Under the pieces are notes generated by a model. The model was not told the origin of the DNA. It made no database searches and saw nothing but the letters and a program-made list of their open reading frames with translations. The position numbers were made by a program, and so were the translations under genes. DNA of 64,000 nt from Oscillospiraceae bacterium. Lineage in GTDB: Bacteria > Bacillota > Clostridia > Oscillospirales > Oscillospiraceae. This document shows positions 1-64,000 of this stretch, piece by piece (position 1 is the first letter of the stretch; the number at the start of each line of letters is the position of its first letter). Where the stretch lies: NCBI GenBank assembly GCA_017937195.1, contig JAGBEA010000048.1, forward strand, positions 16,188-80,187, written 5' to 3'.

Positions 1-163
1 AGTAGAGCAAAGGAAGTCAAGGAACCATCGGTTCCTTGCGGCGTTTCTTTTCCTCTTTTCTTTCCGCTGTTGGAAAGAAAAGAGGCCGCCGGCGGCAGGA
101 CAAGACGGCAGCCTCGCAGGGAGCGCGTAAGCGTCAGCGAGGAGGGTGAGCCATCGCTGCGCC
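1..163 (+). repeat. Structured dispersed repeat, copy 1 (truncated by window start)
   Basis: Core hairpin CAAGGAACC-atc-GGTTCCTTG at 18-38. Second hairpin CCTCTTTTCTTTCC-gctgtt-GGAAAGAAAAGAGG at 52-85. Homologous to copies at 12.7, 25.1 and 27.2 kb. Confidence 0.85.
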
Positions 164-261
164 AGCCGTTGACAACCCCTCCGTCAGCTGCGCTGACACC
201 TCCCCTTGCACAGGGGAGGCTTTGGGTGAGCGTCAGCGAGGAGGGTGAACACGACCAAGTT

Positions 262-287
262 CGGCGCGCCGAGTCGTCGCGCCCTAC
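262..287 (-). repeat. GTAG-type REP-like palindrome
   Basis: Reverse complement reads GTAGGGCGCGACGACTCGGCGCGCCG (GTAG plus GGCGCG/CGCGCC stem). Near-identical copies at 17192 and 27616. Confidence 0.8.
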
Positions 288-328
288 GGGGTGCGGATTT
301 GGGGGGCGGACCCCAGTTTTTTTGCTTA

Positions 329-409
329 TTTTCAAAAAAATTTTTCGTCTGTTGCATCAAAATAGGCAACAAACGGCGGATTTCGCCCTATAAGTGAGAG
401 GACTTTTTG
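329..409 (+). promoter_or_regulatory. Conserved cluster promoter/operator, copy 1 (upstream of Zn-finger ORF/terS)
   Basis: TTTTC-A7-T5 tract, GTTG-N12-CAAC palindrome at 351-370, 19-nt spacer, ATAAGTGAGAGGACTTTTTG at 390-409. Same spacing as 2465-2545. Confidence 0.75.
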
Positions 410-424
410 GAAAGGAGAGAGAAA

Positions 425-613
425 ATGCGGTTTTCACGGATCATAGAGGCGGACGGCTCTGCCATCGTGCAGCAATGCGCGCTGTGCGGCGGCGAGATCT
501 ATCGGGGGGAGACCTACTACCACATCAGCGGTGAGGCGGTCTGCACCGCTTGCCTTGGCGATTACGCCAAAAAAGTCTTTGCACCGTTCATTACAAAAGG
601 AGGAGAGCAATGA
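425..613 (+). CDS. Small CxxC...CxxC zinc-binding phage-type protein
   Basis: SD AAAGGAG before ATG 425. CALC...CTAC motif. Stop overlaps the terS start (ATGA). Confidence 0.65.
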   Translation: MRFSRIIEADGSAIVQQCALCGGEIYRGETYYHISGEAVCTACLGDYAKKVFAPFITKGGEQ

Positions 614-1008
614 AAAGAAAGGACATCGCGTGGGATGCGCTGCGCCGCCGCTACGAGGCGGGGGAGGGCAGCTACCGCACACTGGGGGCAGAGTACGGCG
701 TTTCCTCGTCGTGCATCTCCCAAAAAGCCATCGCGGAGGGCTGGAGCAAGCCGGAACGGCTGAAGCAGCGCCGTGGGGAAACGGGGGAGCCGTGGCTCAC
801 CGCCGCGTCCCGACAGCTGGCTGCCGCGGCGCAGCAGACCATCCGCCAAAAGAACAGCGAGGAGCTGAGCGTGAAGGAGCTCAAGGAGCTGGCAGGCGTG
901 CTGAAGGAGCTGATGGCGCTGCAGCAGACCGTCAGCGGCAAGGAGGAGCAGCAGGAAAAACGGATCCATCTGGTGCTGGAGGGCGATATCCGGCGCTGGA
1001 GCGAGTGA
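610..1008 (+). CDS. terS: Terminase small subunit-like HTH protein
   Basis: N-terminal W..LRRRYEAG..SYR.LG.EYGVS..CI...A..EGW HTH typical of TerS. Lies directly upstream of TerL. ATG 610 has SD AGGAG. Confidence 0.7.
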   Translation: MKRKDIAWDALRRRYEAGEGSYRTLGAEYGVSSSCISQKAIAEGWSKPERLKQRRGETGEPWLTAASRQLAAAAQQTIRQKNSEELSVKELKELAGVLKELMALQQTVSGKEEQQEKRIHLVLEGDIRRWSE

Positions 1009-1020
1009 GGAGGGAGAGCA

Positions 1021-2403
1021 ATGGTGGAAAAATGGCTGGCGCTGGAGCGACCCAATCCGCGGCAGGAGGAATTCTTAAACAGCGCCTGCAAGTACATCGC
1101 CTTTGGCGGCGCAAGAGGCGGCGGCAAAAGCTGGGCGGTGCGCACCAAGGCAAAGCTGATGGCGGTGCGCTATCCCGGCATCCGGATGCTGCTGATCCGC
1201 CGCAGCTATCAGGAGCTGGAGAACAACCACATCCGCTTTCTGCGCCGCGAGCTGAATGAATTGGCGGAGTACCGCGCCGTAGCAAGGCAGTTTCTGTTCG
1301 TCAACGGCAGCGTGCTGGATTTCGGCTACTGCGGCTGTGACGGCGATCTGGACCGCTATCAGGGGGCGGAGTACGATGTGATCTTCATCGACGAGGCGAC
1401 CCAGCTGCAGGAGGAGTGGCTGCGGCAGTTTGCCGCCTGCCTGCGTGGTGTCAACGATTTCCCCAAGCGCATCTACTACACCTGCAACCCCGGCGGTCCG
1501 GGGCACGGCTACATCAAGCGCCTTTTCATCGACCGGCGCTACGAGGCGGGGGAGTCGCCGGAGGACTACCTCTTCATCCCCGCCCGCGTCACCGACAATA
1601 CGGCGCTGCTGCGCGCCCAGCCGGACTATCTCAAGCAGCTGCAGGCGCTGCCCCGCAAGCTGCGCGAGGCGTGGCTGGAGGGCAGGTGGGACATCTTTCA
1701 GGGGCAGTTTTTTCAGGAATTTACCGACGATCCTGCCCACTACGCCGACCGCCGCTTTACCCACGTCATCGAGCCCTTCCCCATCCCCCGGGAGTGGCGC
1801 ATCTACCGCAGCTACGATTTCGGCTACGCCAAGCCCTTTTCCTGCGCGTGGTGGGCGGTGGATTTTGACGGCGTGATCTACCGCATTCTGGAGCTGTACG
1901 GCTGCACCGAAACGCCGGACGAGGGGGTGCGCTGGACGCCCGACCGCCAGTTTGCCAAGATCCGCGAGATCGAGGACAACCATCCGTGGCTGCGCGGGCG
2001 GGACATTCAAGGCGTGGCGGACCCCTCCATCTGGGACACCAGCCGCGGCGAGAGCGTGTATGAGACGGCGCTGAAGTATCGGCTGTACTTCCAGCGGGGC
2101 GACAACCGCCGCATCCCCGGCTGGATGCAGATGCACTACCGTATGAGCTTTGATGACGAGGGCTACCCGATGATGTATGTGTTCAACACCTGCCGCGCCT
2201 TTTTGCGTACCGTGCCGCAGCTGATGTTCTCCGCCACCGATGTGGAGGACTTGGACACCCATCAGGAGGATCACGTGGCGGACGAGTGCCGCTATTTCTG
2301 TATGGCGCGGCCCATCCCTCCGGCGCGCAAGGAGAGCGGCCGGCTGCCGGCGGACGATCCGCTGGATCTGGCGCGGGGCAGCTTTGGCGCGTGGGGCAGG
2401 TAA
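1021..2403 (+). CDS. terL: Terminase large subunit
   Basis: Walker A GGARGGGKS, Walker B VIFIDEATQ, TCNPGG coupling motif, C-terminal nuclease region YDFGYAKPFS...DH.ADE.RY. Confidence 0.93.
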   Translation: MVEKWLALERPNPRQEEFLNSACKYIAFGGARGGGKSWAVRTKAKLMAVRYPGIRMLLIRRSYQELENNHIRFLRRELNELAEYRAVARQFLFVNGSVLDFGYCGCDGDLDRYQGAEYDVIFIDEATQLQEEWLRQFAACLRGVNDFPKRIYYTCNPGGPGHGYIKRLFIDRRYEAGESPEDYLFIPARVTDNTALLRAQPDYLKQLQALPRKLREAWLEGRWDIFQGQFFQEFTDDPAHYADRRFTHVIEPFPIPREWRIYRSYDFGYAKPFSCAWWAVDFDGVIYRILELYGCTETPDEGVRWTPDRQFAKIREIEDNHPWLRGRDIQGVADPSIWDTSRGESVYETALKYRLYFQRGDNRRIPGWMQMHYRMSFDDEGYPMMYVFNTCRAFLRTVPQLMFSATDVEDLDTHQEDHVADECRYFCMARPIPPARKESGRLPADDPLDLARGSFGAWGR

Positions 2404-2442
2404 CAATTAACAGTGAATAATTAATAATTAATAGTGAACGGT
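2401..2442 (+). repeat. Six AT-rich heptad repeats (consensus KAAYART)
   Basis: TAACAAT TAACAGT GAATAAT TAATAAT TAATAGT GAACGGT, starting at the terL stop codon. Confidence 0.8.
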
Positions 2443-2464
2443 TTGGGCGGGCTTTTTTGCTTCG

Positions 2465-2545
2465 TTTTCAAAAAAATTTTTTCAAAGTTGTACAAAACTA
2501 TACAACTTTCTGCTATGTGAGGGGGATAAGTGAGAGGACTTTTTG
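2465..2545 (+). promoter_or_regulatory. Conserved cluster promoter/operator, copy 2 (upstream of portal)
   Basis: TTTTC-A7-T6 tract, GTTG-N12-CAAC at 2487-2506, 19-nt spacer, ATAAGTGAGAGGACTTTTTG at 2526-2545. Confidence 0.75.
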
Positions 2546-2564
2546 AAAAACAAGGAGGAACGAT

Positions 2565-4388
2565 ATGGAACAGATTCTTACCCCCAAGATCGGCGCAGAG
2601 CAGGTGCGTCAGGCGGCGGAGATTTTGAAGAAGTACCGCCGCGGCAAGGCGCATCTGGAGCAGCGGCTCATCGACAACGAGCAGTTCTGGAAAATGCGCC
2701 ACTGGGAGCAGATGGACAAAAACGGCGAGGGCGGCAACGGCGCAGACCCCCGTCCCACCAGCGGCTGGCTGGTCAACTGCATCCTCTCCAAGCACGCCGA
2801 CGCTATGGACAGCTACCCCGAGCCCACCGTGCTGCCCCGCGAGCAGAGCGACACCGCCGAGGCGGAGAAGCTGAGCCGCATTTTGCCGGTGATCCTCAAG
2901 CGCTGCCGCTTCAAAAAGGTCTATGCCGACGGCTGGTGGCGCAAGCTGAAGTCCGGCTGTGCCGCCTACGGTGTGTTCTGGGACGGCAGCAAGCTGGGGG
3001 GCTTGGGCGACATCACCATACGCAGTATGGACATGCTCAACCTCTTCTGGGAGCCGGGTGTTACCGACATTCAGGACTCGCCCCACTTCTTCGCCACGGA
3101 GCTGGTAAGCAACGAGGAGCTGGTGCAGCACTACCCCCAGCTGGAGGGTAAGCTCCACGGCGGCAGCTTCTCCGTCAGCCGCTATCTCTACGACGATGCG
3201 GTGGACACGACCGACAAGTCGCTGGTGGTGGATTGGTATTACCACACCGAGGAAAAGGGCAGAAAAGTGCTGCAATACTGCAAATTCGTGGGGCAGACCG
3301 TACTTTATGCCACGGAAAACGATGTGGAAAGCGACATCGCCCAGCGCGGCTGGTACGACCACGGCAAGTATCCCTTCGTGTTCGACGTGCTGTTCCCCGA
3401 GGAGGGCACGCCCTGCGGCTACGGCTATGTGGATCTGTGCAAATCCCCCCAGAAGCAGATCGACCTGATGAATCAGGCGATTTTGAAAAACGCGCTGGCG
3501 GCGGCTACGCCCCGCTTCTTCATCCGCGCCGACGGCGCCGTGAACGAGGAGGAGTACGCCGATTGGACGCGCCCCTTCGTCCACACCAACGGAAATCTGG
3601 GCGCCGACTCCATCGCACCTATCCACACCGCAGGGCTGGACAGCGTGTATGTGGCGATTCTGCAGAGCAAGATCGCCGAGATGAAGGAGACGGCAGGCAA
3701 CCGCGATGTGGCAAACGGCGGCACCAGCGGCGGCGTGACGGCCGCCACCGCCATCGCGGCGCTGCAGGAGGCGGGCGGCAAGCTCAGCCGCAATATGATC
3801 GCCGACGGCTACGAGGCCTTCAGCGATGTGGTGACCCTCTGCATCGAGCTGATCCGCCAGTTTTATAGCCTCCCCCGCCAGTTCCGCCTGCTGGGCAAGA
3901 ACGGCGCGGAATTTGTCAGCTACGACAGCGCGGGGCTGCAGCTGCAGATCACCGATGACGGCTTTGGCGTGCAGTATCGCGTGCCCGAGTTCGATCTGGA
4001 GATCGCGGCGCAGAAGGAGAACCCTTACAAGACCATGGAGTACAATCAGCTGGCGCTGCAGCTGTTCCAGATGGGCTTTTTCCGCGAGGAATTGGCCGAT
4101 CAGGCGCTGCGCTGTCTGGAGCTGATGGAGTTTAAGAACAAAGAGCGCATTGCCGACTCCATCTCCCGCGCCCAGACGCAGGCGCAGGAGAACGAAATGC
4201 TGAAGGCGCAGCTGCAGGAGCTGGCAGCGGCGGTGGATGCCATAGGCGGCACGGCGCTGACCTCCGCGCTGCAGCAGGAGCTGGGCGGTGCGGGAACGGC
4301 GCAGCCCCACGGCGCCGCGCAGCAGGAGAAGCTGAGCGCGGTGGAGCAGATGCGCCTTGCCGCCCAGCAGGCGGTGCAGCCCCGATGA
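2565..4388 (+). CDS. Phage portal protein
   Basis: 607 aa, follows TerL, SD AAGGAGG. Helical composition with a Gln/Ala-rich C-terminal barrel-like tail, as in P22/N4-like portals. Confidence 0.8.
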   Translation: MEQILTPKIGAEQVRQAAEILKKYRRGKAHLEQRLIDNEQFWKMRHWEQMDKNGEGGNGADPRPTSGWLVNCILSKHADAMDSYPEPTVLPREQSDTAEAEKLSRILPVILKRCRFKKVYADGWWRKLKSGCAAYGVFWDGSKLGGLGDITIRSMDMLNLFWEPGVTDIQDSPHFFATELVSNEELVQHYPQLEGKLHGGSFSVSRYLYDDAVDTTDKSLVVDWYYHTEEKGRKVLQYCKFVGQTVLYATENDVESDIAQRGWYDHGKYPFVFDVLFPEEGTPCGYGYVDLCKSPQKQIDLMNQAILKNALAAATPRFFIRADGAVNEEEYADWTRPFVHTNGNLGADSIAPIHTAGLDSVYVAILQSKIAEMKETAGNRDVANGGTSGGVTAATAIAALQEAGGKLSRNMIADGYEAFSDVVTLCIELIRQFYSLPRQFRLLGKNGAEFVSYDSAGLQLQITDDGFGVQYRVPEFDLEIAAQKENPYKTMEYNQLALQLFQMGFFREELADQALRCLELMEFKNKERIADSISRAQTQAQENEMLKAQLQELAAAVDAIGGTALTSALQQELGGAGTAQPHGAAQQEKLSAVEQMRLAAQQAVQPR

Positions 4389-4660
4389 TCCGCGCCGTAT
4401 TTACCAAGGATCGGCTGACCCTGACGGGACACGCCGACTACGCCCCCTACGGGCAGGACATCGTGTGCGCCGCCGTTTCCGCGTTGACCTACGCGCTGAT
4501 CGCAGCGCTGCAGGAGAAGGGCTTGGTGCGGGAGCTGGTGGTGCGCTCGGGCTATGTGACGGTGGCGGCGCAGGAACCGTGCGAGGCGGAGTTTGCCATG
4601 ATCCGCTGCGGACTTGCCCAGCTGGCAGGGAGGTATCCCCAGTGCGTGAGGATGGAGTGA
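4385..4660 (+). CDS. prp: Prp-family cysteine protease (ribosomal L27-processing protease homolog)
   Basis: GHADYAPYGQDIVCAAVS matches the Prp His/Cys catalytic motif GHA...G.DIVCA.VS. Confidence 0.85.
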   Translation: MIRAVFTKDRLTLTGHADYAPYGQDIVCAAVSALTYALIAALQEKGLVRELVVRSGYVTVAAQEPCEAEFAMIRCGLAQLAGRYPQCVRME

Positions 4661-4726
4661 ACAATGAACAATGAATAATGAATAATTAATAATTATGAAC
4701 TGTTAATTATTAATTGTTGATTATTA
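4659..4726. repeat. Heptad-repeat hairpin (5 forward plus 4 inverted heptads)
   Basis: GAACAAT GAACAAT GAATAAT GAATAAT TAATAAT, loop TATGA, then ACTGTTA ATTATTA ATTGTTG ATTATTA. Starts at the prp stop. Confidence 0.8.
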
Positions 4727-4838
4727 GGTCGTGGCTTACCACGGAAAGGGAAGTCCCCCGATTGACCGTCGCAAAGCGGCGGGGAATCGGCTGGGGCAAC
4801 GGTGGCGATAGGACGCACTATCGCCGGAAAGGAGCAGT

Positions 4839-5417
4839 ATGAACGAAGAAAAACTGCAGCAGACGGCGGAGACCGTCACTACGGGCGAGGGCGCTCCCGT
4901 CGCCGGGGAGCAGGAGGACTTTGAAACACTGATCAAAGGCAGATGCAAGGAGGAATTCGATGCGCGGGTGAAAAAGATTCTGGACGGACGGCTGAAGGGA
5001 TTACGAAGAGAAAATGAGCGGCTGCGCCGAGCGCAGCAGGCACAAGCCGAGGCTGCCGCAGCAGCATTTGCCGCCTCACAACAGCAGCAGCAAGCGATCC
5101 GACAGATCTACCCCGCCTTCGATTGGCAGACGGAGGTGAAAAACCCCCTCTTCGGCAGGCTGATCGCCGCAGGCATCGACGCCAAAAGCGCCTACGAGGT
5201 GGTGCATCAGCGTGAGATTTTGCGCGATGCCATGAGCTACTCGGCACGCCGCGCCGCGCAGGCGGCTGCCGCCACCGTGGCAGCAGGCAGAGGGCGCACC
5301 GCCGAGGTGGGCAGGCGCGCTGCCGCTGTCACCGCCAACGATCCCCGCACCCTCAGCAGCCGCGAGCTGGCAGAGATCCGCAAGCGGGTGCTGGACGGGG
5401 AGAAGATCCGCTTTTGA
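4839..5417 (+). CDS. Capsid scaffolding protein
   Basis: Lies between protease and capsid. Acidic N-terminus, coiled-coil middle (F..LIKG..K.EFD.RV..I...RLK), SD AAAGGAG. Confidence 0.7.
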   Translation: MNEEKLQQTAETVTTGEGAPVAGEQEDFETLIKGRCKEEFDARVKKILDGRLKGLRRENERLRRAQQAQAEAAAAAFAASQQQQQAIRQIYPAFDWQTEVKNPLFGRLIAAGIDAKSAYEVVHQREILRDAMSYSARRAAQAAAATVAAGRGRTAEVGRRAAAVTANDPRTLSSRELAEIRKRVLDGEKIRF

Positions 5418-5449
5418 GAGGTGTTTCCAAAACGGAAAGGAGATTTTTT

Positions 5450-6439
5450 ATGATGAGAAACTTTGACCTGCAGCTGTTTGCAGGTGAGATGAACACCCAG
5501 ACCACCGCAGGTCTGAGCGCAGAAATGAAGACCTATTACGGCATGGAGCTGCTGGAGAACGCACGCCCCCAACTGGTGCATAACCAGTTCGCTGCCACCA
5601 AGCCCCTGCCCGTGGGCGGCGGCAAGACCGTGGAGTGGCGTAAGTTTGGCTCCTTCGACAAGGCGCTGACCCCCCTGACCGAGGGCGTCACCCCCGACGG
5701 CAGCGGCATCTCCGTCAGCTACATCACCAAGGAGCTGGCACAGTACGGCGACTACACCACCGTGTCCGATATGCTGGATCTGACCGCCATCGACGACGTG
5801 GTGCTGGAGATCACCGACCGCCACGGCGCCAATATGGGTCTGACGCTGGACACCGTGACCCGCAACGAGATTTTGCAGGGCAATCAGGTGATCTACGCCC
5901 CCAAGGCTGACGGCACCGAGATCACCAGCCGCAGTGAGCTGGACGCGACCTGCAAGCTGACGGGCGAGCTGGTGGCCAAGGCTGCCACGGCGCTGAAGAA
6001 GATGAACGCCCCCAAGTTCGACGGCAAGTACATCTGCATCATCCACCCCAGCGTGGCTTTCGACCTGCGTCAGGACGAAGCTTGGCTGGCCGCCCACCAG
6101 TATGCCGCCGCCACGGAGCTGTTCAGCGGCGAGATCGGCGAGCTGCACGGCGTGCGCTTCGTGGAGACCACCGAGGCCAAGATCTTTGAAGAGGGTGCAG
6201 GCAATTGCGCCGTGTATGCCTGCCTGTTTCTGGGCAAGGGCGCTTACGGCGTTGTGGATCTGAGCGAGGGCACCGAGGTCATCGTCAAGCCCCGCGGCTC
6301 CAGCGGCACCGCCGATCCTCTGGATCAGCGCAGCAGCGTGGGCTGGAAGGGCGTACACGCCGCCGCCATCCTCTACGATGAGTACATCGTGCGCGTGGAG
6401 TGCGGCTCCAGCTACTCCGATCAGGATAAGGCCAACTGA
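5450..6439 (+). CDS. Major capsid protein, N4-gp56 family
   Basis: EMKTYY..ELLENARPQLVHNQF..TKPLP.GGGKTVEWRKF and DPLDQRSSVGWK motifs. N-terminal FDLQLF/A Prp-type cleavage motif. Confidence 0.88.
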   Translation: MMRNFDLQLFAGEMNTQTTAGLSAEMKTYYGMELLENARPQLVHNQFAATKPLPVGGGKTVEWRKFGSFDKALTPLTEGVTPDGSGISVSYITKELAQYGDYTTVSDMLDLTAIDDVVLEITDRHGANMGLTLDTVTRNEILQGNQVIYAPKADGTEITSRSELDATCKLTGELVAKAATALKKMNAPKFDGKYICIIHPSVAFDLRQDEAWLAAHQYAAATELFSGEIGELHGVRFVETTEAKIFEEGAGNCAVYACLFLGKGAYGVVDLSEGTEVIVKPRGSSGTADPLDQRSSVGWKGVHAAAILYDEYIVRVECGSSYSDQDKAN

Positions 6440-6509
6440 GGCAGTTAACAGTTAGCAATTGTCCGATGGGTGGAGGGCGGGTATCGAAACCAAACAAGGA
6501 GGAACGGCA

Positions 6510-6716
6510 ATGAGCAATACCAAAATGACCAAGATCCTGCTGCCGCGCGGCAGAAAGAACGAGGAGAACTTCGTGATCGTGTCCGTCAACGGCAAGAGCT
6601 GGAAGATCATGAAGGGTGTGGAAGTGGAAGTGCCCGTCTATGTGGCGGAGGTGCTGGAGAACGGCCGCAGAATGGCCGAGGAGGCCCGCCGCTATGTGGA
6701 TAAGATGGCGGAATAA
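6510..6716 (+). CDS. Small virion-associated protein
   Basis: SD AAGGAGG before ATG 6510. VSVNG...I.KGVEVEVP..VAEVL pattern commonly follows N4-gp56-type capsid genes. Confidence 0.65.
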   Translation: MSNTKMTKILLPRGRKNEENFVIVSVNGKSWKIMKGVEVEVPVYVAEVLENGRRMAEEARRYVDKMAE

Positions 6717-6731
6717 GAGGGAGGGGCGAAG

Positions 6732-7070
6732 ATGTCCAAGCTGACAGTCAATGAGGTGCTGCAGCAGGTGGACAGCCTGCTGCCCAACCAGTACAGCGAA
6801 GAGCAGAAGCGCCACTGGATCGCGCAGGCGGAGGGCTTTGTGGCGGAGCTGACGGGCACCGCGGCGGAGGAGGGCGTGCTGACCGCCCCCGCGCCCTACT
6901 GCCAGCTGTACCGCCACTATGTGGAGGCGCAGATCCACTACGCCAACGCCGAAACGGAGCGGTTCAACAACGCTATGGCGCTGTGGAACAGCCTGCTGCT
7001 TGCCTATCACAGCCACTTGGCAAGAAACGGCGCACTGCGCGGCACAGCCACGGCGCTGAAGCTGTGCTGA
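6732..7070 (+). CDS. Putative head-tail adaptor/connector
   Basis: 112 aa after the capsid genes. D.LLPNQY....K..WI and APY..LY.HY.EAQI.YAN.E..RFNN pattern. Position supports the call. Confidence 0.55.
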   Translation: MSKLTVNEVLQQVDSLLPNQYSEEQKRHWIAQAEGFVAELTGTAAEEGVLTAPAPYCQLYRHYVEAQIHYANAETERFNNAMALWNSLLLAYHSHLARNGALRGTATALKLC

Positions 7071-7083
7071 AAGGAGGGGGGAG

Positions 7084-8790
7084 ATGTTTTTTCCCAAACT
7101 GAACATCCTGCGCCAAAGCCGCGTCACCGTCAGCCGCTTTCTGGGCTATGACCGCCGAGAGCGGGCGGCGCAGGGCAGCTTTTCCCATATGGAGAATCTG
7201 TGCAGCGACGCCTATCCCGCATTGCAGGTGCGATGCAAGCGCGGCACGGTGGGGCAGGCGGAGCGCCCCAACGCCCTGACGGAGAAGGAGGCGCTGATCT
7301 GGGTGGACGGCAGCACGCTGTATGTCAACGGGCTTGCCACGGGCTTGGTGCTGACCGATTCGCCCAAGCAGCTGATCTCCATGGGCGCGTATCTGGTGAT
7401 CTTTCCCGATAAGAAGTGGATCAACACGCGGGACCTGAGCCGCTTCGGCAGCCTTGAAAATAGGACCGAGAGCCACGGCACGGTGACCTTTTCGCTGTGC
7501 AGGGCGGACGGCACCGCCTTTGAGCGGTATCTCACGGCGCAGCAGCAGCCCCAGCAGCCGGAGGCAGGGGCGCTGTGGCTGGATACCTCCGGCGACGCGC
7601 CGGTGCTGCGCCGCTATGAGGAGAGCGGCTGGGCGGCGGTGGAGGAGACGTGCGTGAAAATCGCGGCAGCCGGCATCGGCATCGGCTTTGCAGCCGGCGA
7701 CGGCGTGACCATCAGCGGCTGTGAGAGCGCGGGGCTGGACGGCAGCGCGGTGCTGCTGCAGGCGCAGGACGATGCGCTGGTGGTGACCGGCATTCTGTGG
7801 GGCGATACCACCCAGGACACGGCGGTGACCGTGGCGCGCACCGTGCCGGAGATGGACTTCGTCACCCAGTGCGGCAACCGCCTTTGGGGCTGCAAATACG
7901 GCGTGGTGGACGGACGCGCCGTCAATGAGATTTACGCCAGCAAGCTGGGGGACTTCAAGAACTGGAACTGCTTTGCCGGTCTCTCCACCGACAGCTACGC
8001 CGCCTCCCGCGGCAGCGATGGCGCTTTTACCGCAGCTGCCGCCTATCTGGGCAGCGTGCTGTTTTTCAAGGAGGAGTGCATCGAGCGGGTCTACACCAAT
8101 GCCGCCGGCGCTCACCAAATCGTGACGCTGGAGTGCGCGGGTGTGAAAAAGGGCAGCCACAACAGCGTGCAGACGGTGGAGGGCACGCTGTACTACCACG
8201 GCAGCGGCGGCGTGTACGCCTTTGACGGCAGCCTGCCCGTATCGGTGTCGCAGGCGCTGGGCGACCTTTCGCTGCGCGATGCGGCGGCAGGCGCGGTGGA
8301 TGGCAGGTACTATCTCAGCGCCCAAAGCGATGATGGCGCGCAGCTGCTGGTCTACGATACCCGCTTGGGGCTGTGGCACAGAGAGGACAGCCTGCGCGTC
8401 ACGGATTTTGCCGCCCGTGGGGAGGAGCTGTACGCCCTCACCGACCACGGCGAGATTTTGTCGCTGCGGGGCGGGGAGGAGGAGCGCATCGCGTGGCTTG
8501 CCGAGAGCGGCGAGCTGGGCATCGACACGGCGCAGCAGAAGTATCTCATCCGCGTCAGCGTGCAGCTGCAGCTGGCGCAGGACGCCGCGGTGGAGGCGTA
8601 CATCAGCTATGACGGCGGCAAATCGTGGCAGGCGCAGGGCGTGCTGCAGGGCACGGGCGCTATGGGCAGAAGCTGCCTGCATCTGCGCCCCCGACGCTGC
8701 GACCGTCTGCGCTGGCGGCTGCAGGGCGTGGGCGATTGCACCGTCTACAGCGTGTCGGCGGTGTATGAGAAGGGGAGTGACAGCCTATGA
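7084..8790 (+). CDS. Putative nozzle/head-stabilisation protein (P22 gp10 / T7 gp12-like)
   Basis: 568 aa, beta-rich, directly after the adaptor. NEIYASKLGDFKNWN.F.GLSTDSYA motif. Confidence 0.55.
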   Translation: MFFPKLNILRQSRVTVSRFLGYDRRERAAQGSFSHMENLCSDAYPALQVRCKRGTVGQAERPNALTEKEALIWVDGSTLYVNGLATGLVLTDSPKQLISMGAYLVIFPDKKWINTRDLSRFGSLENRTESHGTVTFSLCRADGTAFERYLTAQQQPQQPEAGALWLDTSGDAPVLRRYEESGWAAVEETCVKIAAAGIGIGFAAGDGVTISGCESAGLDGSAVLLQAQDDALVVTGILWGDTTQDTAVTVARTVPEMDFVTQCGNRLWGCKYGVVDGRAVNEIYASKLGDFKNWNCFAGLSTDSYAASRGSDGAFTAAAAYLGSVLFFKEECIERVYTNAAGAHQIVTLECAGVKKGSHNSVQTVEGTLYYHGSGGVYAFDGSLPVSVSQALGDLSLRDAAAGAVDGRYYLSAQSDDGAQLLVYDTRLGLWHREDSLRVTDFAARGEELYALTDHGEILSLRGGEEERIAWLAESGELGIDTAQQKYLIRVSVQLQLAQDAAVEAYISYDGGKSWQAQGVLQGTGAMGRSCLHLRPRRCDRLRWRLQGVGDCTVYSVSAVYEKGSDSL

Positions 8791-9512
8791 GCGCATTGAT
8801 GATGCCGCCCCAGCCCACGGGTACGGTGCGTGAGCAGCTTTTGCGCCAGTATTCCTATCTCTTCCAGATGGCGCAGCAGCTGAATCTGGCGCTGGAGCAG
8901 CTGGAGCAGGGGACGGCGCAGCCGCAGCAGGGAATTACCCGCACCGCCCAGCCGCAGGAGCAGCAGTACCGCACGCTGAAAAGTATGGTCATCCAAACGG
9001 CGCAGCAGGTGCGGCAGGAGATGGACCGCCTTGCCGCAAGGCTGGAGGGGGAGTATGTGGCGGTGTCCGACTTTGGCACCTATGTGGAGCGGCTGAACAA
9101 CTACATTGAGGCCAATCCCGACGCCATCACCCAGTACTACAGCTTCTCCTCGGCGCTGCAGGCGGATATCGATGCCGTCAGCGCCGATTTTGACGACTAC
9201 CGCGCCGATACGCAGGGCTATATCCGCACCGGTATCGTGTACTATGACGGCGCGGTGCCGGTGTACGGCGTGGCGGTGGGGCAGAATCTCACCGCCACCG
9301 AGGTGGACGGCGAGCCTATGGTGGACCAGAACAATTTCCGCGCCACCTTTACCGCGCGGAAGCTGTCGTTCTGGCAGGATACCACGGAGGTGGCCTATGT
9401 GTCCGACAATCAGCTGTACATCACCAATATCACCGTGCTGCAGCAGCTGACGGTGGGAAAATGGAAGCTCAGCGCCGAGAACGGGCTGGCATTCCGATGG
9501 ATCGGAGGGTGA
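8787..9512 (+). CDS. Minor virion structural protein
   Basis: N-terminal coiled coil and C-terminal FTARKLSFWQ...VAY.SDNQLYIT beta region seen in Firmicute phage baseplate proteins. Confidence 0.55.
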   Translation: MSALMMPPQPTGTVREQLLRQYSYLFQMAQQLNLALEQLEQGTAQPQQGITRTAQPQEQQYRTLKSMVIQTAQQVRQEMDRLAARLEGEYVAVSDFGTYVERLNNYIEANPDAITQYYSFSSALQADIDAVSADFDDYRADTQGYIRTGIVYYDGAVPVYGVAVGQNLTATEVDGEPMVDQNNFRATFTARKLSFWQDTTEVAYVSDNQLYITNITVLQQLTVGKWKLSAENGLAFRWIGG

Positions 9513-9515
9513 GAG

Positions 9516-11300
9516 ATGGCGACGACCTTACAACTGACGGTGCAGGCGGTGGAGAACTCCGCCAGCATCGACAACAACACCAGTCAGGTGCTCATCGAGC
9601 TGCAGATCACCACCAATCTTGGCACCTATAACGAAAGCGGCGACACCTCCGGCTCCATCACGCTGGACGGCGTGCCCATCGCGGATCTGGCGGCGAAAAA
9701 GGTGCATCTCAACACCACCACGCAGCTCTATCGCGGCATCCACACCGTACCCCACAGCGAGGACGGCACCAAGACGGTGACGGTAAAGGCGGCTTTCGAT
9801 GTGAATACCTCTGTGCGCTGGATCTATGCGGAAAAGGCGGTGGTGCTGCCCCGTATCCCCCGCGCCTCCACATTGAGCGTGCCGCAGCTGATGCTGGGCA
9901 GCGAGAGCGTGCTGCAGGTGACACGGGCGGTGGACAGCTTCACCCACACCCTGACCTATCGCCTCGGCGCGGCGCAGGGAACGGTGGCGCAGCATACGGC
10001 GGAAACGGCGCTGTGCTGGACGCCGCCGCTGGAGCTGGCGCAGCAGATCCCCAGCGATACCGCCGGCGCAGGCGTGCTGCAGCTGACCACCTATGATGCA
10101 GATGGCAGCGAGATTGGGGTGAAGGAATATCCCTTTACTGTCTATGTGCCGCAAAGCATTGTGCCGTCGGTGAGCCTGACTGTCGCACTGGAGAGCGACA
10201 GCGTGCCGCCTGAGTGGAACGCGGCGGTGAAGGGGAAGACGCGCCTGCGCTACTGCGTGGCAGCGCAGGGGCAGTACGGCGCGTCCATCCGCAGCAGTGC
10301 CTTTACCTTTGCCGGTCAATCCGGCAGCGAGAGCGAGGGCGTCACCGGCATCGTCACCCAAGCGGGCAGCTTCGTCCCCCGCGTCACGGTGACCGACAGC
10401 CGCGGACGCAGCGCCTCGGCAGCGCTGGAGGCAATCACGGTGTACGACTACGCCCTGCCGGTGATTTTGCAGGCGTCGGTCAGCCGCTGCGGCGCCGACG
10501 GCACGGGCAATGGCAGCGGCGAGCACGCGGCGGTGCTGTGTGAAGCCGTCTGCAGCGATATCGGCGGGCGCAACGCGGTGTCGGTGCGGATGCGCAGCCG
10601 CGCGGTGGGCGGCGCGTGGAGCGGCTACACCCCCCTCGTCAGCGGAGAGACGAGGGTGATAGGCGGCTTTTTGAAGACCGCGTCCTACGAGGTGGAGCTG
10701 TCGGCGGTGGACAGCTTGGGCGAGGAGAAGACGGTGCGCTGCAGCCTCTCCACCGAGGCGGCAGCCTTCCACTTGGGCGAGGGCGGCAACTGCGGTGCCT
10801 TCGGCAAATACGCAGAGCAGGAGAACACCCTTGAGTGCGTGTGGAACGCGGAGTTTCAGCAGGATGTGCGCGTGGGCGGTGCGCTGACGGTGGGCGGCAG
10901 GACGCTGCTGGACACGGTGTATCCCGTGGGCAGCATCTACCTTGCCTACCACCATATCTCCCCTGAAACGCTGTTTGGCGGTGTGTGGCAGCGCATCGGC
11001 GGCAGCTTTCTGTGGGCAGCGGAGGCGGAGGAGACCATCGGCGACACCGGCGGCGAGCGGCAGCACACACTGACGGTGGACGAGCTGCCCCGCCATCAGC
11101 ATATTGCGGTGCGGGGCTATGATGCCGATGTGCCCGACTATTTCGGCGGCTCGGAGGCAAAGTGGGGCATCACCGGCGGCGATTCCACCGCAGCGGCTGT
11201 CACCACGCACAGCGCCTCCACCGGTTTCACCGGCGGCAGCGCACCCCACAACAATATGCCGCCCTACATCAAGATTTCCGCGTGGCGGCGCACCGCATAA
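9516..11300 (+). CDS. Tail fibre/receptor-binding protein (DUF859-like N-terminal part plus baseplate-type C-terminal domain)
   Basis: IPRASTL motif and Ig-like beta repeats. C-terminal YPVGSIY...P..LFGG.W.RI and HNNMPPYI...WRRTA motifs. Confidence 0.7.
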   Translation: MATTLQLTVQAVENSASIDNNTSQVLIELQITTNLGTYNESGDTSGSITLDGVPIADLAAKKVHLNTTTQLYRGIHTVPHSEDGTKTVTVKAAFDVNTSVRWIYAEKAVVLPRIPRASTLSVPQLMLGSESVLQVTRAVDSFTHTLTYRLGAAQGTVAQHTAETALCWTPPLELAQQIPSDTAGAGVLQLTTYDADGSEIGVKEYPFTVYVPQSIVPSVSLTVALESDSVPPEWNAAVKGKTRLRYCVAAQGQYGASIRSSAFTFAGQSGSESEGVTGIVTQAGSFVPRVTVTDSRGRSASAALEAITVYDYALPVILQASVSRCGADGTGNGSGEHAAVLCEAVCSDIGGRNAVSVRMRSRAVGGAWSGYTPLVSGETRVIGGFLKTASYEVELSAVDSLGEEKTVRCSLSTEAAAFHLGEGGNCGAFGKYAEQENTLECVWNAEFQQDVRVGGALTVGGRTLLDTVYPVGSIYLAYHHISPETLFGGVWQRIGGSFLWAAEAEETIGDTGGERQHTLTVDELPRHQHIAVRGYDADVPDYFGGSEAKWGITGGDSTAAAVTTHSASTGFTGGSAPHNNMPPYIKISAWRRTA

Positions 11301-11315
11301 GGAAAGGAGAAGGAA

Positions 11316-12437
11316 ATGGCAAAGAATTATCCCACCGTGGGCTACGGCTCCTACGGTGACCCCGTGCGCCAGCTGCAGCAGGCGCTCAATCAGGTTGGCT
11401 ACTCGCTGGAGGTGGACGGCGGCTTCGGCAAGGAGACGGAGGCAGCCGTCATCGACTATCAGAAGAAGAACGGTCTGGTGGTGGACGGCGTGGCAGGCAG
11501 CGAAACTATGGGCAGCCTCTTGGGTCAAATCATGGGCGGCGCAGCATCCGGCGGCGCATCCACCAGCAAGCAGGTGCTCTCCGGCGTATCCGATGAAACG
11601 GCAGACAAGCTGGCGCAGCTGGAAAAGGGCTACACCGCCTCGGATGAGGTGCTGGCAGCGGGCAAGGAGTACGAGAGCCTGCAGGCGCTGCAGCCCAAGG
11701 CGTATGCATCCTCCTTCGCCCAGCAGCTTGCGGCGCTGTACGAGGAGATTGCCGGACGCCCCGGCTTCCACTATGACCCTCAGAAGGACAGCGCCTATCA
11801 GCAGTATGCCGCCATCTATGCCCGTCAGGGCAAGGCAGCCATGGAGGATACACTGGGCAAGGCGGCGGCGCTGACCGGCGGCTACGATTCCAGCTATGCC
11901 CAAGGCGCGGCGCAGCAGGCATATCACCAGTATCTCCAGCAGCTGGGAGAGCTGCTGCCCCAGCTGGAGCAGAGCGCCCGCGAGCGCTATGACGCGCAGG
12001 GCAAGGCGCTGCTGAGTCAGTACGAGCTGCTGCAGCAGCGTGAGGACGCGGAGTACGAGCTGTGGCAGCAGGAGCAGAAGCTGTGGCAGGACAGCTCCGA
12101 GCAGGCGCGGGAGGCGTATGAGGCGCTGCGCAAGCAGGATTATGACGCCTATGAGCTGCTGCTCAAGTACTATGCCGACAAGGCGCAGGCGGAGCAGAAG
12201 GCATCGGACGGGCAGCGCGTCAACAGCGGCAAGGTCAGCGATAAGGCGGCATCGCAGGAGTCCCTCAGCTCCACTGCGGCGGACAGCCTGCAGCGTGCGA
12301 TGAACAACTATCTCAAGGGCGGCGACGAGGTCAGCGCACTGGCGCTGGCGCAGCAGTACGCCGCGCGTATGACCCCTGAGCAGAAAAGGAAGTTCACCGC
12401 GCTTTTTGAGAAGTACGGCAAGACCGTCACGCTGTAA
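11316..12437 (+). CDS. Peptidoglycan-binding domain protein with helical C-terminal region (candidate ejection protein)
   Basis: N-terminal PG_binding_1 (GSYGDPVRQLQQALN..GY...VDG.FG.ET..AV..YQKKNGL.VDGVAG.ET). Gln/Ala/Tyr-rich helical remainder with no catalytic motif seen. Confidence 0.75.
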   Translation: MAKNYPTVGYGSYGDPVRQLQQALNQVGYSLEVDGGFGKETEAAVIDYQKKNGLVVDGVAGSETMGSLLGQIMGGAASGGASTSKQVLSGVSDETADKLAQLEKGYTASDEVLAAGKEYESLQALQPKAYASSFAQQLAALYEEIAGRPGFHYDPQKDSAYQQYAAIYARQGKAAMEDTLGKAAALTGGYDSSYAQGAAQQAYHQYLQQLGELLPQLEQSARERYDAQGKALLSQYELLQQREDAEYELWQQEQKLWQDSSEQAREAYEALRKQDYDAYELLLKYYADKAQAEQKASDGQRVNSGKVSDKAASQESLSSTAADSLQRAMNNYLKGGDEVSALALAQQYAARMTPEQKRKFTALFEKYGKTVTL

Positions 12438-12449
12438 CGCGGCAAAAGA

Positions 12450-12690
12450 CCCCCTCGAAGGGGGGATTCCACCGAAGCGCCGCCGGTGGCGGATGAAGCG
12501 AGGTGGAATCGAGGCAGCGCCCCGTTTGGCGGGTGCGAACAGCACACGCCAAACGGCTGGCGCAACGGTGGGAACACAAGCGCAGCTGACTGGGGGAGCG
12601 AACGGGGCGGTGTTTTTTCTCGCCCGCGGCGCCTTTTTGTGATAGTATGCAGCCAAATAAACGCCTCCCCTGTGCACAAGGGAGGCTTGG
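12450..12690. repeat. Palindrome-rich intergenic module
   Basis: Stems GATTCCACC/GGTGGAATC (12465-12510), CCGTTTGGCG/CGCCAAACGG (12522-12556) and CCTCCCCTGTGCACAAGGGAGG near 12664, related to the hairpin at 199-219. Confidence 0.6.
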
Positions 12691-12714
12691 GTCGGCGCTT
12701 CGGTCGGTAGGACG

Positions 12715-12958
12715 CAGCGGTTCTACATTTGTGAGCGGGAAGTGGCTGAACGAGGGAGATGCAGAGGCAATGCCACATTTAGCGGCTTACGGATTTGCCG
12801 CAATAGAGCAAAGGAAGTCAAGGAACCATCGGTTCCTTGCGGCGTTTTTGGTGACTTTTGTCGCTGGTGACAAAAGTTACCCGCCGGCGGCAAGACACGC
12901 CATCAACACAGCAGGGAGTGCGTGAGCGTCAGCGCCGAGGGCAAGCCATCGCTGCGCC
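12715..12958 (+). repeat. Structured dispersed repeat, copy 2
   Basis: Core hairpin at 12819-12839. Second hairpin GTGACTTTTGTC-gctggt-GACAAAAGTTAC. Shared 3' GCGTGAGCGTCAGCGC. Confidence 0.88.
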
Positions 12959-13031
12959 GTGAAACGCTCCCTCCGTCCGCTGTATTGCCCACCGCTACGC
13001 CAGCGCCCAACCAAAAAGTCCTCTCTTGCTA

Positions 13032-13061
13032 TTGACAAGAGGGGGCTTTCTTTTTCATAAT
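13032..13061 (+). promoter_or_regulatory. SigmaA-type promoter
   Basis: TTGACA-18 nt-CATAAT upstream of the transglutaminase-like gene. Confidence 0.55.
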
Positions 13062-13091
13062 GGAGAAAAACCGCGCAGGGGAGGCAGGACA

Positions 13092-14114
13092 ATGGCAGGC
13101 TACTACGGCAAGACGCTGACGGGACGGCAGCGGGAGGTCTACGCGCTGCTGCAGCAGGGCTTTGACGCCCTCGCGCCCTCCATCCGCATCCCCAAGCTGG
13201 CGGCGGAGGAGCTGGCGGAGGTCTATTTGCGCCTGAAGCTGGATGAGCCGCTGCTGTTCTTCGTCATCGGCTACAGCTACCGCTACTATCAGGGGGCGGA
13301 GCACGTGGAGCTTTTGCCCGAATATCTCTTCGACAAGGCGAAGGTGAAGGAACACCGCCAAGCCGTCGCCGCCCGCATCCAGCGCTTGGCGCGGGGGATG
13401 GAGGGTCTCTCGCCGCTGGAGAAGGAGCAGGCCATTCACGACTTCATTTTGCACAATGTCCGCTATGACAAGCTGAAAAAGCCCTACTCCCACGAAATCA
13501 TCGGCCCGCTGACCCAAGGCGTGGGCGTGTGCGAGGGCATCGCCAAAACGGTGAAGGTGCTGTGCGACGCGGTGGGTCTGCCCTGCGTCATCGCCCTGAG
13601 CCACGCCAACCCCGATAAGGGCATCCGCTACCGCCACGCATGGAACGTCATCACGCTGAACGGCAGGCACTATCATCTCGACGCCACCTTCGATAACTCG
13701 CTGCAGCGTGGGTGTGAGCGGTACGACTACTTCAATCTGGATGATAAGCACATCTTCCGCGACCACGAGGCGCTGGTGCTGCCGCTGCCTGCCTGCACCG
13801 ACGGCGACGGATTTTTCTACCGCAGCATCTCACTGACCAAGCTGGAGCAGGTGGAAAGCCGCGTGAAGCAGGCGCTGCGGAAAAAACAGCCCCAGCTGGT
13901 GTTCCACTGGCGCGGCGGCGGACTCAACCGCGCCGTTTTGCAAAGCATCACCGACCTTGCAGGCGGTCTTGCCGCCCAAAAGGGGCTTGCGGTGTGCTGC
14001 GCCGTCAACGTGCCCCAAGCGGTGCTGCAGCTGGATTTTGCCGCGGAAACGGCGGCGGATGTGACCGTGCAGCAGCCCGATGAGGCGCAGGATAATGCGT
14101 CTTTCACAATTTAG
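13092..14114 (+). CDS. Transglutaminase-like (Cys-His-Asp) domain protein
   Basis: GVCEGIAK...HAWNV...YHLDATFD catalytic triad motifs. ATG 13092 follows GGAGG. Confidence 0.85.
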   Translation: MAGYYGKTLTGRQREVYALLQQGFDALAPSIRIPKLAAEELAEVYLRLKLDEPLLFFVIGYSYRYYQGAEHVELLPEYLFDKAKVKEHRQAVAARIQRLARGMEGLSPLEKEQAIHDFILHNVRYDKLKKPYSHEIIGPLTQGVGVCEGIAKTVKVLCDAVGLPCVIALSHANPDKGIRYRHAWNVITLNGRHYHLDATFDNSLQRGCERYDYFNLDDKHIFRDHEALVLPLPACTDGDGFFYRSISLTKLEQVESRVKQALRKKQPQLVFHWRGGGLNRAVLQSITDLAGGLAAQKGLAVCCAVNVPQAVLQLDFAAETAADVTVQQPDEAQDNASFTI

Positions 14115-14150
14115 CACGAAAAAGAACGGCTATTTTGTGCAAAATGACGG

Positions 14151-14179
14151 TTGACAGTGGATGGGTTGAATGTTACCAT
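14151..14179 (+). promoter_or_regulatory. SigmaA promoter of the met transporter operon
   Basis: TTGACA (14151-14156), 17 nt, TACCAT (14174-14179), with an extended -10 TG. Confidence 0.75.
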
Positions 14180-14227
14180 ACTCACAAGCACCGAGTAGGT
14201 CAATTTCTCAGGAAAGGAGAAAGCGAC

Positions 14228-14323
14228 ATGAAGAAGAGCGTTACCATGATGGCTATGGAGATGCGCATGTGCAGCATGTGCATGTTTCGTCACGCTCACT
14301 TCCAACAGCTTTCCAACACCTGA
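14228..14323 (+). CDS. Met-rich leader peptide MKKSVTMMAMEMRMCSMCMFRHAHFQQLSNT
   Basis: SD AAAGGAG. 8 Met of 31 codons, 7 of them in codons 7-19, plus 2 Cys. Lies upstream of a terminator and metQ. Confidence 0.8.
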   Translation: MKKSVTMMAMEMRMCSMCMFRHAHFQQLSNT

Positions 14324-14363
14324 TTCAAGACCTGAACCCATCGGGATATGAACGAGTGAATAG

Positions 14364-14403
14364 CAGCGGAAAGTCGTTGGACTTCCCGCTGTTTTTTGTT
14401 TTT
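14364..14403 (+). terminator. Attenuator terminator
   Basis: CAGCGGAAAGTC-gttg-GACTTCCCGCTG followed by TTTTTTGTTTTT. Confidence 0.85.
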
Positions 14404-14412
14404 CAGGAGGTA

Positions 14413-14475
14413 ATGATGATGCGAATCCGGCTTACCAAGCGAATGTGTCTGCGGACACAGTATAAGGAAGATTGA
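14413..14475 (+). CDS. Second short uORF MMMRIRLTKRMCLRTQYKED
   Basis: Perfect SD AGGAGG at 14405-14410, three tandem ATGs, 4 Met and 1 Cys in 20 codons. Confidence 0.45.
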   Translation: MMMRIRLTKRMCLRTQYKED

Positions 14476-14547
14476 ACCGGTATAACGGAGCGCCGGCATA
14501 CAGCTTCGTGAAAAACAAATCATTCAAAATTAAAGGAGATAAAGATT

Positions 14548-15393
14548 ATGAAGAAGATCATCGCTCTGGCACTGGCACTGGTGCTGACTCTGGCTCTGGC
14601 CGCCTGCGGCGCAAAGAAGGACACCATCCAGATCGCTGTCCCCAATGACGCCACCAACGAAGCCCGCGCACTGCTGCTGCTGGAAGCCAACGGCATCATC
14701 AAGCTGAAGGACGGCGCCGGCATCACCGCCACCAAGAACGACATCGCCGAGAATCCCTACAACGTGGAGATCGTGGAGGCTGAGGCTGCGCAGCTGCCCA
14801 ACCTGCTCAAGGACGTGGACTACGCTGTCATCAATACCAACTACGCCATCAACGCAGGTCTGAACCCCGTGAAGGACGCTTTCGTGATGGAAGGCTCCGC
14901 CTCCGAGTATGTCAACATTCTGGTGTGCAAGGAAGGCAATGAGAACACCGATAAGGTGAAGGCCGTTGTGGCCGCCCTGCTGAGCAAGGAAGTTGCCAAC
15001 TACATCACCAACACCTACAACGGCTCCGTGGTCAGCGTTGCTGAGAATCCCACCGACGGCTTTGACGCCACCGTCAACTACGATGCTCTGAAGGGCACCA
15101 CCATCTCTGTGGCCTGCTCCCCCAGCCCCCACGCCGAGATCCTGGACATCGTCAAGGGCACTCTGGATCAGAAGGGCATCACCCTGGATATCCAGATCTA
15201 CAATGACTATGTGGTTCCCAACAACGTGGTGGAGGACGGCACCGTTGATTTGAACTACTTCCAGCACGTTCCTTACCTGAATGACTTCAACGCCCAGAAC
15301 GGTACCCATCTGGTGTCCGTGGCCGGCGTGCACGTGGAGCCCATGGGTCTCTACGGCGGTCAGCAGACCTCTCTGGATGCGCTGAAGGGCTAA
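14548..15393 (+). CDS. metQ: Methionine ABC transporter substrate-binding lipoprotein (circularly permuted)
   Basis: Lipobox LAACG. NlpA/MetQ motifs IAVPNDATNEARAL and SPSPHAEIL/NYFQHVPYL, in swapped order. Confidence 0.9.
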   Translation: MKKIIALALALVLTLALAACGAKKDTIQIAVPNDATNEARALLLLEANGIIKLKDGAGITATKNDIAENPYNVEIVEAEAAQLPNLLKDVDYAVINTNYAINAGLNPVKDAFVMEGSASEYVNILVCKEGNENTDKVKAVVAALLSKEVANYITNTYNGSVVSVAENPTDGFDATVNYDALKGTTISVACSPSPHAEILDIVKGTLDQKGITLDIQIYNDYVVPNNVVEDGTVDLNYFQHVPYLNDFNAQNGTHLVSVAGVHVEPMGLYGGQQTSLDALKG

Positions 15394-15442
15394 GCTGAAC
15401 GCGCAGTAATCAAGTAAGTAGAAACAGAAGAAGGGGAACAGC

Positions 15443-16447
15443 ATGATAGAGATCAAACACCTCAGCAAGACCTTTGATACGGCGGCGGGGCAGGTTGCCG
15501 CGCTGCAGGATGTATCGCTGAGCATCAACGACGGCGACATCTACGGTATCATCGGTATGAGCGGCGCCGGTAAGAGTACGCTGGTGCGCTGCATCAATAT
15601 GCTGGAGCGACCCACCGAGGGTCAGGTCATCGTAAACGGACAGAATCTGGGCACACTGACGCCTGCGCAGCTGCGTGCGGCACGCCGCGACATCACTATG
15701 ATCTTCCAGCAGTTCAATCTGCTGATGCAGCGTAACTGCCTGCAGAACGTGTGCTTCCCGATGGAGCTTGCCGGCGTGAAGAAGGCGGAAGCCCAGAAGC
15801 GCGCCATAGAGCTGCTGGAGCTGGTAGGTCTGCCCGATAAGGCCAAGGCGTACCCTGCACAGCTGTCCGGCGGACAGCAGCAGCGCGTGGCGATCGCCCG
15901 TGCGCTGGCCACCGACCCCAAGGTGCTGCTGTGCGATGAGGCTACCTCCGCGCTGGACCCCACTACCACCCATCAGATTTTGTCCCTCATTAAAGAGATC
16001 AACAAGAAGCTGGGCATCACGGTGGTGATCATCACCCACCAGATGAGCGTGGTCAAGGAGATCTGCTCCCACGTTGCCATCCTCGATGGCGGTGTGGTGG
16101 CGGAATCCGGACTGGTTTCCACCGTTTTCTCCGCACCCAAATCGGCTGCGGCGCGGCGCTTGGTGTTCCCCGGCGCGGTGGATGAGAAGATCTCCGACCC
16201 GCTGCAGGAGCAGCGCGTGCGCCTTGTGTTCCGCGACTCCAAGATCACCGGCGTGCCGCTGGTGGCGCGTCTGGCGTCGGAGCACGGCATTATGGCAAAC
16301 GTGATCTCCGCCAGCACGCAGGCCATCTCCGAGGAGGTCTACGGCAGTATGCTGCTGGGCATCCCCAAGGGTCAGCTGACGGAGGCAAGAGAGTTCCTCT
16401 CTGCCTTCCCCAACATCCAGTATGAGGAGGTGGGCGAGCATGTATAA
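15443..16447 (+). CDS. metN: Methionine ABC transporter ATP-binding protein
   Basis: GMSGAGKS, LSGGQQQRVAIARALA, LLCDEATSALDP, C-terminal NIL domain. Confidence 0.95.
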   Translation: MIEIKHLSKTFDTAAGQVAALQDVSLSINDGDIYGIIGMSGAGKSTLVRCINMLERPTEGQVIVNGQNLGTLTPAQLRAARRDITMIFQQFNLLMQRNCLQNVCFPMELAGVKKAEAQKRAIELLELVGLPDKAKAYPAQLSGGQQQRVAIARALATDPKVLLCDEATSALDPTTTHQILSLIKEINKKLGITVVIITHQMSVVKEICSHVAILDGGVVAESGLVSTVFSAPKSAAARRLVFPGAVDEKISDPLQEQRVRLVFRDSKITGVPLVARLASEHGIMANVISASTQAISEEVYGSMLLGIPKGQLTEAREFLSAFPNIQYEEVGEHV

Positions 16448-17144
16448 AAACATTTTCTCCCCCGAATCCATCGCCGAGGCGGTGGAAGCGCTGCAGACCG
16501 GCATCCCCTTCGCCATCTGGGAGACCTTCTATGTGACGGTGGTGGCAACGCTGCTGGCACTGGTGCTGGGTCTGCCGCTGGGCGTGCTGCTGGTGGCAGG
16601 CGAGAAGAACGGCGTTCTGCCGCTGCCTGCGTGGCTGCTGAGCGTGCTGAACACGGTCATCAACCTGCTGCGCTCCATCCCGTTTCTGATCCTGATGATC
16701 ATGGTGTTCCCGCTGTCCCGTCTGCTGATCGGTACCACGGTGGGCACCACGGCTACCATCGTGCCTCTGGTGGTGGCGGCGTTCCCCTTCATCGCCCGTT
16801 TGGTGGAGGGCAGCCTGCGCGAGGTTGACCCCAACATCATCGAGGCGGCGCAGAGTATGGGCGCCACGCCTTTGCAGATCATCTGCAAGGTGATGATCCC
16901 TGAAAGCGTGCCGGGTCTGATCTCCAATGTGACCATCGCGCTGACCACCATTCTTGGCTACTCCGCCATGAGCGGCATCATCGGCGGCGGCGGTCTGGGC
17001 AAGATCGCCATCGACTACGGCTACTATCGCTATAAGTATCTGGTGATGTATATCGCCGTGATTTTGCTGATCATTCTGGTGCAGGTGTTCCAGAGCGTGG
17101 GCACCAAGCTGTCGGTGAAGAGCGATAAGCGGTTGAAGGGCTGA
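16440..17144 (+). CDS. metI: Methionine ABC transporter permease
   Basis: N..RSIPFLIL and EAAQSMGA motifs, GGGGLGKIAIDYGY. ATG 16440 follows GAGGAGG. Confidence 0.95.
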   Translation: MYKNIFSPESIAEAVEALQTGIPFAIWETFYVTVVATLLALVLGLPLGVLLVAGEKNGVLPLPAWLLSVLNTVINLLRSIPFLILMIMVFPLSRLLIGTTVGTTATIVPLVVAAFPFIARLVEGSLREVDPNIIEAAQSMGATPLQIICKVMIPESVPGLISNVTIALTTILGYSAMSGIIGGGGLGKIAIDYGYYRYKYLVMYIAVILLIILVQVFQSVGTKLSVKSDKRLKG

Positions 17145-17152
17145 TAAACAGT

Positions 17153-17186
17153 AAAAAGGCTGTCGGGTATACCGGCAGCCTTTTTT
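17153..17186 (+). terminator. Intrinsic terminator after metI
   Basis: AAAAAGGCTGTCGG-gtata-CCGGCAGCCTTTTTT. Confidence 0.8.
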
Positions 17187-17191
17187 GCTCC

Positions 17192-17217
17192 GTAGGGCGC
17201 GACAACTCGGCGTGCCG
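17192..17217 (+). repeat. GTAG-type REP-like palindrome
   Basis: GTAGGGCGCGACAACTCGGCGTGCCG, 2 mismatches to the other copies. Confidence 0.8.
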
Positions 17218-17257
17218 CCCCATTTGTGAACTTTCTGCAACATCTGCCCCCAACCCT

Positions 17258-17286
17258 TTGACAAGCGTCCCCAAAAGTGCTATATT
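17258..17286 (+). promoter_or_regulatory. Strong sigmaA promoter
   Basis: TTGACA-17 nt-TATATT with an extended -10 TG. Confidence 0.75.
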
Positions 17287-17317
17287 GCGGCTGAATACAG
17301 CTGAAAGGAGCAATAAT

Positions 17318-17509
17318 ATGGAAAAATTTGTCCCCTATGAGAAGCTCTCCAAGAAAAAGAAACGTGAGCTGGACGTTCGGCGCCGCGGCACGTGGTACGG
17401 CATCAACCCCGTCACCCGCAAGAGCGAGAATCCCAAGGCGTACAACAGAAGGAAGGCACAGAAGTGGAGCGATGACGCCCGCGACTGTGCCTTTTCTCTT
17501 TTTTCGTGA
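17318..17509 (+). CDS. Small basic protein, candidate alternative ribosome-rescue factor
   Basis: SD AAAGGAG, 63 aa, very Lys/Arg-rich, own promoter, terminator inside the CDS. Confidence 0.75.
   Translation: MEKFVPYEKLSKKKKRELDVRRRGTWYGINPVTRKSENPKAYNRRKAQKWSDDARDCAFSLFS
17453..17504 (+). terminator. Intragenic intrinsic terminator upstream of the ORF stop codon
   Basis: AAGGCACAG (17453-17461) pairs with CTGTGCCTT (17485-17493), with an inner stem 17464-17482. TTCTCTTTTTT follows and ends before TGA 17507-17509. Confidence 0.65.
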
Positions 17510-17565
17510 CATAGGCGGCAAATTTGTGGTATAATCGACACAGCTTTTAACGGAGGAATCCCCCT

Positions 17566-18285
17566 ATGGTAATGGTATTTGAAAAGGAATATGAGCTGCG
17601 CGGCTCGGATTTTGACTGCTGCGACCGTCTGCGCCCCGCCTCGGTGCTGGATCTGTTTCAGGACGTGGCAGGCATCCACGCCACCCGGCTGGGCGTAGGC
17701 TTTGACGATCTCATCGCCCGCGAGATGATCTGGGTGCTGACTAAGGTGAAGTACGAGGTGGTGGGTGCGGTACGCCGCTATGACCGTGTCCGCGTCCGCA
17801 CTTGGCCGCTGCCCCCCAGCCGCGTCAATTTCCGCCGCGAGTATTGTATCGAGGAATTGGACGGTACGCCGCTGGTGCACGGCACCTCCGAGTGGGTGGT
17901 GGTGCACAGCGAGAAGCGCCGCGTGCTGCCGGCAGGCAATGTGTATCCCGATGAGGAGTACTGCCTGCAGCAGCTGTTTGAGGGGCGTCTGCGGAAGATC
18001 CCCGCCGCGCCGGCGGAGGGGGCGGGCTACGGCGTGACCCCCACCTTCACCCATCTGGATATCAACGGCCATGTGAATAACACCAAGTACGCCGACTATG
18101 TGCTGGATGCGCTGCAGCTGCCGCAGGGCAAGGCGGTGCGCGCGTTCCAGATCGACTACCACCGCGAGCTGCTGCTGGGTACGCCGGTGCAGCTGCACTG
18201 GCAGTGGCAGGAGGATACGGCGCTGGTGTGCGGCAGAAACGCAGAAGGGGAGAATATGTTCTGCTGCAGCGTGGTGTGTGAATAG
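17566..18285 (+). CDS. Acyl-ACP thioesterase (FatA/FatB-like)
   Basis: Double hotdog fold, DINGHVNNTKYADY motif. Confidence 0.9.
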   Translation: MVMVFEKEYELRGSDFDCCDRLRPASVLDLFQDVAGIHATRLGVGFDDLIAREMIWVLTKVKYEVVGAVRRYDRVRVRTWPLPPSRVNFRREYCIEELDGTPLVHGTSEWVVVHSEKRRVLPAGNVYPDEEYCLQQLFEGRLRKIPAAPAEGAGYGVTPTFTHLDINGHVNNTKYADYVLDALQLPQGKAVRAFQIDYHRELLLGTPVQLHWQWQEDTALVCGRNAEGENMFCCSVVCE

Positions 18286-18379
18286 CGCGTAAAGGAAAAT
18301 GTCTTGCTCTGTCGAAAAAAGGGTGCTATACTTTGCGTAATGATAGTCCCCCGACTCAAAAATTGCCGGAGGTAACGGT

Positions 18380-19678
18380 ATGAAGATCAAGACCAAGAAA
18401 AGCACCTACGAAAAGGTGATGGCGCTGCCTCGCCCTGAGCATAAGCGCCCGCTGCGCCCTCATTTTCTGTTTCGGTTGCTGATCCGCCTGCTGTCCATTC
18501 CCGACCTGCTGTCGGCGCGCTTCACCTATGTGGCGGAGCGGATGGAGCTGGTGGGGGATCAGCCGTGTCTGATTCTGATGAATCACTCCAGCTTCATCGA
18601 TTTGAAGATCGCATCCAAGATCTTTTTCCCCAAGCCCTTCTGCATCGTCTGCACCTCGGACGGCTTTATCGGCAAGAATTGGCTGATGCGGCTGATCGGC
18701 TGCATCCCCACCAATAAGTTTGTCAGCGATATCAAGCTCATCGGCGATATGCGCTACGCCCTGCAGGAGAAGCAGTGCAGCGTGCTGATGTACCCCGAGG
18801 CCAGCTATACCTTTGACGGCACCGCCACGCCGCTGCCCCGCAAGCTGGGCGTGCTGCTGAAGAAGCTGAATGTGCCGGTGGTCACTGTCAACACCTTCGG
18901 CGCTTTTTCCCGTGAGCCGCTGTATAACTGCCTGCAGAAACGCAAAAAAGTGAGCGTGCAGGCCAAGGTGCGCTGCCTGCTGACCCCCGAGGAGATCCGT
19001 GAGCGCTCCGTGGCGGAGATCGACGCTATGCTGGACGAGGCCTTCACCTTTGACGGCTTTGCGTGGCAGCGTGAGAATCATGTGGAGATCGACGAGTCCT
19101 TCCGTGCCGACGGCTTGAACCGCATCCTCTACCGCTGCGCCGCCTGCGGCGCGGAGGGGCATATGGTGGGCAAGGGCATCCACCTCAAGTGCCACCACTG
19201 CGGCAAGGTCTACGAAATGGATAAGCTGGGTCGGCTGAAGGCGCTGCAGGGCAAAACGGAGTTCTCCCATATCCCCGATTGGTACCGCTGGCAGCGCCGG
19301 CAGGTGCGAAAAGAATTGGAGGAGGGTACCTATAAGCTGGAAGCCGATGTCAAGATCGGTATGCTGGTGGATCGCAAGGCCATCTATATGGTGGGCGAGG
19401 GGCATCTCCATCACGATGAAAACGGCTTCACCCTCACCGGCTGTGACGGCAAGCTGCAGTATAGCCAAGGCCCGCTGACCTGCTATAGTCTGTATGCCGA
19501 CTACTATTGGTACGAGATCGCCGATGTGATCTGTATCGGCACCAATGATGAGCTGTATTATTGCTTCCCCAAGGGCGGTGATGTGGTGGCAAAGACCCGC
19601 CTTGCCACGGAGGAGCTGTATAAAATGAAAAAGCGCCGTCCCGTCCGTGTAAAAACGGAAGAAGCGGCAACTGTGTAA
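18380..19678 (+). CDS. Lysophospholipid acyltransferase (PlsC-like) with C-terminal Cys-rich region
   Basis: NHSSFID (HX4D) and MYPEA motifs. C..C...C..C cluster near the C-terminus. Confidence 0.85.
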   Translation: MKIKTKKSTYEKVMALPRPEHKRPLRPHFLFRLLIRLLSIPDLLSARFTYVAERMELVGDQPCLILMNHSSFIDLKIASKIFFPKPFCIVCTSDGFIGKNWLMRLIGCIPTNKFVSDIKLIGDMRYALQEKQCSVLMYPEASYTFDGTATPLPRKLGVLLKKLNVPVVTVNTFGAFSREPLYNCLQKRKKVSVQAKVRCLLTPEEIRERSVAEIDAMLDEAFTFDGFAWQRENHVEIDESFRADGLNRILYRCAACGAEGHMVGKGIHLKCHHCGKVYEMDKLGRLKALQGKTEFSHIPDWYRWQRRQVRKELEEGTYKLEADVKIGMLVDRKAIYMVGEGHLHHDENGFTLTGCDGKLQYSQGPLTCYSLYADYYWYEIADVICIGTNDELYYCFPKGGDVVAKTRLATEELYKMKKRRPVRVKTEEAATV

Positions 19679-19686
19679 ATAAGTGA

Positions 19687-19717
19687 CCCCCGCAGCTTTG
19701 GCTGCGGGGGTTTTTCT
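19687..19717. terminator. Bidirectional terminator
   Basis: CCCCGCAGC-tttg-GCTGCGGGG plus T tract between convergent genes. Confidence 0.75.
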
Positions 19718-19753
19718 TATGAATGATAGGCTCCCTCTGATGAGGGAGGCAAT

Positions 19754-20224
19754 TCATAGGTGCTTTTCCTGCCGCAGCAGCGTCAGCAGCGCGGAGCAGC
19801 CGTCGTTGACATCCCGCCAGGTGGCGTCGAAATCACCGGTGTACCACGGGTCAGCCACATCGCCCGGGCGGTGGGTGAAGTCCAGCAGACGGCAGATCTT
19901 GTTCTGCGGATCGGTGGGGATGATGCGGGTGATGTTGCGCAGGTTGTAGCGATCCATACAGATGAGATAGTCGTAGCGGTCGTAGTCGTCGCGCCGCACC
20001 TGCCGCGCCGCGTGACCCTTGCAGCCGATGCCGTGCTGCGCCAGCTTCTGCCGCGCCGGCGGATAGACGCCGCAGCCGATCTCCTCGCGGCTGGTGGCAG
20101 CGGAGGCGATCTCAAAGTGCTGCTCCAAGCCTGCCTTGTGTACCATATCTTTCATCACATACTCTGCCATCGGACTGCGGCAGATGTTGCCGTGGCAAAC
20201 AAATAAGATTTTAATGGTGTCCAT
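19754..20224 (-). CDS. Low-molecular-weight protein tyrosine phosphatase
   Basis: FVCHGNICRSPMAE P-loop and VADPWY motif. Confidence 0.93.
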   Translation of the reverse strand: MDTIKILFVCHGNICRSPMAEYVMKDMVHKAGLEQHFEIASAATSREEIGCGVYPPARQKLAQHGIGCKGHAARQVRRDDYDRYDYLICMDRYNLRNITRIIPTDPQNKICRLLDFTHRPGDVADPWYTGDFDATWRDVNDGCSALLTLLRQEKHL

Positions 20225-20355
20225 CGTGCGCTCCTCGCTTTCTTGTGAGAATGATAGCACAGAACGCCGAAAAATGCAATAAACTGCATGTGCTGCGGAG
20301 TGTAGATTTACTTTTCCTCACCGCTGTGATATGATACACTAAAGGTGGTGATACC

Positions 20356-21303
20356 ATGGACGGAGTGTTTATTCGCAAAAAAGGGAGTATCTTTTTTGGG
20401 CTGGTAGTCTCTTTCGGTGTGCTCTGTATTGCGCGGTGCTGTTTCGCAGTTACCGGCGGAGAGAAAATGAACGCGCAAGGTGTGGCATCTCTTCTGGTTA
20501 TGGGAATTCTATGCGGCGCGATAGGTGTCTTTTTTGGACTGATGAATCGTGGTGCCTATATCCGCATTGGGGAAGACTGTATCAGCGCCAAGTACCATTG
20601 GTTTGGCAGATTGGATTGCCGGATCGATGATGTGGCTTTTGCGCAGGCTCAAATCAATGCCTTGACGATCCTACTGAAAAGCGGAAAACGGCACGTTATT
20701 GCAGGCGTTGTAAATGCAGGTGCGCTATGTGCCGCCATTCGCCGCCAGACCTTTACGGTTGAAAAGGAATCGCCCGATACTTTGCGGCAAAGACTATCCC
20801 AAGCGCAAGCAAAGCGCAAAAAAGCGTTTTGGTGGATGCTTGGCGCCATTTTGCTGATGTTTGGCAATATTATTATTACCGTTTGGTTGACAGACGGAAG
20901 AGATTTGCACGAATTCAGCCAACGGGATTGGGTCATCTTTTCCATCATGGGTGTTATCGAATTGGCAACCGTCATTGGCCTTTTCTGTGCGGCGCACCGC
21001 TATGGAAAGCTCGGATTTCCCATTCAATATCTGGAATACCGCTTGCGTGGTGCCACCATTGTGACCCATCCGCTCCCCACTGAGCGCGCCATAGCCGTCT
21101 ATACGGACGAAAACTACTTGAGGCGCGTGGTTGTGTGCGGTTTTCCCAATGAGGAGCAGATCTATATCTGCGTGCAGGAGCTTGTGGAAAATGACGAGTT
21201 GCACACCGCCTATACATCTGAGATTATCGCCAGTACAGAGGAGATAGAGGAAGGTGCGTTTTCTCAGTTGATGGATATTAGTGAATGCTTCATAAAACGG
21301 TAA
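20356..21303 (+). CDS. Hypothetical membrane protein, visibly lower GC than flanks
   Basis: 315-aa ORF with four hydrophobic segments and many A/T-ending codons. Confidence 0.7.
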   Translation: MDGVFIRKKGSIFFGLVVSFGVLCIARCCFAVTGGEKMNAQGVASLLVMGILCGAIGVFFGLMNRGAYIRIGEDCISAKYHWFGRLDCRIDDVAFAQAQINALTILLKSGKRHVIAGVVNAGALCAAIRRQTFTVEKESPDTLRQRLSQAQAKRKKAFWWMLGAILLMFGNIIITVWLTDGRDLHEFSQRDWVIFSIMGVIELATVIGLFCAAHRYGKLGFPIQYLEYRLRGATIVTHPLPTERAIAVYTDENYLRRVVVCGFPNEEQIYICVQELVENDELHTAYTSEIIASTEEIEEGAFSQLMDISECFIKR

Positions 21304-21308
21304 CCTTC

Positions 21309-21343
21309 AAACAGCCGCCTGCTATACCGCAGGCGGCTGTTTT
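21309..21343 (+). terminator. Intrinsic terminator
   Basis: AAACAGCCGCCTGC-tatacc-GCAGGCGGCTGTTTT. Confidence 0.8.
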
Positions 21344-21429
21344 ATGCGCGGGAAATCAGTGTTTTTTCTTCCCACAACCATCTTTCTATGCTATAATACA
21401 AGTGAATGAATCCGTTAAGGAGAGATAGT

Positions 21430-22218
21430 ATGATTACCATCCAGAACTATGTCCGCGCCCAAAGCTTGCAGGAGGCGTGGGAACTGAATCAGAACAAGCG
21501 CAGCCGTATCATCGGCGGTATGCTGTGGCTGAAAATGGGCAAGACCGCCGTCCACACCGCCATCGATCTCGGTGACCTCGGCTTGAACACCATCGAGGAG
21601 ACGGAGGAGGCATTTTCCATCGGCTGCTCCGTCACGCTGCGCCAGCTGGAATTGCACGAGGGACTGAATACCTATTTCGGCGGCGCCATCGCCGCGGCGG
21701 TGCGCGACATCGTGGGTGTGCAGTTCCGCAACCTCGCCACGGTGGGCGGCAGCATCTTCGGCCGCTTCGGCTTTTCCGATGTGCTGACGGTGTTTTTGGC
21801 GGCGGACAGCTATGTGGAGCTGTACCAAGGCGGCATCGTCGCGCTGGAGGAGTTTGTGAAGATGAAAAAGGATCGGGATGTGCTGGTGCGAGTGATCGTG
21901 AAAAAGCGCGGCGGACGCTTTGCCTACCACGCGATGCGCAATGCCCGCACCGATTTCCCCGTCCTCACCTGCGCCGTGGGCTGCGTAGAGGGTACATACC
22001 GCGCCGTCATCGGCGCCCGCCCCGCCCGCGCCCGCGTACTGTATGACGAGAAAAACCTGCTTGCCGGCATCATCACGGCGGATAGTGCCGCAGCCTTTGC
22101 CGAGTATGTGGCGAAAAAGATGCCCACCGGCAGCAATCACCGCGGCAGCGCCGCATATCGCACACACTTGGTCCGCGTGCTGACGGAGCGTGCAGTGCGG
22201 GAGATGGGAGGATGCTAA
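21430..22218 (+). CDS. Xanthine dehydrogenase-family FAD-binding subunit
   Basis: IIGGMLWL, VGVQFRNLATVGGS, SAAYRTHL motifs. Confidence 0.9.
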   Translation: MITIQNYVRAQSLQEAWELNQNKRSRIIGGMLWLKMGKTAVHTAIDLGDLGLNTIEETEEAFSIGCSVTLRQLELHEGLNTYFGGAIAAAVRDIVGVQFRNLATVGGSIFGRFGFSDVLTVFLAADSYVELYQGGIVALEEFVKMKKDRDVLVRVIVKKRGGRFAYHAMRNARTDFPVLTCAVGCVEGTYRAVIGARPARARVLYDEKNLLAGIITADSAAAFAEYVAKKMPTGSNHRGSAAYRTHLVRVLTERAVREMGGC

Positions 22219-22220
22219 CT

Positions 22221-22676
22221 ATGGAAATTACCGTCAAGCTCAACGGACGCAGCGTGTCGGCACTGATCGAGCCGGATCTGCTGCTGATCGATTTTCTCCG
22301 CGCCCAGGGCTGCCTCAGCGTCAAGCGGGGCTGTGAGACCGCCAACTGCGGACTTTGCACCGTACTGATGGACGATGTGCCGGTGCTGTCCTGCTCCGTG
22401 CTGGCGGCTCGCGCCCACGGACACAGCATCACCACGCTGGAGGGTCTGCAGACCGAGGCTGCCGATTTCGTGGGCTTCATCGCCGATCAGGGCGCGGAGC
22501 AGTGCGGCTTCTGCAACCCCGGCTTTGTGATGAACACCATCGCGCTGCTGCGGGAGAATCCCGATCCCACTGACGATGAGATTCGCGCCTACCTCGCCGG
22601 CAATCTGTGCCGCTGCAGCGGCTATGAGGGTCAGCTGCGTGGTATCCGCAATTATCTCAACAGCCGCAAGGGGTGA
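22221..22676 (+). CDS. Xanthine dehydrogenase-family 2Fe-2S subunit
   Basis: GCETANCGLCT, QCGFCNPG and GNLCRCSGY motifs. Confidence 0.93.
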   Translation: MEITVKLNGRSVSALIEPDLLLIDFLRAQGCLSVKRGCETANCGLCTVLMDDVPVLSCSVLAARAHGHSITTLEGLQTEAADFVGFIADQGAEQCGFCNPGFVMNTIALLRENPDPTDDEIRAYLAGNLCRCSGYEGQLRGIRNYLNSRKG

Positions 22677-22681
22677 GAAAT

Positions 22682-24973
22682 ATGGAAAAGCAGTATCAAA
22701 ATGTGAATCACGCCGTCCGTAAGAAGGACGCTATGCAGCTTTTGCTGGGCAAGGGCGTGTTTGTGGACGATCTTGCGCCCCGCGACGCGCTGACGGTCAA
22801 GCTGCTGCGCAGCCCCCACGCCAACGCCATCGTGGAGAGCATCAACGCCGAGATCGCCAAAAAAGTACCCGGCGTGGTGGATGTTTTCACTTGGGAGGAT
22901 GTGCCTCAAACCCGTTTTGCCATCGCCGGTCAGACCTACCCCGAGCCCAGTCCCTATGACCGCCTGATCCTCGACCGCCACGTGCGCTATGTGGGCGATC
23001 CGGTTGCCATCATCGCCGCGGAGAATGAGAAGGCGGCGCTGAAGGCGATGAAGCTCATCCGCGTCAAATATCAGGTTTTGCCTGCGGTGCTGGACTATCA
23101 TACCGCCAAGGATAACGAGATACTCGTCCACGATGAGGCGGATTGGGAATTGCTGCTGCCGGTAGGCGGTGACAATCGCCGCAATCTGGTGTCGGTGGAC
23201 GAGATGGGACACGGCGATGTGGAGGCGGTGATGGCGGATTGCGATGTGGTCATCGACCGCACCTACCACACCAAGGCCTGCCAGCAGGCCATGATGGAGA
23301 CCTTCCGCACCTGCACCCAGCTGGATCGCTACGGACGGCTCCACGTCATCTCCTCCACCCAGATCGTGTTCCACGTGCGCCGTATTCTCAGCCGCGCACT
23401 GGGCATCCCCAAGAGCCGGATCCGCGTGGAAAAGCCCCGTATCGGCGGCGGCTTCGGCGCCAAGCAGACAGCGGTGTGCGAGGTGTATCCCGCCTTTGTC
23501 ACCGTCAAAACCGGCCGCCCTGCCAAGCTGATCTTTACCCGTGAGGAGTGCCAGACGGCAGGCAGCCCCCGCCACGAGATGGAGCTGCGGGTGCGCCTTG
23601 GCGCTGACCGCGATGGCCATATCCGCGCGCTGGATATGACCGTCCTCTCCAATACCGGCGCCTATGGCGAACACGGCTCTGCCACCGTGGGACTGACCCG
23701 CGAAAAGACGGCGCCCCTCTATACCGGCGGACTGGAAGCCCACCGCTGGCGCAGCGAGGTGGTGTATACCAACCTGCAGCCGGCCGGTGCGTACCGCGGC
23801 TTCGGTGCCACGCAGGGCATCTTCGCCGTGGAATCGGCAGTTAACGAGCTGGCGGAGCAGTTAGGGATCGATCCCACCGTCATCCGCGAGAAGAATATGG
23901 TGCGCGAGGGTATGCAGATGCCGGCGTACTACGACAATATGGCCAACGCCTGCGCGCTGGACCGCTGTATGTCCCACTGTCGCGAGATGTTCGGTTGGGA
24001 GCAGCGTTATCCCGTGCGCGATATGGGTAACGGCAAGGTGCGCGCCGCCGGCGTGGCGATGGCCATGCAGGGCAGCTGCATTCCCGATATTGATATGGCA
24101 TCCGCTACCGTCAAGCTCAGCGATGACGGCACCTATAACCTGATCCACGGCGCGGCGGATATGGGTACGGGCAGCGATACGATCCTCTCCCAGATCGCCG
24201 CGGAGTGTATGGGCTGCAGCGTAGAGGATGTGGCGGTGTTCAGCGCCGACACGGATGTGTCCCCCTACGATTCCGGCTCCTACGCCTCGTCCACCACCTA
24301 TGTCACCGGTAAGGCGGTGGTGAAGGCCTGCGGCGAGCTGAAAGAGAAGATCTGCGCCGTAGGCGCGAAAATGCTCTCTTGCCCCGTAGAGGAAACGGAG
24401 TTCGTGGGCAGCGGCGTCCGCCACACGGTGACGGGCAAGGAGGTTAGTATCGCCGATATCTCCTATCACGCCCAGTGCGGCAATACTGTTGCCGTGCAGG
24501 CCACCGCCTCCCACACCTCGCCGGTGTCGCCGCCGCCCTATATGGTGGGTATGGCGGAGATCGAGCTGGATCGGGAGACCGGCCATGTGACGGTGCTGGA
24601 CTATATGGCGGTGGTGGACTGCGGTCTGCCCATCAACCCCGCCCTTGCCCGCGCGCAGGCGGAGGGCGGCATCGTGCAGGGCATCGGTATGGCGCTGTAT
24701 GAGGATGTGAACTATAATGCTGCCGGCAGACCCATTGAGTCGTCGCTGATGCAGTATAAGATCCCCACGCGCCTCGATATGGGTACGCTGCGTGTGGAGT
24801 TTGAGCATAGCTGTGAGCCCACCGGCCCCTATGGCGCCAAGTCTGTCGGTGAGATCGTCATCAACACCCCCGGACCCGCCATCGCCCACGCCATCTATCG
24901 CGCCACCGGCGTGTGGCACCGTGAGCTGCCCATCCTGCCCGAGCATATCGCCCTTGCGAAAGTGGAAGAATAA
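22682..24973 (+). CDS. Xanthine dehydrogenase-family molybdopterin-binding subunit
   Basis: IGGGFGAKQ, AYRGFGATQG, GAADMGTG, QAEGGIVQG and GAKSVGE motifs. Confidence 0.93.
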   Translation: MEKQYQNVNHAVRKKDAMQLLLGKGVFVDDLAPRDALTVKLLRSPHANAIVESINAEIAKKVPGVVDVFTWEDVPQTRFAIAGQTYPEPSPYDRLILDRHVRYVGDPVAIIAAENEKAALKAMKLIRVKYQVLPAVLDYHTAKDNEILVHDEADWELLLPVGGDNRRNLVSVDEMGHGDVEAVMADCDVVIDRTYHTKACQQAMMETFRTCTQLDRYGRLHVISSTQIVFHVRRILSRALGIPKSRIRVEKPRIGGGFGAKQTAVCEVYPAFVTVKTGRPAKLIFTREECQTAGSPRHEMELRVRLGADRDGHIRALDMTVLSNTGAYGEHGSATVGLTREKTAPLYTGGLEAHRWRSEVVYTNLQPAGAYRGFGATQGIFAVESAVNELAEQLGIDPTVIREKNMVREGMQMPAYYDNMANACALDRCMSHCREMFGWEQRYPVRDMGNGKVRAAGVAMAMQGSCIPDIDMASATVKLSDDGTYNLIHGAADMGTGSDTILSQIAAECMGCSVEDVAVFSADTDVSPYDSGSYASSTTYVTGKAVVKACGELKEKICAVGAKMLSCPVEETEFVGSGVRHTVTGKEVSIADISYHAQCGNTVAVQATASHTSPVSPPPYMVGMAEIELDRETGHVTVLDYMAVVDCGLPINPALARAQAEGGIVQGIGMALYEDVNYNAAGRPIESSLMQYKIPTRLDMGTLRVEFEHSCEPTGPYGAKSVGEIVINTPGPAIAHAIYRATGVWHRELPILPEHIALAKVEE

Positions 24974-25010
24974 GAAAAAGACTCCCCCAGCGGGGAGTCT
25001 TTTTTTACAT
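24970..25010. repeat. Direct repeat 1 of a duplicated bidirectional terminator
   Basis: ATAAGAAAAAGACTCCCCCAGCGGGGAGTCTTTTTTTACAT, identical to 25358-25397 except for one extra C. Confidence 0.9.
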
Positions 25011-25055
25011 AACGAAAACCATTCGCTGGGCGAGTGGTTCAAAAAAAGGCTTCTG

Positions 25056-25306
25056 CCGATGATAAAAAATAAAACGAAAGAAGAAAGTGAATCTATATTT
25101 GCAGAAAAGTAAGCGGCTGAGCGGGTTAGACGCAGAGGCAATGCTACATTTAGCGGCTTACGGATTTGCCGCAGTAGAGCAAAGGAGGTCAAGGAACCAT
25201 CGGTTCCTTGCGGCGTTTTTGGTGACTTTTGTCGCTGGTGACAAAAGTTACCCGCCGGCGGCAGGACAGGCCATCGGCACAGCAGGGAGCGCGTGAGCGT
25301 CAGCGC
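25056..25306 (+). repeat. Structured dispersed repeat, copy 3
   Basis: Core hairpin at 25190-25210. Aligns with copy 4 from AAAATAAAACG to GCGTCAGCGC. Confidence 0.9.
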
Positions 25307-25357
25307 GGACGGGCAATCCTCATCATAGGGAGCCACCGATGCGCCCCCATCGAAAGC

Positions 25358-25397
25358 ATAAGAAAAAGACTCCCCAGCGGGGAGTCTTTTTTTACAT
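25358..25397. repeat. Direct repeat 2 of a duplicated bidirectional terminator
   Basis: See 24970-25010. Overlaps the TSUP stop codon. Confidence 0.9.
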
Positions 25398-26150
25398 CAG
25401 ATCGGTGATCACGCGGATAAAGAAGATCACCAGCACGGTGACCATCACCGGCTTCACCGCCTTGGCGCCGCCCTTTTCAAACATCCGCGCACCCAGATAG
25501 TTACCGGCGATATTGAAAAGTCCCGCCGCAATGCCCAGCGGCAGCAGCACCTTTCCGTTCAGCAGGAAAACCGCCAGCGCCGTGATGTTGCTGGTGAGAT
25601 TGATCACTTTGGTGGTGCCGTTGGCCTGCTGCAGCGGCATATGCCCCAGCGCGGTCAAGCCCAAGAGCAAAAAGGTACCGGTGCCGGGTCCGTAAAACCC
25701 GTCGTAGACGCCCACCGCCAGCGCGATGACCATAGCGATCAGCGTGGTCTTTCGTTGGGAAAACGGTTCTTTTTCCGTGTCCAGCACCTGCCCGCGCAGC
25801 ACATACCACGCCGTCAGCGGCAAAATCACCAGCATCACGATCTTGAACACGCGGTCACTGAGCAGCAGCGCCAGATTGGCGCCCCAGTTGGAGCCCAGCA
25901 TAGCGCACACGGCGCAAAACGGCGCGAGCTTCCACGGAATAAAGCCGCTCAGCCCATAGCGGAGGGTGGCGATGGTGGTGCCCATACTGGAGCTCATCTT
26001 GTTGGTGGCGATGGCGTTGTGTACGGGGAGTCCTGCGATGAGAAAAGCGGGCAGGGAGATCAGTCCGCCGCCGCCTGCCACCGCGTCCACCACGCCTGCC
26101 ACAAAGGTGAGGGGACAGATCAGCAGATAGGAATATAGAGTAGGGGTCAT
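25392..26150 (-). CDS. TSUP (TauE/SafE) family membrane transporter
   Basis: DAVAGGGGLISLP and YDGFYGPGTGTF motifs. Confidence 0.9.
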   Translation of the reverse strand: MTPTLYSYLLICPLTFVAGVVDAVAGGGGLISLPAFLIAGLPVHNAIATNKMSSSMGTTIATLRYGLSGFIPWKLAPFCAVCAMLGSNWGANLALLLSDRVFKIVMLVILPLTAWYVLRGQVLDTEKEPFSQRKTTLIAMVIALAVGVYDGFYGPGTGTFLLLGLTALGHMPLQQANGTTKVINLTSNITALAVFLLNGKVLLPLGIAAGLFNIAGNYLGARMFEKGGAKAVKPVMVTVLVIFFIRVITDLM

Positions 26151-26238
26151 AGTGCCTCCTTGGATTTTGTCATCGTTGCCGCACACCAGTATAGCGCAAA
26201 TTTACAGAAAGTTCAACACTTACCACTCTGCCGCTTAC

Positions 26239-26267
26239 TTGACAGTGGTTTTGCGGTAGGGTAAAAT
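26239..26267 (+). promoter_or_regulatory. SigmaA promoter of degV
   Basis: TTGACA-17 nt-TAAAAT. Confidence 0.7.
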
Positions 26268-26322
26268 GTGCATAACCGAAAGTGCAAGGATAATGTGTCG
26301 TACTGTAGAAAGGAACCACACT

Positions 26323-27153
26323 ATGACTTATAAAATTGTTGCTGATTCCTCGTCGGATGTATTCCATCTGAACGATGTGGCGTATGCCCATGTGCCGCTG
26401 AAGATCATCTCCGTGGATAAGGAATATGTGGATACGCCGGAGCTGAAGGTGTTTGAGATGCTGGAGGAGATCAAGGCCACCAAGAGTGCCACCTCCACCT
26501 CCTGCCCCAACGCCTTTGAGTGGAAGGAAGCCTTTGAGGGGGCTGACGGCGTCTTTGCCGTTACCATCACCAGCAATCTGTCCGGCTCCTGCGCCGCCGC
26601 CAATCAGGCCGCGCAGGACTATATGGAGGAGCACGAGGGCGCCAAGGTCTGCGTACTGGATACGCTGTCGGTGGGTCCCGAGTCCCATCTCATCATCGAT
26701 AAGCTGCGTGAACTGATTTTGCAGGGGCTGGCGTTCGAGGAGATCGAAACGCAGATCCACGAATATATGAAAAAAACGCACCTGCTGTTCTCGCTGGAGT
26801 CGCTGGAGAATCTGGCGCGCAACGGCCGCACCAGCCCCGCCGTGGCCAAGCTGGTGGGCGTGCTGGGCATCCGCATCGTGGGCAAGGCCAGCGATGAGGG
26901 CACGCTGCAGCCGCTGCACAAGTGCCGCGGTGAAAAGCGTGCGCTTGCCACCATCGTGGAGGAAATGAAGAAGCACGGCTACTGCGGCGGCCGGGTCTGG
27001 ATCGACCACTGCCTGAATCTGGGCGCTGCCATGGCGCTAAAGGAGCTGATCTGCAAGGAGTTCCACGGCGCAACGGTGGAGATCGGCACGTGTATGGGTC
27101 TTTGCAGCTACTATGCCGAGCAGGGCGGCCTGCTGATCGGCTACGAGGGCTAA
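26323..27153 (+). CDS. DegV family fatty acid-binding protein
   Basis: IVADSSSD start, TSCPN, ITSNLSGS and LARNGR motifs. Confidence 0.92.
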   Translation: MTYKIVADSSSDVFHLNDVAYAHVPLKIISVDKEYVDTPELKVFEMLEEIKATKSATSTSCPNAFEWKEAFEGADGVFAVTITSNLSGSCAAANQAAQDYMEEHEGAKVCVLDTLSVGPESHLIIDKLRELILQGLAFEEIETQIHEYMKKTHLLFSLESLENLARNGRTSPAVAKLVGVLGIRIVGKASDEGTLQPLHKCRGEKRALATIVEEMKKHGYCGGRVWIDHCLNLGAAMALKELICKEFHGATVEIGTCMGLCSYYAEQGGLLIGYEG

Positions 27154-27166
27154 AAGGAGAATCGAA

Positions 27167-27197
27167 AAAAGAGACGCTCGCAAGAGCGTCTTTTTTT
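27167..27197 (+). terminator. Intrinsic terminator after degV
   Basis: AAAAGAGACGCTC-gcaa-GAGCGTC followed by a T7 tract. Confidence 0.8.
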
Positions 27198-27226
27198 GCG
27201 TCAAACCGCCGCAGTCGTTGCGCACC

Positions 27227-27470
27227 AAAATAAAACGGAAGAAGAAAGCGTTTCTACATTTACAGCAGAATGAGCGGCTGAGCGGGTTAGACGCAGAGGC
27301 AATGCTACATTTAGCGGCTTATCGCAAATCTGCAGTAGAGCAAAGGAGGTCAAGGAACCATCGGTTCCTTGCGGCGTTCTTTGGTGACTTTCTTTCGCTG
27401 AAGAAAGAAAGTTACCCGTCGGAGACAGGACACGCCATCGGCATAGCAGGGAGCGCGTGAGCGTCAGCGC
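27227..27470 (+). repeat. Structured dispersed repeat, copy 4
   Basis: Core hairpin at 27351-27371. Second hairpin GGTGACTTTCTTTC-gctgaa-GAAAGAAAGTTACC. Region flanked by a 16-bp direct repeat (27194-27209, 27590-27605). Confidence 0.9.
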
Positions 27471-27615
27471 CTTGGAAAACCCACCGCCTCTGCGGGGACG
27501 AGCAATCCCGCCGCGCCCACCGCGTGGCTGGTAACATAGGGCTTTGCCCGCATATAAAACTCTCCCGACACGCCGTTGGGGGATATTAATTTTGCGTCAA
27601 ACCGCTGATACATCC

Positions 27616-27641
27616 GTAGGGCGCGACGACTCGGCGCGCCG
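27616..27641 (+). repeat. GTAG-type REP-like palindrome
   Basis: GTAGGGCGCGACGACTCGGCGCGCCG. Confidence 0.8.
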
Positions 27642-27741
27642 CTCCCCACGGACGATCCCTCAAAAACTATTTCTGCGGAGATATTTTTAGGCTCTTTTAA
27701 GCTTGCCGCGCTATACTTGACATCAGAAAGGGGGGATCGGT

Positions 27742-28479
27742 ATGCCCTATCAAAGCGTGTTTCGCCGCTATGAGCTGAAATATCTGCTGACGCGGGCGCA
27801 GAAAGCGCGGATCGTGCAGGCGATCGCGCCCTATATGCAGCTGGATCAGTACGGACATTCCGTGATCCGCAACCTCTATTTCGACACCGACAGCTATCGG
27901 CTGATCCGCCGATCCATGGAAAAGCCCACCTATAAGGAGAAGCTGCGATTGCGCAGCTACAGCCGCGCCACCTGCCAAAGCCCCGTCTTTGTGGAGCTGA
28001 AGAAGAAATATGACGGCGTGGTGTATAAGCGCCGCTTATCGCTTCCGGAGCAGGAGGCACTTTCGTGGCTGGGCGGCGGCGCGCTGCCGCAGGATACGCA
28101 GATCGCTCGGGAGATCGATTATTTCCTCCGCTTTTACGGCACGCTGCACCCCACGCTGTTCTTGTCCTACGAGCGGGAGGCGTACTACTGCCGCGACGGC
28201 GGCGATTTCCGCCTCACCTTTGATGAGAACATCCTCTGCCGACAGACGGAGCTGTCGCTGGAGACGGAAGCCTACGGCACGCCGCTGCTGGATGAGGATA
28301 CGGTGCTGATGGAGTTGAAATGCTCCGGCGGCATCCCGCTGTGGCTGGTGCGGGTGCTGAGCGAGGAAAAACTCTATAAAACCTCATTTTCCAAATACGG
28401 AACAGCCTATCAGCGGCTGATTTTCCCCCAAATAAAGGAGCGTAAACAAGATGGAACAGCTATTCAAGGGATTATTTGA
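27742..28479 (+). CDS. VTC (polyphosphate polymerase) domain protein
   Basis: FRRYELKY, YKEKLRLRSY, VELKKKY, FRLTFD and LMELK motifs. Confidence 0.9.
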   Translation: MPYQSVFRRYELKYLLTRAQKARIVQAIAPYMQLDQYGHSVIRNLYFDTDSYRLIRRSMEKPTYKEKLRLRSYSRATCQSPVFVELKKKYDGVVYKRRLSLPEQEALSWLGGGALPQDTQIAREIDYFLRFYGTLHPTLFLSYEREAYYCRDGGDFRLTFDENILCRQTELSLETEAYGTPLLDEDTVLMELKCSGGIPLWLVRVLSEEKLYKTSFSKYGTAYQRLIFPQIKERKQDGTAIQGII

Positions 28480-29143
28480 CACAGATATGACCACGGTGAT
28501 CGGCGTGCAGGATTTTCTGCTGTGCGTGGGTTTTGCGCTGGTGCTGGGCTTGGTGATCGCGCTGAGCTATATGTACCGCACCCGCTACACCAAGAGCTTT
28601 GTGATGACGCTGATCCTGCTGCCGGCGGTGGTGTGCGTGGTGATTATGATGGTCAACGGCAATGTGGGCGCAGGCGTGGCGGTGGCAGGCGCGTTCAGTC
28701 TGGTGCGCTTCCGCTCCGTCCCCGGTACGGCCCGTGAGATCGCCACGCTGTTTTTGGCCATGGGCGCAGGACTTGTGACCGGTATGGGCTATCTGGGCTT
28801 CGCGCTGCTCTTTACACTGGTGCTGTGCGCCGCCTTTATGGTGTGCAGCCGCCTGGATCTGGGCGCGCAGCGCAATGCCGCCCTCTATAAGGTGCTGACC
28901 GTCACCGTCCCCGAGGATCTGGACTACACCGGCGTATTTGAGGATATTTTCGCCCAATACACCACCTCCTGCCAGCTGATGCGGGTAAAGACCACCAATA
29001 TGGGCAGCCTTTTCCGCCTGACCTACCACCTCACACTGCGCACTGCGGCGGAGGAGAAGGCGATGATCGACGCGCTGCGCTGTCGCAACGGCAATCTGGA
29101 GATCTCCGTTTCGCTGCAGGACAGTACCGCGATGGAGCTGTAA
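28451..29143 (+). CDS. DUF4956 family membrane protein
   Basis: VAGAFSLVRFRSVPG motif. Typical partner of VTC genes. Confidence 0.88.
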   Translation: MEQLFKGLFDTDMTTVIGVQDFLLCVGFALVLGLVIALSYMYRTRYTKSFVMTLILLPAVVCVVIMMVNGNVGAGVAVAGAFSLVRFRSVPGTAREIATLFLAMGAGLVTGMGYLGFALLFTLVLCAAFMVCSRLDLGAQRNAALYKVLTVTVPEDLDYTGVFEDIFAQYTTSCQLMRVKTTNMGSLFRLTYHLTLRTAAEEKAMIDALRCRNGNLEISVSLQDSTAMEL

Positions 29144-29156
29144 AGGGGGGCAGACT

Positions 29157-30983
29157 ATGAGAAAAATGCGTGTGGCAGCGCTGTGGCTGGCGCTGCTGAT
29201 GCTGACCGCCTGCGGCAGCAAGACACCTGCCGGTGATGGCAGCACCGCTTCCGTCCCCGACAGTACCGACAAGCTGACGGCGTCCTCCGATCTCTTTACC
29301 GACCGCGACTTGGACGCCTCCTACTCCGGTAAAAGCACTACGGTCACCCTCACCGGCACCACCGCCCAATGCAGCAGCGACGCGGTGGAGATCCACGGCA
29401 GCACCGTCACCATCACCGACGAGGGCACCTACATCCTCACCGGCACGCTGGAGGACGGGATGATCGTGGTCAATGCCGACGAAACCGACAAGCCGCAGAT
29501 CGTGCTGGCAGGAGCCTCCATCCACAGTGAGACCTCCGCCGCCCTCTATGTGCTGCAGGCGGACAAGGTGGTGGTAACGCTGGCGCAGGGCAGCGAGAAT
29601 ACCCTTTCAAGCGGCGAGAGCTTTACCGCCATTGACGACAACAACATCGACGGCGCGGTGTTTTCCAAGCAGGACATCACCTTCAACGGCAGCGGCAGCT
29701 TGACGGTCAATGCGCCGGCAGGGCACGGCATCGTCTGCAAGGATGACTTGGTGCTCTGCGGCGGCACCTATCACATCACCTCCGCCTCCCATGGCATTGA
29801 CGCCAATGACAGTGTGCGCGCCGTGAGCGCCGCGCTGACGGTGGACGCCGGAAAGGACGGCATCCACGCCGAGAACACAGACGATGCCACCCTTGGCTTC
29901 GTCTATTTGGAGAGCGGCAGCTATAATGTGGCGGCCGAGGGGGACGGCATCAGCGCCGGCAGCACGCTGCAGATCGAGGATGGCACCTATCATATCACCG
30001 CCGGCGGCGGCAGCGCCAACGCAGCCACGCTGACCTCCGATTCTTGGGGCGGCTATATGGGCGGCGGCAAGGGCGGAATGGGCGGCCCGGGCGGCGGAAT
30101 GCGCCCCGATATGGGCGGCGCAGGCTACGGCACGCTCACTGATACCACCGCCGAGGACAGCACCAGTATGAAGGGCCTGAAAGCCTCCGGAGCACTGACT
30201 GTCAATGGCGGCAGCTTCACCGTGGATGCCGCGGACGATGCGGTGCATTCCAACACCTCTGTCACCGTCAACGGCGGCACCTTCGACATCCAAACCGGTG
30301 ATGACGGCTTCCACGCCGACGATACGCTGAGCGTCAACGGCGGCACCATCACAATCAACCAGAGCTACGAGGGATTGGAGGGTTTGACCGTTGCCATCTC
30401 CGGCGGTGACATCACCCTGAAGAGCAGTGATGACGGCATCAACGCTGCCGGCGGCACGGATCAAAGCGGCTTTGGCGGCTTCCGCGGCAATGACGGCTTC
30501 GGCGGTGGAATGGGCGGAATGGGCGGAATGGGCGGAATGGGCGGTATGGGTGCATCCAACGGCGCCATCACCATCACCGGCGGCAGCATCTATATGAACG
30601 CCTCCGGTGACGGCATCGACGCCAACGGCACGCTGGAGATCAGCGGCGGCTATGTGGTGGTCTGCGGACCTACGCAGGGCGACACGGCGGTGCTGGATTA
30701 CGATGTCAGTGCCACCATCACCGGCGGAACCTTCATCGGCACCGGCTCGTATATGATGGCGCAGACCTTCAGCGACGGCACGCAGGGCGTCATCGCCGTC
30801 AGCGTGGGCAATCAGCAAGCCGGCACGCCCATCACCCTGACTGACACCCAGGGCAGGGAGGTGCTGAGCGCCACGCCCCAGCTGCCCTTTGCCATCGTGA
30901 TCCTCTCCAGCGCCGATGTGGTGATCGGGCAGGACTATACCATCACCGTTGGCAGCGCCTCAGGAACCTTTGCGGCAAGCTGA
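29157..30983 (+). CDS. Carbohydrate-binding domain lipoprotein (Cthe_2159/DUF4353 family)
   Basis: Lipobox LTACG, beta-helix repeats (DGIHA, DDAVHSN, DGIDAN), Gly/Met-rich insertions. Confidence 0.85.
   Translation: MRKMRVAALWLALLMLTACGSKTPAGDGSTASVPDSTDKLTASSDLFTDRDLDASYSGKSTTVTLTGTTAQCSSDAVEIHGSTVTITDEGTYILTGTLEDGMIVVNADETDKPQIVLAGASIHSETSAALYVLQADKVVVTLAQGSENTLSSGESFTAIDDNNIDGAVFSKQDITFNGSGSLTVNAPAGHGIVCKDDLVLCGGTYHITSASHGIDANDSVRAVSAALTVDAGKDGIHAENTDDATLGFVYLESGSYNVAAEGDGISAGSTLQIEDGTYHITAGGGSANAATLTSDSWGGYMGGGKGGMGGPGGGMRPDMGGAGYGTLTDTTAEDSTSMKGLKASGALTVNGGSFTVDAADDAVHSNTSVTVNGGTFDIQTGDDGFHADDTLSVNGGTITINQSYEGLEGLTVAISGGDITLKSSDDGINAAGGTDQSGFGGFRGNDGFGGGMGGMGGMGGMGGMGASNGAITITGGSIYMNASGDGIDANGTLEISGGYVVVCGPTQGDTAVLDYDVSATITGGTFIGTGSYMMAQTFSDGTQGVIAVSVGNQQAGTPITLTDTQGREVLSATPQLPFAIVILSSADVVIGQDYTITVGSASGTFAAS
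30507..30551 (+). repeat. 9-bp coding tandem repeat (GGAATGGGC)x5
   Basis: Encodes GMG repeats. The fifth unit is degenerate. Confidence 0.85.
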
Positions 30984-31022
30984 AAAAGAACTCCCCCGAC
31001 CTTCGCGGTCGGGGGAGTTTTT
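30984..31022. terminator. Bidirectional terminator
   Basis: AACTCCCCCGACC-ttcgc-GGTCGGGGGAGTT with A/T tracts on both sides. Confidence 0.85.
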
Positions 31023-31029
31023 GTATGCG

Positions 31030-32541
31030 TTATGCGCGGTGGAAAATGCGATCCACGATCTGCCGCACGAACTGGCGGCAGTGGGGGAAGAGCAGCAGCT
31101 GACCGCCCAGCACCACCACCATGGAAAGGATAGAGGCGGCAAAGCCCACCAGAATAAACCGCCAGTAGGAGGTGATGGCCAGCGGATCAAACAGCACATT
31201 CAGCAGCCCCAGCGCTGCGAAAAACAGCACGGCGTTCACCAGATAGATGGCGTAGGACTCCCACGCGCGGCAGCCCAGCAGCTTGCGGTTGCCGTAGATG
31301 ATAATATCATTGCTGCGGTAGAGGAGCGCTGCGACAGTGCCCAGCAGCACGCCGTAGATGCCAAGGAAATACACACCGATGATGGAGGTGACCAGATTGA
31401 TGACCGACTCGATCACCGAGGGGATAGCGGTCTGCTTGAAGTGTCCTGCGAAGGTGATGGTGTTGACCATAATAACCTTGTTGCCGTCCAGCAGCGAGCA
31501 AAGCACCACCAGCACTGCCAAAAGGGGATCGATGTAGTTGATGTCGGTGATGCCCGCGGTGTAAAGGCGCATAAAGGGCAGCATCAGAAACAGCGCCACG
31601 GCAAAGAGTGCGTAATAGGCGGCAGAGTAGAGGGACTCCACAATGCGGATGCGCTTGATAAACAGCTCCTTGTTGGTGTGATAGGTCTGTCCCAGCGAGA
31701 ATTTGATGCTCTCCAGCGGCAGAGACAGCACCGTTTCCAGCTGGCTGGTGACCAGCTTGAACATAGAGTACACGCTGACCACCTTCAGATCGCAGAACAC
31801 GGTCAGGATCATCACATCGGTGTGGCGGAACACCAGCGAGCTGATCTGATGCACCAGCACGGAGTTCTTCTGCGCCACGGCGGCGTAGTTGGGGGTGACA
31901 TTCAGCGTGACCTGCGGATAGCGGCGGCGGATATACCACAGAATGAACACCGCCTGCGTGCACTGGATCAGGAAAGAGACCACAAGGATCAGCACGATGT
32001 CGATCTGCAGGGAGATCAGCACGATCTTGGTCAGGTTGATCACCGCGTTGACGATGGTGGTCATAGTGGTGGTGATATACAGCTTGCCGTCGGTCTGCAG
32101 CAGGTAGATGTACTTACCCTGAATGTAGAAGTTGACGGCATTGCCGATACCGCTGAAGAACACGGCGCCGCAGATGGTGAAGTAGGACAGCGTGCTGTCC
32201 ACCACCAGCGGATACACCAGACACAGCGCCACCAGACCGATCATATACCAGCGCGTGGTCTTGCGATAATGTTCGTGGGAGGCGGCCAGCACCGCGTTGA
32301 CTCCGTCCCAGTCATCGGTAGCCACGGGCTGATACAGCGCCTGCATAGTTGCCGCGCCGATGCCCGCCTCAAAGAGGGACAGATACACAAGGAACTGTGC
32401 CAAGGAGGTCAAAAGACCGTTGACCTCCGAGCCGTAGCTGACCACCCACATACGCGGCAGGATCAGACCGAAGGCGATGGCAATACCCTGACTGAGCACA
32501 GAGAATAATAGGTTTTTAATGCTTTTGGTGCGATGATTCAT
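31030..32541 (-). CDS. Polysaccharide flippase (Wzx-like)
   Basis: Multi-TM, YGSEVNGL...L.EAGIG motif, within the polysaccharide locus. Confidence 0.85.
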   Translation of the reverse strand: MNHRTKSIKNLLFSVLSQGIAIAFGLILPRMWVVSYGSEVNGLLTSLAQFLVYLSLFEAGIGAATMQALYQPVATDDWDGVNAVLAASHEHYRKTTRWYMIGLVALCLVYPLVVDSTLSYFTICGAVFFSGIGNAVNFYIQGKYIYLLQTDGKLYITTTMTTIVNAVINLTKIVLISLQIDIVLILVVSFLIQCTQAVFILWYIRRRYPQVTLNVTPNYAAVAQKNSVLVHQISSLVFRHTDVMILTVFCDLKVVSVYSMFKLVTSQLETVLSLPLESIKFSLGQTYHTNKELFIKRIRIVESLYSAAYYALFAVALFLMLPFMRLYTAGITDINYIDPLLAVLVVLCSLLDGNKVIMVNTITFAGHFKQTAIPSVIESVINLVTSIIGVYFLGIYGVLLGTVAALLYRSNDIIIYGNRKLLGCRAWESYAIYLVNAVLFFAALGLLNVLFDPLAITSYWRFILVGFAASILSMVVVLGGQLLLFPHCRQFVRQIVDRIFHRA

Positions 32542-32580
32542 AGAAAGCTTCCTTTTTGTGCGCCGCATCAGCGCCACAGC

Positions 32581-33939
32581 TTACGCGGCCTTGTTGGCAT
32601 CCTCCTGCTTCACCATCAGCGGGAATTGGACAAGATAGTAATACAAAGTAATCATATAGTAGAACGAAACGCCCAGCGAGCTCAGCAGCGACATAAAGCC
32701 GAAGGTCAGCGTCACGGCGAAGGGCAGCATAGAGAACCGCTCCTTGCGATAGCGCCGCGCATGGGCGATGGAGGCGACGCCGGTGAAGAGGTTGAACAGC
32801 AGATACAGCACGCCGGCAGGGATGCCGGACTCATAGCCGAACTGCAAAATGGTGTTATGGGTGGTGAAGATCTCGCGCCCCAGAATGGAGATATAGTAGG
32901 AGTCGCCGTCGGGATGTCCCAGCAGATTCAGCTCCGCACCGAAGGCCTTCCAGATGGAAATGCGGCCGGTGGAGATGCGGTCGAGGGACTTGTCGAGGAT
33001 GGCGAACTTGTTGTCGTTGAGGTCGGAGACGGCGTCCAGATTCAGCACTAAGTCACCGCTGACCGCATCTTCGGTGGGCAGATTCAGCGAAGCGAGAAAC
33101 TCGGGATAGAGCTTGGACGCCTGAAAGAGATAGAACGCGGAGTTGACCAGCACCACGGCGCTCAACGCGCAGGCCAGGAGCTTGCCCAGCGTCAGCAGCC
33201 ACAGCTTTTCCTTTCTGTGGAGGATCACATACATAATCAGCGTAGACACTGCCACCAGAATGCCGGCCAGATAGCCGGTACGGGAGCTGGTGTAGTAGAT
33301 CTGCGCCACGCACAGACCGAAGGCGATGATATGCAAAATCAGCTTGCGGTCAAACTTGCGCGCATCCAGAATCTCCACCAGCAGGCAGGCGAACACCAGC
33401 AGCAGATAGAAGCTGGCGCCGTTGACGTTGCACATCAATCCGCCATACTGCTTGACACCCATAGGGTAGAGCAGTATGTTGATCAGCGTGTAGGGGACAA
33501 AGGAAAGAATGCAGACGCGGCTGAGCAGCGCGAAGATTTTTTGGCGGTCAATGTTGTTCCACACCAGATAGATGGCGGGATATACCACCAAAAACAGCAT
33601 CGCCTCAGGCAGACGGTTGTCCGTCACCAGCACGCCTGCCAGCAGCATCAAAAAGCCGATGCAAAACCAGCAGACGGTGGGGAAGAGGCGAAACCGCACG
33701 GGCTTCATGTCCTTGTTCAGGGTGCAAAGCACCATACCGCCCAGCAGCAGGCAGTTGATGGCGAAAAAGATGAGATAGCGGTAGGGGATCACACCCATAC
33801 CGTCCAGAAATGTATGGAAAAACAGGGCCAGACCGCACAGGATGAACACGCGGTCCTTTGTTTTTTCGCTCCAGCCTGCGGTGATCCGCTGCTGCAGCGG
33901 CTGCAGGATTTTAGAAATCAGAAATTGTTGAATAGCCAT
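32581..33939 (-). CDS. O-antigen ligase/polymerase (Wzy-like)
   Basis: Multi-TM with SRTG, STGRISIW and HNTILQ motifs. Confidence 0.8.
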   Translation of the reverse strand: MAIQQFLISKILQPLQQRITAGWSEKTKDRVFILCGLALFFHTFLDGMGVIPYRYLIFFAINCLLLGGMVLCTLNKDMKPVRFRLFPTVCWFCIGFLMLLAGVLVTDNRLPEAMLFLVVYPAIYLVWNNIDRQKIFALLSRVCILSFVPYTLINILLYPMGVKQYGGLMCNVNGASFYLLLVFACLLVEILDARKFDRKLILHIIAFGLCVAQIYYTSSRTGYLAGILVAVSTLIMYVILHRKEKLWLLTLGKLLACALSAVVLVNSAFYLFQASKLYPEFLASLNLPTEDAVSGDLVLNLDAVSDLNDNKFAILDKSLDRISTGRISIWKAFGAELNLLGHPDGDSYYISILGREIFTTHNTILQFGYESGIPAGVLYLLFNLFTGVASIAHARRYRKERFSMLPFAVTLTFGFMSLLSSLGVSFYYMITLYYYLVQFPLMVKQEDANKAA

Positions 33940-33950
33940 GAAAAAACTCC

Positions 33951-35093
33951 TTAGGAAATGCCGGGGATCAAATAGTCAAACAGCTGCAGATAGGACTGCG
34001 CGTTGGCCTGCCAAGTCAGCTGGCGGGCAGTATAGCTGCCCCGATGGGCGACGGTTTCCGCCATCTGCGGCTGGCGCACGCAAGACTCCACCGCCTCAAC
34101 GATGGCGTCGGGGGTATCGGCAGGCACGAGGAAGCCGTTTTCGCCGCTGACGATCACATCGCTGATGCCCTCGCCCTCAGTGCCGACGGTGATGCAGCCG
34201 CAGGCCATCGCCTCCAGATATACGATGCCAAAGCCCTCGCGGACACTGGGCATTACGAAAAACTGATGCTTCGCCATCTCGGCCAGCACCTCGCGGTTGT
34301 GGATCTGCCCCAAAAAGCGCACGGCGTCCGTGACTTGCAGCTCCTCGCACAGCGCCTGCAGCGCCTCGCGCTCACTGCCCTGACCGATAACGGTCAGCGT
34401 GGCGGAGGGATAGGCGGCGCGCAGCTTGGCAAAAGCGCGGATGGTGACATCAAACCGCTTTTGCTGCGATAACTGTCCCACCTGAATAAAGGACAGGGGC
34501 TGCTTGTCTTGCACCTCGGGCAGATGCTGCAGAATAAAACCGTTGAGAATGGTGGAGATGGGGGTGGCGGTGCCGCAGTTGCGCAGCTTTTCGGCCAGCA
34601 CGGAGCTAACCGCCACAATGTGATCCGCCTCATCGCACAGCGATTTCATCTGCTCATATTCGCCTCGCTCCAGCGCGATGGAGCTGTCACTGCCGTGGGT
34701 GGTGACCACCAGCGGCACGTTCAGCCGCTGCTTCAGCCACGCGCCGATGGTGCTGCAAAAGCCCAGCGTGTGGGCGTGGATCACATCGGGGGCAAAGCCG
34801 CGCAGCAGCCCTTTCAGTCCACAGCGCAGCGCCCAAAGTGCGCTGCGCGTGTTAAAGCCTCCCTCGCCGTAGCCGGAGAGGGAGAGATAGCGCAGAGGAA
34901 TCATCTCCACGCCGTCCAGCACGCGGCGCTTGCAGCTTACCGCCGAGCCGTCCCAGTCCTTTTTGCCCCACGCGATGGGGATCAAAACCCGCACGCGGTG
35001 CCCCTGCGCGGCGTATGCCGCCATCTGGGCATGAACAAAGGACAGAGACAGATCCTGATACATTCCGTAATAGCAGACGGTCAGGATGTTCAT
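33951..35093 (-). CDS. GT4 glycosyltransferase
   Basis: EGFGIVYLEAMACG motif. Confidence 0.92.
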   Translation of the reverse strand: MNILTVCYYGMYQDLSLSFVHAQMAAYAAQGHRVRVLIPIAWGKKDWDGSAVSCKRRVLDGVEMIPLRYLSLSGYGEGGFNTRSALWALRCGLKGLLRGFAPDVIHAHTLGFCSTIGAWLKQRLNVPLVVTTHGSDSSIALERGEYEQMKSLCDEADHIVAVSSVLAEKLRNCGTATPISTILNGFILQHLPEVQDKQPLSFIQVGQLSQQKRFDVTIRAFAKLRAAYPSATLTVIGQGSEREALQALCEELQVTDAVRFLGQIHNREVLAEMAKHQFFVMPSVREGFGIVYLEAMACGCITVGTEGEGISDVIVSGENGFLVPADTPDAIVEAVESCVRQPQMAETVAHRGSYTARQLTWQANAQSYLQLFDYLIPGIS

Positions 35094-36169
35094 TTGTCGA
35101 AACGACCGGTAAAGTCAGTGGAAGCCACGCCCTTGAGGGGCAGCTTGACCGCCTTGCCGGTGGCGGCAGACTGGTAGATGGCAAGGATCATTTCAAGGGC
35201 GTTGCGGCCGGCGACAGCATCCACATAGGGCTTGCGGTCGTGCTCGATGGCGTCCATCATATCGGCGAACAGACTGGTGTGACCGTTGCCGTACACATTG
35301 GAGGTGGCCTCCTGCAGACCCTTGTTCTTCTGATCGGCCTCGCTCTCGTCGGCGAAGTCCCATACGTCGATGTTGTTGGTGGAGGTGCCGCCGATCTTCA
35401 CCGTGCCGGTCTCGCCGAACAGATACAGCGTCTCCTCCAGATTCTTGGGATAGACATTGGTGGTGCCCTCGATGGTGCCCACAGCGCCGTTCTTGAACTT
35501 CACAACGGCCATACCGATGTCCTCGCACTCCAGATAGTCGTGGAACTGCTGCATGGTCACGCCGTAGACCTCGTCCACCTCGTCACCCATCATCCAGCGC
35601 AGCAGGTCGATGCCGTGGATGCACTGGTTCATCAGGCAGCCGCCGTCCTGCGCCCAGGTGCCGCGCCAGGGAGCCTGCGTGTAGTAGCCCTCGTTGCGGT
35701 TCCAGCGCACGTGGATGGAGCCGTGGGACAGACGGCCGAAGCGGCCTGCCTCCAGTGCCTGACGCAGCTCCTGCACGGCGATGTTGAAGCGGTTCTGATG
35801 GCAGGCAGCCACCTTGACGTGCTTTTCCTCGCTGCGGCGGATGATCTCCTCGGCGTCATCCATGCTCATAGCCATGGGCTTTTCGATGATGACATTGACG
35901 CCGTTGTCGATGCAGTGCAGTGCGATCTCGGCGTGGATGCCGCTCTCGGTGGCGATGGAAGCCAACGTGATGTCGTTCTCGGCGATCATCTGCTTGTAGT
36001 CGGTGTAGCGCTTGATGGAGGCGTCATTCTCCAGACCGTGCTTGGCGAGGAGTGCCTCCATGGCCTCGGGCAGCACATCGCATACTGCCACGATGTTCAG
36101 CTTGTTGTTCACCGCCGCCTTGATATGGTTGGTGGCGATACGGCCGCAGCCGATCAGTGCATAATTCAT
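35090..36169 (-). CDS. wbpB: UDP-GlcNAcA 3-dehydrogenase (Gfo/Idh/MocA family)
   Basis: GCGRIA, EKPMA, DGGCLMNQCIHGID motifs. Clustered with wbpA/D/E. Confidence 0.82.
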   Translation of the reverse strand: MNYALIGCGRIATNHIKAAVNNKLNIVAVCDVLPEAMEALLAKHGLENDASIKRYTDYKQMIAENDITLASIATESGIHAEIALHCIDNGVNVIIEKPMAMSMDDAEEIIRRSEEKHVKVAACHQNRFNIAVQELRQALEAGRFGRLSHGSIHVRWNRNEGYYTQAPWRGTWAQDGGCLMNQCIHGIDLLRWMMGDEVDEVYGVTMQQFHDYLECEDIGMAVVKFKNGAVGTIEGTTNVYPKNLEETLYLFGETGTVKIGGTSTNNIDVWDFADESEADQKNKGLQEATSNVYGNGHTSLFADMMDAIEHDRKPYVDAVAGRNALEMILAIYQSAATGKAVKLPLKGVASTDFTGRFDK

Positions 36170-36181
36170 ATCAGATTCTCC

Positions 36182-37297
36182 TTAATCATTCACAATCTCT
36201 TGGTAAAGGGCAAGGAGCTTCTGCTCCTCCACGCCCCAGTTGAATTCCTCACGGATGGCGCGCCGCCCATTTTCGCCCATACGCTTTACCTCGTCCGGAT
36301 CGTCCAGCAATCGGCGGATGACAGCGGCGATCTCGTCCGTATCCTCGGGGTCAACGCAGACGCCGAACTGATACTTTTCCACCATCCTATCGTTGTAGGG
36401 GTATTGGTTCAAAATCACCGGCAGCGCCAGCGACATCTGCTCAAAGACCTTGGTGGACAGATTCCAAGCCGTGTTGTACTGCCCGATATTCAGCAGTGTG
36501 GCGGCGCCCAGCTGACAGCGCTGCAGTGTTTCCAGCACCTGCGGGCGATCCAGCAGACCCAGATACACCACATGGTCAAACTCGGGCATGGCGCGCAGCT
36601 GTGCCTCGTACTCCGGCGATTCAAACGCACCGCCCAGATACAGCGTGCAGTCCGCCTTTGCCGCCGCCTGCACCAGATGGGTGATGCCGCGGTTGTGGGT
36701 CAGGCTGCCGATCTGGCAGACGCTGCGGGGATACTTTTGCACGGTGGGGTCATAGTGATCGTACAGCTCGTGCAGCATGGGCACATTGTCCACGATCGCC
36801 GTGTGGCGGCAGTACCCCTCAAAGGGGTCGCGCCCGTCCAGCAGGCAGGGGAAGACCAAGCCGTCCAGCCGGCGCAGGATATATTTTTGGTAGCGGTCAT
36901 AGATCTTTGCCACAAAGCCGCGGCAGAAAGCGGGGATATAGTGCTTGTGCTTGATCTGCTCGGCATAGAACTCGTGACTGTCGAAAATCACCTTCTTGCC
37001 CCGCCGCTTCAGCTTCAGCCCGAAGCCCAGCAGCTCCGGATCGTGGAGATGGTAGATATCCGCATCCACCTCCAGCGCCTTGCGATAGGCATTTTTACCG
37101 GCGTGCAAAAACCGGTCCAAGCGCCCCTTGGCAGGCGCGCCCAAGCCCACGAGATGGACGCCGTTCTTTTCATAGCTTTCGCCCACCTGCACCAGATACA
37201 CATCATATCCGGCCTTAGCCAGCGAAACGCACTCTTTATGGAAGATACGGATATCCTCACCGTCGTGGGCACTGGTGATGTGGCAAACTTTGGTCAT
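36182..37297 (-). CDS. GT4 glycosyltransferase
   Basis: DIRIFHKEC.SL, YHLHDPEL and TKVFEQM motifs. Confidence 0.88.
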   Translation of the reverse strand: MTKVCHITSAHDGEDIRIFHKECVSLAKAGYDVYLVQVGESYEKNGVHLVGLGAPAKGRLDRFLHAGKNAYRKALEVDADIYHLHDPELLGFGLKLKRRGKKVIFDSHEFYAEQIKHKHYIPAFCRGFVAKIYDRYQKYILRRLDGLVFPCLLDGRDPFEGYCRHTAIVDNVPMLHELYDHYDPTVQKYPRSVCQIGSLTHNRGITHLVQAAAKADCTLYLGGAFESPEYEAQLRAMPEFDHVVYLGLLDRPQVLETLQRCQLGAATLLNIGQYNTAWNLSTKVFEQMSLALPVILNQYPYNDRMVEKYQFGVCVDPEDTDEIAAVIRRLLDDPDEVKRMGENGRRAIREEFNWGVEEQKLLALYQEIVND

Positions 37298-37318
37298 AAA
37301 AAGCTCCTTGCGTGCTGC

Positions 37319-38638
37319 TTACAGCACCTCAATGTTTTCCTTGTTTTCGATATTCTTGGTCACGTTCTTGCAGTCGAACACGGGCACACCGGCGGAGCAG
37401 ACCATCTCATAGTCCACAGTGGTGTGACCGGTGGTGATGATGACCATGTCATAGCCGCGGATGATCTCGGGGGAGATCTCCTTGAGACCCTCGAACCACT
37501 GACCCTTCTCGCGGTACTTGGGCACGAAGGGATCGTAGAAGTCCACGTTGGCGCCGGTCTTGTGGAACTCGTTGATAACGTGGATGGCGGGACTCTCGCG
37601 GTAGTCGTCGATATCCTGCTTGTAAGCCACGCCCAGCACCAGCACCTTGGCGCCGTTGAGTGCCTTCTTGTGGCGGTTGAGGATCTTGCCGCTGCGCTCC
37701 ACGGTGTACTCGGGCATACGGTCGTTGATCATCATGGAGGCCTCGATCATGGAGGTGTGGAAGCCGAACTCGCGTGCCTTCCAGCTCAGATAGTAGGGAT
37801 CCAGAGGGATGCAGTGACCGCCCAGACCGGGGCCGGGATAGAAGGCCTGGAAGCCGTAGGGCTTGGTCTTGGCAGCGTCGATGACCTCCCAGATGTTGAT
37901 GCCCATCTTGTTGCACAGAATGGCCAGCTCGTTCACCAGACCGATGTTGATGTTGCGGTAGGTGTTCTCCAGGATCTTCTCCATCTCCGCCACGGCGGGG
38001 GAGGACACGGTGTGCACATCGCCCTCGAGAATGGCGCGGTAAACCATGGAAATGACTTCGGCGGCATCGTCACCGATAGCGCCTACGACCTTGGGGGTGT
38101 TGCTGGTCTTGTACACCAGATTGCCCGGATCCACGCGCTCGGGGGAGAAGCCCAGATAGAAGTCCTCGCCGCACTTGAGACCGCTGCCCTGCTCCAGAAT
38201 GGGCTTGAGCAGCTCCTCGGTGGTGCCGGGATAGGTGGTGGACTCCAGCACCACCATGGTGCCGGGCTTGAGATACTTGGCGATCTCGATGGTGGAGTTC
38301 TTCACATAGCTGATGTCAGGCTGCTGGTGAGCATCCAGAGGGGTGGGCACGCAGATGGCGATGAAGTCCACATCGCACACGCGGGAGAAATCGGTGGTGG
38401 CGCTGAGCATACCGCTCTCCACCAGCTCCTTCAGCTCGGCGTCCACAACGTCGCCGATGTAGTTCTGGCCGGCGTTGACCAGATCCACCTTCTCCTGCTG
38501 CACGTCAAAACCGATGGTCTTGAAGCCGTGACGAGCCTTGTCCACTGCCAGAGGCAGACCCACATAGCCCAGACCGCAAACGCCCATGGTCAGGGTCTTG
38601 TCCTGAATTTTCTTGATCAGAGTTTCTTTCATCGTCAT
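37319..38638 (-). CDS. wbpA: UDP-N-acetylglucosamine 6-dehydrogenase
   Basis: GLGYVGLP, ICVPTP, LESTTYPGTT, FSPERVDPGN and GLGGHCIP motifs. Confidence 0.88.
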   Translation of the reverse strand: MTMKETLIKKIQDKTLTMGVCGLGYVGLPLAVDKARHGFKTIGFDVQQEKVDLVNAGQNYIGDVVDAELKELVESGMLSATTDFSRVCDVDFIAICVPTPLDAHQQPDISYVKNSTIEIAKYLKPGTMVVLESTTYPGTTEELLKPILEQGSGLKCGEDFYLGFSPERVDPGNLVYKTSNTPKVVGAIGDDAAEVISMVYRAILEGDVHTVSSPAVAEMEKILENTYRNINIGLVNELAILCNKMGINIWEVIDAAKTKPYGFQAFYPGPGLGGHCIPLDPYYLSWKAREFGFHTSMIEASMMINDRMPEYTVERSGKILNRHKKALNGAKVLVLGVAYKQDIDDYRESPAIHVINEFHKTGANVDFYDPFVPKYREKGQWFEGLKEISPEIIRGYDMVIITTGHTTVDYEMVCSAGVPVFDCKNVTKNIENKENIEVL

Positions 38639-38639
38639 A

Positions 38640-39221
38640 TTAGTCGATCTCCTCTACTTTTTTATTTTCATTCATTTTATATTCTTTACCGCAGGCGGCG
38701 CAGGTAGCCTTGCCGTCTGTAAAATGCAGTTTGCCGCCGCACTGGCACACATAGCCCATCACCTTGGCGGGGGTGCCGTATACCATAGCGTAGTCGGGTA
38801 CATCGCGGGTCACCACGCTGCCGGCGCCGACGAAAGCATACTTGCCGATATCGTGTCCGCAGACGATGGTGGCGTTGGCGCCGATGCTGGCGCCCTTTTT
38901 CACTGTGGTCTTGCGATATTCATCCTTGCGTTCGATGAAAGCGCGGGGGTTGATCACATTGGTGAACACGCAGGAGGGGCCCAAAAACACGCCGTCCTCA
39001 CAGATCACGCCGGTGTAGACGGACACGTTGTTCTGGATCTTGCAGCCCTCGCCCAGCACCACATCGGGGGAAATGACCACATTCTGACCGATGTTGCACT
39101 TTTTGCCGATCTTGCAGCCCTTCATAATGTGGGAGAAGTGCCAGATCTTGGTGCCCTCACCGATCTGACAGCCCTCGTCAACATAGCTGGACTCGTGGAC
39201 GAAATAGTTCTTCTCCATCAC
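38640..39221 (-). CDS. wbpD: N-acetyltransferase (hexapeptide repeat)
   Basis: [18 protein letters not shown] and [13 protein letters not shown] motifs. Confidence 0.88.
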
Positions 39222-40345
39222 AGCGCCTCCAGAACCGCGTCGATCACCAGCTGCTGTTCCTCTGCGCTGAGGTAGGGGTGCATAGGCAGAGAGAAGGTGC
39301 GGCTGCAGTAATCGTTGGCATTTTTGAATTCCTCACCGTAGGTAGGCTCATTCTTGAACACCGGCAGCGCGTGCTGGGGCGTGGGATAGTAGATCATATT
39401 GGGGATGTTCTTTTCCTTCAGGTGTGCGATGATGCGGTCACGCTGCTCCGTATCGGCAGCCAGCGCGGCATACTGCGCCCACACGGACACGCAGCCGTCC
39501 AGCACGAAGGGGGTGACGCACTTGCCGGCAAAGGCGGTGTTGTAGCGGCCTGCTACCACCTGACGGGCGTCCACCTCGTAGTCCGCCAATGCGCGGAACT
39601 TGGGCAGCAGGATGGCTGCCTGCAGCGTGTCAAGGCGGGAGTTCATACCCACGCGGATGTTGTCATACTTACCGCCGGGACCCTTGCCGTGTACGCAGAT
39701 GGAGCGGCACAGATCGGCGATGGTATCGTCATCGGTGAAGATGGCGCCGCCGTCACCGTAGCAGCCCAGAGGCTTGGCGGGGAAGAAGGAGGTGGTGGCC
39801 ATCTGACCGAAGGCGCAGCACTTCTTGCCCTTGTAGGAAGCGCCGAAGCTCTGTGCGCCGTCCTCGATGAGGACGAGTCCGTACTTCTCGCAGATGGGGA
39901 TGATGGCGTCGTAGTCGCAGGGGTTGCCCAGAATATCCACCGCCACCACAGCCTTGGGGGTCAGCTTGCCCTCGGCAAGAACCGCCTTGATCTGGCGCTC
40001 CAGACTCTCGGGGCAGAGGGTGTAGGTATCGGGGGTGATGTCGCAGAACACGGAGGCCGCGCCGAACATCTTGGCCGGCTCGGTGGAGGAGATGAAGGTC
40101 ATATCGGGGCAGAACACCGCGTCACCCTCGCCCACACCGGCGATCATAAAGGCCACCTGCAGCGCGTCCGTACCGTTGGCGCAGGAGATGCAGTGCTTGC
40201 GGCCCACAAAGGCGGCCAGCTGCTGCTCCAGCTCCTTCACCTGCGGACCGCTGATAAACTGCGCGGCGTCCAGCACGGACTGGATGTTGGCGTTGATCTC
40301 GTCCTTCAAAGCCGCATACTGCGCCTTCAAATCAATAAATTGCAT
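39218..40345 (-). CDS. wbpE: DegT/DnrJ aminotransferase
   Basis: [10 protein letters not shown] start, [25 protein letters not shown]. Confidence 0.85.
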
Positions 40346-40349
40346 ATCG

Positions 40350-41249
40350 TTATCCTTCTTTCTTTACAAACGGTCTGGCGGGGTTGCCCACCACGGTTTG
40401 ATGATTTTCTACATTTTTGGTGACAACAGAGCCCATACCCACAAAGGCATCCTTGCCGATACGAAGCTGATTACGAACCAAAGCGCCCACCAGATAAGCG
40501 CCCTCCTCCACCGTCACGCTGCCAAAGAAGCGGCAGCCGCCCACGGCCACGGAGTTCTTTTCGAAGCGGCAGTTGTGGGAGATCTGGGTCAGCGCGTCCA
40601 GCCGCACACCGTCACCGATGTAGGTGTCATCCAGTGTGCCGCGGCAAACGGTGCTGTTCTCGCCGATCATCACATTGCGCCCGATCCACACACCGCCGAA
40701 GTGGCGGATGGGGATCTTGTTGTGGTGCTCGTCCTCGGTGTAGCTGATGCTGTCATCGTGTCCGATCACCACGCCGGAGCGGATCTCGGTGTTTTCACCG
40801 ATGACCACGCGGTTCACCATGGTCACATTGCTGCCGATCACGGCGTTGTCGCCGATGGTGATCTCGCCGTCCAGCGAGCAGTTGTGCCCGATGCGCACAT
40901 TCTTACCCAGCTTTACCTGCGGTGAGAGATAGGTGTTCGCGCCGATGGCAGGCGCGGTATCGGCAGGGGCATAGAAATGCTCCAGCACGCCGAAAAAGGC
41001 GCGGCGGGAAAGGGGGGAGGTGATGGTGTTGGCAAAATTGCCCTCCACATCCTCGGAAACGATGGCCAGACGGATCTGACTAAGATCCGCGTCCTGCGGC
41101 AGATTTTCCGCCTTCTTGACCCACGTCATACTGCCGCACTTGTAATGCGCCAGCGAGGAGAAGCCGTCCACGGTGTCACATTCGTTGCCGCGGAAGGTGA
41201 AGGGGATGTTTTCTTGCCGCAGATAGGCCAGAATATCGGCTATTTGCAT
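40350..41249 (-). CDS. LpxD-like hexapeptide N-acyltransferase
   Basis: HFGGV.IG..V.IGENSTVCRGTLDDT.IGDGV.LD...QISHN resembles the LpxD C-terminal region. LpxD-type N-terminal domain present. Confidence 0.75.
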   Translation of the reverse strand: MQIADILAYLRQENIPFTFRGNECDTVDGFSSLAHYKCGSMTWVKKAENLPQDADLSQIRLAIVSEDVEGNFANTITSPLSRRAFFGVLEHFYAPADTAPAIGANTYLSPQVKLGKNVRIGHNCSLDGEITIGDNAVIGSNVTMVNRVVIGENTEIRSGVVIGHDDSISYTEDEHHNKIPIRHFGGVWIGRNVMIGENSTVCRGTLDDTYIGDGVRLDALTQISHNCRFEKNSVAVGGCRFFGSVTVEEGAYLVGALVRNQLRIGKDAFVGMGSVVTKNVENHQTVVGNPARPFVKKEG

Positions 41250-41252
41250 AGG

Positions 41253-41978
41253 TCAGACCTCGCTTCTGTGCAGAATGTCTTCAATACTGCGGATGTTTTC
41301 CGCCATCTGGTCATAGCGCTCCAGATTGGCGCTGCGGACGAAGCGCCCGACGGCGTCGCTGATGGTCTCCTCCTGATCGCCGTACCAAAAGGCGTGGGTC
41401 AGGATGTGGAGCTTGTCATACGCGCCGCTGCGGATGATATCCAGCACCGGCTCACGCCAGTTGCGGCGGCTGTCGGACAGATATTTGAAGTCGCGGAAGA
41501 ATTCCTCTCCGTAGGAGTTGACCAAACCATCCACCTGCAGATCCTTTTCCAATGTCAGGCGGTTGGGACGGTGCATGGAGAAGCAGCGCACGGGGGACTG
41601 GCAGATCTCGCTCAGCAGCGCCGCCTCCACCCGGATCCATTCGCCCAGCGTTTCGGCGCCGCAGTCGCGATAAGCCACCTCGTCAAAGTGCAGACCCACC
41701 TCGTGACCCATATCACGGATCTGACGCAGCAGATCCAGCGTGCGCTTGGAGGCAGGGTTGTAGAAATCGGTGCGCAGCAGAACGAAGTAGGTGGACTTCA
41801 CGCCCATCTCCTGCTCCACCTGTGCCAGCTTGACGGCGCGTTCCATGCTGTAGTCGATGTCGTGGCGCAGGATGACGCGCTTGTCGTTGCCTTCGTGATC
41901 GAAATAACCGCAGAAGCGGTAACCCTCATTTCTCAGCAGCGTGATCAGATCACGATACGCCGCATATGTGAATTCCAT
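41253..41978 (-). CDS. Polysaccharide deacetylase-like protein
   Basis: LRHDID and HEVGLHFD metal-binding motifs. Confidence 0.7.
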   Translation of the reverse strand: MEFTYAAYRDLITLLRNEGYRFCGYFDHEGNDKRVILRHDIDYSMERAVKLAQVEQEMGVKSTYFVLLRTDFYNPASKRTLDLLRQIRDMGHEVGLHFDEVAYRDCGAETLGEWIRVEAALLSEICQSPVRCFSMHRPNRLTLEKDLQVDGLVNSYGEEFFRDFKYLSDSRRNWREPVLDIIRSGAYDKLHILTHAFWYGDQEETISDAVGRFVRSANLERYDQMAENIRSIEDILHRSEV

Positions 41979-42003
41979 TTGTGTTTATCTCCTCAAACAG
42001 TAG

Positions 42004-43227
42004 TTAATCTCTTTTCTCGATGGTGTCAGCCAGCATCTGTGTCAGATGGGCAAAGCTGTAATGCTCCGCCGCCTGCTGTGCGCCCTGACACATTTGGGCG
42101 TAGTCCTGCTCACTCAGTGCCAGCACCTGCTGCAGACCCTGCAGCAAGGAGGCGGCATCCGGCGGACAGATCACAGCGCAGCCGTAGGGCGCGGCCGGAT
42201 TGTAGTTCCCCTCAAAACCCATCAAAATCGGCTTGCCCGCGGCAAAATATTCAAACAGCTTGTTGGAGCTGATGCCGTAGCGTGCGATGGCATCGGTAAA
42301 GGGATCGAGATAGTTCAGATCCGCCTTGCCGGTGATGTAGGGGATGTATTTTTTCTCCACACGCCCCTTGAACACCACATTGGTGATGTTCTCATCCACC
42401 AGCCGCTGACGGAGCATCTCCACCTCGTCGCCTGCGCCCCAGATCAGGAAACGCACCTTGGGATCGGTCACTTCCTTGGCCACATCCAGCAGCATGCCGA
42501 TGTCGTTGGCCTTGCGGATGGAGCCTGCGTAGACCACCTTGAAGGTGTCGGGATCGTTGAGATCGGGATCGTCCACGGTGAAATGCTCGCGGTTGTAGCG
42601 GAACTGCTCCAGATCCACACCGTTGTTGATAAAACGCACCTTGCTGCGGGGGATCTCTTTGTCCCAGCCCTGCTGCAAAATGTAGTCGTAAGCGCCCTCC
42701 ATGGTGAACACCACGGCGTCGGCTTTCTTGTAGATCCACTTCTCCAGCCAGCGCAGCACGATCACCGCGGGATGGCGGGGCCCAGCCACGCCGTAGACGA
42801 TCAGGCTCTCAGGCCAGAGGTCTGCGATCTCGGCGATGCCGCGGCAGCCGTACTTGCGGGCAAGACGCACGCCCATAGCGCAGGAGGTGGGGGGCATGGA
42901 GGTGGCAACGATGGCGTCGGGCTTTTTCAGCTTTCTGCAAACGGAAGGCAGCTTCCACGCAAACTCACAGATGTTGTAGATGCGCTTGAGCCCGTTGCCG
43001 TTGTAGTCCATACACTTGATGTAGACATAGTGCACACCGTCCACCGTCTCCTCCCGCCAGCGCGAGCTGTCGGTGATAAGATTCATATCGGAGTTGTGCA
43101 CGGTGCTGGCGGCGATGATGGTCACCTGGTGTCCCATCGCCATCAGATGCTTGGCGAAAATGGTCTGCCGCGCCAGCGGATAGTACATAGGCGGCACAGC
43201 ATAGTGGTTAATCAGCCAGATATTCAT
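42004..43227 (-). CDS. GT4 glycosyltransferase (WbuB-like)
   Basis: EIADLWPESL, YAGSI and SNKLFEYFAAGKP motifs. Confidence 0.88.
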   Translation of the reverse strand: MNIWLINHYAVPPMYYPLARQTIFAKHLMAMGHQVTIIAASTVHNSDMNLITDSSRWREETVDGVHYVYIKCMDYNGNGLKRIYNICEFAWKLPSVCRKLKKPDAIVATSMPPTSCAMGVRLARKYGCRGIAEIADLWPESLIVYGVAGPRHPAVIVLRWLEKWIYKKADAVVFTMEGAYDYILQQGWDKEIPRSKVRFINNGVDLEQFRYNREHFTVDDPDLNDPDTFKVVYAGSIRKANDIGMLLDVAKEVTDPKVRFLIWGAGDEVEMLRQRLVDENITNVVFKGRVEKKYIPYITGKADLNYLDPFTDAIARYGISSNKLFEYFAAGKPILMGFEGNYNPAAPYGCAVICPPDAASLLQGLQQVLALSEQDYAQMCQGAQQAAEHYSFAHLTQMLADTIEKRD

Positions 43228-43244
43228 AATAACCTCACAGCAGC

Positions 43245-43949
43245 TTAAAGGTCGTTATACTCCTTGCCCAGCACCGCGAAAACGGTGCGGAACATGGTGC
43301 GGATATCGCCCCAGAAGCTGAATTTTTCAATAGCGCGCAGATTGTAGCGCATTTTGGCAGGCAGCACGGTCTGGATGTAGGTCTCATCCACGTTCTCCGC
43401 CTTGTCCAGCAGCTGGCTCTCGTCCTTGTAGAGGATGCTGGCCTCGCTGGTCACGCCTGCACGCAGCAGCAGCGTTGCCATCATCTCGTCGGTGTAGGCA
43501 GCCACATACTTAGGCACCTCGGGGCGTGTGCCCACAAAGGTCATGGTGCCGCGGAAGATGTCGATCAGCTGGCACAGCTCGTCCAGCCGGCAGCTGCGGA
43601 TCAGCCTGCCCACTCTCGTCACGCGGCTGTCACCGCTGACCGTCACCTGCGAGCCGAGCTTGTCGGCGTTGTTGACCATACTGCGGAACTTGAAGATGCG
43701 AAACTCCTTGCCGTACTGGGTCACACGCACCTGCCGGAAGAACACCGGACCGGGGGAATCCAGCTTGATGGCGATGGCCAGCAGCAAAAACACCGGCGAT
43801 AGCACCACCAGCATCACGGCGGACACCGCGATGTCGAACAGCCGCTTGCACACAAGGCTGCCCCGCTTTTTATTCAGAATGTCGTAGTAGGGGCGCACAG
43901 CCTCGGTTTGCAGCTCGGGCGGCAGCTCCTCCCATTTTTTCAAAATCAT
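43245..43949 (-). CDS. Initiating sugar-phosphate transferase (Bac_transf)
   Basis: KRLFDI, FRIFKFRSM, LDELCQL and VGTRPEV motifs. Confidence 0.92.
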   Translation of the reverse strand: MILKKWEELPPELQTEAVRPYYDILNKKRGSLVCKRLFDIAVSAVMLVVLSPVFLLLAIAIKLDSPGPVFFRQVRVTQYGKEFRIFKFRSMVNNADKLGSQVTVSGDSRVTRVGRLIRSCRLDELCQLIDIFRGTMTFVGTRPEVPKYVAAYTDEMMATLLLRAGVTSEASILYKDESQLLDKAENVDETYIQTVLPAKMRYNLRAIEKFSFWGDIRTMFRTVFAVLGKEYNDL

Positions 43950-45151
43950 TTCAGATACTCTTTCAGTACATCGGTATAGCACGCGATCACATAGTCCACC
44001 TGCTCATCGGTGAGTTTGGTGTGCAGGGGCAGGGTGATCTCGTTGGCAAACATGGCGTAGGCGTTGGGGAAATCGGCGATGTCAAAGCCCATATTCTTGT
44101 AGGCGGTCAGCATCGCCAAAGGCTTGTAATGCACGTTGCAGGCCACGCCCAGCTGCGCCATCTTGGTGATGATGTCATTGCGCTGCTCGGGGGTGATACC
44201 CGGCACGCGGGTGAGATACAGATGCCCCGAGGACTGATGGGTGTCGGTATAGTGGGGCAGCGTCTTCACGCCCAGCGGACGGAAGGCAGCGTCATAGCGC
44301 TCAATGATCTGGCGGCGGCGCTGCAGCATCCCCTCATAGCGCTGCATCTGCACAAGACCGAGGGCGGCAGCCACGTCGGTCATATTGCACTTGTACCACG
44401 GTCCGATGATGTCGTATTCCCACGCGCCCAGCTTGGTCTTGGCAAGGGCGTCCTTGGACTGTCCGTGCAGACTCAAAAGCTGCAGCTGCTTGTAGATCTC
44501 CTCGTTGTCGATGCCCTCAATGGTGCGCCAAGTCAGCGCACCGCCCTCAGCGGTGGTCAGATTCTTCACCGCATGGAAGGAGAAGGAGGAGAAGTCCGCC
44601 AGTGCGCCGGTGTGCTTGCCCTTGCGCACAGCGCCGAAGGAGTGTGCGGTGTCCGCCATCACGGCGATGCGCCCCAGTGCCTGCTGCACGGGGGACTCGG
44701 CGCGGAACAGATGGCGTTTGCGCTCCACGATCTCATAGATGCGATCATAGTCGCAGGGGATGCCGCCCAGATCCACGGGGATGATGGCCTTGGTCTTTTC
44801 GGTGATGGCATCTTCCAGCTTGTCATAGTCCATCTCCAGACAGCCGCACTGGGTATCCACCAGCACGGGGGTCGCGCCCACGTGGCAGATGACAGATGCG
44901 CTGGCGGTGTAGGTGTATACGCTGGTGATCACCTCGTCGCCGCTCTTTACGCCCAGCACGTGCAGCGCCATCTCGGCGCAGGCGGTCTGGGAGTTCAGGC
45001 ACACGGCGCGCTCTGTACCGCACAAGGCGGCAACCTGCCGCTCCAGCTCCTTGGTGCGCGGACCGGTGGTGATCCAGCCCGAGCGCAGCGCCTCGGCGAC
45101 TTCGGCAATTTCAGCCTCCGTTATATCGGGAGGAGAGAAGGGAATATTCAT
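43946..45151 (-). CDS. DegT/DnrJ/EryC1 aminotransferase
   Basis: IPFSPPDI, SGWITTGP and FSFHAVKNLTTAEGG motifs. Confidence 0.92.
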   Translation of the reverse strand: MNIPFSPPDITEAEIAEVAEALRSGWITTGPRTKELERQVAALCGTERAVCLNSQTACAEMALHVLGVKSGDEVITSVYTYTASASVICHVGATPVLVDTQCGCLEMDYDKLEDAITEKTKAIIPVDLGGIPCDYDRIYEIVERKRHLFRAESPVQQALGRIAVMADTAHSFGAVRKGKHTGALADFSSFSFHAVKNLTTAEGGALTWRTIEGIDNEEIYKQLQLLSLHGQSKDALAKTKLGAWEYDIIGPWYKCNMTDVAAALGLVQMQRYEGMLQRRRQIIERYDAAFRPLGVKTLPHYTDTHQSSGHLYLTRVPGITPEQRNDIITKMAQLGVACNVHYKPLAMLTAYKNMGFDIADFPNAYAMFANEITLPLHTKLTDEQVDYVIACYTDVLKEYLK

Positions 45152-45226
45152 CGATTTTGTACCTCCAATAGTTCAGCTTGACCACAAATTGGTCACACTA
45201 ACCCAAATTACATATCAATTCAATTT

Positions 45227-45255
45227 AGTATACCACTCCTAATCTAAAGTGTCAA
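45227..45255 (-). promoter_or_regulatory. Consensus sigmaA promoter of the polysaccharide locus
   Basis: Minus strand TTGACA-17 nt-TATACT with an extended TG. TGACC-N7-GGTCA palindrome downstream at 45179-45195. Confidence 0.75.
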
Positions 45256-45413
45256 ACATAACAAGGGCGCAAAGCATAGAAATAGCGGGGAAAACGGCGC
45301 ATTTTTTTGTATAGCTTTTTGCTTGGATTTCTGTGGGCGTCGCGGCAGGAATGGCTTGCCAATTTGCGCCGCGGAGGGTATGATAGAGGCAGAATAGAAA
45401 AGGGGGGTGCGCG

Positions 45414-46397
45414 ATGCGTATCACAAAACCGGTCTGGGACAGCGAGTTTCGCTGCCTTGCCTCCGCCTGCCCCGATACCTGCTGCGCCCTCTGGGAGATC
45501 CCCGTGGACGAGGACAGCGCAGCGCGTCTGCGCGCCATGGACGGCGCACTGGGCGCGCGGCTGCGTGAGGCGCTGGTGCAGGTGGATGGGGAGTGGCAGT
45601 TTGCCCGTAAAGACGGGCGCTGTGTGATGCTCAATGCCGAGAATCTCTGCGATCTCTACGCCCAATGCGGCGAAGGCTCGCTGTGCCGCACCTGCCATCT
45701 CCATCCCCGCTTTGTGGAGCAGTACGGCGGCCGCCGCGAGGTGATGGCGGGTCTGTCCTGCCCCGCGTGGATCGAAAGCTACCTGCGCCGCACCGAGCCG
45801 GTGGCGTTTGTCACCGAGGAGACGGACGAGCCGATCTGCGACTATACCGACATTGATGCCGCCCTCTTTTTCCGGCTTTTGAAGGCGCGGGAAACCGCCA
45901 TCGCCATCGCCCAGACGAGAGCGCTCTCCATCCGCGAAAGGTTGGAGCAGCTGCTGGCACTGGGTGAGGAGCTGGGCGGCGCGGAGGGTGAATGCCGGCA
46001 GCAAAGGGTGCTGCCTACCTATCTTTCCAAGCTGCGCAGCTTGGAGATTTTGATGCCACAGTGGCGAGCGGCGCTGCACCCGTCCACCCCCGTCGGCGCG
46101 GTCTCGCCCCTCTATCTGGAGAAGGTGCTGGTGTACGATCTGTTCCGCTTTTTCCTCAAGGGCGTGTATGACGGGCGGGTGCTGCCGTGGATCAAGCTGA
46201 CGGTGTTCCACGCATTGGTGCTCTGCGCCATCGCCGGCGGTAAAAGCGAGTGTGAGCAGGCGGAACTGATCCGCCTTTACAGCAAGGAGATCGAGCATAA
46301 CGCGGAGAATCTGGCGTCGCTCCACCGCGCGTTTTTGCGCCGCAGCGGGCGGTACAGCGCGGATGGTCTGCGAAAAGCCATAGAGGAGGTGCTGTGA
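45414..46397 (+). CDS. Flagellin lysine-N-methylase (FliB)-family protein
   Basis: F.C.AS.C.DTCC..W.I.VD and C..HPR...SCP Cys pattern. Confidence 0.75.
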   Translation: MRITKPVWDSEFRCLASACPDTCCALWEIPVDEDSAARLRAMDGALGARLREALVQVDGEWQFARKDGRCVMLNAENLCDLYAQCGEGSLCRTCHLHPRFVEQYGGRREVMAGLSCPAWIESYLRRTEPVAFVTEETDEPICDYTDIDAALFFRLLKARETAIAIAQTRALSIRERLEQLLALGEELGGAEGECRQQRVLPTYLSKLRSLEILMPQWRAALHPSTPVGAVSPLYLEKVLVYDLFRFFLKGVYDGRVLPWIKLTVFHALVLCAIAGGKSECEQAELIRLYSKEIEHNAENLASLHRAFLRRSGRYSADGLRKAIEEVL

Positions 46398-47044
46398 TGC
46401 TGTGTGATGTGCTGGAGATTCAAAAAGGCGTGACGGCGGTCATCGGCAGCGGCGGCAAAACCAGCCTCATCTGCCATTTGGCGCAGGAGCTGCAGACGCG
46501 CGGCAGCGTGCTCATCTGTACCACCACCAAGATGTGGCGTCCTGCGGAGGGTGAGTGCTTGTGCCATACAAAAGAGGAAACCATTGCGGCACTGAAAACG
46601 GGTAAAACCGTCTATATCGGCGAAATCAACCAACAAAATAAGCTGATTCCCCCTGCCTTTGACGGCTGGTGGCTTTTGGCGGATTTCGTGCTGGTGGAGG
46701 CAGACGGCGCGGCAGGCTTGCCTTTGAAAGCCCACGCCCCCCACGAGCCGGTGCTGCCGGAAAACTGCGCAAAGGTGATCTGCGTGGTGGGCGCATCCGG
46801 CATCGCTAAGCCCATCGAAGCCGTCGCCCACCGCCCCGACCGCTTCGCCGCGCTCTGCGGAAAAAAAGTGACGGATACGGTGGAAGATCGAGATGTTGCC
46901 ACGGTTTTGTCGGCGGAAAAGTACCACGATTGCGTGTTCATCAACCAAGCGGATATCGTCCCCGCCGACACCCTCGCCGCGCTCATCCCTTGCCCCGTGG
47001 TGACCGGCTCGCTGCGGAGTGCGCGGTGGCAAAAGGTGAAATAA
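46397..47044 (+). CDS. yqeC: Selenium-dependent molybdenum hydroxylase accessory protein
   Basis: GSGGKTS, TTTKM and LVEADGAAGLPLKAHAPHEP motifs. Confidence 0.85.
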   Translation: MLCDVLEIQKGVTAVIGSGGKTSLICHLAQELQTRGSVLICTTTKMWRPAEGECLCHTKEETIAALKTGKTVYIGEINQQNKLIPPAFDGWWLLADFVLVEADGAAGLPLKAHAPHEPVLPENCAKVICVVGASGIAKPIEAVAHRPDRFAALCGKKVTDTVEDRDVATVLSAEKYHDCVFINQADIVPADTLAALIPCPVVTGSLRSARWQKVK

Positions 47045-47046
47045 AA

Positions 47047-48129
47047 GTGAATTGTCAAACTAAGTGCAACACTTAGCAAGCTCAGAAGCCCACAAATCGG
47101 CAGCAGAGCGAAACCCTAATACCTTACGAGGCCTGGCGTTGATCAACGCCAGGTTTCGTTTTAGTGTAGCCGGAGCAACCCGGGAAAGATTTCGACCTTT
47201 TGGGTAGAACTCTCTTAATAACCCGTTACTGTTTTCATTTGTTCCCTTTTGCCATGCGCAGTATGGGTCTGCAAAGTAGACATCACAATTGAGCCGGCGT
47301 TCTATATTTGCCCAGTTGGCAAATTCTGTGCCTCTGTCGCAAGTAATACTTTTCACAAGCTGCGTAGGAAACTGAGACAACAACCTGACAATGCCTTCTT
47401 CAACCGTCGCAGCCTTTTTGTCCGGCAGTTTCAATGCGATGTAGAAACGAGTCTTTCTTGCGGCCAGCGTTACAAAGCAAGCTTTGCTTTTCCCCAAACC
47501 ACTGACCACAGTATCCGCTTCCCAATGACCGGCCTCTTGCCTCTTGTATACCTGCTTATCCCGCTTTCTGATGGATTTCCCTTTGTTATATTTACCGCGA
47601 GTCTCTTTTACGCCGTGGGTCTTTCCTTTACGGCGCAGCACTTTCAAATTACCATGCACTAAATACTTGTCGTAGATCCAACGGTAGATCGTTCGCCAAC
47701 TGGGCAGTTTCAGCTCGCAGGGTGTACAAGCAATTTGCTCTGGAGACCATGTAGCGCGCAGTTTTTCCTCTATATATGCCACTACTTCGGTATTCCAGTA
47801 CATTCCGCGGTGACAGTAGGAGCGGCGCAGAAGGTATTTCTTCTGCGCTGTATGTGGGTAATATGTGGGGATATCGTACATATGCGTACAGTTGCGCCTG
47901 AGTTCTCGTGAGATCGTGCTTGGACTCCGACCCACAAGTCGGGCAATTTCCCGATAACTTAGTCCATCCACATAATATTTCCGTATACAACTGCGCTCTT
48001 CTATGGTAAGATGATGGTAGTTCATACAGATCTCCTTTCCGTAGTTTGGTGTGTGGTAACTTCATTCTACCAGAGATCTGTATGAACTTCTTCTTTTTTC
48101 CAAGTGTTGCACTTGATAGTATAATTCAC
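47047..48129 (-). mobile_element. IS30-family insertion sequence
   Basis: 28-bp imperfect terminal IRs (47047-47074 and 48102-48129, 22/28 identical, core AAGTGCAACACTT) flank a transposase. GC is clearly lower than the host. Confidence 0.92.
47060..48025 (-). CDS. IS30-family transposase
   Basis: HLTIEER HTH, GHWEADTV, SITCDRGTEF, PYCAWQKGTNENSNGLLREF DDE motifs. Confidence 0.95.
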   Translation of the reverse strand: MNYHHLTIEERSCIRKYYVDGLSYREIARLVGRSPSTISRELRRNCTHMYDIPTYYPHTAQKKYLLRRSYCHRGMYWNTEVVAYIEEKLRATWSPEQIACTPCELKLPSWRTIYRWIYDKYLVHGNLKVLRRKGKTHGVKETRGKYNKGKSIRKRDKQVYKRQEAGHWEADTVVSGLGKSKACFVTLAARKTRFYIALKLPDKKAATVEEGIVRLLSQFPTQLVKSITCDRGTEFANWANIERRLNCDVYFADPYCAWQKGTNENSNGLLREFYPKGRNLSRVAPATLKRNLALINARPRKVLGFRSAADLWASELAKCCT

Positions 48130-48140
48130 CAATAAAGCAA

Positions 48141-48170
48141 AAAAAGAAGCACCCTCGGGTGCTTCTTTTT
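48141..48170. terminator. Bidirectional terminator
   Basis: AAAAAGAAGCACC-ctc-GGGTGCTTCTTTTT. Confidence 0.8.
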
Positions 48171-48171
48171 G

Positions 48172-49032
48172 TCACTTTTCCAGCGCCTCGTCCAAGCGGT
48201 CGGCAAGGCGCGCGTAGTCGGCAAGGCTCAGTTTTTCGCCGCGGATGTCGGCACTTAAGCCGCAGTCGGCGATGGCCTGCGCCAGCACATCTTTGGGCAG
48301 CGGATAGCCGCTCTGCAGGGAGTTCACCAGCGTTTTGCGCCGCTGGGCAAAGCCTGCGCGCACTGCGCGCCACAGCGAGGCTTCCGACTTCACCTCCACC
48401 GGCGGCGTCTGCCGCTTGGGGCAGTAGATCACCGCCGAGGTCACCTTGGGCGCCGGCAAAAAGCAGGTGTTGGGCACGGTAAACAGCAGCTGCGGCTCGG
48501 TGTAATACTGCATCAGCAGAGAAAAAGCACCGTAATCCGCCGTGCCGGGCTTGGCACAGATACGCAGCGCCACTTCCTTCTGAATCAGCACGGTGAGGGA
48601 CTCGAACAGCCCGCTCTCCACGCACCGCGTCAGCAGCGGCGTGGTGATGTTGTAGGGAAGATTGGCGCACAAAATGGGACGTAATCCACCAAAATATTCC
48701 GAAACCAACGCATTTAGGTCACATTTCATAATGTCACCGGGCACGAGGGTGAAGTTGTCAAACGCCGCCATAGTTTCCCCCAATACGGGGTACAGCCGCC
48801 GGTCCAGCTCCACCGACACCACCTTACCGGCGCGCCGCGCCAGCTGCTGGGTCAAAGGGCCGATGCCCGGGCCGATCTCCAGTACGCCGGTTGCCTCGTC
48901 CGCGCCGCAGGCCTCTGCAATGCGCAGGGGAACGGAGGCGTCAATGAGGAAATTCTGCCCCAGCGCCTTGGAAAAATGAAAGCCGTGCCGCGAGAGCAGA
49001 GCTTGGATGTGATTGCGGTTGCAAAGATCCAT
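48172..49032 (-). CDS. rsmA: 16S rRNA adenine dimethyltransferase
   Basis: SKALGQNFL, EIGPGIG, ANLPYNITT, F.PAPKVTSA motifs. Confidence 0.96.
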   Translation of the reverse strand: MDLCNRNHIQALLSRHGFHFSKALGQNFLIDASVPLRIAEACGADEATGVLEIGPGIGPLTQQLARRAGKVVSVELDRRLYPVLGETMAAFDNFTLVPGDIMKCDLNALVSEYFGGLRPILCANLPYNITTPLLTRCVESGLFESLTVLIQKEVALRICAKPGTADYGAFSLLMQYYTEPQLLFTVPNTCFLPAPKVTSAVIYCPKRQTPPVEVKSEASLWRAVRAGFAQRRKTLVNSLQSGYPLPKDVLAQAIADCGLSADIRGEKLSLADYARLADRLDEALEK

Positions 49033-49130
49033 ACCGGACCTCCTTACAGTTTTTTACCAGTATACCACGCCGGATTTCGTTCGTAAAGGGAGAAAAAAGA
49101 CAGTCCTGCGTTGGCAGAACTGTCTTTCGT

Positions 49131-50027
49131 TTATCCCATCAGCGCGGTTACCGCGTCAAATGCCCCTTTATCCATCTGCACGCACACATCGCGGAAGCGG
49201 TCAGGCTGCACATAGCCGCCGTCTAGCAGCCGCAGATGCACCTTTACGCCGTCGGGCTTGGTGAAATAGAGGTGATGCGACTCCAGCGAGTCGTAAACAT
49301 TGCTTGCCCCCTCGGGCAGAATGTCCTGCGTGCGGACGAAGGTACCCTCATTCAGCGCGGCAAGGAAGGCGTCCAATACGTCGCGGTGTTCGGTCAGGTC
49401 GGTAAAATTGCCGGTGCTATAGAACCAATCGTAGCGGCTCATTCCCGTGACGGAGGCATAGCTGCCGCTCAGGCGGAAGCCCTCGTCAAACAGCTCCGCC
49501 CCCTTATGCACCGTGATGCCGCGGTTGTTGATGTAGAGCATTACTTCGCCGTCCGACAAGTCCTTGCACAGCAGAAAACCGGGATCGTACCCCTCCACGG
49601 CGTAGAAATCGCCGCCGATGCTGCCGGACAGCTCCGCATAGTCGGTGGGGGATGACCACTCGTCGATACTGCCGTTGACAGTACCCAGCTTTTCCCCGCG
49701 CAGGGCGATAGGCGCTGCGTCGTAGGACTCATAAAACCGCCCCTCATAGATGAAAAAGGCGACCATACAAGCTTCGTTGATGGGACTGCCGATGTCCTTA
49801 TCCACCAGCGGGATGGTGACAGTCAGCTCACCGGAGATGGGCGGCTGTGGTGCGATGCCACTGGGATCGCCTGCGCGCAGCGCAAAAGCGCACAGCAGAA
49901 CAAGACACACGCAGGCGGCGGCTGCAAGGATGGGCAGCGCAGGACTGCGGCGCTTGGGCTGTGCTGCCTCCAGCACAAACTCGTCGGAAATATCGCTTAA
50001 AGCGAGGGAAATTGCGCTTTTTTTCAT
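49131..50027 (-). CDS. Putative anti-sigma factor/membrane-anchored protein
   Basis: ALSDISDEFVLEA start plus a single TM segment (AAAACVCLVL). Overlaps the ECF sigma gene. Confidence 0.6.
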   Translation of the reverse strand: MKKSAISLALSDISDEFVLEAAQPKRRSPALPILAAAACVCLVLLCAFALRAGDPSGIAPQPPISGELTVTIPLVDKDIGSPINEACMVAFFIYEGRFYESYDAAPIALRGEKLGTVNGSIDEWSSPTDYAELSGSIGGDFYAVEGYDPGFLLCKDLSDGEVMLYINNRGITVHKGAELFDEGFRLSGSYASVTGMSRYDWFYSTGNFTDLTEHRDVLDAFLAALNEGTFVRTQDILPEGASNVYDSLESHHLYFTKPDGVKVHLRLLDGGYVQPDRFRDVCVQMDKGAFDAVTALMG

Positions 50028-50578
50028 AGAATGAACCCCTCTTTCTGCGCAAAGCGCGTCAGTTTTTCGCGGATGCGGGAAAGACGGACGGTGACGCTGT
50101 GGGGGGACATCTGCACTTGCGCGGCGATGTCCTTGACGGCGTCGCCATACCAGTAGCGGCGGACAAAAAGCACGCGGTCGGTGCGGCGCAGCGTGCGCAA
50201 AAAGCGATCCAGCAGCGCGGTCAGCTCACCCACCGCCCACTCGTCCTCGGCGCGGCTGCCGCCGCAAAGGGCGAAGTCCAGCTCGTCCAAAGCCTCCTCG
50301 TAGCCGCTGCGCTTCTGCGCTGCGTTGGCCTCCAAGCGGGAAACGGCGCGGTTGCGGACGATGCGGCACACATAGGATGAGAGCACCTGCGGACGCTGGG
50401 GCGGAATGGTGTTCCACACGCCCAAGTAGGCGTCGTTGACGCACTCCTCCGCGTCCCGCCCGTCGCCCACGATGTTCTGGGCGATGCGGCGGCACAGCCT
50501 GCCGTATTTTTTGTCCAGCGCCTCGATGGCCTGCTCCGAGCGCTCAAAGAGCAGGTCGATGATCCGCGTGTCCTCCAT
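50024..50578 (-). CDS. ECF-type RNA polymerase sigma factor
   Basis: DAEECVNDAYL..W..IPP region 2 and R.LFVRRYWYG...SV.VRLSRIR region 4. Confidence 0.9.
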   Translation of the reverse strand: MEDTRIIDLLFERSEQAIEALDKKYGRLCRRIAQNIVGDGRDAEECVNDAYLGVWNTIPPQRPQVLSSYVCRIVRNRAVSRLEANAAQKRSGYEEALDELDFALCGGSRAEDEWAVGELTALLDRFLRTLRRTDRVLFVRRYWYGDAVKDIAAQVQMSPHSVTVRLSRIREKLTRFAQKEGFIL

Positions 50579-50639
50579 AAAAGCCACCACCTTTCCGTCT
50601 TACTTTCTTACTCCGGAAAAAGAGGGGGATGTCACAAAT

Positions 50640-51212
50640 TTATTTGCCCCAAAATGAGGGCGGCGGTGTTGCGCCCTCCGGCAGCGGCACCACCACATCG
50701 GTGCGCTCGGCGCCGTAGAGTGCGCGGTGGAAAGCCATAACCTCCTCCACCGCCAGCTGCGGCGCGTAGGTCAGCGCCTGCCACGCCATACCGCAGGTGG
50801 CCATGGGGTAGGCGGCGGTGAAGCCGTTGCGCCCATAGAATGCGATGCGGCGCAGGCGGATGGCGTTGGCGTCCTCCGAGTCACCCAACACCGGCAGCTC
50901 CGATTCGGTCACCAACGGTCGCCCTTGCTGCTGCAGGCGGCGCAGGATATCACCGCCCAAGCCTGCGTTGCGCCGCGCGGCGGTGACCCCCAAGTAGTCC
51001 AGCAGTACCAGCGGTATCTGCGGCGCTTTCCATAGGCAGGCATAACCCAGCAGCGCGCTGCTCTCAAAAAGACCCCACACCTCATAGCGTTCCTCCGCTA
51101 TGAGGGCAAAAATCTTCTCCAATGGCTTGCGCTCCTGCGCGATAAAGGTGCGGGTCAATTCGTTATCATACCACGCGGTGATCTCCTCGCGTGTCATCTC
51201 GCGGAATGTCAT
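50640..51212 (-). CDS. GNAT-family acetyltransferase
   Basis: LDYLGV...RRNAGLG and RRIAFY.RNGF motifs. Confidence 0.8.
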   Translation of the reverse strand: MTFREMTREEITAWYDNELTRTFIAQERKPLEKIFALIAEERYEVWGLFESSALLGYACLWKAPQIPLVLLDYLGVTAARRNAGLGGDILRRLQQQGRPLVTESELPVLGDSEDANAIRLRRIAFYGRNGFTAAYPMATCGMAWQALTYAPQLAVEEVMAFHRALYGAERTDVVVPLPEGATPPPSFWGK

Positions 51213-52099
51213 AGCGTTTCCTCCAGTAAGCACAGCATATCCTGCGGCAGCGGTGCGGTGACGGTCACCGCCTCGCCCGTCAAAGGATGGGTGAAGCGCA
51301 GAATGTGGGAGTGCAGCGCAGGCCGCGCGATCAACTCACGATCCTCCGTGCCGTACAGCCAATCGCCGGTGAGGGGGCAGCCGATGGCCGCCATATGCAC
51401 CCGCAGCTGATGAGTGCGCCCCGTGTGGGGCAGCAATCGCAGCAGCGCGCGCTCACCGCAGAGCTGCAGCACTTCGTATTCGGTTTGGGCAGGTTGTCCG
51501 CTGGGGTCAATACACCGCCGCAGCAGAGAATCGGTGTCCCGCCCGATAGGCAGCGTGATGCTGCCGGCGGCGGGGGAGGGGATGCCATCGCATACGGCGC
51601 GGTACTCGCGCTGCAGCGCTGCTGTATGCAGCAGATCCATACACCGCGCGTGCATATAGCCGTTTTTGGCGATCAGCATCACGCCGGTGGTGCCGCGGTC
51701 AAGGCGGTTGACGGCGTGGAACGCGGAAGACCCCAGATAGTGCGCCACCGCGCCTGCCACCGTCACCGACTCCTCCGTCAGTGCGGCGGGATGCACGGCG
51801 ATACCGGCGCTCTTGTCGATGGCTAAAAGATGCTCGTCCTCCCACAAAACGGAGAGCGGAGCGTCCACGGGCAGAATCGCATCGGCGCTGCCCGCCTCAT
51901 CGGACACATCCACGCGCAGCAAATCGCCGCAGCGCACCCTCTGCGCCACGGTTACCGGCGCATCATTCAGCAAAATCGCGCCCTCGCGGCGGCGCAGCTG
52001 TTTGCGCAGCGTGGTGGAGATATGGAATCGCGCGGTGAGAATATCCCGCACGGTGCAGCCGTCCTCGGTCTGCGTGATGGTATGGGTCAAAACAGACAT
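51209..52099 (-). CDS. RluA-family RNA pseudouridine synthase
   Basis: HAVNRLDRGTTG and TGRTHQLRVH motifs. Confidence 0.93.
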   Translation of the reverse strand: MSVLTHTITQTEDGCTVRDILTARFHISTTLRKQLRRREGAILLNDAPVTVAQRVRCGDLLRVDVSDEAGSADAILPVDAPLSVLWEDEHLLAIDKSAGIAVHPAALTEESVTVAGAVAHYLGSSAFHAVNRLDRGTTGVMLIAKNGYMHARCMDLLHTAALQREYRAVCDGIPSPAAGSITLPIGRDTDSLLRRCIDPSGQPAQTEYEVLQLCGERALLRLLPHTGRTHQLRVHMAAIGCPLTGDWLYGTEDRELIARPALHSHILRFTHPLTGEAVTVTAPLPQDMLCLLEETL

Positions 52100-52190
52100 A
52101 CGCCGCCTCCTTTCGTAAAAAATATTGTAGCATAAGCGGCGCGGATATGGTACACTGAATTTACAAGAAAACGGCAAAGGAGCGATCTTT

Positions 52191-53294
52191 ATGGCATCGA
52201 AAGTATACTTTGGCGACCTGCGTGCCGACTTCCACGAGAATCTGCAGCAGAAGCTGACACGGCTGATGAAAACCGCCGGTATGGGCGAGATCGATTTTGA
52301 CAAAAAGTTCGTGGCCATCAAAATGCATTTTGGTGAGCCGGGCAATCTGGCGTTTCTGCGCCCCAACTGGGCGAAGGCGGTGGCGGACTTCGTGAAGGAG
52401 CGGGGCGGCAAGCCTTTCCTGACCGACTGCAACACGCTGTATGTAGGCGGCCGCAAAAACGGTCTTGACCATCTGGATGCGGCGGCGCTCAACGGCTTTT
52501 CCCCGCTGTCCACCGGCTGCCACGTGGTGATCGCCGACGGCATCAAGGGCTCGGACGAGGCCTATGTGCCGGTGGTGGGCGGCGAATATGTGAAGGAAGC
52601 CAAGATCGGCCGCGCCATTATGGATGCCGATGTGTTCATCTCCCTCAGCCACTTCAAGGGACACGAGCAGGCGGGCTTCGGCGGCGCGCTGAAGAATATC
52701 GGTATGGGCTGCGGCAGCCGCGCCGGTAAGATGGAGCAGCACAACGCCGGCAAGCCGGAGGTGCGGGTGAAGAAGTGCGTAGGCTGCGGTATGTGCACCA
52801 AGATCTGCGCCCACGATGCCATCTCCATCACCGACAAGAAGGCGTTCATCGACCACAATAAGTGCGTGGGCTGCGGCCGCTGCATTGCCATCTGCCTGCA
52901 GGATGCCATCGTCAACAACAGCGACGAGAGCAGCGTGGTGCTCAACCGCAAGATCGCCGAGTATACCAAGGCGGTGGTGGACGGCAGACCCTGCTTCCAT
53001 ATCTCGCTGGTCATTGATGTGTCCCCCAACTGTGACTGTCACAGCGAGAATGACGCCGCCATCGTGCCCAATGTGGGCATGTTCGCCTCTTTCGACCCCG
53101 TGGCGCTGGATATGGCCTGCGCCGACGCGGTCAATGCCCAGCCCATCATCCACGGCACCGCCGCCGACAGCGGTGACCATCACGACCACGATCATTTCCA
53201 CCGTATGCACCCCGAGACCGACTGGATGAGCTGCCTTGAGCACGCCGAAAAGCTGGGGATCGGTACAAGAGCATACGAACTCATCAAGATTTGA
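52191..53294 (+). CDS. DUF362 domain protein with 2x[4Fe-4S] ferredoxin insert
   Basis: VAIKMHFGE, SHFKGH..AGFGGALKN, two CxxCxxCxxxC motifs. Confidence 0.88.
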   Translation: MASKVYFGDLRADFHENLQQKLTRLMKTAGMGEIDFDKKFVAIKMHFGEPGNLAFLRPNWAKAVADFVKERGGKPFLTDCNTLYVGGRKNGLDHLDAAALNGFSPLSTGCHVVIADGIKGSDEAYVPVVGGEYVKEAKIGRAIMDADVFISLSHFKGHEQAGFGGALKNIGMGCGSRAGKMEQHNAGKPEVRVKKCVGCGMCTKICAHDAISITDKKAFIDHNKCVGCGRCIAICLQDAIVNNSDESSVVLNRKIAEYTKAVVDGRPCFHISLVIDVSPNCDCHSENDAAIVPNVGMFASFDPVALDMACADAVNAQPIIHGTAADSGDHHDHDHFHRMHPETDWMSCLEHAEKLGIGTRAYELIKI

Positions 53295-53308
53295 CGGAGG
53301 GGCTAACG

Positions 53309-54244
53309 ATGAAGGAGATCCGCAACATTTCCGTTGCCGGTGCCGGTACGATGGGCTATTCGCTGGCGCAGGCCTTTGCCAAGTTTGGTTATCCGGTCAA
53401 GCTGTACGATCTGTTTCCCGCCGCACTGGAGAAGGCGAAAAAGCTGATCGCCATCAACCAGAGCGCCGAGGTGGAAGCCGGTGAGCTGACGGCGGAGGAG
53501 TCCGCCGCGCTGCAGCAGCGCATCGTGTTCACCGACAAATTGGAGGATCTGGCGGACACCGATTTTCTGGTGGAGGCGATTCTCGAAAAGCTGGAGATCA
53601 AGCACGATTTCTATGGGAAACTGTGCAAAATCGTGGCAGATGATGCCATTTTGTGCAGTAATACCTCCGGTTTGAGCATCACCAAAATCGCAGAAGCCGT
53701 GACCAATCCGGAGCGCTTTGCCGGTATGCACTGGATGAATCCGCCCCATATCATCCCCCTCATCGAGATCATCTGCGGCGAAAAGACGGCAGAGGAAACG
53801 GCGGAGCAGGTGCGGCAAATCGCGCTGAAGCTGAAGAAAAAGCCGGTGGTCATCAAGGACGCCCCCAGCTTTGTGCTCAACCGCCTGCAGCAGGCGATTT
53901 TGCGCGAGAGCCTGCATATCGTCCGCGAGGGCATCGCATCCCCCGAGGCCATCGACGATGTGATGAAGTACGCGCTGGGCTTCCGCTACGCCTGCTTCGG
54001 CCCGTTTGAGACCTGCGATCTGGGCGGTCTGGATATCCACTATAACATCTCCAAGTACACTTGGCCCGATCTGTGCGACGATAAAGAGCCCTTCGGCCTG
54101 CTGCAGCAGTGCATCGATGAAGGCCGCCTTGGCGTGAAAAACGGCGCAGGCTTCTATGATTACTCCGACGGCAAGGATGAGGAAGTCATCAAGCGCCGCG
54201 ACGATATCTTCCTGAAGCTCGCCAAATGTCTGTTTGAGGAATAA
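53309..54244 (+). CDS. 3-hydroxyacyl-CoA dehydrogenase family protein
   Basis: GAGTMG, SNTSG, HWMNPP and F..NRLQ motifs. Confidence 0.9.
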   Translation: MKEIRNISVAGAGTMGYSLAQAFAKFGYPVKLYDLFPAALEKAKKLIAINQSAEVEAGELTAEESAALQQRIVFTDKLEDLADTDFLVEAILEKLEIKHDFYGKLCKIVADDAILCSNTSGLSITKIAEAVTNPERFAGMHWMNPPHIIPLIEIICGEKTAEETAEQVRQIALKLKKKPVVIKDAPSFVLNRLQQAILRESLHIVREGIASPEAIDDVMKYALGFRYACFGPFETCDLGGLDIHYNISKYTWPDLCDDKEPFGLLQQCIDEGRLGVKNGAGFYDYSDGKDEEVIKRRDDIFLKLAKCLFEE

Positions 54245-54256
54245 AAGGAACGACTT

Positions 54257-55012
54257 ATGGATATTACCCAAACTTTTTATGACAGCATGGCATCGCAATA
54301 CGACAAGCTGTTTGAAGATTGGCAGACCACCACGCAGCAGCAGGCGGATATTTTGGAGCAGATTTTTTGGGAAAGCGGCTTTGACCGCTCCGCTAAAATC
54401 CTCGATTGTGCCTGCGGCATCGGAACGCAGTCCATTGGGCTTGCCGCCCTTGGCTACGATGTCACGGCTTCGGACATCAGCGAAGGAGAGCTTGCCGAGG
54501 CGCAGTGCCGCGCCGCCGACAACGGTGTCACGATCCGGTTTGAACGCGCTGACTTCACCGCCTTGGAGCGGACCTTTCAGGAGCGGTTTGACATCGTGAT
54601 CTGTATGGATAACGCCCTGCCCCACATGCTCTCCCACAGCGCGCTGGAAGCGGCAATCAAGAGTATCACAAACCAAATTGCCCCCGGCGGCATCTTTGTT
54701 GCCAGTATCCGGGATTATGATACGCTGCTTGCAGAGAAGCCGCCCTATTCGCCGCCCTATATCCACAAGACGGATCGTGGACAGCGTGTATCATTCCAGA
54801 CGTGGGACTGGGAGGGCGAGCACTATAAGCTCAAGCAGTACATCATCGACGATGCAGAAACGCTGCAGGTTAGCAAATTCGATTGCGAGTATCGGGCAAC
54901 CCGCCGCGCGGAGCTGACGGAGCTGCTGCAATCGTGTGGCTGCCGCGCAGAGTGGAAGTTTCCGGCGGAAACGGGATTCTACCAGCCCATCGTGGTGGCA
55001 AAAAAGCAATAA
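54257..55012 (+). CDS. Class I SAM-dependent methyltransferase
   Basis: ILDCACGIG motif I, ICMDNALPH. Confidence 0.88.
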   Translation: MDITQTFYDSMASQYDKLFEDWQTTTQQQADILEQIFWESGFDRSAKILDCACGIGTQSIGLAALGYDVTASDISEGELAEAQCRAADNGVTIRFERADFTALERTFQERFDIVICMDNALPHMLSHSALEAAIKSITNQIAPGGIFVASIRDYDTLLAEKPPYSPPYIHKTDRGQRVSFQTWDWEGEHYKLKQYIIDDAETLQVSKFDCEYRATRRAELTELLQSCGCRAEWKFPAETGFYQPIVVAKKQ

Positions 55013-55065
55013 CGCAGTTGATAAAAGGAAAAGGAAGCCCGAGAGGGCTTCCTTTTCGTTTATTG

Positions 55066-55287
55066 CTATTTTTTCATCTTGCGGGGTGCAAAGATCGCCA
55101 GCATCAGTTGCCCGATGTTGATCAGCAGAACGCCGAAGAAAACGGCTGCCGCCAGAGAAAAGACTTGAAGAAGGACTGGGGATGTGATAAACGGGGCGTT
55201 TGCAAGATAGCCAAATACACCCCACAGAAACAGCGACAGCAGCAAGTAACGCAGATATTTTACCCATACGGGCGGGGATTCTTTCAT
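55066..55287 (-). CDS. Small two-TM membrane protein
   Basis: 73 aa hydrophobic ORF after GAGG. Followed by a bidirectional terminator at about 55030-55057. Confidence 0.6.
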   Translation of the reverse strand: MKESPPVWVKYLRYLLLSLFLWGVFGYLANAPFITSPVLLQVFSLAAAVFFGVLLINIGQLMLAIFAPRKMKK

Positions 55288-55315
55288 AGCGGATCACCTC
55301 ATCAATACGTTTGGC

Positions 55316-55843
55316 TCAATGCGTTGGTTTCGTCTCCTGATAGAACATATTCCAGTCCACCTGATAGGCGCGCAGCGTCTTTTCATCGAAGCACACCATC
55401 CGCACCTGCAGATCGGGATGCTCATAGAGGAAATCCATAATGGCCTTCAGCGCGATATGCGCCGCCTGCGGCAGGGGATAGCCGTATATACCGGTGGAGA
55501 TGGAGGGGAAGTCGATGGATTTGCACCCGTGCTGCACCGCCAGCTCCAGGCAGGAGCGATAGCACGAGCGCAGCAGCGCCGCCTCGCCCGCATCACCGCC
55601 GCGCCAGATAGGACCGGGGGTGTGGATCACATAGCGGCAGGGCAGATCGTAGGCATCCGTGATCTTCGCCTGCCCCGTTTCGCAGCCGCCCAGCGTGCGG
55701 CACTCTGCCAGCAGCTTGGGACCTGCGGCGCGGTGGATCGCCCCATCCACACCGCTGCCGCCCAAGAGGGAGCATTTGGCGGCGTTGACGATGGCGTCCA
55801 CACGGGACTGGGTGATGTCACCCAAAATGATGGATAACGGCAT
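55316..55843 (-). CDS. Macro domain protein (O-acetyl-ADP-ribose deacetylase-like)
   Basis: [22 protein letters not shown] and [12 protein letters not shown] motifs. Confidence 0.92.
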
Positions 55844-55904
55844 AATGTAACCTCGTTTCGATGGAAAAATATCCCCCGCAAAACGGGGGATATTTTTGAT
55901 AAGC

Positions 55905-56897
55905 TCAGCGCTCCTCGCGGAAGTAGTTGAGACCCAGACCCTCGGGGGGCTGATTCTCCTTCTGATTGCGCATAGAGGAAACGATCAGCACGATGACGGT
56001 CACCACATAGGGCAGGATCTTGTAGATCTGCATGGGGATGAAGGGGATGTTCAGGCGCAGATACAGAATCATCAGTGCGCCGAACAGAATACTGCCCCAG
56101 ATGGAGGACAGCGGACGCCACAGACAGAAGATGACCAGTGCCACGGCCAGCCAGCCCACGCCGGACAGACCCTCGTGGTTCCACACGCAGCCGGCGATGG
56201 TCATAATGTAGACCATACCACCGATGGCGGAGATACCGCCGCCGATGACGGTGGCCAGATAGCGGTAGCGGGTCACATTGATGCCGGCGGCATCGGCGGT
56301 GGCGGGGCTTTCACCCACGCTGCGCAGGTACAGACCCTTGCGGCTGCGCTTGAGGAAGAGATGCATGGCGATAGCCAGCACCACGCCCATATAGAAGAAG
56401 ACGCTGCTGCTGAAGAGGATGGGACCCACCACGGGGATTTCCTGCAGGAAGGCGGGGAAGGGGGAATTCTGGAAGAAGCCCTTCAGGCTGTTGCTGATGG
56501 CAATGTAGCCGCCTTCGCTGACGCGCATATACTCGCCGATAAACTGACCGACGCCGGTACCGAAGATGGAGAGGGCGAGACCGGTCACGTTCTGGTTGGC
56601 GCGCAGGGTAATGGTGATAAAGCTGAAGATCAGCGAGGCGATGCAGCCTGCGATAAAGGCGCAGAGGATTCCTACGATAACAGCCACGATGCCGTTGGCA
56701 TTGCCGGTCAGCTTTTCGTAGTAGAACACGCCGCCCAGACCGACAGCGCCGCCCATAAACATAATACCCTCAACACCAAGGTTCAGGTTGCCGGACTTTT
56801 CCGTCAAAATCTCGCCCAGCGTACCGAACAGGAAGGGGGTGCCGTAGGTAATGGCGGCAACGATGAGGGCAATCGTCAGATTCACAAACTCAGGCAT
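55905..56897 (-). CDS. Nucleoside/purine ABC transporter permease
   Basis: [17 protein letters not shown] and G.GWLAVA motifs. Confidence 0.9.
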
Positions 56898-58008
56898 TCT
56901 CGTTGGCCTCCTTTCCTTCGGCTGCGGCTTCCTTCTGCTGCTTCTTGGCGCGCAGGATCAGGCGGAAGTTGATAAAGAACTCGCAGCCCAGCATGCAGAA
57001 CAGCAGGATACCGGTGATGATCTCGGAGATAGAGGCGGGCACTGCCAGACGGGTCTGCAACGTTTCCGCGCCCTTGGTAAGAACGGCCAGCAGACCGGAG
57101 ATGGCCACCATAGCGAAGGCATTCAGCTGTGCCAGCCACGCAACGGTGATGGAGGTGAAGCCTACACCGTCGGCAACACCGTGATACAGCGTGCCGTTGG
57201 CACCGGAGGCCACGATGAAGCCCACCAGACCGCTGATGGCGCCGGAGATAAACATGGTGCGCATCATAATGCGGCCCACGTTCATACCGGCATAGCGGGC
57301 GGTGTTGATGGAGTCGCCGATCACGGCGATCTCATAACCGTGCTTGGTGTGGCGCATATAGATATGCATCAGCACCACAAGGATCAGCACGATGATCCAG
57401 CCGCAATGCACACCCAGCACACGGGGCAGGCAGGCATTTTCGGCAAACTGCGGGATCACCTGAGAGCCCTTACGACCCTCCCAGGGACCGCCCTCCAGCC
57501 AGCGGACGATACCGATGACGATATAGTTCATCATCAGCGTAAACAGCGTTTCGTTGGTGTTCCACTTGGCCTTGAAGAAAGCGGGGATCAGCGCCCAGAT
57601 ACCGCCGGCAATCGCACCGGCTGCACCCATAATGACCAGCAGGGGCAGGGCGGGCAGCTTGTCAGCCCAGTACAGAGCGAAGTAGCTGGCGGCGATAGCG
57701 CCGGCTGTGATCTGACCTTCGGCACCGATGTTCCAGAAGCGCATTTTGAAGCACGGAGCGATAGCCAGTGCGCAGCCCAGCAGGGGAACGGCGATCTTTG
57801 CCGTCTGGCGCAGAGCCGTCTTTTTACCAAGAGAGCCGGAGATAATGGTGCCGTAAGCCTCAATGGGGTTGACGCCGATGGCCATCAGGATGAAGCCGCC
57901 CAGCAGCAGTGCCAGCAGGATCGAGCCGATGCGGATGGCCCAGACCTGACCCTTAGGCATCATTTCCCGCTTGGCGAGGCGGATCAGCGGTTCATGCTTT
58001 TTATTCAT
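56890..58008 (-). CDS. Nucleoside/purine ABC transporter permease
   Basis: FWNIGAEGQ and NTARYAGMN motifs. Confidence 0.9.
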   Translation of the reverse strand: MNKKHEPLIRLAKREMMPKGQVWAIRIGSILLALLLGGFILMAIGVNPIEAYGTIISGSLGKKTALRQTAKIAVPLLGCALAIAPCFKMRFWNIGAEGQITAGAIAASYFALYWADKLPALPLLVIMGAAGAIAGGIWALIPAFFKAKWNTNETLFTLMMNYIVIGIVRWLEGGPWEGRKGSQVIPQFAENACLPRVLGVHCGWIIVLILVVLMHIYMRHTKHGYEIAVIGDSINTARYAGMNVGRIMMRTMFISGAISGLVGFIVASGANGTLYHGVADGVGFTSITVAWLAQLNAFAMVAISGLLAVLTKGAETLQTRLAVPASISEIITGILLFCMLGCEFFINFRLILRAKKQQKEAAAEGKEANENA

Positions 58009-59550
58009 TTACTCCGCCTCCTTTCCGCCTACACGGGTCATCAGCAGACCCACTTCTTCCTTGGTGGTGGTGCGCGCATCCACGATGCCGCTGACCTTAC
58101 CGCCGCACAGCACCAGAATCCGGTCGCACAGCTCCAGCAAAACATCCAGATCCTCGCCCACATACACAACGGCGACACCCTGCATTTTCTGCTCGGTCAA
58201 GAGGTTGTAGATGGTGTAGGACGTGTTGATATCCAGACCGCGCACAGCGTAGGCGGTCATCAGAACAGAGGGAGCGCTGGCGATCTCGCGTCCCACCAGC
58301 ACCTTCTGCACGTTACCGCCGGACATACGGCGGACGGGGAACTCGGTGCTGGGAGTCACGACCTCCAGATCGTGCCAGATCTGGTTGGCCAGTTTGTTGG
58401 GGTCTTTTCGGTTGACGAAAATGCTCTTACCCTTGCGCCACGAGCGCAGCATCATATTGCCGGTCATACCCATGGAGCCCACCAGACCCATGCCCAGACG
58501 ATCCTCGGGCACGAAGGCCATAGCTACGCCGGATTTGCGGATCTGCATAGGCGACTTGCCCACCAGATCGGAGGGGGCAGCTTCGTCAGGTGTGTACATA
58601 ATGGAGCCGGAGGATACGGGGTGGAGACCGGCGATGCACTCCAGCAGCTCGCGCTGACCGGAGCCTGCCACGCCGGCGATACCCAGAATCTCGCCGCCCA
58701 TAGCGGTAAAGCTCACATCGTCCAGACGCTTGACGCCCTCTGCATCGAAGCAGGAGACGCCGCTCAGGGACAGACGGGGGACGGGCTTTTCGTAGGTGGG
58801 ACGGTCGATGTTCAGCGTCACGGTGTGACCCACCATCATATCCGTCAGTGCCTGCGGATTGGTCTCGGCGGTGTTGACAGTGCCGATGTACTTGCCCTTA
58901 CGGAGAACGGCTACTTTATCGGACAGCGCCATCACCTCGTGGAGCTTGTGGGTGATGATAACGATGGCTTTGCCGTCAGCGCGCATATTGCGCAGCACGG
59001 CGAACAGCTTGTCAGTTTCCTGAGGAGTCAGCACGGCGGTGGGCTCATCGAGAATCAAAATATCGGCGCCGCGGTACAGAACTTTGATGATCTCCACCGT
59101 CTGCTTCTGGGAGACGGACATATCATAGATCTTCTTGGTAGGATCGATGTCGAAGCCATACTTTTCGCAGATGGCCCGCACCTTTGCGTTGGTCTGGTTC
59201 ATATCCAGCTTTTCCTCATCGTCCAGACCCAGAACGATGTTTTCCGCAGCGGTGAACACGTCTACCAGCTTGTAGTGCTGGTGGATCATACCGATGCCGT
59301 AGCGGAACGCATCCTTGGGGGAGGAGATGGTGACTTTTTCGCCGCCAACGCAGATCTCGCCTTCGTCGGGATAGTAAATGCCGGAGAGCATATTCATCAG
59401 CGTGGTCTTGCCGCTGCCGTTTTCACCCAACAAAGAGAGAATTTCACCACGGTTCAGGCTCAGGTTGATGCCATCGTTTGCAACGACAGAACCAAAGCGC
59501 TTCGTGATGTTTTTCAATTCAATAGCGCAAACAGTTTCCAAGGCTGTCAT
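58009..59550 (-). CDS. Nucleoside/purine ABC transporter ATP-binding protein (fused double ATPase)
   Basis: GENGSGKTT, LILDEPTAVL and MSGGNVQK motifs. Exact start uncertain. Confidence 0.92.
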   Translation of the reverse strand: MTALETVCAIELKNITKRFGSVVANDGINLSLNRGEILSLLGENGSGKTTLMNMLSGIYYPDEGEICVGGEKVTISSPKDAFRYGIGMIHQHYKLVDVFTAAENIVLGLDDEEKLDMNQTNAKVRAICEKYGFDIDPTKKIYDMSVSQKQTVEIIKVLYRGADILILDEPTAVLTPQETDKLFAVLRNMRADGKAIVIITHKLHEVMALSDKVAVLRKGKYIGTVNTAETNPQALTDMMVGHTVTLNIDRPTYEKPVPRLSLSGVSCFDAEGVKRLDDVSFTAMGGEILGIAGVAGSGQRELLECIAGLHPVSSGSIMYTPDEAAPSDLVGKSPMQIRKSGVAMAFVPEDRLGMGLVGSMGMTGNMMLRSWRKGKSIFVNRKDPNKLANQIWHDLEVVTPSTEFPVRRMSGGNVQKVLVGREIASAPSVLMTAYAVRGLDINTSYTIYNLLTEQKMQGVAVVYVGEDLDVLLELCDRILVLCGGKVSGIVDARTTTKEEVGLLMTRVGGKEAE

Positions 59551-59628
59551 CCTTTCTATGCGTGGGGTGGGGGTTTATGAAAAAGAGAGGCTGCCGGGGG
59601 ACAGCCTCTCTATTTACCTGAGGGGGAA

Positions 59629-60846
59629 TTAGAACGCAGAGTTCAGCCAGGTGATACCGTCGATCTGCAGTGCGAAGTAGGGAGCAGACTGGAAGTAAGA
59701 CTCGTGGTAAGCACCGTCGAACACAGCTTCCTCAGAATCGGGAGCGAAGTCGCCGTTGGTATCCAGAGCGAAGGAGTTGGTCACAGCAGCGCCCTGAACG
59801 GTGAACTTGGAGGTATCAAAGACCTGCAGCTTGCCGTCCTTGATGTCCTTCTCAACAGCAGCCAGCTTGTCAGCAGTGCCGGCAGCGGCGATCTTGGTGT
59901 TCAGATCGGTCATCACAACAGCGCCGTCAGCCAGACCCTTGCACCAATCCTGCTCCAGCTCGCCGCCGTTGACGATGGTCTCAATGGCGTGAGTGAAGTA
60001 GACGGACCAGTCGATACGGGTGCCGATCAGGGAAGCCTCGGGAGCCACAGAGATCATATCGTTGTTATAACCGGTGTGGAAAGCGCCCTTGGACTGAGCA
60101 GTGGTAGCGGGGGTGGTGTTGTCGGAGTGCTGGGAGATCAGCACGCAGCCGGCGTCGCACAGAGCGTCAGCGGCGGTACCCTCAGCGGTAGCGTCGGACC
60201 AGGAGCCCACGAACTGCACCTTCATGGTGACGGAGGGGCAGACGCTCTTGGCGCCCAGATAGTAGGAGGTAAAGCCGGAGATAACCTCAGCGAAGGAGAA
60301 AGCGCCAACGTAGCCGATGACAGCCTTGTCAGCAGTGATCTTGCCGCCGTCGATCATTTCCTGCAGCTTCATACCGGCAACCACGCCGGCCAGATAACGG
60401 CCCTCGTAGATGTTGGCGAAAGCGTTGTGGGTGTTCTTCAGATCATCGCACCAGGAAGCCTGGTTGGTGCAGCCGATGAAGGTGATGTCGGGATAGTCGG
60501 GAGCTACCTTCAGCATGAAAGGCTCATGACCGAAGGAGTTGTTGATGATGATCTTGCAGCCTTCTTCGGCCAGCTCGATGTTGGCATCCTCGCACTTGGA
60601 GTCCTCGCCAATGTTGTACTTGACGACCCACTCAACATTGATGCCCTTGGCCTTCAGAGCCTCGGTAGCAGCTTCCTTGCCGCGGATAAAGTTGTAGGTG
60701 TAGCCCTGATCGTTCTCGTCACCGATGCAGATCAGACCGACCTTGATGGTTTTGCCATCCTTGCCGCCGTCATCGTCCTTGTTGCCGCAGGCAACCAGAG
60801 ACAGAGCCATGACCAGAGCCAGGATGAGAGCAAGAATTTTCTTCAT
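59629..60846 (-). CDS. BMP-family ABC substrate-binding lipoprotein
   Basis: Lipobox LVACG, YEGRYLAG and SQHSD motifs. Confidence 0.9.
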   Translation of the reverse strand: MKKILALILALVMALSLVACGNKDDDGGKDGKTIKVGLICIGDENDQGYTYNFIRGKEAATEALKAKGINVEWVVKYNIGEDSKCEDANIELAEEGCKIIINNSFGHEPFMLKVAPDYPDITFIGCTNQASWCDDLKNTHNAFANIYEGRYLAGVVAGMKLQEMIDGGKITADKAVIGYVGAFSFAEVISGFTSYYLGAKSVCPSVTMKVQFVGSWSDATAEGTAADALCDAGCVLISQHSDNTTPATTAQSKGAFHTGYNNDMISVAPEASLIGTRIDWSVYFTHAIETIVNGGELEQDWCKGLADGAVVMTDLNTKIAAAGTADKLAAVEKDIKDGKLQVFDTSKFTVQGAAVTNSFALDTNGDFAPDSEEAVFDGAYHESYFQSAPYFALQIDGITWLNSAF

Positions 60847-60929
60847 ACTTGTGATCCTCCTTAAATTTTTTGGCGTCCGATATTGTTTGTACTTATGAAT
60901 CGGGAGACTCCCCGAAGTCTTACAGGAGA

Positions 60930-60991
60930 ATTATACACGAAAAAAGGAAAGTCTGCAACAAAAAATGTCAGCGGATTCCCGTTTTCTGACA
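60930..60991 (-). promoter_or_regulatory. SigmaA promoter with upstream palindromic operator
   Basis: Minus strand TTGCAG-17 nt-TATAAT. TGTCAG-N14-CTGACA palindrome at 60966-60991, just upstream of the -35. Confidence 0.65.
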
Positions 60992-61054
60992 AAATACTAA
61001 AGGAGAGAAGAAGGGGGAGCGGTGTTTTCTGAAAATTGAACAATCTGCGGCCCG

Positions 61055-61990
61055 TTACTGGCGCACCAGCGTGCCGGTTTTGCCCTCAATGCCGTCGCGC
61101 GCTTTCTCCAGCGCGGTGATCAACGCCTTGCGTCCGGGCTTGGACTGGGCGAACTGCACCGCAGCCTGCACCTTGGGCAGCATAGAGCCGGGGGCGAACT
61201 GGCCCTGCGCGATGTAGACCTGCGCCTCCTCGGGGGTAAGGGAGGAGAGCCACTGCTCATTTTCCTTGCCGAAGTTGATGGCTACCTTCTCCACGGCGGT
61301 GAGAATGATCAGCATATCGGCGTCCAGCTGCTGTGCCATCAGGGAAGAGGCAAAATCCTTGTCGACCACAGCCGCCGCGCCGCGCAGATGGTTGCCCTCC
61401 TCGATAACGGGGATACCGCCGCCGCCGCAGGCGATGACCACCGCGCCGCCGTCAGACAGCATCCGGATGCAGGGGATCTCCACGATGTCGATGGGGATGG
61501 GGGAGGCCACATAGCGCCGCCAGCCGCGGCCGGAATCCTCCTTCATGATGTAGCCGGTTTTTTCGGCAATTTCCCGCGCCTGCTCCTCGGACAAAAACTT
61601 ACCGATGGGCTTGGTGGGGTTTTGGAACGCGGGGTCGTCTTTATCCACCACGGTCTGTGTGACGATGGTGCAGACCGGCTTTTCAATGCCGCGGTTCAGC
61701 AGCTCCTCACGCAGCGCACCCTGCAGGTCGTAGCCGATGTACGCCTCGCTCATCGCGCCGCAGACCGACAGCGGCGTGATGCCCTGCGACTGATCCTCGT
61801 GGGTCAGCGCGATCATACCGTTGTTGATGATGCCCACCTGCGGACCGTTGCCGTGGGCGAGGATCACCTCATTGCCCTGCTCGATCAGGTCCACGATGGC
61901 TTTGGCGGTGATGCGGACGGCGCGTGCCTGCTCGGGCAGCGTTGTGCCAAGCGCATTGCCGCCCAGTGCAATAACGATCCGTTGTTTCAT
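61055..61990 (-). CDS. arcC: Carbamate kinase
   Basis: IALGGNALG, HGNGPQVG, VVDKDFAS and GSMLPKV motifs. Confidence 0.95.
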   Translation of the reverse strand: MKQRIVIALGGNALGTTLPEQARAVRITAKAIVDLIEQGNEVILAHGNGPQVGIINNGMIALTHEDQSQGITPLSVCGAMSEAYIGYDLQGALREELLNRGIEKPVCTIVTQTVVDKDDPAFQNPTKPIGKFLSEEQAREIAEKTGYIMKEDSGRGWRRYVASPIPIDIVEIPCIRMLSDGGAVVIACGGGGIPVIEEGNHLRGAAAVVDKDFASSLMAQQLDADMLIILTAVEKVAINFGKENEQWLSSLTPEEAQVYIAQGQFAPGSMLPKVQAAVQFAQSKPGRKALITALEKARDGIEGKTGTLVRQ

Positions 61991-62101
61991 AACATACCTC
62001 CGGGTCAAAAAGTGAGAAAGCAGGTCTGCTGTCGGATTGTCTGGTTTCACACGGTTACGGTGGGAACGAACAAGGCAGCAGACCTGCTTCAAGGTCAGTG
62101 A

Positions 62102-63295
62102 TCAGTGATTCTTACGGGTGTTTTCGCCGGCATCCATATCCAGCAGTGCCTGCACGGGATCCTTGATCTGGGCAAGGAAGATCATAGCGGCGATGATATA
62201 GGGCTTAAAGCTGGCCTCCTTGTACAGCGGCACGATGTAGCGGTCGAACACGGAGTTGTCGACCTCACCTTCCTCGCAGCTCAAACCGGTGATGTCGGCG
62301 GGCAGGCAGTGCAGATAGAGAGCCTTGCCATCCTTTGTCAGCTTCATCATCTCCTCCGAGCAGGTCCAGTCCTTATGCTGGGCATTCTGTGCCAGCAGGC
62401 GCTGCTCCAGCTCATCGATGCCGTCCTTATCGCCGGCCTGATACAGCTTGGTGCGCTCCTCCATAGCGGCAAAGGGCGCCCAGCTCTTGGGATAGACGAT
62501 GTCAGCGTCGGCGAAGGCTTCCGCCATGGAGTTGGTCTTGGTGAAGGAACCGCCGGTCTTTTCGGCGTTGGCGGCGGCGATCTGCTCCACCTCGGGCATT
62601 ACCTCATAGCCTTCGGGATGTGCCAGCACGACATCCATGCCAAAGCGGGTGAACAGACCGATCACGCCCTGGGGCACAGACAGAGGCTTACCGTAAGAGG
62701 GAGAATAGGCCCAGGTCATGGCGACCTTCTTGCCCTTCAGGTTCTCCACACCGCCGAACTCGTGGATGATGTGCAGCATATCGGCCATGCACTGGGTGGG
62801 GTGATCCACGTCGCACTGCAGGTTCACCAGCGTGGGGCGCTGCTCCAGAATGCCGTCGCCGTAGCCGTCCTCCAGCGCGTCCATAAAGGTCTTCATATAC
62901 TTGTGACCCTCGCCGATGAACATATCATCGCGGATACCGATGACATCGGCCATAAAGGACACCATGTTGGCAGTTTCGCGCACCGTCTCGCCGTGTGCGA
63001 TCTGGGACTTCTTCTCGTCCAGATCCTGCACCTCCAGACCCAGCAGATTGCAGGCGGAGGCGAAGGAGAAGCGGGTGCGGGTAGAGTTGTCGCGGAAGAT
63101 CGAAATGCCCAGTCCGGAGTCGAACACGCGGGTGGACTTGTTGCGCTCACGCAGATCGCGCAGTGCGTCAGCCACCGTGAAGATGGCCTCCAGCTCCTCG
63201 TCGGTCTTATCCCACGTCCAGTAGAAGTCCTTGCGGTACATATCGGCGATGTTCAGCTTTTCCAGCTTGCGTGCCAGTTCCACAGTTTTGCTCAT
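62102..63295 (-). CDS. ygeW: Knotted carbamoyltransferase YgeW family
   Basis: FRDNSTRTRFSF, NLQCDVDHPTQ, WAYSPSYGKPLSVPQG and YLHCLPADI motifs. Confidence 0.93.
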   Translation of the reverse strand: MSKTVELARKLEKLNIADMYRKDFYWTWDKTDEELEAIFTVADALRDLRERNKSTRVFDSGLGISIFRDNSTRTRFSFASACNLLGLEVQDLDEKKSQIAHGETVRETANMVSFMADVIGIRDDMFIGEGHKYMKTFMDALEDGYGDGILEQRPTLVNLQCDVDHPTQCMADMLHIIHEFGGVENLKGKKVAMTWAYSPSYGKPLSVPQGVIGLFTRFGMDVVLAHPEGYEVMPEVEQIAAANAEKTGGSFTKTNSMAEAFADADIVYPKSWAPFAAMEERTKLYQAGDKDGIDELEQRLLAQNAQHKDWTCSEEMMKLTKDGKALYLHCLPADITGLSCEEGEVDNSVFDRYIVPLYKEASFKPYIIAAMIFLAQIKDPVQALLDMDAGENTRKNH

Positions 63296-63326
63296 AGTCG
63301 TAATCTCCTTCTCTCGTTTTGGGCAG

Positions 63327-64000
63327 TTACTTAATATCGTTGTCCGTCAGGCTCTGGCGGAACTGCGTGACGCTCTGGCTCTTGTCGCCGGGCTGATACA
63401 GCATGGGAACGGCGGCATAGAGGGCGGCGCAGGTGACCAGATCCTGCTTCCAGATGATCTCATTGGGGGCGTGAGCCTGACTCTCCGCACCGGGACCGAA
63501 GCCCACGCAGGGGATGCCGTAGCGACCCTGAATGGACACGCCGTTGGTGGAGAAGGTCCACTTGTCGGTGAGGGGGCGACCCTCACGCAGCGCCTGCGCC
63601 TGCGCATCGGGAGCCAGACGCTTCTCGCCCCACAGCGCGTGGTGTGCCTTGATCAGCGCCTGCACGTGGGGCGCGGACTCGTGATTGATCCACGTGGGGA
63701 AGAAGCACTCCGTCTCATAGACGGTGCCGGTCCACGCAGGACGGTCATACATATACATACTGACGGTCACATCGTCGCCGTACTTGCGCACGCTGGGCAG
63801 ATCGCGGATCTCCTGCAGGCAGGAATCCCACGTCTCACCGGCGGTCATACGGCGGTCGATAGAGATGGAGCAGCTGTCCGCCACAGCGCAGCGGGAGGGG
63901 GAGGTGTAGAAGATCTGGCTGGTGGTGCAGGTGCCGCGGCCGAGGAAACGGGCGTCCTCGTAGTGCTCGGGATTGTACTTGGGCTCCAGCATCTTCACAA
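63327..64000 (-). CDS. ygeY: YgeY-family M20 hydrolase (3' part; 5' end beyond window)
   Basis: [27 protein letters not shown] and [14 protein letters not shown] motifs. Adjacent to ygeW. Confidence 0.88.

What the first reader, a model, noticed from the sequence alone, without database searches (positions are those of the whole stretch)
329..2545. Two copies of an 81-bp, identically spaced non-sigmaA promoter/operator architecture drive the cluster
Seen: 329-409 and 2465-2545 share, at identical spacing, a TTTTC-A7-T5/6 tract, a GTTG-N12-CAAC inverted repeat (351-370; 2487-2506), a 19-nt spacer and an exact 20-bp ATAAGTGAGAGGACTTTTTG just before the SD. The intervening bases differ, so this is selected motif conservation, not a recent duplication. 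No TTGACA/TATAAT pair is present. Knowledge: Gram-positive phage late genes are switched on at the terS promoter by RinA/ArpU-type activators, and RcGTA by the unlinked GafA. Inference: the palindrome overlaps the -35 position and binds an activator or alternative sigma factor not encoded in this window.
Basis: partly seen in the sequence, partly recalled or inferred. Interest (0 to 1): 0.72.

Follow-up and report, generated by a model that had tools for sequence, protein, structure and literature searches.

The report
Shared promoter cassette of gut GTA-like cluster
Two copies of a compact control element (an A/T tract, a 20-bp palindrome and a fixed-distance start-site box) sit in front of the two operons of a phage-derived, gene-transfer-agent-like cluster, and the same element is conserved in dozens of gut Oscillospiraceae species, so it gives a handle for finding whatever switches these particles on.

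Summary
Window 317-409 and 2453-2545 share a T-run/A-tract block, GTTG-N12-CAAC, the same spacing and an exact 20-mer that occurs nowhere else in the window.

The two copies precede operon 1 (Zn-ribbon, terS-like, terL) and operon 2 (portal to tail and lysis) of a 12.4-kb podovirus-type cluster. The cluster holds only structural and lysis genes. It resembles the recently described FpGTA.

The palindrome, not the 20-mer, is the family signature. [T]GTTGCCC-N6-GGGCAAC[A] occurs 95 times in 1.9 Mb of related loci, against about 10 for any other spacing. About 80 of these lie 30-100 nt upstream of a first gene: portal, terL, Zn-ribbon, DUF6291 or tail fibre. The proximal half-site sits a fixed 16 nt before CCTAT[A/T][A/G]G.

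There is no σA consensus, no Rfam hit and no significant covariation.

An unrelated temperate-phage family carries the same cassette in its lysogeny switch. True-phage relatives of the cluster lack it.

Best reading: a regulated promoter with a dimer-binding operator over the -35 position, served by an unidentified and probably host-encoded factor. No transcription start was mapped and no regulator was found.

The parts
299..323 (+). Terminator-like hairpin (TTGGGGGGCGGACCCCAG) with a T-run, directly upstream of copy 1. It probably insulates the cluster from upstream transcription.
   Evidence: Several relatives also have a hairpin plus T-run immediately 5' of the palindrome (L087, L088, L095).
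317..345 (+). Copy 1 upstream block: TTTTTTTGCTT-A-TTTTCAAAAAAATTTTT. It is an A7T5 tract whose A-to-T junction lies 10 nt before the palindrome. Proposed role: UP-like or bending element, or a second protein site.
   Evidence: A3+T3+ tracts occur in 31 of 77 family promoters against 1.4 expected, phased at -8..-11 or -18..-22 from the palindrome.
346..375 (.). Copy 1 palindrome. The core is GTTG-N12-CAAC at 351-370; the arms are CGTcTGTTGC / GCAACAaACG. Proposed role: operator for a dimeric factor, with the proximal arm GGCAACA in the -35 position.
387..409 (+). Copy 1 -10-like and start-site box, CCTATAAGTGAG, which lies 16 nt after CAAC. It continues into the exact 20-mer ATAAGTGAGAGGACTTTTTG (390-409), a U-rich leader.
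425..2403 (+). Operon 1: a 62-aa CxxC..CxxC zinc-ribbon protein (425-613), a terS-like HTH protein (610-1008) and terL (1021-2403).
2453..2481 (+). Copy 2 upstream block: TTTTTTGCTT-CG-TTTTCAAAAAAATTTTT.
   Evidence: family D13
2484..2509 (.). Copy 2 palindrome. The core is GTTG-N12-CAAC at 2487-2506; the arms are AAAGTTGTA / TACAACTTT.
2523..2545 (+). Copy 2 -10-like and start-site box GGGATAAGTGAG, with the exact 20-mer at 2526-2545.
2565..12437 (+). Operon 2:
- P22-like portal (2565-4388)
- Prp protease (4385-4660)
- scaffold-like protein (4839-5417)
- N4-gp56-type major capsid protein (5414-6439)
- two small proteins
- internal virion protein (7084-8790)
- minor tail protein (8787-9512)
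- DUF859/Gp10_C tail protein (9516-11300)
- PG_binding_1 lysis-type protein (11316-12437)
4793..4826 (+). Tentative third promoter with a half-site only: GGGGCAAC-N16-ACTATCG. It lies 39 nt before the scaffold gene ATG at 4839. It has no left arm and is preceded by an AT-rich repeat (4660-4726).
   Evidence: Some relatives have a full cassette at the analogous place (L028:3144, L033:3955, L037:3038).

Best explanation
The two 81-93-bp units are two copies of one portable transcription-control cassette. It places each operon of a domesticated, podovirus-type GTA-like cluster under a common trans-acting DNA-binding factor.

Anatomy, from 5' to 3':
1. In some cases an insulating terminator.
2. 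A phased AnTn tract.
3. A 20-22-bp palindrome with consensus TGTTGCCC-N6-GGGCAACA.
4. Exactly 16 nt.
5. The box CCTAT(A/T)(A/G)G-T-G/A.
6. A short U-rich leader with an SD.

Most likely mechanism (inferred): RNA polymerase cannot use this promoter unaided, because it has no σA -35 and its -10-like box lacks the invariant final T. A dimeric regulator binds the palindrome. If TATAAG is the -10, the palindrome is centred about 40 bp upstream of the start, which is the classical class II position. The promoter-proximal half-site replaces the -35, and the A/T tract supplies upstream contacts or a bend.

The factor is probably host-encoded. True-phage relatives lack the cassette, no regulator gene travels with the cluster, and an unrelated temperate phage uses the same cassette in its lysogeny switch.

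Shown: the architecture, its conservation, its restriction to first genes of cluster operons, and the lack of RNA-type covariation.

Inferred: that it is a promoter, that control is positive, where the TSS lies, and where the factor is encoded.
For: 1. Both copies are real and non-random.
2. GTTG-N12-CAAC occurs 95 times in 1.89 Mb of related loci, against 2-19 for every other spacing from N4 to N23.
3. About 80 of the hits lie 30-100 nt upstream of the first gene of a cluster operon: portal 33+, Zn-ribbon 17+, terL 10, DUF6291 7+, collagen-repeat tail fibre 2. The remainder equals the chance background.
4. The exact palindrome is present in 40 of 52 GTDB-species loci with terL at 73% identity or more, and in 0 of 28 with terL at 65% or less. 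Most of the 12 exceptions have a one-mismatch version.
5. There is a fixed 16-nt spacing from the proximal CAAC to CCTATWRG. In promoters with an extra direct half-site 12 nt downstream, the offset is 28 = 16 + 12.
6. The proximal arm is better conserved than the distal arm.
7. The A/T tract is enriched and helically phased.
8. No σA pair lies inside the units.
9. There is no Rfam family. Pairing equals the shuffled expectation: 66.4% against 65.1%, 58/500.
10. True-phage relatives have terL and portal abutting, with no intergenic promoter.
11. Housekeeping genes flank the clusters, and some species have split loci.
12. A temperate-phage family with a different terL carries an A/T tract, TGTTGCCC-N6-GGGCAACA, N18 and TATAAGT next to its CI-like repressor.
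13. Logan contigs show a further copy in the same or a sister strain, driving a DUF6291-type gene.
Against: - No transcription start is mapped. The only RNA-labelled run with this organism (X25) has flat depth of about 3x, looks like DNA, and its contig starts at 346, upstream of the palindrome.
- In three cases the SD follows the -10-like box so closely that a start 7 nt downstream would cut it: the extra copy (TATAAGTGAGGTGATAATG), L064 and L095. The start may therefore lie at or just after TATA, which does not fit a σ70-type -10.
- No regulator was identified.
- Half-site centres are 15-16 bp apart, which is unusual for HTH dimers.
- In a subset of relatives the arms extend to 12-15 bp and are followed by a T-run, which looks like a terminator (L086, L096-98, L033, L083).
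- Copies within a genome are more alike than copies between genomes even in the spacer, so part of the similarity is shared history rather than selection.
Confidence: 0.6

Rival explanations
1. Alternative-sigma promoter without a separate activator. A dedicated sigma factor reads GGCAACA as its -35 and (C)CTATAAG as its -10, with a 17-18-nt spacer. The distal arm of the palindrome is then a secondary feature, either a bidirectional or insulator hairpin or a relic.
For: - The spacing between the proximal half-site and the downstream box is fixed.
- The proximal arm is better conserved than the distal arm.
- In the class with a third direct half-site, only the proximal one keeps the spacing.
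- A half-site-only candidate lies at 4793-4826.
- The -10-like box lacks the σA-invariant T.
Against: - The distal arm is nevertheless kept at exactly N12 in about 80 promoters, and where it has decayed it still shows only one mismatch. A sigma factor does not need it.
- The motif matches no sigma consensus I could recall (σ54, σD, σB, σE/F/G/K, ECF; from memory, not tool-tested).
- The only sigma gene in the window (50024-50590) has a different conserved upstream motif.
Confidence: 0.15
2. Repressor operator. The palindrome is the binding site of a repressor that occludes the -35 region of a weak, otherwise constitutive promoter. Particles are made when the repressor is inactivated, as with LexA-controlled antirepressors or RogA in Caulobacter.
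For: - The palindrome overlaps the presumed -35.
- The same cassette precedes a putative anti-repressor or antisense transcript in a temperate phage. That is a place where host-repressor control, as in LexA/Tum-type systems, is known (the analogy is from memory).
- GTA production must be tightly off in most cells (PMC12946183).
Against: - The core promoter is very poor by σA standards, with no -35 match and a G at the last -10 position in nearly all members. De-repression alone would therefore give little transcription.
- The palindrome is not a Firmicute LexA box (GAAC-N4-GTTC; from memory).
Confidence: 0.13
3. RNA-level element. The palindrome is transcribed as a hairpin (terminator, attenuator, anti-termination or processing site) within a long transcript that starts upstream. 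The conserved box and 20-mer are then 5'-UTR or intercistronic signals.
For: - Hairpins are predicted at -11.4 and -7.3 kcal/mol, z -3.1 and -1.9.
- In some relatives the stem is 12-15 bp and is followed by a T-run.
- U·G-compatible T/G flanks are frequent at -6..-9.
- The CcGTA cluster is known to be controlled partly by anti-termination (PMC11150451, abstract seen).
- The X25 contig begins upstream of the palindrome.
Against: - There is no significant covariation. Paired cells are 66.4% against 65.1% in shuffles, and the arms are conserved as sequence.
- The N12 spacing is constant whether or not the inner bases pair.
- There is no Rfam match.
- The terminator scan does not call the window's two hairpins, and it does call a separate terminator just upstream of copy 1.
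- No upstream σA promoter is conserved.
- The fixed N16 to the downstream box is hard to explain for a terminator.
Confidence: 0.09
4. Not a transcription signal. The palindrome is a DNA-level site for packaging (TerS/pac), recombination or replication, or a selfish mobile hairpin that happens to land in intergenic DNA.
For: - The two copies flank the terminase genes.
- Operon 1 encodes an HTH terS-like protein and a Zn-ribbon protein.
- The loop is inverted between related copies (L104; L161 versus L164), as seen for hairpin-forming palindromes.
Against: - The cassette is always oriented towards, and 30-100 nt from, a start codon with an SD.
- It is present in front of terL-only, tail-fibre and DUF6291 genes, and in a phage lysogeny switch.
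- It has a fixed spacing to a -10-like box.
Confidence: 0.03

Closest known systems
Class II activator-dependent promoters: the LuxR/TraR lux-box (20-bp inverted repeat centred near -42.5) and CRP/FNR sites (22-bp site at -41.5). From my own knowledge.
   Same: A 20-22-bp palindrome overlaps or replaces the -35. There is a recognisable -10-like element at a fixed distance. Upstream A/T DNA is available for αCTD contacts.
   Different: Half-site centres here are 15-16 bp apart, not 10-11. The -10-like box lacks the σA-invariant T. No LuxR- or CRP-family protein is linked to it. The position relative to the TSS is inferred, not mapped.
Phage late-gene activators that bind dyads: Mu Mor/C (dyad near -43.5) and P2 Ogr / P4 Delta (TGT-N12-ACA near -55, small zinc-finger activators). 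From my own knowledge.
   Same: A dyad with a 12-nt gap lies upstream of morphogenetic operons that lack a -35. Several operons share one element. Operon 1 starts with a 62-aa CxxC..CxxC protein.
   Different: There is no Pfam Ogr_Delta or Mor match, and no PDB relative. The Zn-ribbon gene is absent from many cassette-bearing loci, which instead have DUF6291 or terL as the first gene. The dyad is closer to the start.
Gram-positive late activators RinA/ArpU/Alt at the terS promoter
   Same: A dedicated promoter lies in front of terS and drives the packaging and morphogenesis genes.
   Different: Those activators are encoded immediately upstream of terS in the phage. Here the upstream genes are NUDIX, SmpB, PPIase and dnaG-rpoD, and a second copy precedes the portal gene.
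GTA regulation in Alphaproteobacteria: GafA at the RcGTA promoter (PMC6363796) and GafYZ activation plus anti-termination in Caulobacter (PMC11150451).
   Same: A domesticated structural cluster is controlled by factors encoded elsewhere in the host genome. Multi-locus regulons include unlinked tail and lysis genes.
   Different: The lineage is different (siphovirus-like HK97 type there, podovirus-like N4-gp56/P22-portal type here). The motif is unrelated. No GafA-like gene was examined here.
FpGTA of Faecalibacterium prausnitzii (PMC12946183).
   Same: Both are podovirus-like. Gene order is terS, terL, portal, scaffold, MCP plus conserved hypotheticals, with tail and lysis genes sometimes at a second locus. 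The hosts are gut Oscillospirales. The paper reports GTA-type packaging in Oscillospiraceae.
   Different: Sequence homology to FpGTA was not tested, because no F. prausnitzii sequence was available to the tools. The paper describes no promoter or regulator (0 occurrences of 'promoter').
B. subtilis ComA tripartite site (inverted repeat TTGCGG-N4-CCGCAA plus a third half-site). From my own knowledge.
   Same: The outer bases TTGC...GCAA are shared. A subclass here has an inverted pair plus a third, direct half-site (GGGCAAC-N8-CAAC).
   Different: The spacing differs (N6 between 8-mers against N4 between 6-mers). No ComA-type regulator is implicated.

Membership tests
σA (σ70-type) housekeeping promoter | TTGACA-like and TATAAT-like hexamers 16-18 nt apart, with A at position 2 and T at position 6 of the -10 | tested here: not met
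   The scan of 1-14600 found no such pair within 317-409 or 2453-2545. The family -10-like box ends in G.
Class II (dyad-at--41) activator-dependent promoter | A 20-22-bp inverted repeat conserved in sequence and spacing | tested here: met
Class II (dyad-at--41) activator-dependent promoter | Dyad centred about 41 bp upstream of a mapped TSS | not testable with these tools
   Only contigs of a low-depth, probably DNA-contaminated run were available. The centre is at -40.5 if TATAAG (389-394) is the -10, but the close SDs in three promoters argue for a start nearer the box.
Class II (dyad-at--41) activator-dependent promoter | An identified dimeric activator that binds the dyad | not tested
   No candidate was found in 10-kb flanks of about 50 loci or among the annotated genes of the window (31-45 kb not annotated).
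RinA/ArpU-type late promoter | Activator gene encoded immediately upstream of terS within the element | tested here: not met
   Upstream genes are host housekeeping genes. The window itself is cut at position 1.
P2 Ogr / P4 Delta system | Ogr_Delta zinc-finger activator | tested here: not met
   The Zn-ribbon protein 425-613 has no Ogr_Delta Pfam hit, only a sub-threshold DUF2175 match and PHROGs of unknown function. There is no PDB relative.
Intrinsic terminator | G+C-rich stem followed directly by a T-run | tested here: not met
   The scan does not or 2484-2509. Some relatives do have the feature (L086, L096, L033, L083).
Structured cis-regulatory RNA | A match to a curated family, or compensatory base changes | tested here: not met
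   There are 0 Rfam hits. Covariation is 0.170 against 0.149 (27/500) and pairing is 66.4% against 65.1% (58/500).
Gene transfer agent (FpGTA-like) | Head, tail, packaging and lysis genes only, with no replication, integration or lysogeny genes | tested here: met
   for the window (upstream edge unseen); for relatives with 10 kb upstream
Gene transfer agent (FpGTA-like) | Vertical, host-like distribution, and loci that can be split | tested here: met
   At least 103 GTDB species carry a relative. Housekeeping neighbours recur, and there are terL-only loci. The MCP is 88-93% identical across thousands of clusters.
Gene transfer agent (FpGTA-like) | Particles package random host DNA and do not propagate the cluster | not testable with these tools
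   This was shown for Faecalibacterium and inferred for Oscillospiraceae in PMC12946183, not for this organism.
Gene transfer agent (FpGTA-like) | Sequence homology to FpGTA proteins (RCH50849.1, RCH50851.1) | not tested
   No F. prausnitzii sequence could be retrieved. The top 120 MCP homologues are all closer relatives.

The most novel reading that the evidence does not exclude
An as yet unknown host-encoded regulator of Oscillospiraceae uses one 22-bp dyad (TGTTGCCC-N6-GGGCAACA) as a master switch. The switch fires all dispersed operons of a domesticated podovirus-type GTA together. Unrelated temperate phages have captured the same portable cassette in front of an anti-repressor or antisense transcript, so they induce on the same host signal. 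GTA release and prophage induction in these abundant gut bacteria would then be coupled through one sensor.
Probability: 0.3. Interest if true: 0.8.

Novelty: new variant of a known kind. Interest (0 to 1): 0.62.

Why it matters
Podovirus-type GTAs of gut Oscillospirales were recognised only in 2026 (PMC12946183). Nothing is known about how their production is switched on. Neither that paper nor a follow-up transductomics preprint mentions a promoter.

A short, highly specific cis-element that marks every operon of the system has three uses:
1. It is a bioinformatic tag for finding dispersed GTA loci, such as tail, lysis and DUF6291 modules, that homology searches miss.
2. It is a bait for DNA-affinity isolation of the regulator.
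3. It is a reporter handle for asking which gut conditions trigger DNA release.

An unrelated temperate phage carries the same cassette at its lysogeny switch. This suggests a host signal of wider relevance to horizontal gene transfer in the gut.

Tried and rejected
- Exact 20-mer in IMG/VR and in 185,579 GTDB species genomes: 0 hits. The 20-mer is lineage-specific.
- A/T tract plus palindrome pattern in JGI metagenomes: only 3 unrelated low-GC chance hits.
- Rfam and tRNA scans: nothing.
- RNA-seq for a TSS: only Logan contigs were available. X25 has flat 3x depth and is uninformative; the other metatranscriptomes match coding regions of relatives only.
- ECF sigma in the window (50024-50590) as the cognate factor: its upstream GTGACA-N17-AGTAAG looked similar. 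However, orthologues conserve TGTGACA...CCGGAGT(A/C)A with no GCAAC dyad, and no homologue accompanies other clusters. Dropped.
- Zn-ribbon protein as an Ogr-like activator: no Pfam or PDB support, only 3 database homologues, and absent from many cassette loci. Kept only as a weak candidate.
- Long-range pairing of the 17-mer with the end of the 20-mer (TTTTCAAAAA / TTTTTGAAAA): present, but z is only -1.4 and -2.1.
- From memory only, and not pursued further: σ54, σD, σB, sporulation sigmas, LexA, LytTR, and CodY for the A/T tract (12-13/15 matches to AATTTTCWGAAAATT). None is convincing.
- Link to FpGTA by sequence: not achievable with the tools.
Full report
**1. The observation**

Reading 1-3000 and aligning 280-440 with 2416-2580 confirms the finding. 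Both regions share, at identical spacing:
- TTTTTTGCTT, 2-3 variable bases, then TTTTCAAAAAAATTTTT (317-345; 2453-2481)
- GTTG-N12-CAAC (351-370; 2487-2506)
- a 19-nt spacer
- the exact 20-mer ATAAGTGAGAGGACTTTTTG (390-409; 2526-2545)

An SD and start codon follow (ATG 425; ATG 2565). The 20-mer has only these two hits in 64 kb even at 3 mismatches, against 0.01 expected. GTTG-N12-CAAC occurs nowhere else in the window.

A terminator-like hairpin with a T-run (299-323) abuts copy 1. No σ70-type hexamer pair lies inside either unit.

**2. What the units control**

Pfam and PHROGs give the following gene map:

| Coordinates | Product |
|---|---|
| 425-613 | 62-aa CxxC..CxxC protein |
| 610-1008 | terS-like HTH protein |
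| 1021-2403 | terL |
| 2565-4388 | P22-like portal |
| 4385-4660 | Prp protease |
| 4839-5417 | scaffold-like protein |
| 5414-6439 | major capsid protein (named N4-gp56 family by NCBI) |
| 7084-8790 | internal virion protein |
| 8787-11300 | tail proteins |
| 11316-12437 | PG_binding_1 lysis-type protein |

From about 13 kb on, the genes are ordinary host genes: a transglutaminase-like gene with its own strong σA-type promoter at 13032-13061, then metQNI and others. The stretch from about 31 to 45 kb and a few shorter ORFs were not annotated.

The window, and the only public contig with the same terL, both end just upstream of copy 1. This is probably because REP-like repeats flank the cluster.

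**3. The element is GTA-like, not a prophage**

- terL relatives occur in at least 103 GTDB species, mostly Oscillospiraceae (Vescimonas, Oscillibacter, Faecousia and others).
- Where 10 kb upstream is available, the neighbours are NUDIX, SmpB, a cyclophilin-like PPIase and dnaG-rpoD (NUDIX and SmpB by Pfam; the others read from the sequences). They are not replication or lysogeny genes.
- In about a dozen species terL sits alone, away from the portal-to-tail genes.
- The MCP is 88-93% identical across thousands of protein clusters.
- No cultured phage is related to the cluster.

This matches the podovirus-like FpGTA of Faecalibacterium prausnitzii and the GTA-type packaging reported for Oscillospiraceae (PMC12946183). 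Direct homology to FpGTA could not be tested.

**4. The conserved signature is the palindrome and its geometry**

The 20-mer and 17-mer are absent from IMG/VR and from the GTDB genomes. In contrast, nearly all portal and terL relatives at roughly 70% identity or more have an A/T tract plus [T]GTTGCCC-N6-GGGCAAC[A] upstream of the portal and upstream of the terminase module.

- In 1.89 Mb of fetched loci, GTTG-N12-CAAC occurs 95 times, against 2-19 for any other spacing from N4 to N23.
- About 80 of these hits lie 30-100 nt before the first gene of an operon. The first genes are portal, the Zn-ribbon gene, terL, a DUF6291 gene, or a collagen-repeat tail-fibre gene that is followed by an Amidase_3/SPOR endolysin. 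The rest equal the chance background.
- Among GTDB loci, the exact palindrome is present in 40 of 52 with terL at 73% or more and in 0 of 28 with terL at 65% or less. Most exceptions carry a one-mismatch version.
- The nearest species (L061) has GGATAAGTGAAAGGCTTTTTTC in place of the 20-mer.
- More distant, true-phage relatives have terL and portal abutting with no promoter between them. The internal cassette is therefore a derived feature of the domesticated clade.

**5. Fine structure**

- The proximal CAAC is followed by exactly 16 nt and then CCTAT(A/T)(A/G)G. About 20 non-redundant promoters, including window copy 1, show this.
- A second class has an extra direct half-site, GGCAAC, 12 nt downstream, and an offset of 28 = 16 + 12.
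- The proximal arm is better conserved than the distal arm.
- A3+T3+ tracts occur in 31 of 77 promoters against 1.4 expected. The A-to-T junction is phased at -8..-11 or -18..-22 from the palindrome, one helical turn apart. Both window copies are at -10.
- A possible half-site-only third promoter precedes the scaffold gene (4793-4826). Some relatives have a full cassette at the corresponding place.

**6. DNA site or RNA hairpin?**

The hairpins are moderately stable. In some relatives they extend to 12-15 bp with a T-run. However, several results argue against an RNA element:
- On 64 non-redundant sites, paired cells are 66.4% against 65.1% in shuffles (58/500), and the covariation score is 0.170 against 0.149 (27/500).
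- The arms are conserved as sequence, and the N12 spacing is constant whether or not the inner bases pair.
- Rfam has no match.

I therefore read the palindrome as a protein-binding DNA operator.

**7. Where is the factor?**

No regulator gene travels with the cluster.

A scan of IMG/VR with the consensus palindrome found about 30 contigs of one temperate-phage family of 41-44 kb. These phages have a different terL from the GTA-related phages. Each has one site with the same architecture: A/T tract, TGTTGCCC-N6-GGGCAACA, N18, TATAAGT.

In L153 the site lies in the lysogeny module. It points at a 42-aa ORF that runs convergently into a CI-like HTH_3 repressor gene and resembles that repressor's C-terminal tail.

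Two unrelated elements that use one cassette point to a host-encoded factor.

Candidates examined in the window:
- The ECF-type sigma at 50024-50590 has a different conserved upstream motif and no association with other clusters.
- The Zn-ribbon protein has no detectable relation to Ogr/Delta and is absent from many cassette loci.

**8. An additional copy in the same organism**

Logan contigs of five gut metagenomes show a branch at position 398. The sequence 366-398 continues either as in the window or as GTGATAATGATGAGCAGACCCGG... The second form reads MMSRPGI..., a DUF6291-type N-terminus. In run X2 the two forms have near-equal depth, 33 against 36.7. This indicates either a third cassette in the genome or a strain variant.

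In this extra copy, and in L064 and L095, the SD follows the -10-like box within 2-6 nt. A start 7 nt downstream of the box would truncate the SD. The TSS may therefore lie at or just after TATA, and the box may not be a σ70-type -10.

**9. Within-genome similarity**

Copies in one genome are more alike than copies from different genomes in every sub-region. The effect is strongest in the palindrome centre, 0.67 against 0.43. Concerted evolution, or co-evolution with the factor, therefore adds to plain purifying selection.

**10. Verdict**

It is the species-specific version of a conserved, portable promoter/operator cassette that heads each operon of a widespread FpGTA-like element.

The most likely mechanism is activator-dependent (class II-like) initiation by an unidentified, probably host-encoded dimeric factor (confidence 0.6). 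The rivals are an alternative sigma, a repressor operator, and an RNA-level hairpin.

No paper in the searchable library describes this motif or any promoter of gut GTAs.

Noticed in passing
window 3-46 and 12804-12847; also 86-245 versus 12552-12958: An exact 44-nt direct repeat (TAGAGCAAAGGAAGTCAAGGAACCATCGGTTCCTTGCGGCGTTT) and further GC-rich REP-like repeats, in both direct and inverted orientation, flank the 12.4-kb cluster. Positions 187-226 have a contig depth of several thousand in run X25 while neighbouring sequence is at about 3-10. This is a highly repeated or abundant element, and it probably explains why assemblies break here.
   Followed up: partly
window 2402-2435 and 4660-4726: AT-rich repeats (AACAATTAACAGTGAATAATTAATAATTAATA; 91% identical copies, the second forming a 22-nt inverted repeat) lie directly after the terL stop and after the Prp stop, in an otherwise 60% G+C cluster. 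Run X25 shows raised depth and many loose ends at 4658-4693. Function unknown.
   Followed up: no
Logan runs X1, X2, X6, X8, X10 at window 366-398: A further copy of the cassette, identical over at least 366-398, continues into a DUF6291-type gene (MMSRPGIV...). Its depth is similar to copy 1. In X8 another contig joins REP-like sequence and a GGAGC-T6-GCTCC hairpin directly to the portal cassette at 2466, which is a variant without terS-terL upstream.
   Followed up: partly
L153 7771-8295 (IMG/VR temperate phage, about 41 kb) and about 30 sister contigs (L144-L181): The same cassette drives a 42-aa ORF (7876-8004) that is convergent with, and overlaps, a CI-like HTH_3 repressor gene. The ORF's sequence (LTPEQKDVMLNLVESLL) resembles the repressor's C-terminal tail (LTPQQKDTVLALIKGFL). 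It may be an anti-repressor or an antisense switch. A separate palindrome, CCCTAAGTTAGGG, with TTGACA-N17-TATAAT, marks the cI/cro region.
   Followed up: partly
window 50024-50590 (-) and 49131-50027 (-): An ECF-type sigma factor (Sigma70_r2 + r4_2) is followed by a 298-aa protein without Pfam domains, probably its anti-sigma. The conserved upstream motif is TGTGACA-N17-AGT(A/C)A. The family is very widespread in Clostridia.
   Followed up: yes
window 47060-48025 (-): An IS30-like transposase (HTH_38 + rve) lies in a low-GC island (48% G+C, GC3 0.49), inserted among host genes.
   Followed up: no
L104:1123 versus L104:3626; L161 versus L164/L172: The central loop of the palindrome is inverted between otherwise similar copies (ACCGTTTGTGTG versus CACACAAATGGG; CTCATCCG versus CGGATGAG). 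This is the pattern expected from hairpin-mediated template switching.
   Followed up: no
window 329-338 versus 403-413, and 2465-2474 versus 2539-2549: The start of the 17-mer (TTTTCAAAAA) is the reverse complement of the end of the 20-mer region (TTTTTGAAAA in copy 2; TTTTTGGAAA in copy 1). The two exactly conserved blocks could therefore pair or form a symmetric pair of sites around the promoter. Folding z-scores are weak, -1.4 and -2.1.
   Followed up: partly
window 4385-4660: A Prp-type cysteine protease gene lies between the portal and scaffold genes. Prp is the ribosomal L27-processing family that some Firmicute phages reuse for capsid and scaffold maturation.
   Followed up: no

What the first reader, a model, noticed from the sequence alone, without database searches (positions are those of the whole stretch)
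17258..17509. Small basic ORF whose mRNA should terminate before its own stop codon: candidate ArfA/BrfA-like ribosome-rescue factor
Seen: a strong sigmaA promoter, SD, and a 63-aa Lys/Arg-rich ORF (MEKFVPYEKLSKKKKRELDVRRRGTWYGINPVTRKSENPKAYNRRKAQK...). Its last codons form a long hairpin (17453-17493) plus a U-rich tract ending at 17504, before TGA 17507-17509. The hydrophobic C-terminal tail (CAFSLFS) is simply the translated terminator. Knowledge: Bacillus BrfA is made from a non-stop mRNA cut short by an intragenic intrinsic terminator, and E. coli ArfA from an RNase III-truncated mRNA. Both are degraded via tmRNA tagging and accumulate only when trans-translation fails, and both are basic proteins of this size. 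Inference: a clostridial counterpart. The resemblance to BrfA (KKKR...D...RG...T) and ArfA (P..R...N.K..Y.RK) is weak and judged from memory.
Basis: partly seen in the sequence, partly recalled or inferred. Interest (0 to 1): 0.8.

Follow-up and report, generated by a model that had tools for sequence, protein, structure and literature searches.

The report
Stop-less gene: likely clostridial ribosome rescuer
A small, very basic protein gene whose transcript is built to end before its own stop codon, a design known so far only from the back-up ribosome-rescue factors ArfA and BrfA, is conserved in thousands of gut and rumen Clostridia, a group in which no such factor has been described.

Summary
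Window 17318-17509 (+) is a 63-codon ORF with its own strong promoter and ribosome-binding site. A stable hairpin plus T-tract (17447-17504) lies inside the ORF and ends before the TGA (17507-17509).

It belongs to a large unannotated family (about 2,090 clusters at 50% identity; Oscillospiraceae and relatives). In 58 of 60 genomes the hairpin sits at the same codons (about 44-60) with many different, compensating stem sequences. In 54 of those 58 the first in-frame stop lies more than 10 nt past the stem (median +34, up to +870).

Codons 2-43 are under purifying selection; codons after the hairpin are not. Neighbouring genes are not conserved. For one homolog, rumen metatranscriptome coverage stops in the hairpin/T-tract, at least 30 nt before the stop codon.

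Two contexts stood out: divergent members are translationally coupled to the RNA ligase RtcB in both gene orders, and others sit in prophages as conventionally terminated genes.

There is no significant similarity to ArfA; BrfA could not be compared directly. One subclade shares ArfA's Y-x-R-K-x-K-H tail motif.

Most likely this is a new, independently evolved, trans-translation-gated ribosome-rescue factor. The non-stop design is well supported. The rescue activity is inferred.

The parts
17258..17286 (+). Sigma-A-type promoter: TTGACA, 17-nt spacer, TG-extended TATATT. The transcription start is predicted near 17293.
   Evidence: 11 of 12 matches. Comparable promoters lie 20-35 nt upstream of the ATG in many homologs; 23 of 58 score 10 or more of 12.
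17304..17310 (+). Shine-Dalgarno sequence AAAGGAG, 7 nt before the ATG
   Evidence: An AAGGAG(G)-type site is present in nearly all homologs.
17318..17467 (+). Conserved coding core, codons 1-50 (MEKFVPYEKLSKKKKRELDVRRRGTWYGINPVTRKSENPKAYNRRKAQKW). pI 10.7, 17 Lys+Arg. K9, R23, W26, P31, Y42 and R44 are invariant.
   Evidence: For codons 2-43, pN/pS is 0.32 and third codon positions vary most.
17447..17499 (+). Intragenic hairpin. G+C core 17455-17461 pairs with 17485-17491, and a small inner helix is also predicted. The 5' arm encodes the conserved K-A-Q-K; the 3' arm encodes the unconserved D-C-A-F.
   Evidence: -30.9 kcal/mol, z -4.5. Present at the same codons in 58 of 60 genomes, median z -5.2, with many compensating stem variants.
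17492..17504 (+). T-tract TTTTCTCTTTTTT of the intrinsic terminator. The predicted RNA 3' end is near 17498-17503.
   Evidence: At least 5 T in the 10 nt after the stem in 55 of 58 homologs. RNA coverage of homolog L008 ends in the equivalent stretch.
17507..17509 (+). Nominal TGA stop codon, 16-18 nt past the stem core. It is predicted to be absent from terminated transcripts.
   Evidence: The stop position in homologs ranges from +2 to +870 (median +34). It begins more than 10 nt past the stem in 54 of 58.
17318..17509 (+). Whole nominal ORF (63 codons plus stop)
   Evidence: More than 1,459 homologs, all unnamed or 'hypothetical'.

Best explanation
This is a free-standing one-gene unit (promoter, ribosome-binding site, ORF, intragenic intrinsic terminator). 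It most likely encodes a back-up ribosome-rescue factor whose level is set by the cell's trans-translation capacity.

Proposed mechanism, with the status of each step:
1. RNA polymerase starts near 17293 and terminates in the T-tract near 17498-17503. This gives an mRNA of about 205-210 nt without a stop codon. Status: read from the sequence, conserved across the family, and supported by RNA coverage in one homolog.
2. Every ribosome that translates it stalls at the 3' end. Normally tmRNA-SmpB tags the roughly 60-residue product for proteolysis, so the protein stays scarce. Status: inferred by analogy with ArfA and BrfA.
3. When trans-translation is saturated or lost, untagged product accumulates. 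Status: inferred.
4. The basic C-terminal half (P-V-T-R...K-A-Y-N-R-R-K-A-Q-K-W) probes the empty mRNA channel of stalled ribosomes. Because the protein has no GGQ motif of its own, it recruits a class-I release factor to hydrolyse the peptidyl-tRNA. Status: inferred.

Variants of the gene in other contexts fit a role whenever RNA damage produces stalled ribosomes. Those variants are coupled to the RNA-repair ligase RtcB, or carried by prophages with an ordinary stop codon and a separate terminator.
For: Non-stop design:
- Hairpin and T-tract lie before the stop codon in the window.
- The same arrangement occurs at codons about 44-60 in 58 of 60 species genomes. The stop begins more than 10 nt past the stem in 54 of 58. 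In 77 metagenome loci the figure is 65 of 77.
- There are 83 different 12-nt 5'-arm sequences. Each pairs with its own downstream region better than with foreign ones (10.6 versus 8.9 of 12).
- The protein core is under purifying selection (pN/pS 0.32). Codons after the hairpin are not (0.96). Annotated lengths range from 59 to 127 residues or more.
- In four bovine-gut metatranscriptome runs, coverage of homolog L008 reaches 58-243 over the ORF. It is 0 from just after the T-tract, and the stop codon lies 35 nt further on.

Autonomy: the gene has its own promoter. No flanking gene family is shared by more than 3 of 60 genomes.

Protein type: pI 10.7, no GGQ. One N-terminal helix, the rest of low confidence.

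Vacant niche: Firmicutes largely lack ArfB, and ArfA/BrfA occur only in 10 species of the B. subtilis group (PMC11633108).

Precedent: BrfA is made from an mRNA cut short by an intragenic terminator (PMC6881298).

Independent context:
- Divergent members are translationally coupled to rtcB in both gene orders, and rtcB is the only neighbour they share.
- The rtcB2-prfH operon is a known rescue-plus-repair pair (PMC12829566).
- The RtcB-linked subclade carries Y-x-R-K-x-K-H, as in ArfA's mRNA-channel tail. It also matches Pfam DUF7230 in the model region that ArfA matches weakly.
Against: - No biochemical or genetic data exist for any member.
- The window protein shows no significant sequence or fold similarity to ArfA, and BrfA could not be compared directly.
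- The ArfA-like motif is short, confined to a subclade and not significant by hhalign (probability 1.7%).
- A minority of members have a stop at or just after the stem (L006, L040, L055, L099/L104) or no hairpin at all (L051, L056, L072, L151, L180-186). Gating is therefore not universal.
- The RNA evidence comes from assembled contigs of one study and one homolog clade. Contig ends are imprecise. One low-depth contig runs through the terminator, so read-through or DNA carry-over of up to about 7% cannot be excluded.
- Prophage carriage and RtcB linkage would also fit other RNA-related functions.
Confidence: 0.55

Rival explanations
1. The protein is gated by trans-translation, but it is not a release-factor adaptor. 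It could act elsewhere in the response to damage of RNA or the translation machinery. Examples are an RtcB cofactor or RNA chaperone, or a factor that protects or silences ribosomes.
For: The non-stop design says when the protein accumulates, not what it does. RtcB coupling would suit an RNA-repair accessory. The protein is basic and disordered, so general RNA binding is plausible.
Against: The only two gene families known to use this design are rescue factors (reviews). Most family members are not next to rtcB. The subclade motif matches ArfA's ribosome-binding tail.
Confidence: 0.22
2. It is an ordinary small protein whose terminator merely overlaps the 3' end of the gene. Enough transcripts read through, or ribosomes melt the hairpin, so the protein is made conventionally with a variable tail. 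Trans-translation plays no regulatory role.
For: Some members have ordinary stops at about 55-61 residues. A low-depth contig runs through a terminator. Terminator efficiency has not been measured.
Against: A conventional gene needs a stop before its transcript ends. Here 54 of 58 genomes lack one, and the stop position drifts from +11 to +870 with no selection on the intervening codons. RNA coverage drops to zero before the stop. In the phage copies, an ordinary stop comes together with a weakened T-tract and a second terminator. That implies the two designs are alternatives.
Confidence: 0.12
3. It is primarily a phage gene (a moron) used in phage-host conflict, for example to keep translation going after defence nucleases cut RNA. 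On this view the chromosomal copies are domesticated or remnant prophage genes.
For: Thirty-two IMG/VR viral contigs and 11 of 142 other loci carry it. There it lies between an HNH endonuclease and phage replication or late genes, alone on the opposite strand. Two 'Bacteriophage sp.' records carry homologs.
Against: Most loci, the window included (metQNI upstream, acyl-ACP thioesterase downstream), show no phage genes. This rival concerns origin more than mechanism and is compatible with a rescue function.
Confidence: 0.08
4. It is a leader peptide or transcription attenuator that controls the downstream acyl-ACP thioesterase gene.
For: The terminator lies 57 nt before the thioesterase start codon. 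A close relative (P0033) has the same downstream gene.
Against: The 50-residue sequence is strongly conserved as a protein. The downstream gene differs in nearly all genomes and is often on the other strand. The thioesterase gene has its own 11-of-12 promoter at 17506-17535. No alternative antiterminator structure was seen.
Confidence: 0.03

Closest known systems
BrfA (YqkK) of Bacillus subtilis, an RF2-dependent rescue factor
   Same: Found in Firmicutes. About 60-70 codons. An intrinsic terminator lies inside the ORF a few codons before the stop, so the protein is made from a non-stop mRNA. It is basic, has no GGQ motif and carries N-terminal helical elements.
   Different: No detectable sequence relationship: the family profile finds nothing relevant among PDB chains, though the BrfA sequence itself could not be retrieved for a direct test. 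BrfA is restricted to the Bacillus subtilis group, whereas this family is in Oscillospiraceae and related Clostridia and their phages. The K-H motif of BrfA is absent from the window protein. No functional data exist for this family.
ArfA of E. coli and other beta- and gamma-proteobacteria (Pfam PF03889)
   Same: A small basic protein made from a truncated, stop-less mRNA whose hairpin lies inside the ORF, with a hydrophobic, dispensable encoded tail. A subclade of this family shares Y-x-R-K-x-K-H with ArfA residues 39-45, at a similar distance from the mature C-terminus.
   Different: The window protein has no Pfam ArfA match, and hhalign gives probability 0.45%. ArfA has no N-terminal helix.
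PrfH with RtcB2 (the rtcB2-prfH operon)
   Same: A ribosome-rescue function encoded next to the RNA ligase RtcB. Divergent members of this family are translationally coupled to rtcB in both gene orders.
   Different: PrfH is a release-factor homolog with its own catalytic domain. This protein has about 55 residues and no GGQ motif. Only a minority of family members are linked to RtcB, and the window gene is not.
ArfT of Francisella (KGG-repeat family, per PMC6514570)
   Same: A short, charged adaptor that recruits release factors to stalled ribosomes.
   Different: No Pfam match of any kind for the window protein. As far as I know, ArfT is not regulated through a non-stop mRNA.
Pfam PF23876 (DUF7230), function unknown
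   Same: The C-terminal 19 residues of the RtcB-linked, phage-borne subclade score above the family's gathering threshold (28.4 bits against 27; E 1.8e-6). E. coli ArfA matches the same part of the model weakly (E 0.11).
   Different: Only 19 of 42 model positions are matched. The window protein and nine other main-clade or divergent members tested do not match. No paper in the library mentions DUF7230.

Membership tests
ArfA (Pfam PF03889) | Sequence match to the ArfA model or profile | tested here: not met
   No Pfam hit at E up to 10, whereas E. coli ArfA scores 89.5 bits in the same kind of scan. hhalign of the family against ArfA gives probability 0.45%.
ArfA (Pfam PF03889) | C-terminal basic tail with the K-G-K-G-S-Y-x-R-K-x-K-H motif, including K-H | tested here: inconclusive
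   The window protein has K-A-Y-N-R-R-K-A-Q-K-W, that is Y-x-R-[RK]-K without K-H. The RtcB-linked subclade has Y-S-R-K-Q-K-H. hhalign aligns that motif to ArfA residues 35-50, but only at P 0.029 and probability 1.7%.
ArfA/BrfA functional class (rescue factors gated by a non-stop mRNA) | The mRNA ends inside the ORF, before the stop codon | tested here: met
   The terminator lies before the stop codon in the window and in 54 of 58 genomes. Metatranscriptome coverage of homolog L008 ends at least 30 nt before its stop. No RNA data exist for the window organism itself.
ArfA/BrfA functional class (rescue factors gated by a non-stop mRNA) | The product is SsrA-tagged and accumulates only when trans-translation fails | not testable with these tools
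   Needs immunoblots or proteomics in ssrA or smpB depletion strains.
ArfA/BrfA functional class (rescue factors gated by a non-stop mRNA) | [quoted passage not shown] | not testable with these tools
   Only the absence of GGQ and the basic, disordered character could be checked.
BrfA (YqkK) | Sequence homology to B. subtilis BrfA | tested here: inconclusive
   The BrfA sequence could not be retrieved; the paper's alignment is held only as an image. Indirect tests found nothing: family profiles against PDB chains at E up to 10 gave no BrfA hit, and NCBIfam and Pfam gave none. I did not verify that a BrfA chain or model is present in those libraries.
BrfA (YqkK) | Intrinsic terminator inside the coding region, a few codons before the stop | tested here: met
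   Compare PMC6881298: brfA has 71 codons and the predicted non-stop product has about 62 residues.
ArfT / KGG-repeat family | Match to the KGG-type repeat | tested here: not met
   No Pfam hit at E up to 10. The family is described in PMC6514570.
Pfam DUF7230 (PF23876) | Score at or above the gathering threshold (27 bits) | tested here: not met
   The window protein has no hit. Only the divergent L180-type subclade passes, with 28.4 bits over 19 of 42 model positions. None of ten other members tested shows a hit.
Leader-peptide transcription attenuator | A conserved link to a regulated downstream gene, and a peptide that matters only through its translation | tested here: not met
   No flanking gene family is shared by more than 3 of 60 genomes. 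The peptide sequence is under purifying selection. The downstream gene has its own promoter.

The most novel reading that the evidence does not exclude
This is a previously unrecognised, independently evolved family of release-factor-dependent ribosome-rescue factors. It is the first for Clostridia (Oscillospiraceae and relatives, major gut and rumen bacteria). It is self-regulated through a conserved intragenic terminator that makes its mRNA stop-less. Variants have been recruited as partners of the RNA ligase RtcB and as constitutively expressed prophage genes. On this reading, rescue of stalled ribosomes after RNA damage is a module traded between bacteria and their phages.
Probability: 0.5. 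Interest if true: 0.85.

Novelty: new variant of a known kind. Interest (0 to 1): 0.78.

Why it matters
Ribosome rescue is essential, and trans-translation is being pursued as an antibiotic target. Which back-up systems a bacterium has decides whether loss of tmRNA is lethal. Outside a handful of Bacillus species, Firmicutes are thought to rely on tmRNA plus RqcH.

If this reading is right, several things follow:
- A third, unrelated protein family using the same 'stop-less mRNA as sensor' logic would show that this circuit is a recurrent evolutionary solution.
- It would fill the gap for a dominant group of gut and rumen anaerobes.
- It would give a purely sequence-based rule for finding further rescue factors: a conserved small basic ORF with a conserved internal terminator and a drifting stop codon.
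- The RtcB coupling and the prophage copies suggest that rescue factors take part in responses to RNA-cleaving toxins and phage defence.

The family also illustrates an annotation problem. Gene callers report products of 59-127 residues or more, although the functional product is probably about 55-62 residues.

Tried and rejected
- Pfam and NCBIfam scans of the window protein found nothing.
- Family profiles searched against PDB sequences gave only chance hits (DnaJ, a Toxoplasma protein).
- AlphaFold2 gave one confident helix (residues 12-22) and the rest at low confidence (mean pLDDT 67). The Foldseek search against PDB was therefore meaningless, with a best E-value of 9.
- I tried to obtain the BrfA sequence from the paper's supplement. 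The alignment is held as an image and the tables read contain no sequence.
- RNAalifold on a MAFFT alignment of the hairpin region recovered only 6 pairs, because loop lengths differ. I replaced it with per-locus folding and an own-versus-foreign arm pairing test.
- Sequencing runs holding the window itself are gut metagenome contigs of unclear type and low depth. They say nothing about transcript ends.
- Rumen RNA runs laid on L011 were too shallow. They show only that the gene is transcribed, that one contig starts at the predicted transcription start site (966), and that there is no flank coverage.
- My first synteny analysis discarded real genes that were overlapped by longer antisense ORFs. 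I redid it without that filter and reached the same conclusion.
- The window holds no tmRNA, tRNA or Rfam family.
- No homolog was found in the plasmid collection.
- Literature searches found no description of a clostridial factor of this type, nor of DUF7230.

Full report
**1. What is in the window**

The unit lies between the methionine transporter genes metQ, metN and metI (upstream) and an acyl-ACP thioesterase gene (downstream). Its parts are as follows.
- Promoter: TTGACA (17258-17263), 17-nt spacer, TG-extended TATATT (17281-17286), 11 of 12 matches.
- Ribosome-binding site: AAAGGAG (17304-17310).
- ORF: ATG at 17318, 63 sense codons (MEKFVPYEKLSKKKKRELDVRRRGTWYGINPVTRKSENPKAYNRRKAQKWSDDARDCAFSLFS), TGA at 17507-17509. 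The finding's start coordinate, 17258, is the -35 box.
- Hairpin: 17447-17499, with G+C core GGCACAG paired to CTGTGCC. Free energy is -30.9 kcal/mol, z = -4.5, and none of 200 shuffles folds as well.
- T-tract: TTTTCTCTTTTTT (17492-17504).

The stop codon therefore lies 16-18 nt beyond the stem core, past the point where intrinsic terminators usually release RNA (7-10 nt; established knowledge). The last eight residues are simply the translated 3' arm and T-tract. A second strong promoter (17506-17535) serves the thioesterase gene.

**2. The family**

The protein has no Pfam or NCBIfam match. It does have many relatives.
- More than 1,459 relatives in the 5.8-billion-protein collection, all unnamed or 'hypothetical' and mostly from Oscillospiraceae MAGs.
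- About 2,090 clusters at 50% identity in an exhaustive profile search.
- At least 61 species-level genomes: Oscillospiraceae, Acutalibacteraceae, Ruminococcaceae, Faecousia, Sporobacter and one Christensenellaceae.
- At least one cultured isolate, NSJ-31.

In the alignment, residues 1 to about 53 are conserved, and K9, R23, W26, P31, Y42 and R44 are invariant. Beyond that the sequences diverge completely. Annotated lengths run from 59 to more than 120 residues.

**3. The intragenic terminator is the conserved feature; the stop codon is not**

I analysed the window plus 59 genome loci that hold a complete ORF.
- 58 of 60 have a hairpin whose G+C core starts at codons 44-48 and ends at codons 55-63. 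The median z-score against dinucleotide shuffles is -5.2.
- 55 of the 58 have at least 5 T in the next 10 nt.
- In 54 of the 58 the first in-frame stop begins more than 10 nt after the stem core. The median is +34 and the maximum is +870, where the frame runs on into the next gene (L019).
- In one locus the stop begins at +8 to +10. In three it begins within +7.
- Two divergent members have no hairpin. One of them (L051) ends with an ordinary stop after 55 residues, about the length predicted for the non-stop products.

A second sample of 77 metagenome loci gave the same picture, with the stop beyond +10 in 65.

The stems differ widely in sequence but remain complementary. Examples are GGCACAG/CTGTGCC, AGCCTTGAAA/TTTCAAGGCT, CTCCGCAG/CTGCGGAG and GGATCCGCC/GGCGGATCC. 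Across 135 loci there are 83 distinct 12-nt 5' arms. Each pairs with its own downstream region better than with those of loci carrying different arms (10.6 versus 8.9 of 12). A foreign region does as well in a median of 5% of comparisons.

Selection differs on the two sides of the hairpin.
- Codons 2-43 show the signature of a real protein: identity at codon positions 1, 2 and 3 is 0.70, 0.75 and 0.43, and pN/pS is 0.32.
- Codons 60-72 show none: 0.30, 0.27 and 0.30, with pN/pS 0.96.

An apparent C-terminal motif, S-V-P-F, is only the complement of the codons for K-A-Q.

**4. It is an autonomous unit, not a leader peptide**

Most homologs have their own promoter-like site 20-35 nt upstream of the ATG and a strong Shine-Dalgarno sequence. 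Among 60 species genomes, no flanking gene family is shared by more than three loci, and those three are close relatives. Downstream genes are often on the other strand. The thioesterase neighbour is shared only with close relatives.

**5. RNA evidence**

Runs that hold the window are gut metagenome contigs and are uninformative.

Homolog L008 is 79% identical at protein level. Its ORF spans 3001-3213, the stem arms lie at 3136-3141 and 3164-3169, the T7 tract at 3170-3176 and the TAA at 3211-3213. I laid contigs from four bovine-gut runs labelled metatranscriptomic on it at 96% identity or more.

| Region of L008 | Depth in the four runs |
|---|---|
| ORF, maximum | 243 / 97 / 58 / 170 |
| 3152-3165 | 39 / 22 / 16 / 41 |
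| 3166-3179 | 0 / 0 / 2 / 15 |
| 3180-3207 | 0 in all four |
| 3208-3221 (holds the stop codon) | 0 / 2.7 / 0 / 3.6 |
| Upstream flank | 0-30 |

The peaked profile shows that this is RNA, not DNA. Transcripts end in the 3' arm or T-tract, at least 30 nt before the stop codon.

Caveats:
- These are assembled unitigs from one study, so their ends are imprecise.
- L004 gave the same picture but shares contigs with L008, so it is not independent.
- One contig at depth 7 (against about 98 over the ORF) runs through the terminator of a related strain. Read-through or DNA carry-over of up to about 7% cannot be excluded.
- For L011 the coverage was too shallow. One RNA contig does start at the predicted transcription start.

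**6. The protein**

The core has pI 10.7, 17 Lys+Arg in 50 residues and no GGQ motif. AlphaFold2 predicts one confident helix (residues 12-22) and an otherwise low-confidence chain. That would fit a peptide that folds only on a partner. Foldseek found nothing.

The window protein is not detectably related to ArfA (hhalign probability 0.45%). A family profile finds no rescue factor among PDB sequences. The BrfA sequence could not be obtained for a direct comparison.

**7. Unexpected contexts**

(a) RtcB.
- In L047, L051, L072, L135, L151 and L136, a divergent branch of the family ('YEKMSKK' type) lies directly downstream of the RNA ligase gene rtcB. The two genes either overlap (ATGA in L151) or are 3-70 nt apart.
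- In seven near-identical viral contigs (L180-186) the order is reversed, and the small gene's stop overlaps the rtcB start (ATGATTAA).
- rtcB is the only neighbour these loci share.
- The rtcB2-prfH operon is a known rescue-then-repair pair.
- Several of these RtcB-linked members end with an ordinary stop at 55-58 residues and have no hairpin.

(b) ArfA-like motif. That subclade carries Y-S-R-K-Q-K-H, with K-H invariant in the alignment. The spacing is the same as ArfA's Y39-M-R-K-G-K-H45. The K-H pair is the one feature reported to be shared by ArfA and BrfA in the mRNA channel. Its C-terminus scores above threshold for Pfam DUF7230 (E 1.8e-6). ArfA matches the same part of that model weakly (E 0.11). 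hhalign aligns the two motifs, but without significance. The window protein has Y-N-R-R-K-A-Q-K-W and no DUF7230 hit.

(c) Prophages. Eleven of 142 loci and 32 IMG/VR contigs carry the gene inside prophage or phage genomes. It sits next to an HNH endonuclease and is the only gene on its strand. In L104 the hairpin is kept, but the T-tract is cut to four T, a TAG follows 9 nt after the stem, and a second canonical terminator follows the stop. That copy is therefore conventionally expressed.

**8. Interpretation**

The conserved design has been documented only for arfA and brfA. Both encode back-up rescue factors that are kept low by tmRNA tagging of their own non-stop product (reviews).

The design consists of three things: a protein-coding core, a terminator inside the frame, and a stop codon that drifts freely.

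The host group lacks ArfA, BrfA and ArfB according to a survey of more than 15,000 genomes. The RtcB coupling and the motif shared with ArfA point independently towards the decoding centre of stalled or damaged ribosomes.

I therefore judge the non-stop, trans-translation-gated design very likely (about 0.85). I judge the specific function, a release-factor-recruiting rescue factor, the best single explanation (about 0.55).

The main rival is a different RNA- or ribosome-related role under the same gating. Ordinary expression with read-through is less likely, and an attenuator role is nearly excluded. Phage origin is a question of history rather than of mechanism.

**9. Novelty**

No paper in the searched library describes this family, a clostridial factor of this type, or DUF7230. 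The kind of system is known. The protein family, its taxonomic range, and its RtcB-coupled and phage-borne versions are new.

Noticed in passing
L047:1771-3192, L051:1776-3168, L072:1264-2677, L135, L151:407-1788, L136; reversed order in L180-L186 (e.g. L181:1604-2858): A divergent branch of the family is translationally coupled to the RNA ligase gene rtcB, in both gene orders (rtcB then the small gene; the small gene then rtcB with an ATGATTAA overlap). rtcB is the only neighbour these loci share. This recalls the rtcB2-prfH rescue-and-repair operon.
   Followed up: partly
L099, L103-L105, L114, L120, L134, L138, L140, L148; L153-L155; viral contigs L156-L187: Some family members sit in prophage or phage genomes. 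They lie between an HNH endonuclease and DUF1492, SNF2, D5-primase and PolA genes, as the only gene on the opposite strand (moron-like). In L104 the T-tract is shortened, a stop follows the stem, and a second terminator follows the stop.
   Followed up: partly
Proteins of L180-L186 and P0267-P0271 (residues 34-52); E. coli ArfA residues 29-51: Pfam DUF7230 (PF23876, function unknown) matches the C-terminal K-K-Y-S-R-K-Q-K-H-K-G motif of the RtcB-linked subclade above threshold. It also matches E. coli ArfA's ribosome-binding tail weakly. DUF7230 may itself be a family with an ArfA-like tail.
   Followed up: partly
window 17506-17535: A second strong promoter (GTGACA, 18-nt spacer, TG-extended TATAAT; 11 of 12 matches) overlaps the nominal stop codon of the small ORF. 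It serves the acyl-ACP thioesterase gene (17566-18285). The two units are therefore insulated from each other by the terminator.
   Followed up: no
L019:3001-4041: In one genome the frame stays open for 870 nt past the terminator and runs into the next gene. A gene caller would report a 346-residue fusion protein. More generally, annotated lengths for this family (59-127 residues or more) are artefacts of reading through the terminator.
   Followed up: yes
L002 and L034 (both from MAG Lapin-019__bin18): One MAG carries two paralogous copies on different contigs. The L034 copy, like L010, follows an XRE-type helix-turn-helix gene.
   Followed up: no
L045:1996-3190: Here the gene lies 7 nt downstream of an RluA/RluD-type pseudouridine synthase gene on the same strand. 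This is a single case.
   Followed up: no
window 1-64000: No tRNA, tmRNA or Rfam family reaches threshold anywhere in the 64-kb window. That includes the region upstream of the metQNI transporter genes (about 14100-14550), where a riboswitch or T-box might have been expected.
   Followed up: no
L008:2500-2800: A very highly expressed stretch lies just upstream of the homolog's unit in the bovine metatranscriptomes (depth 120-700). I did not identify it.
   Followed up: no
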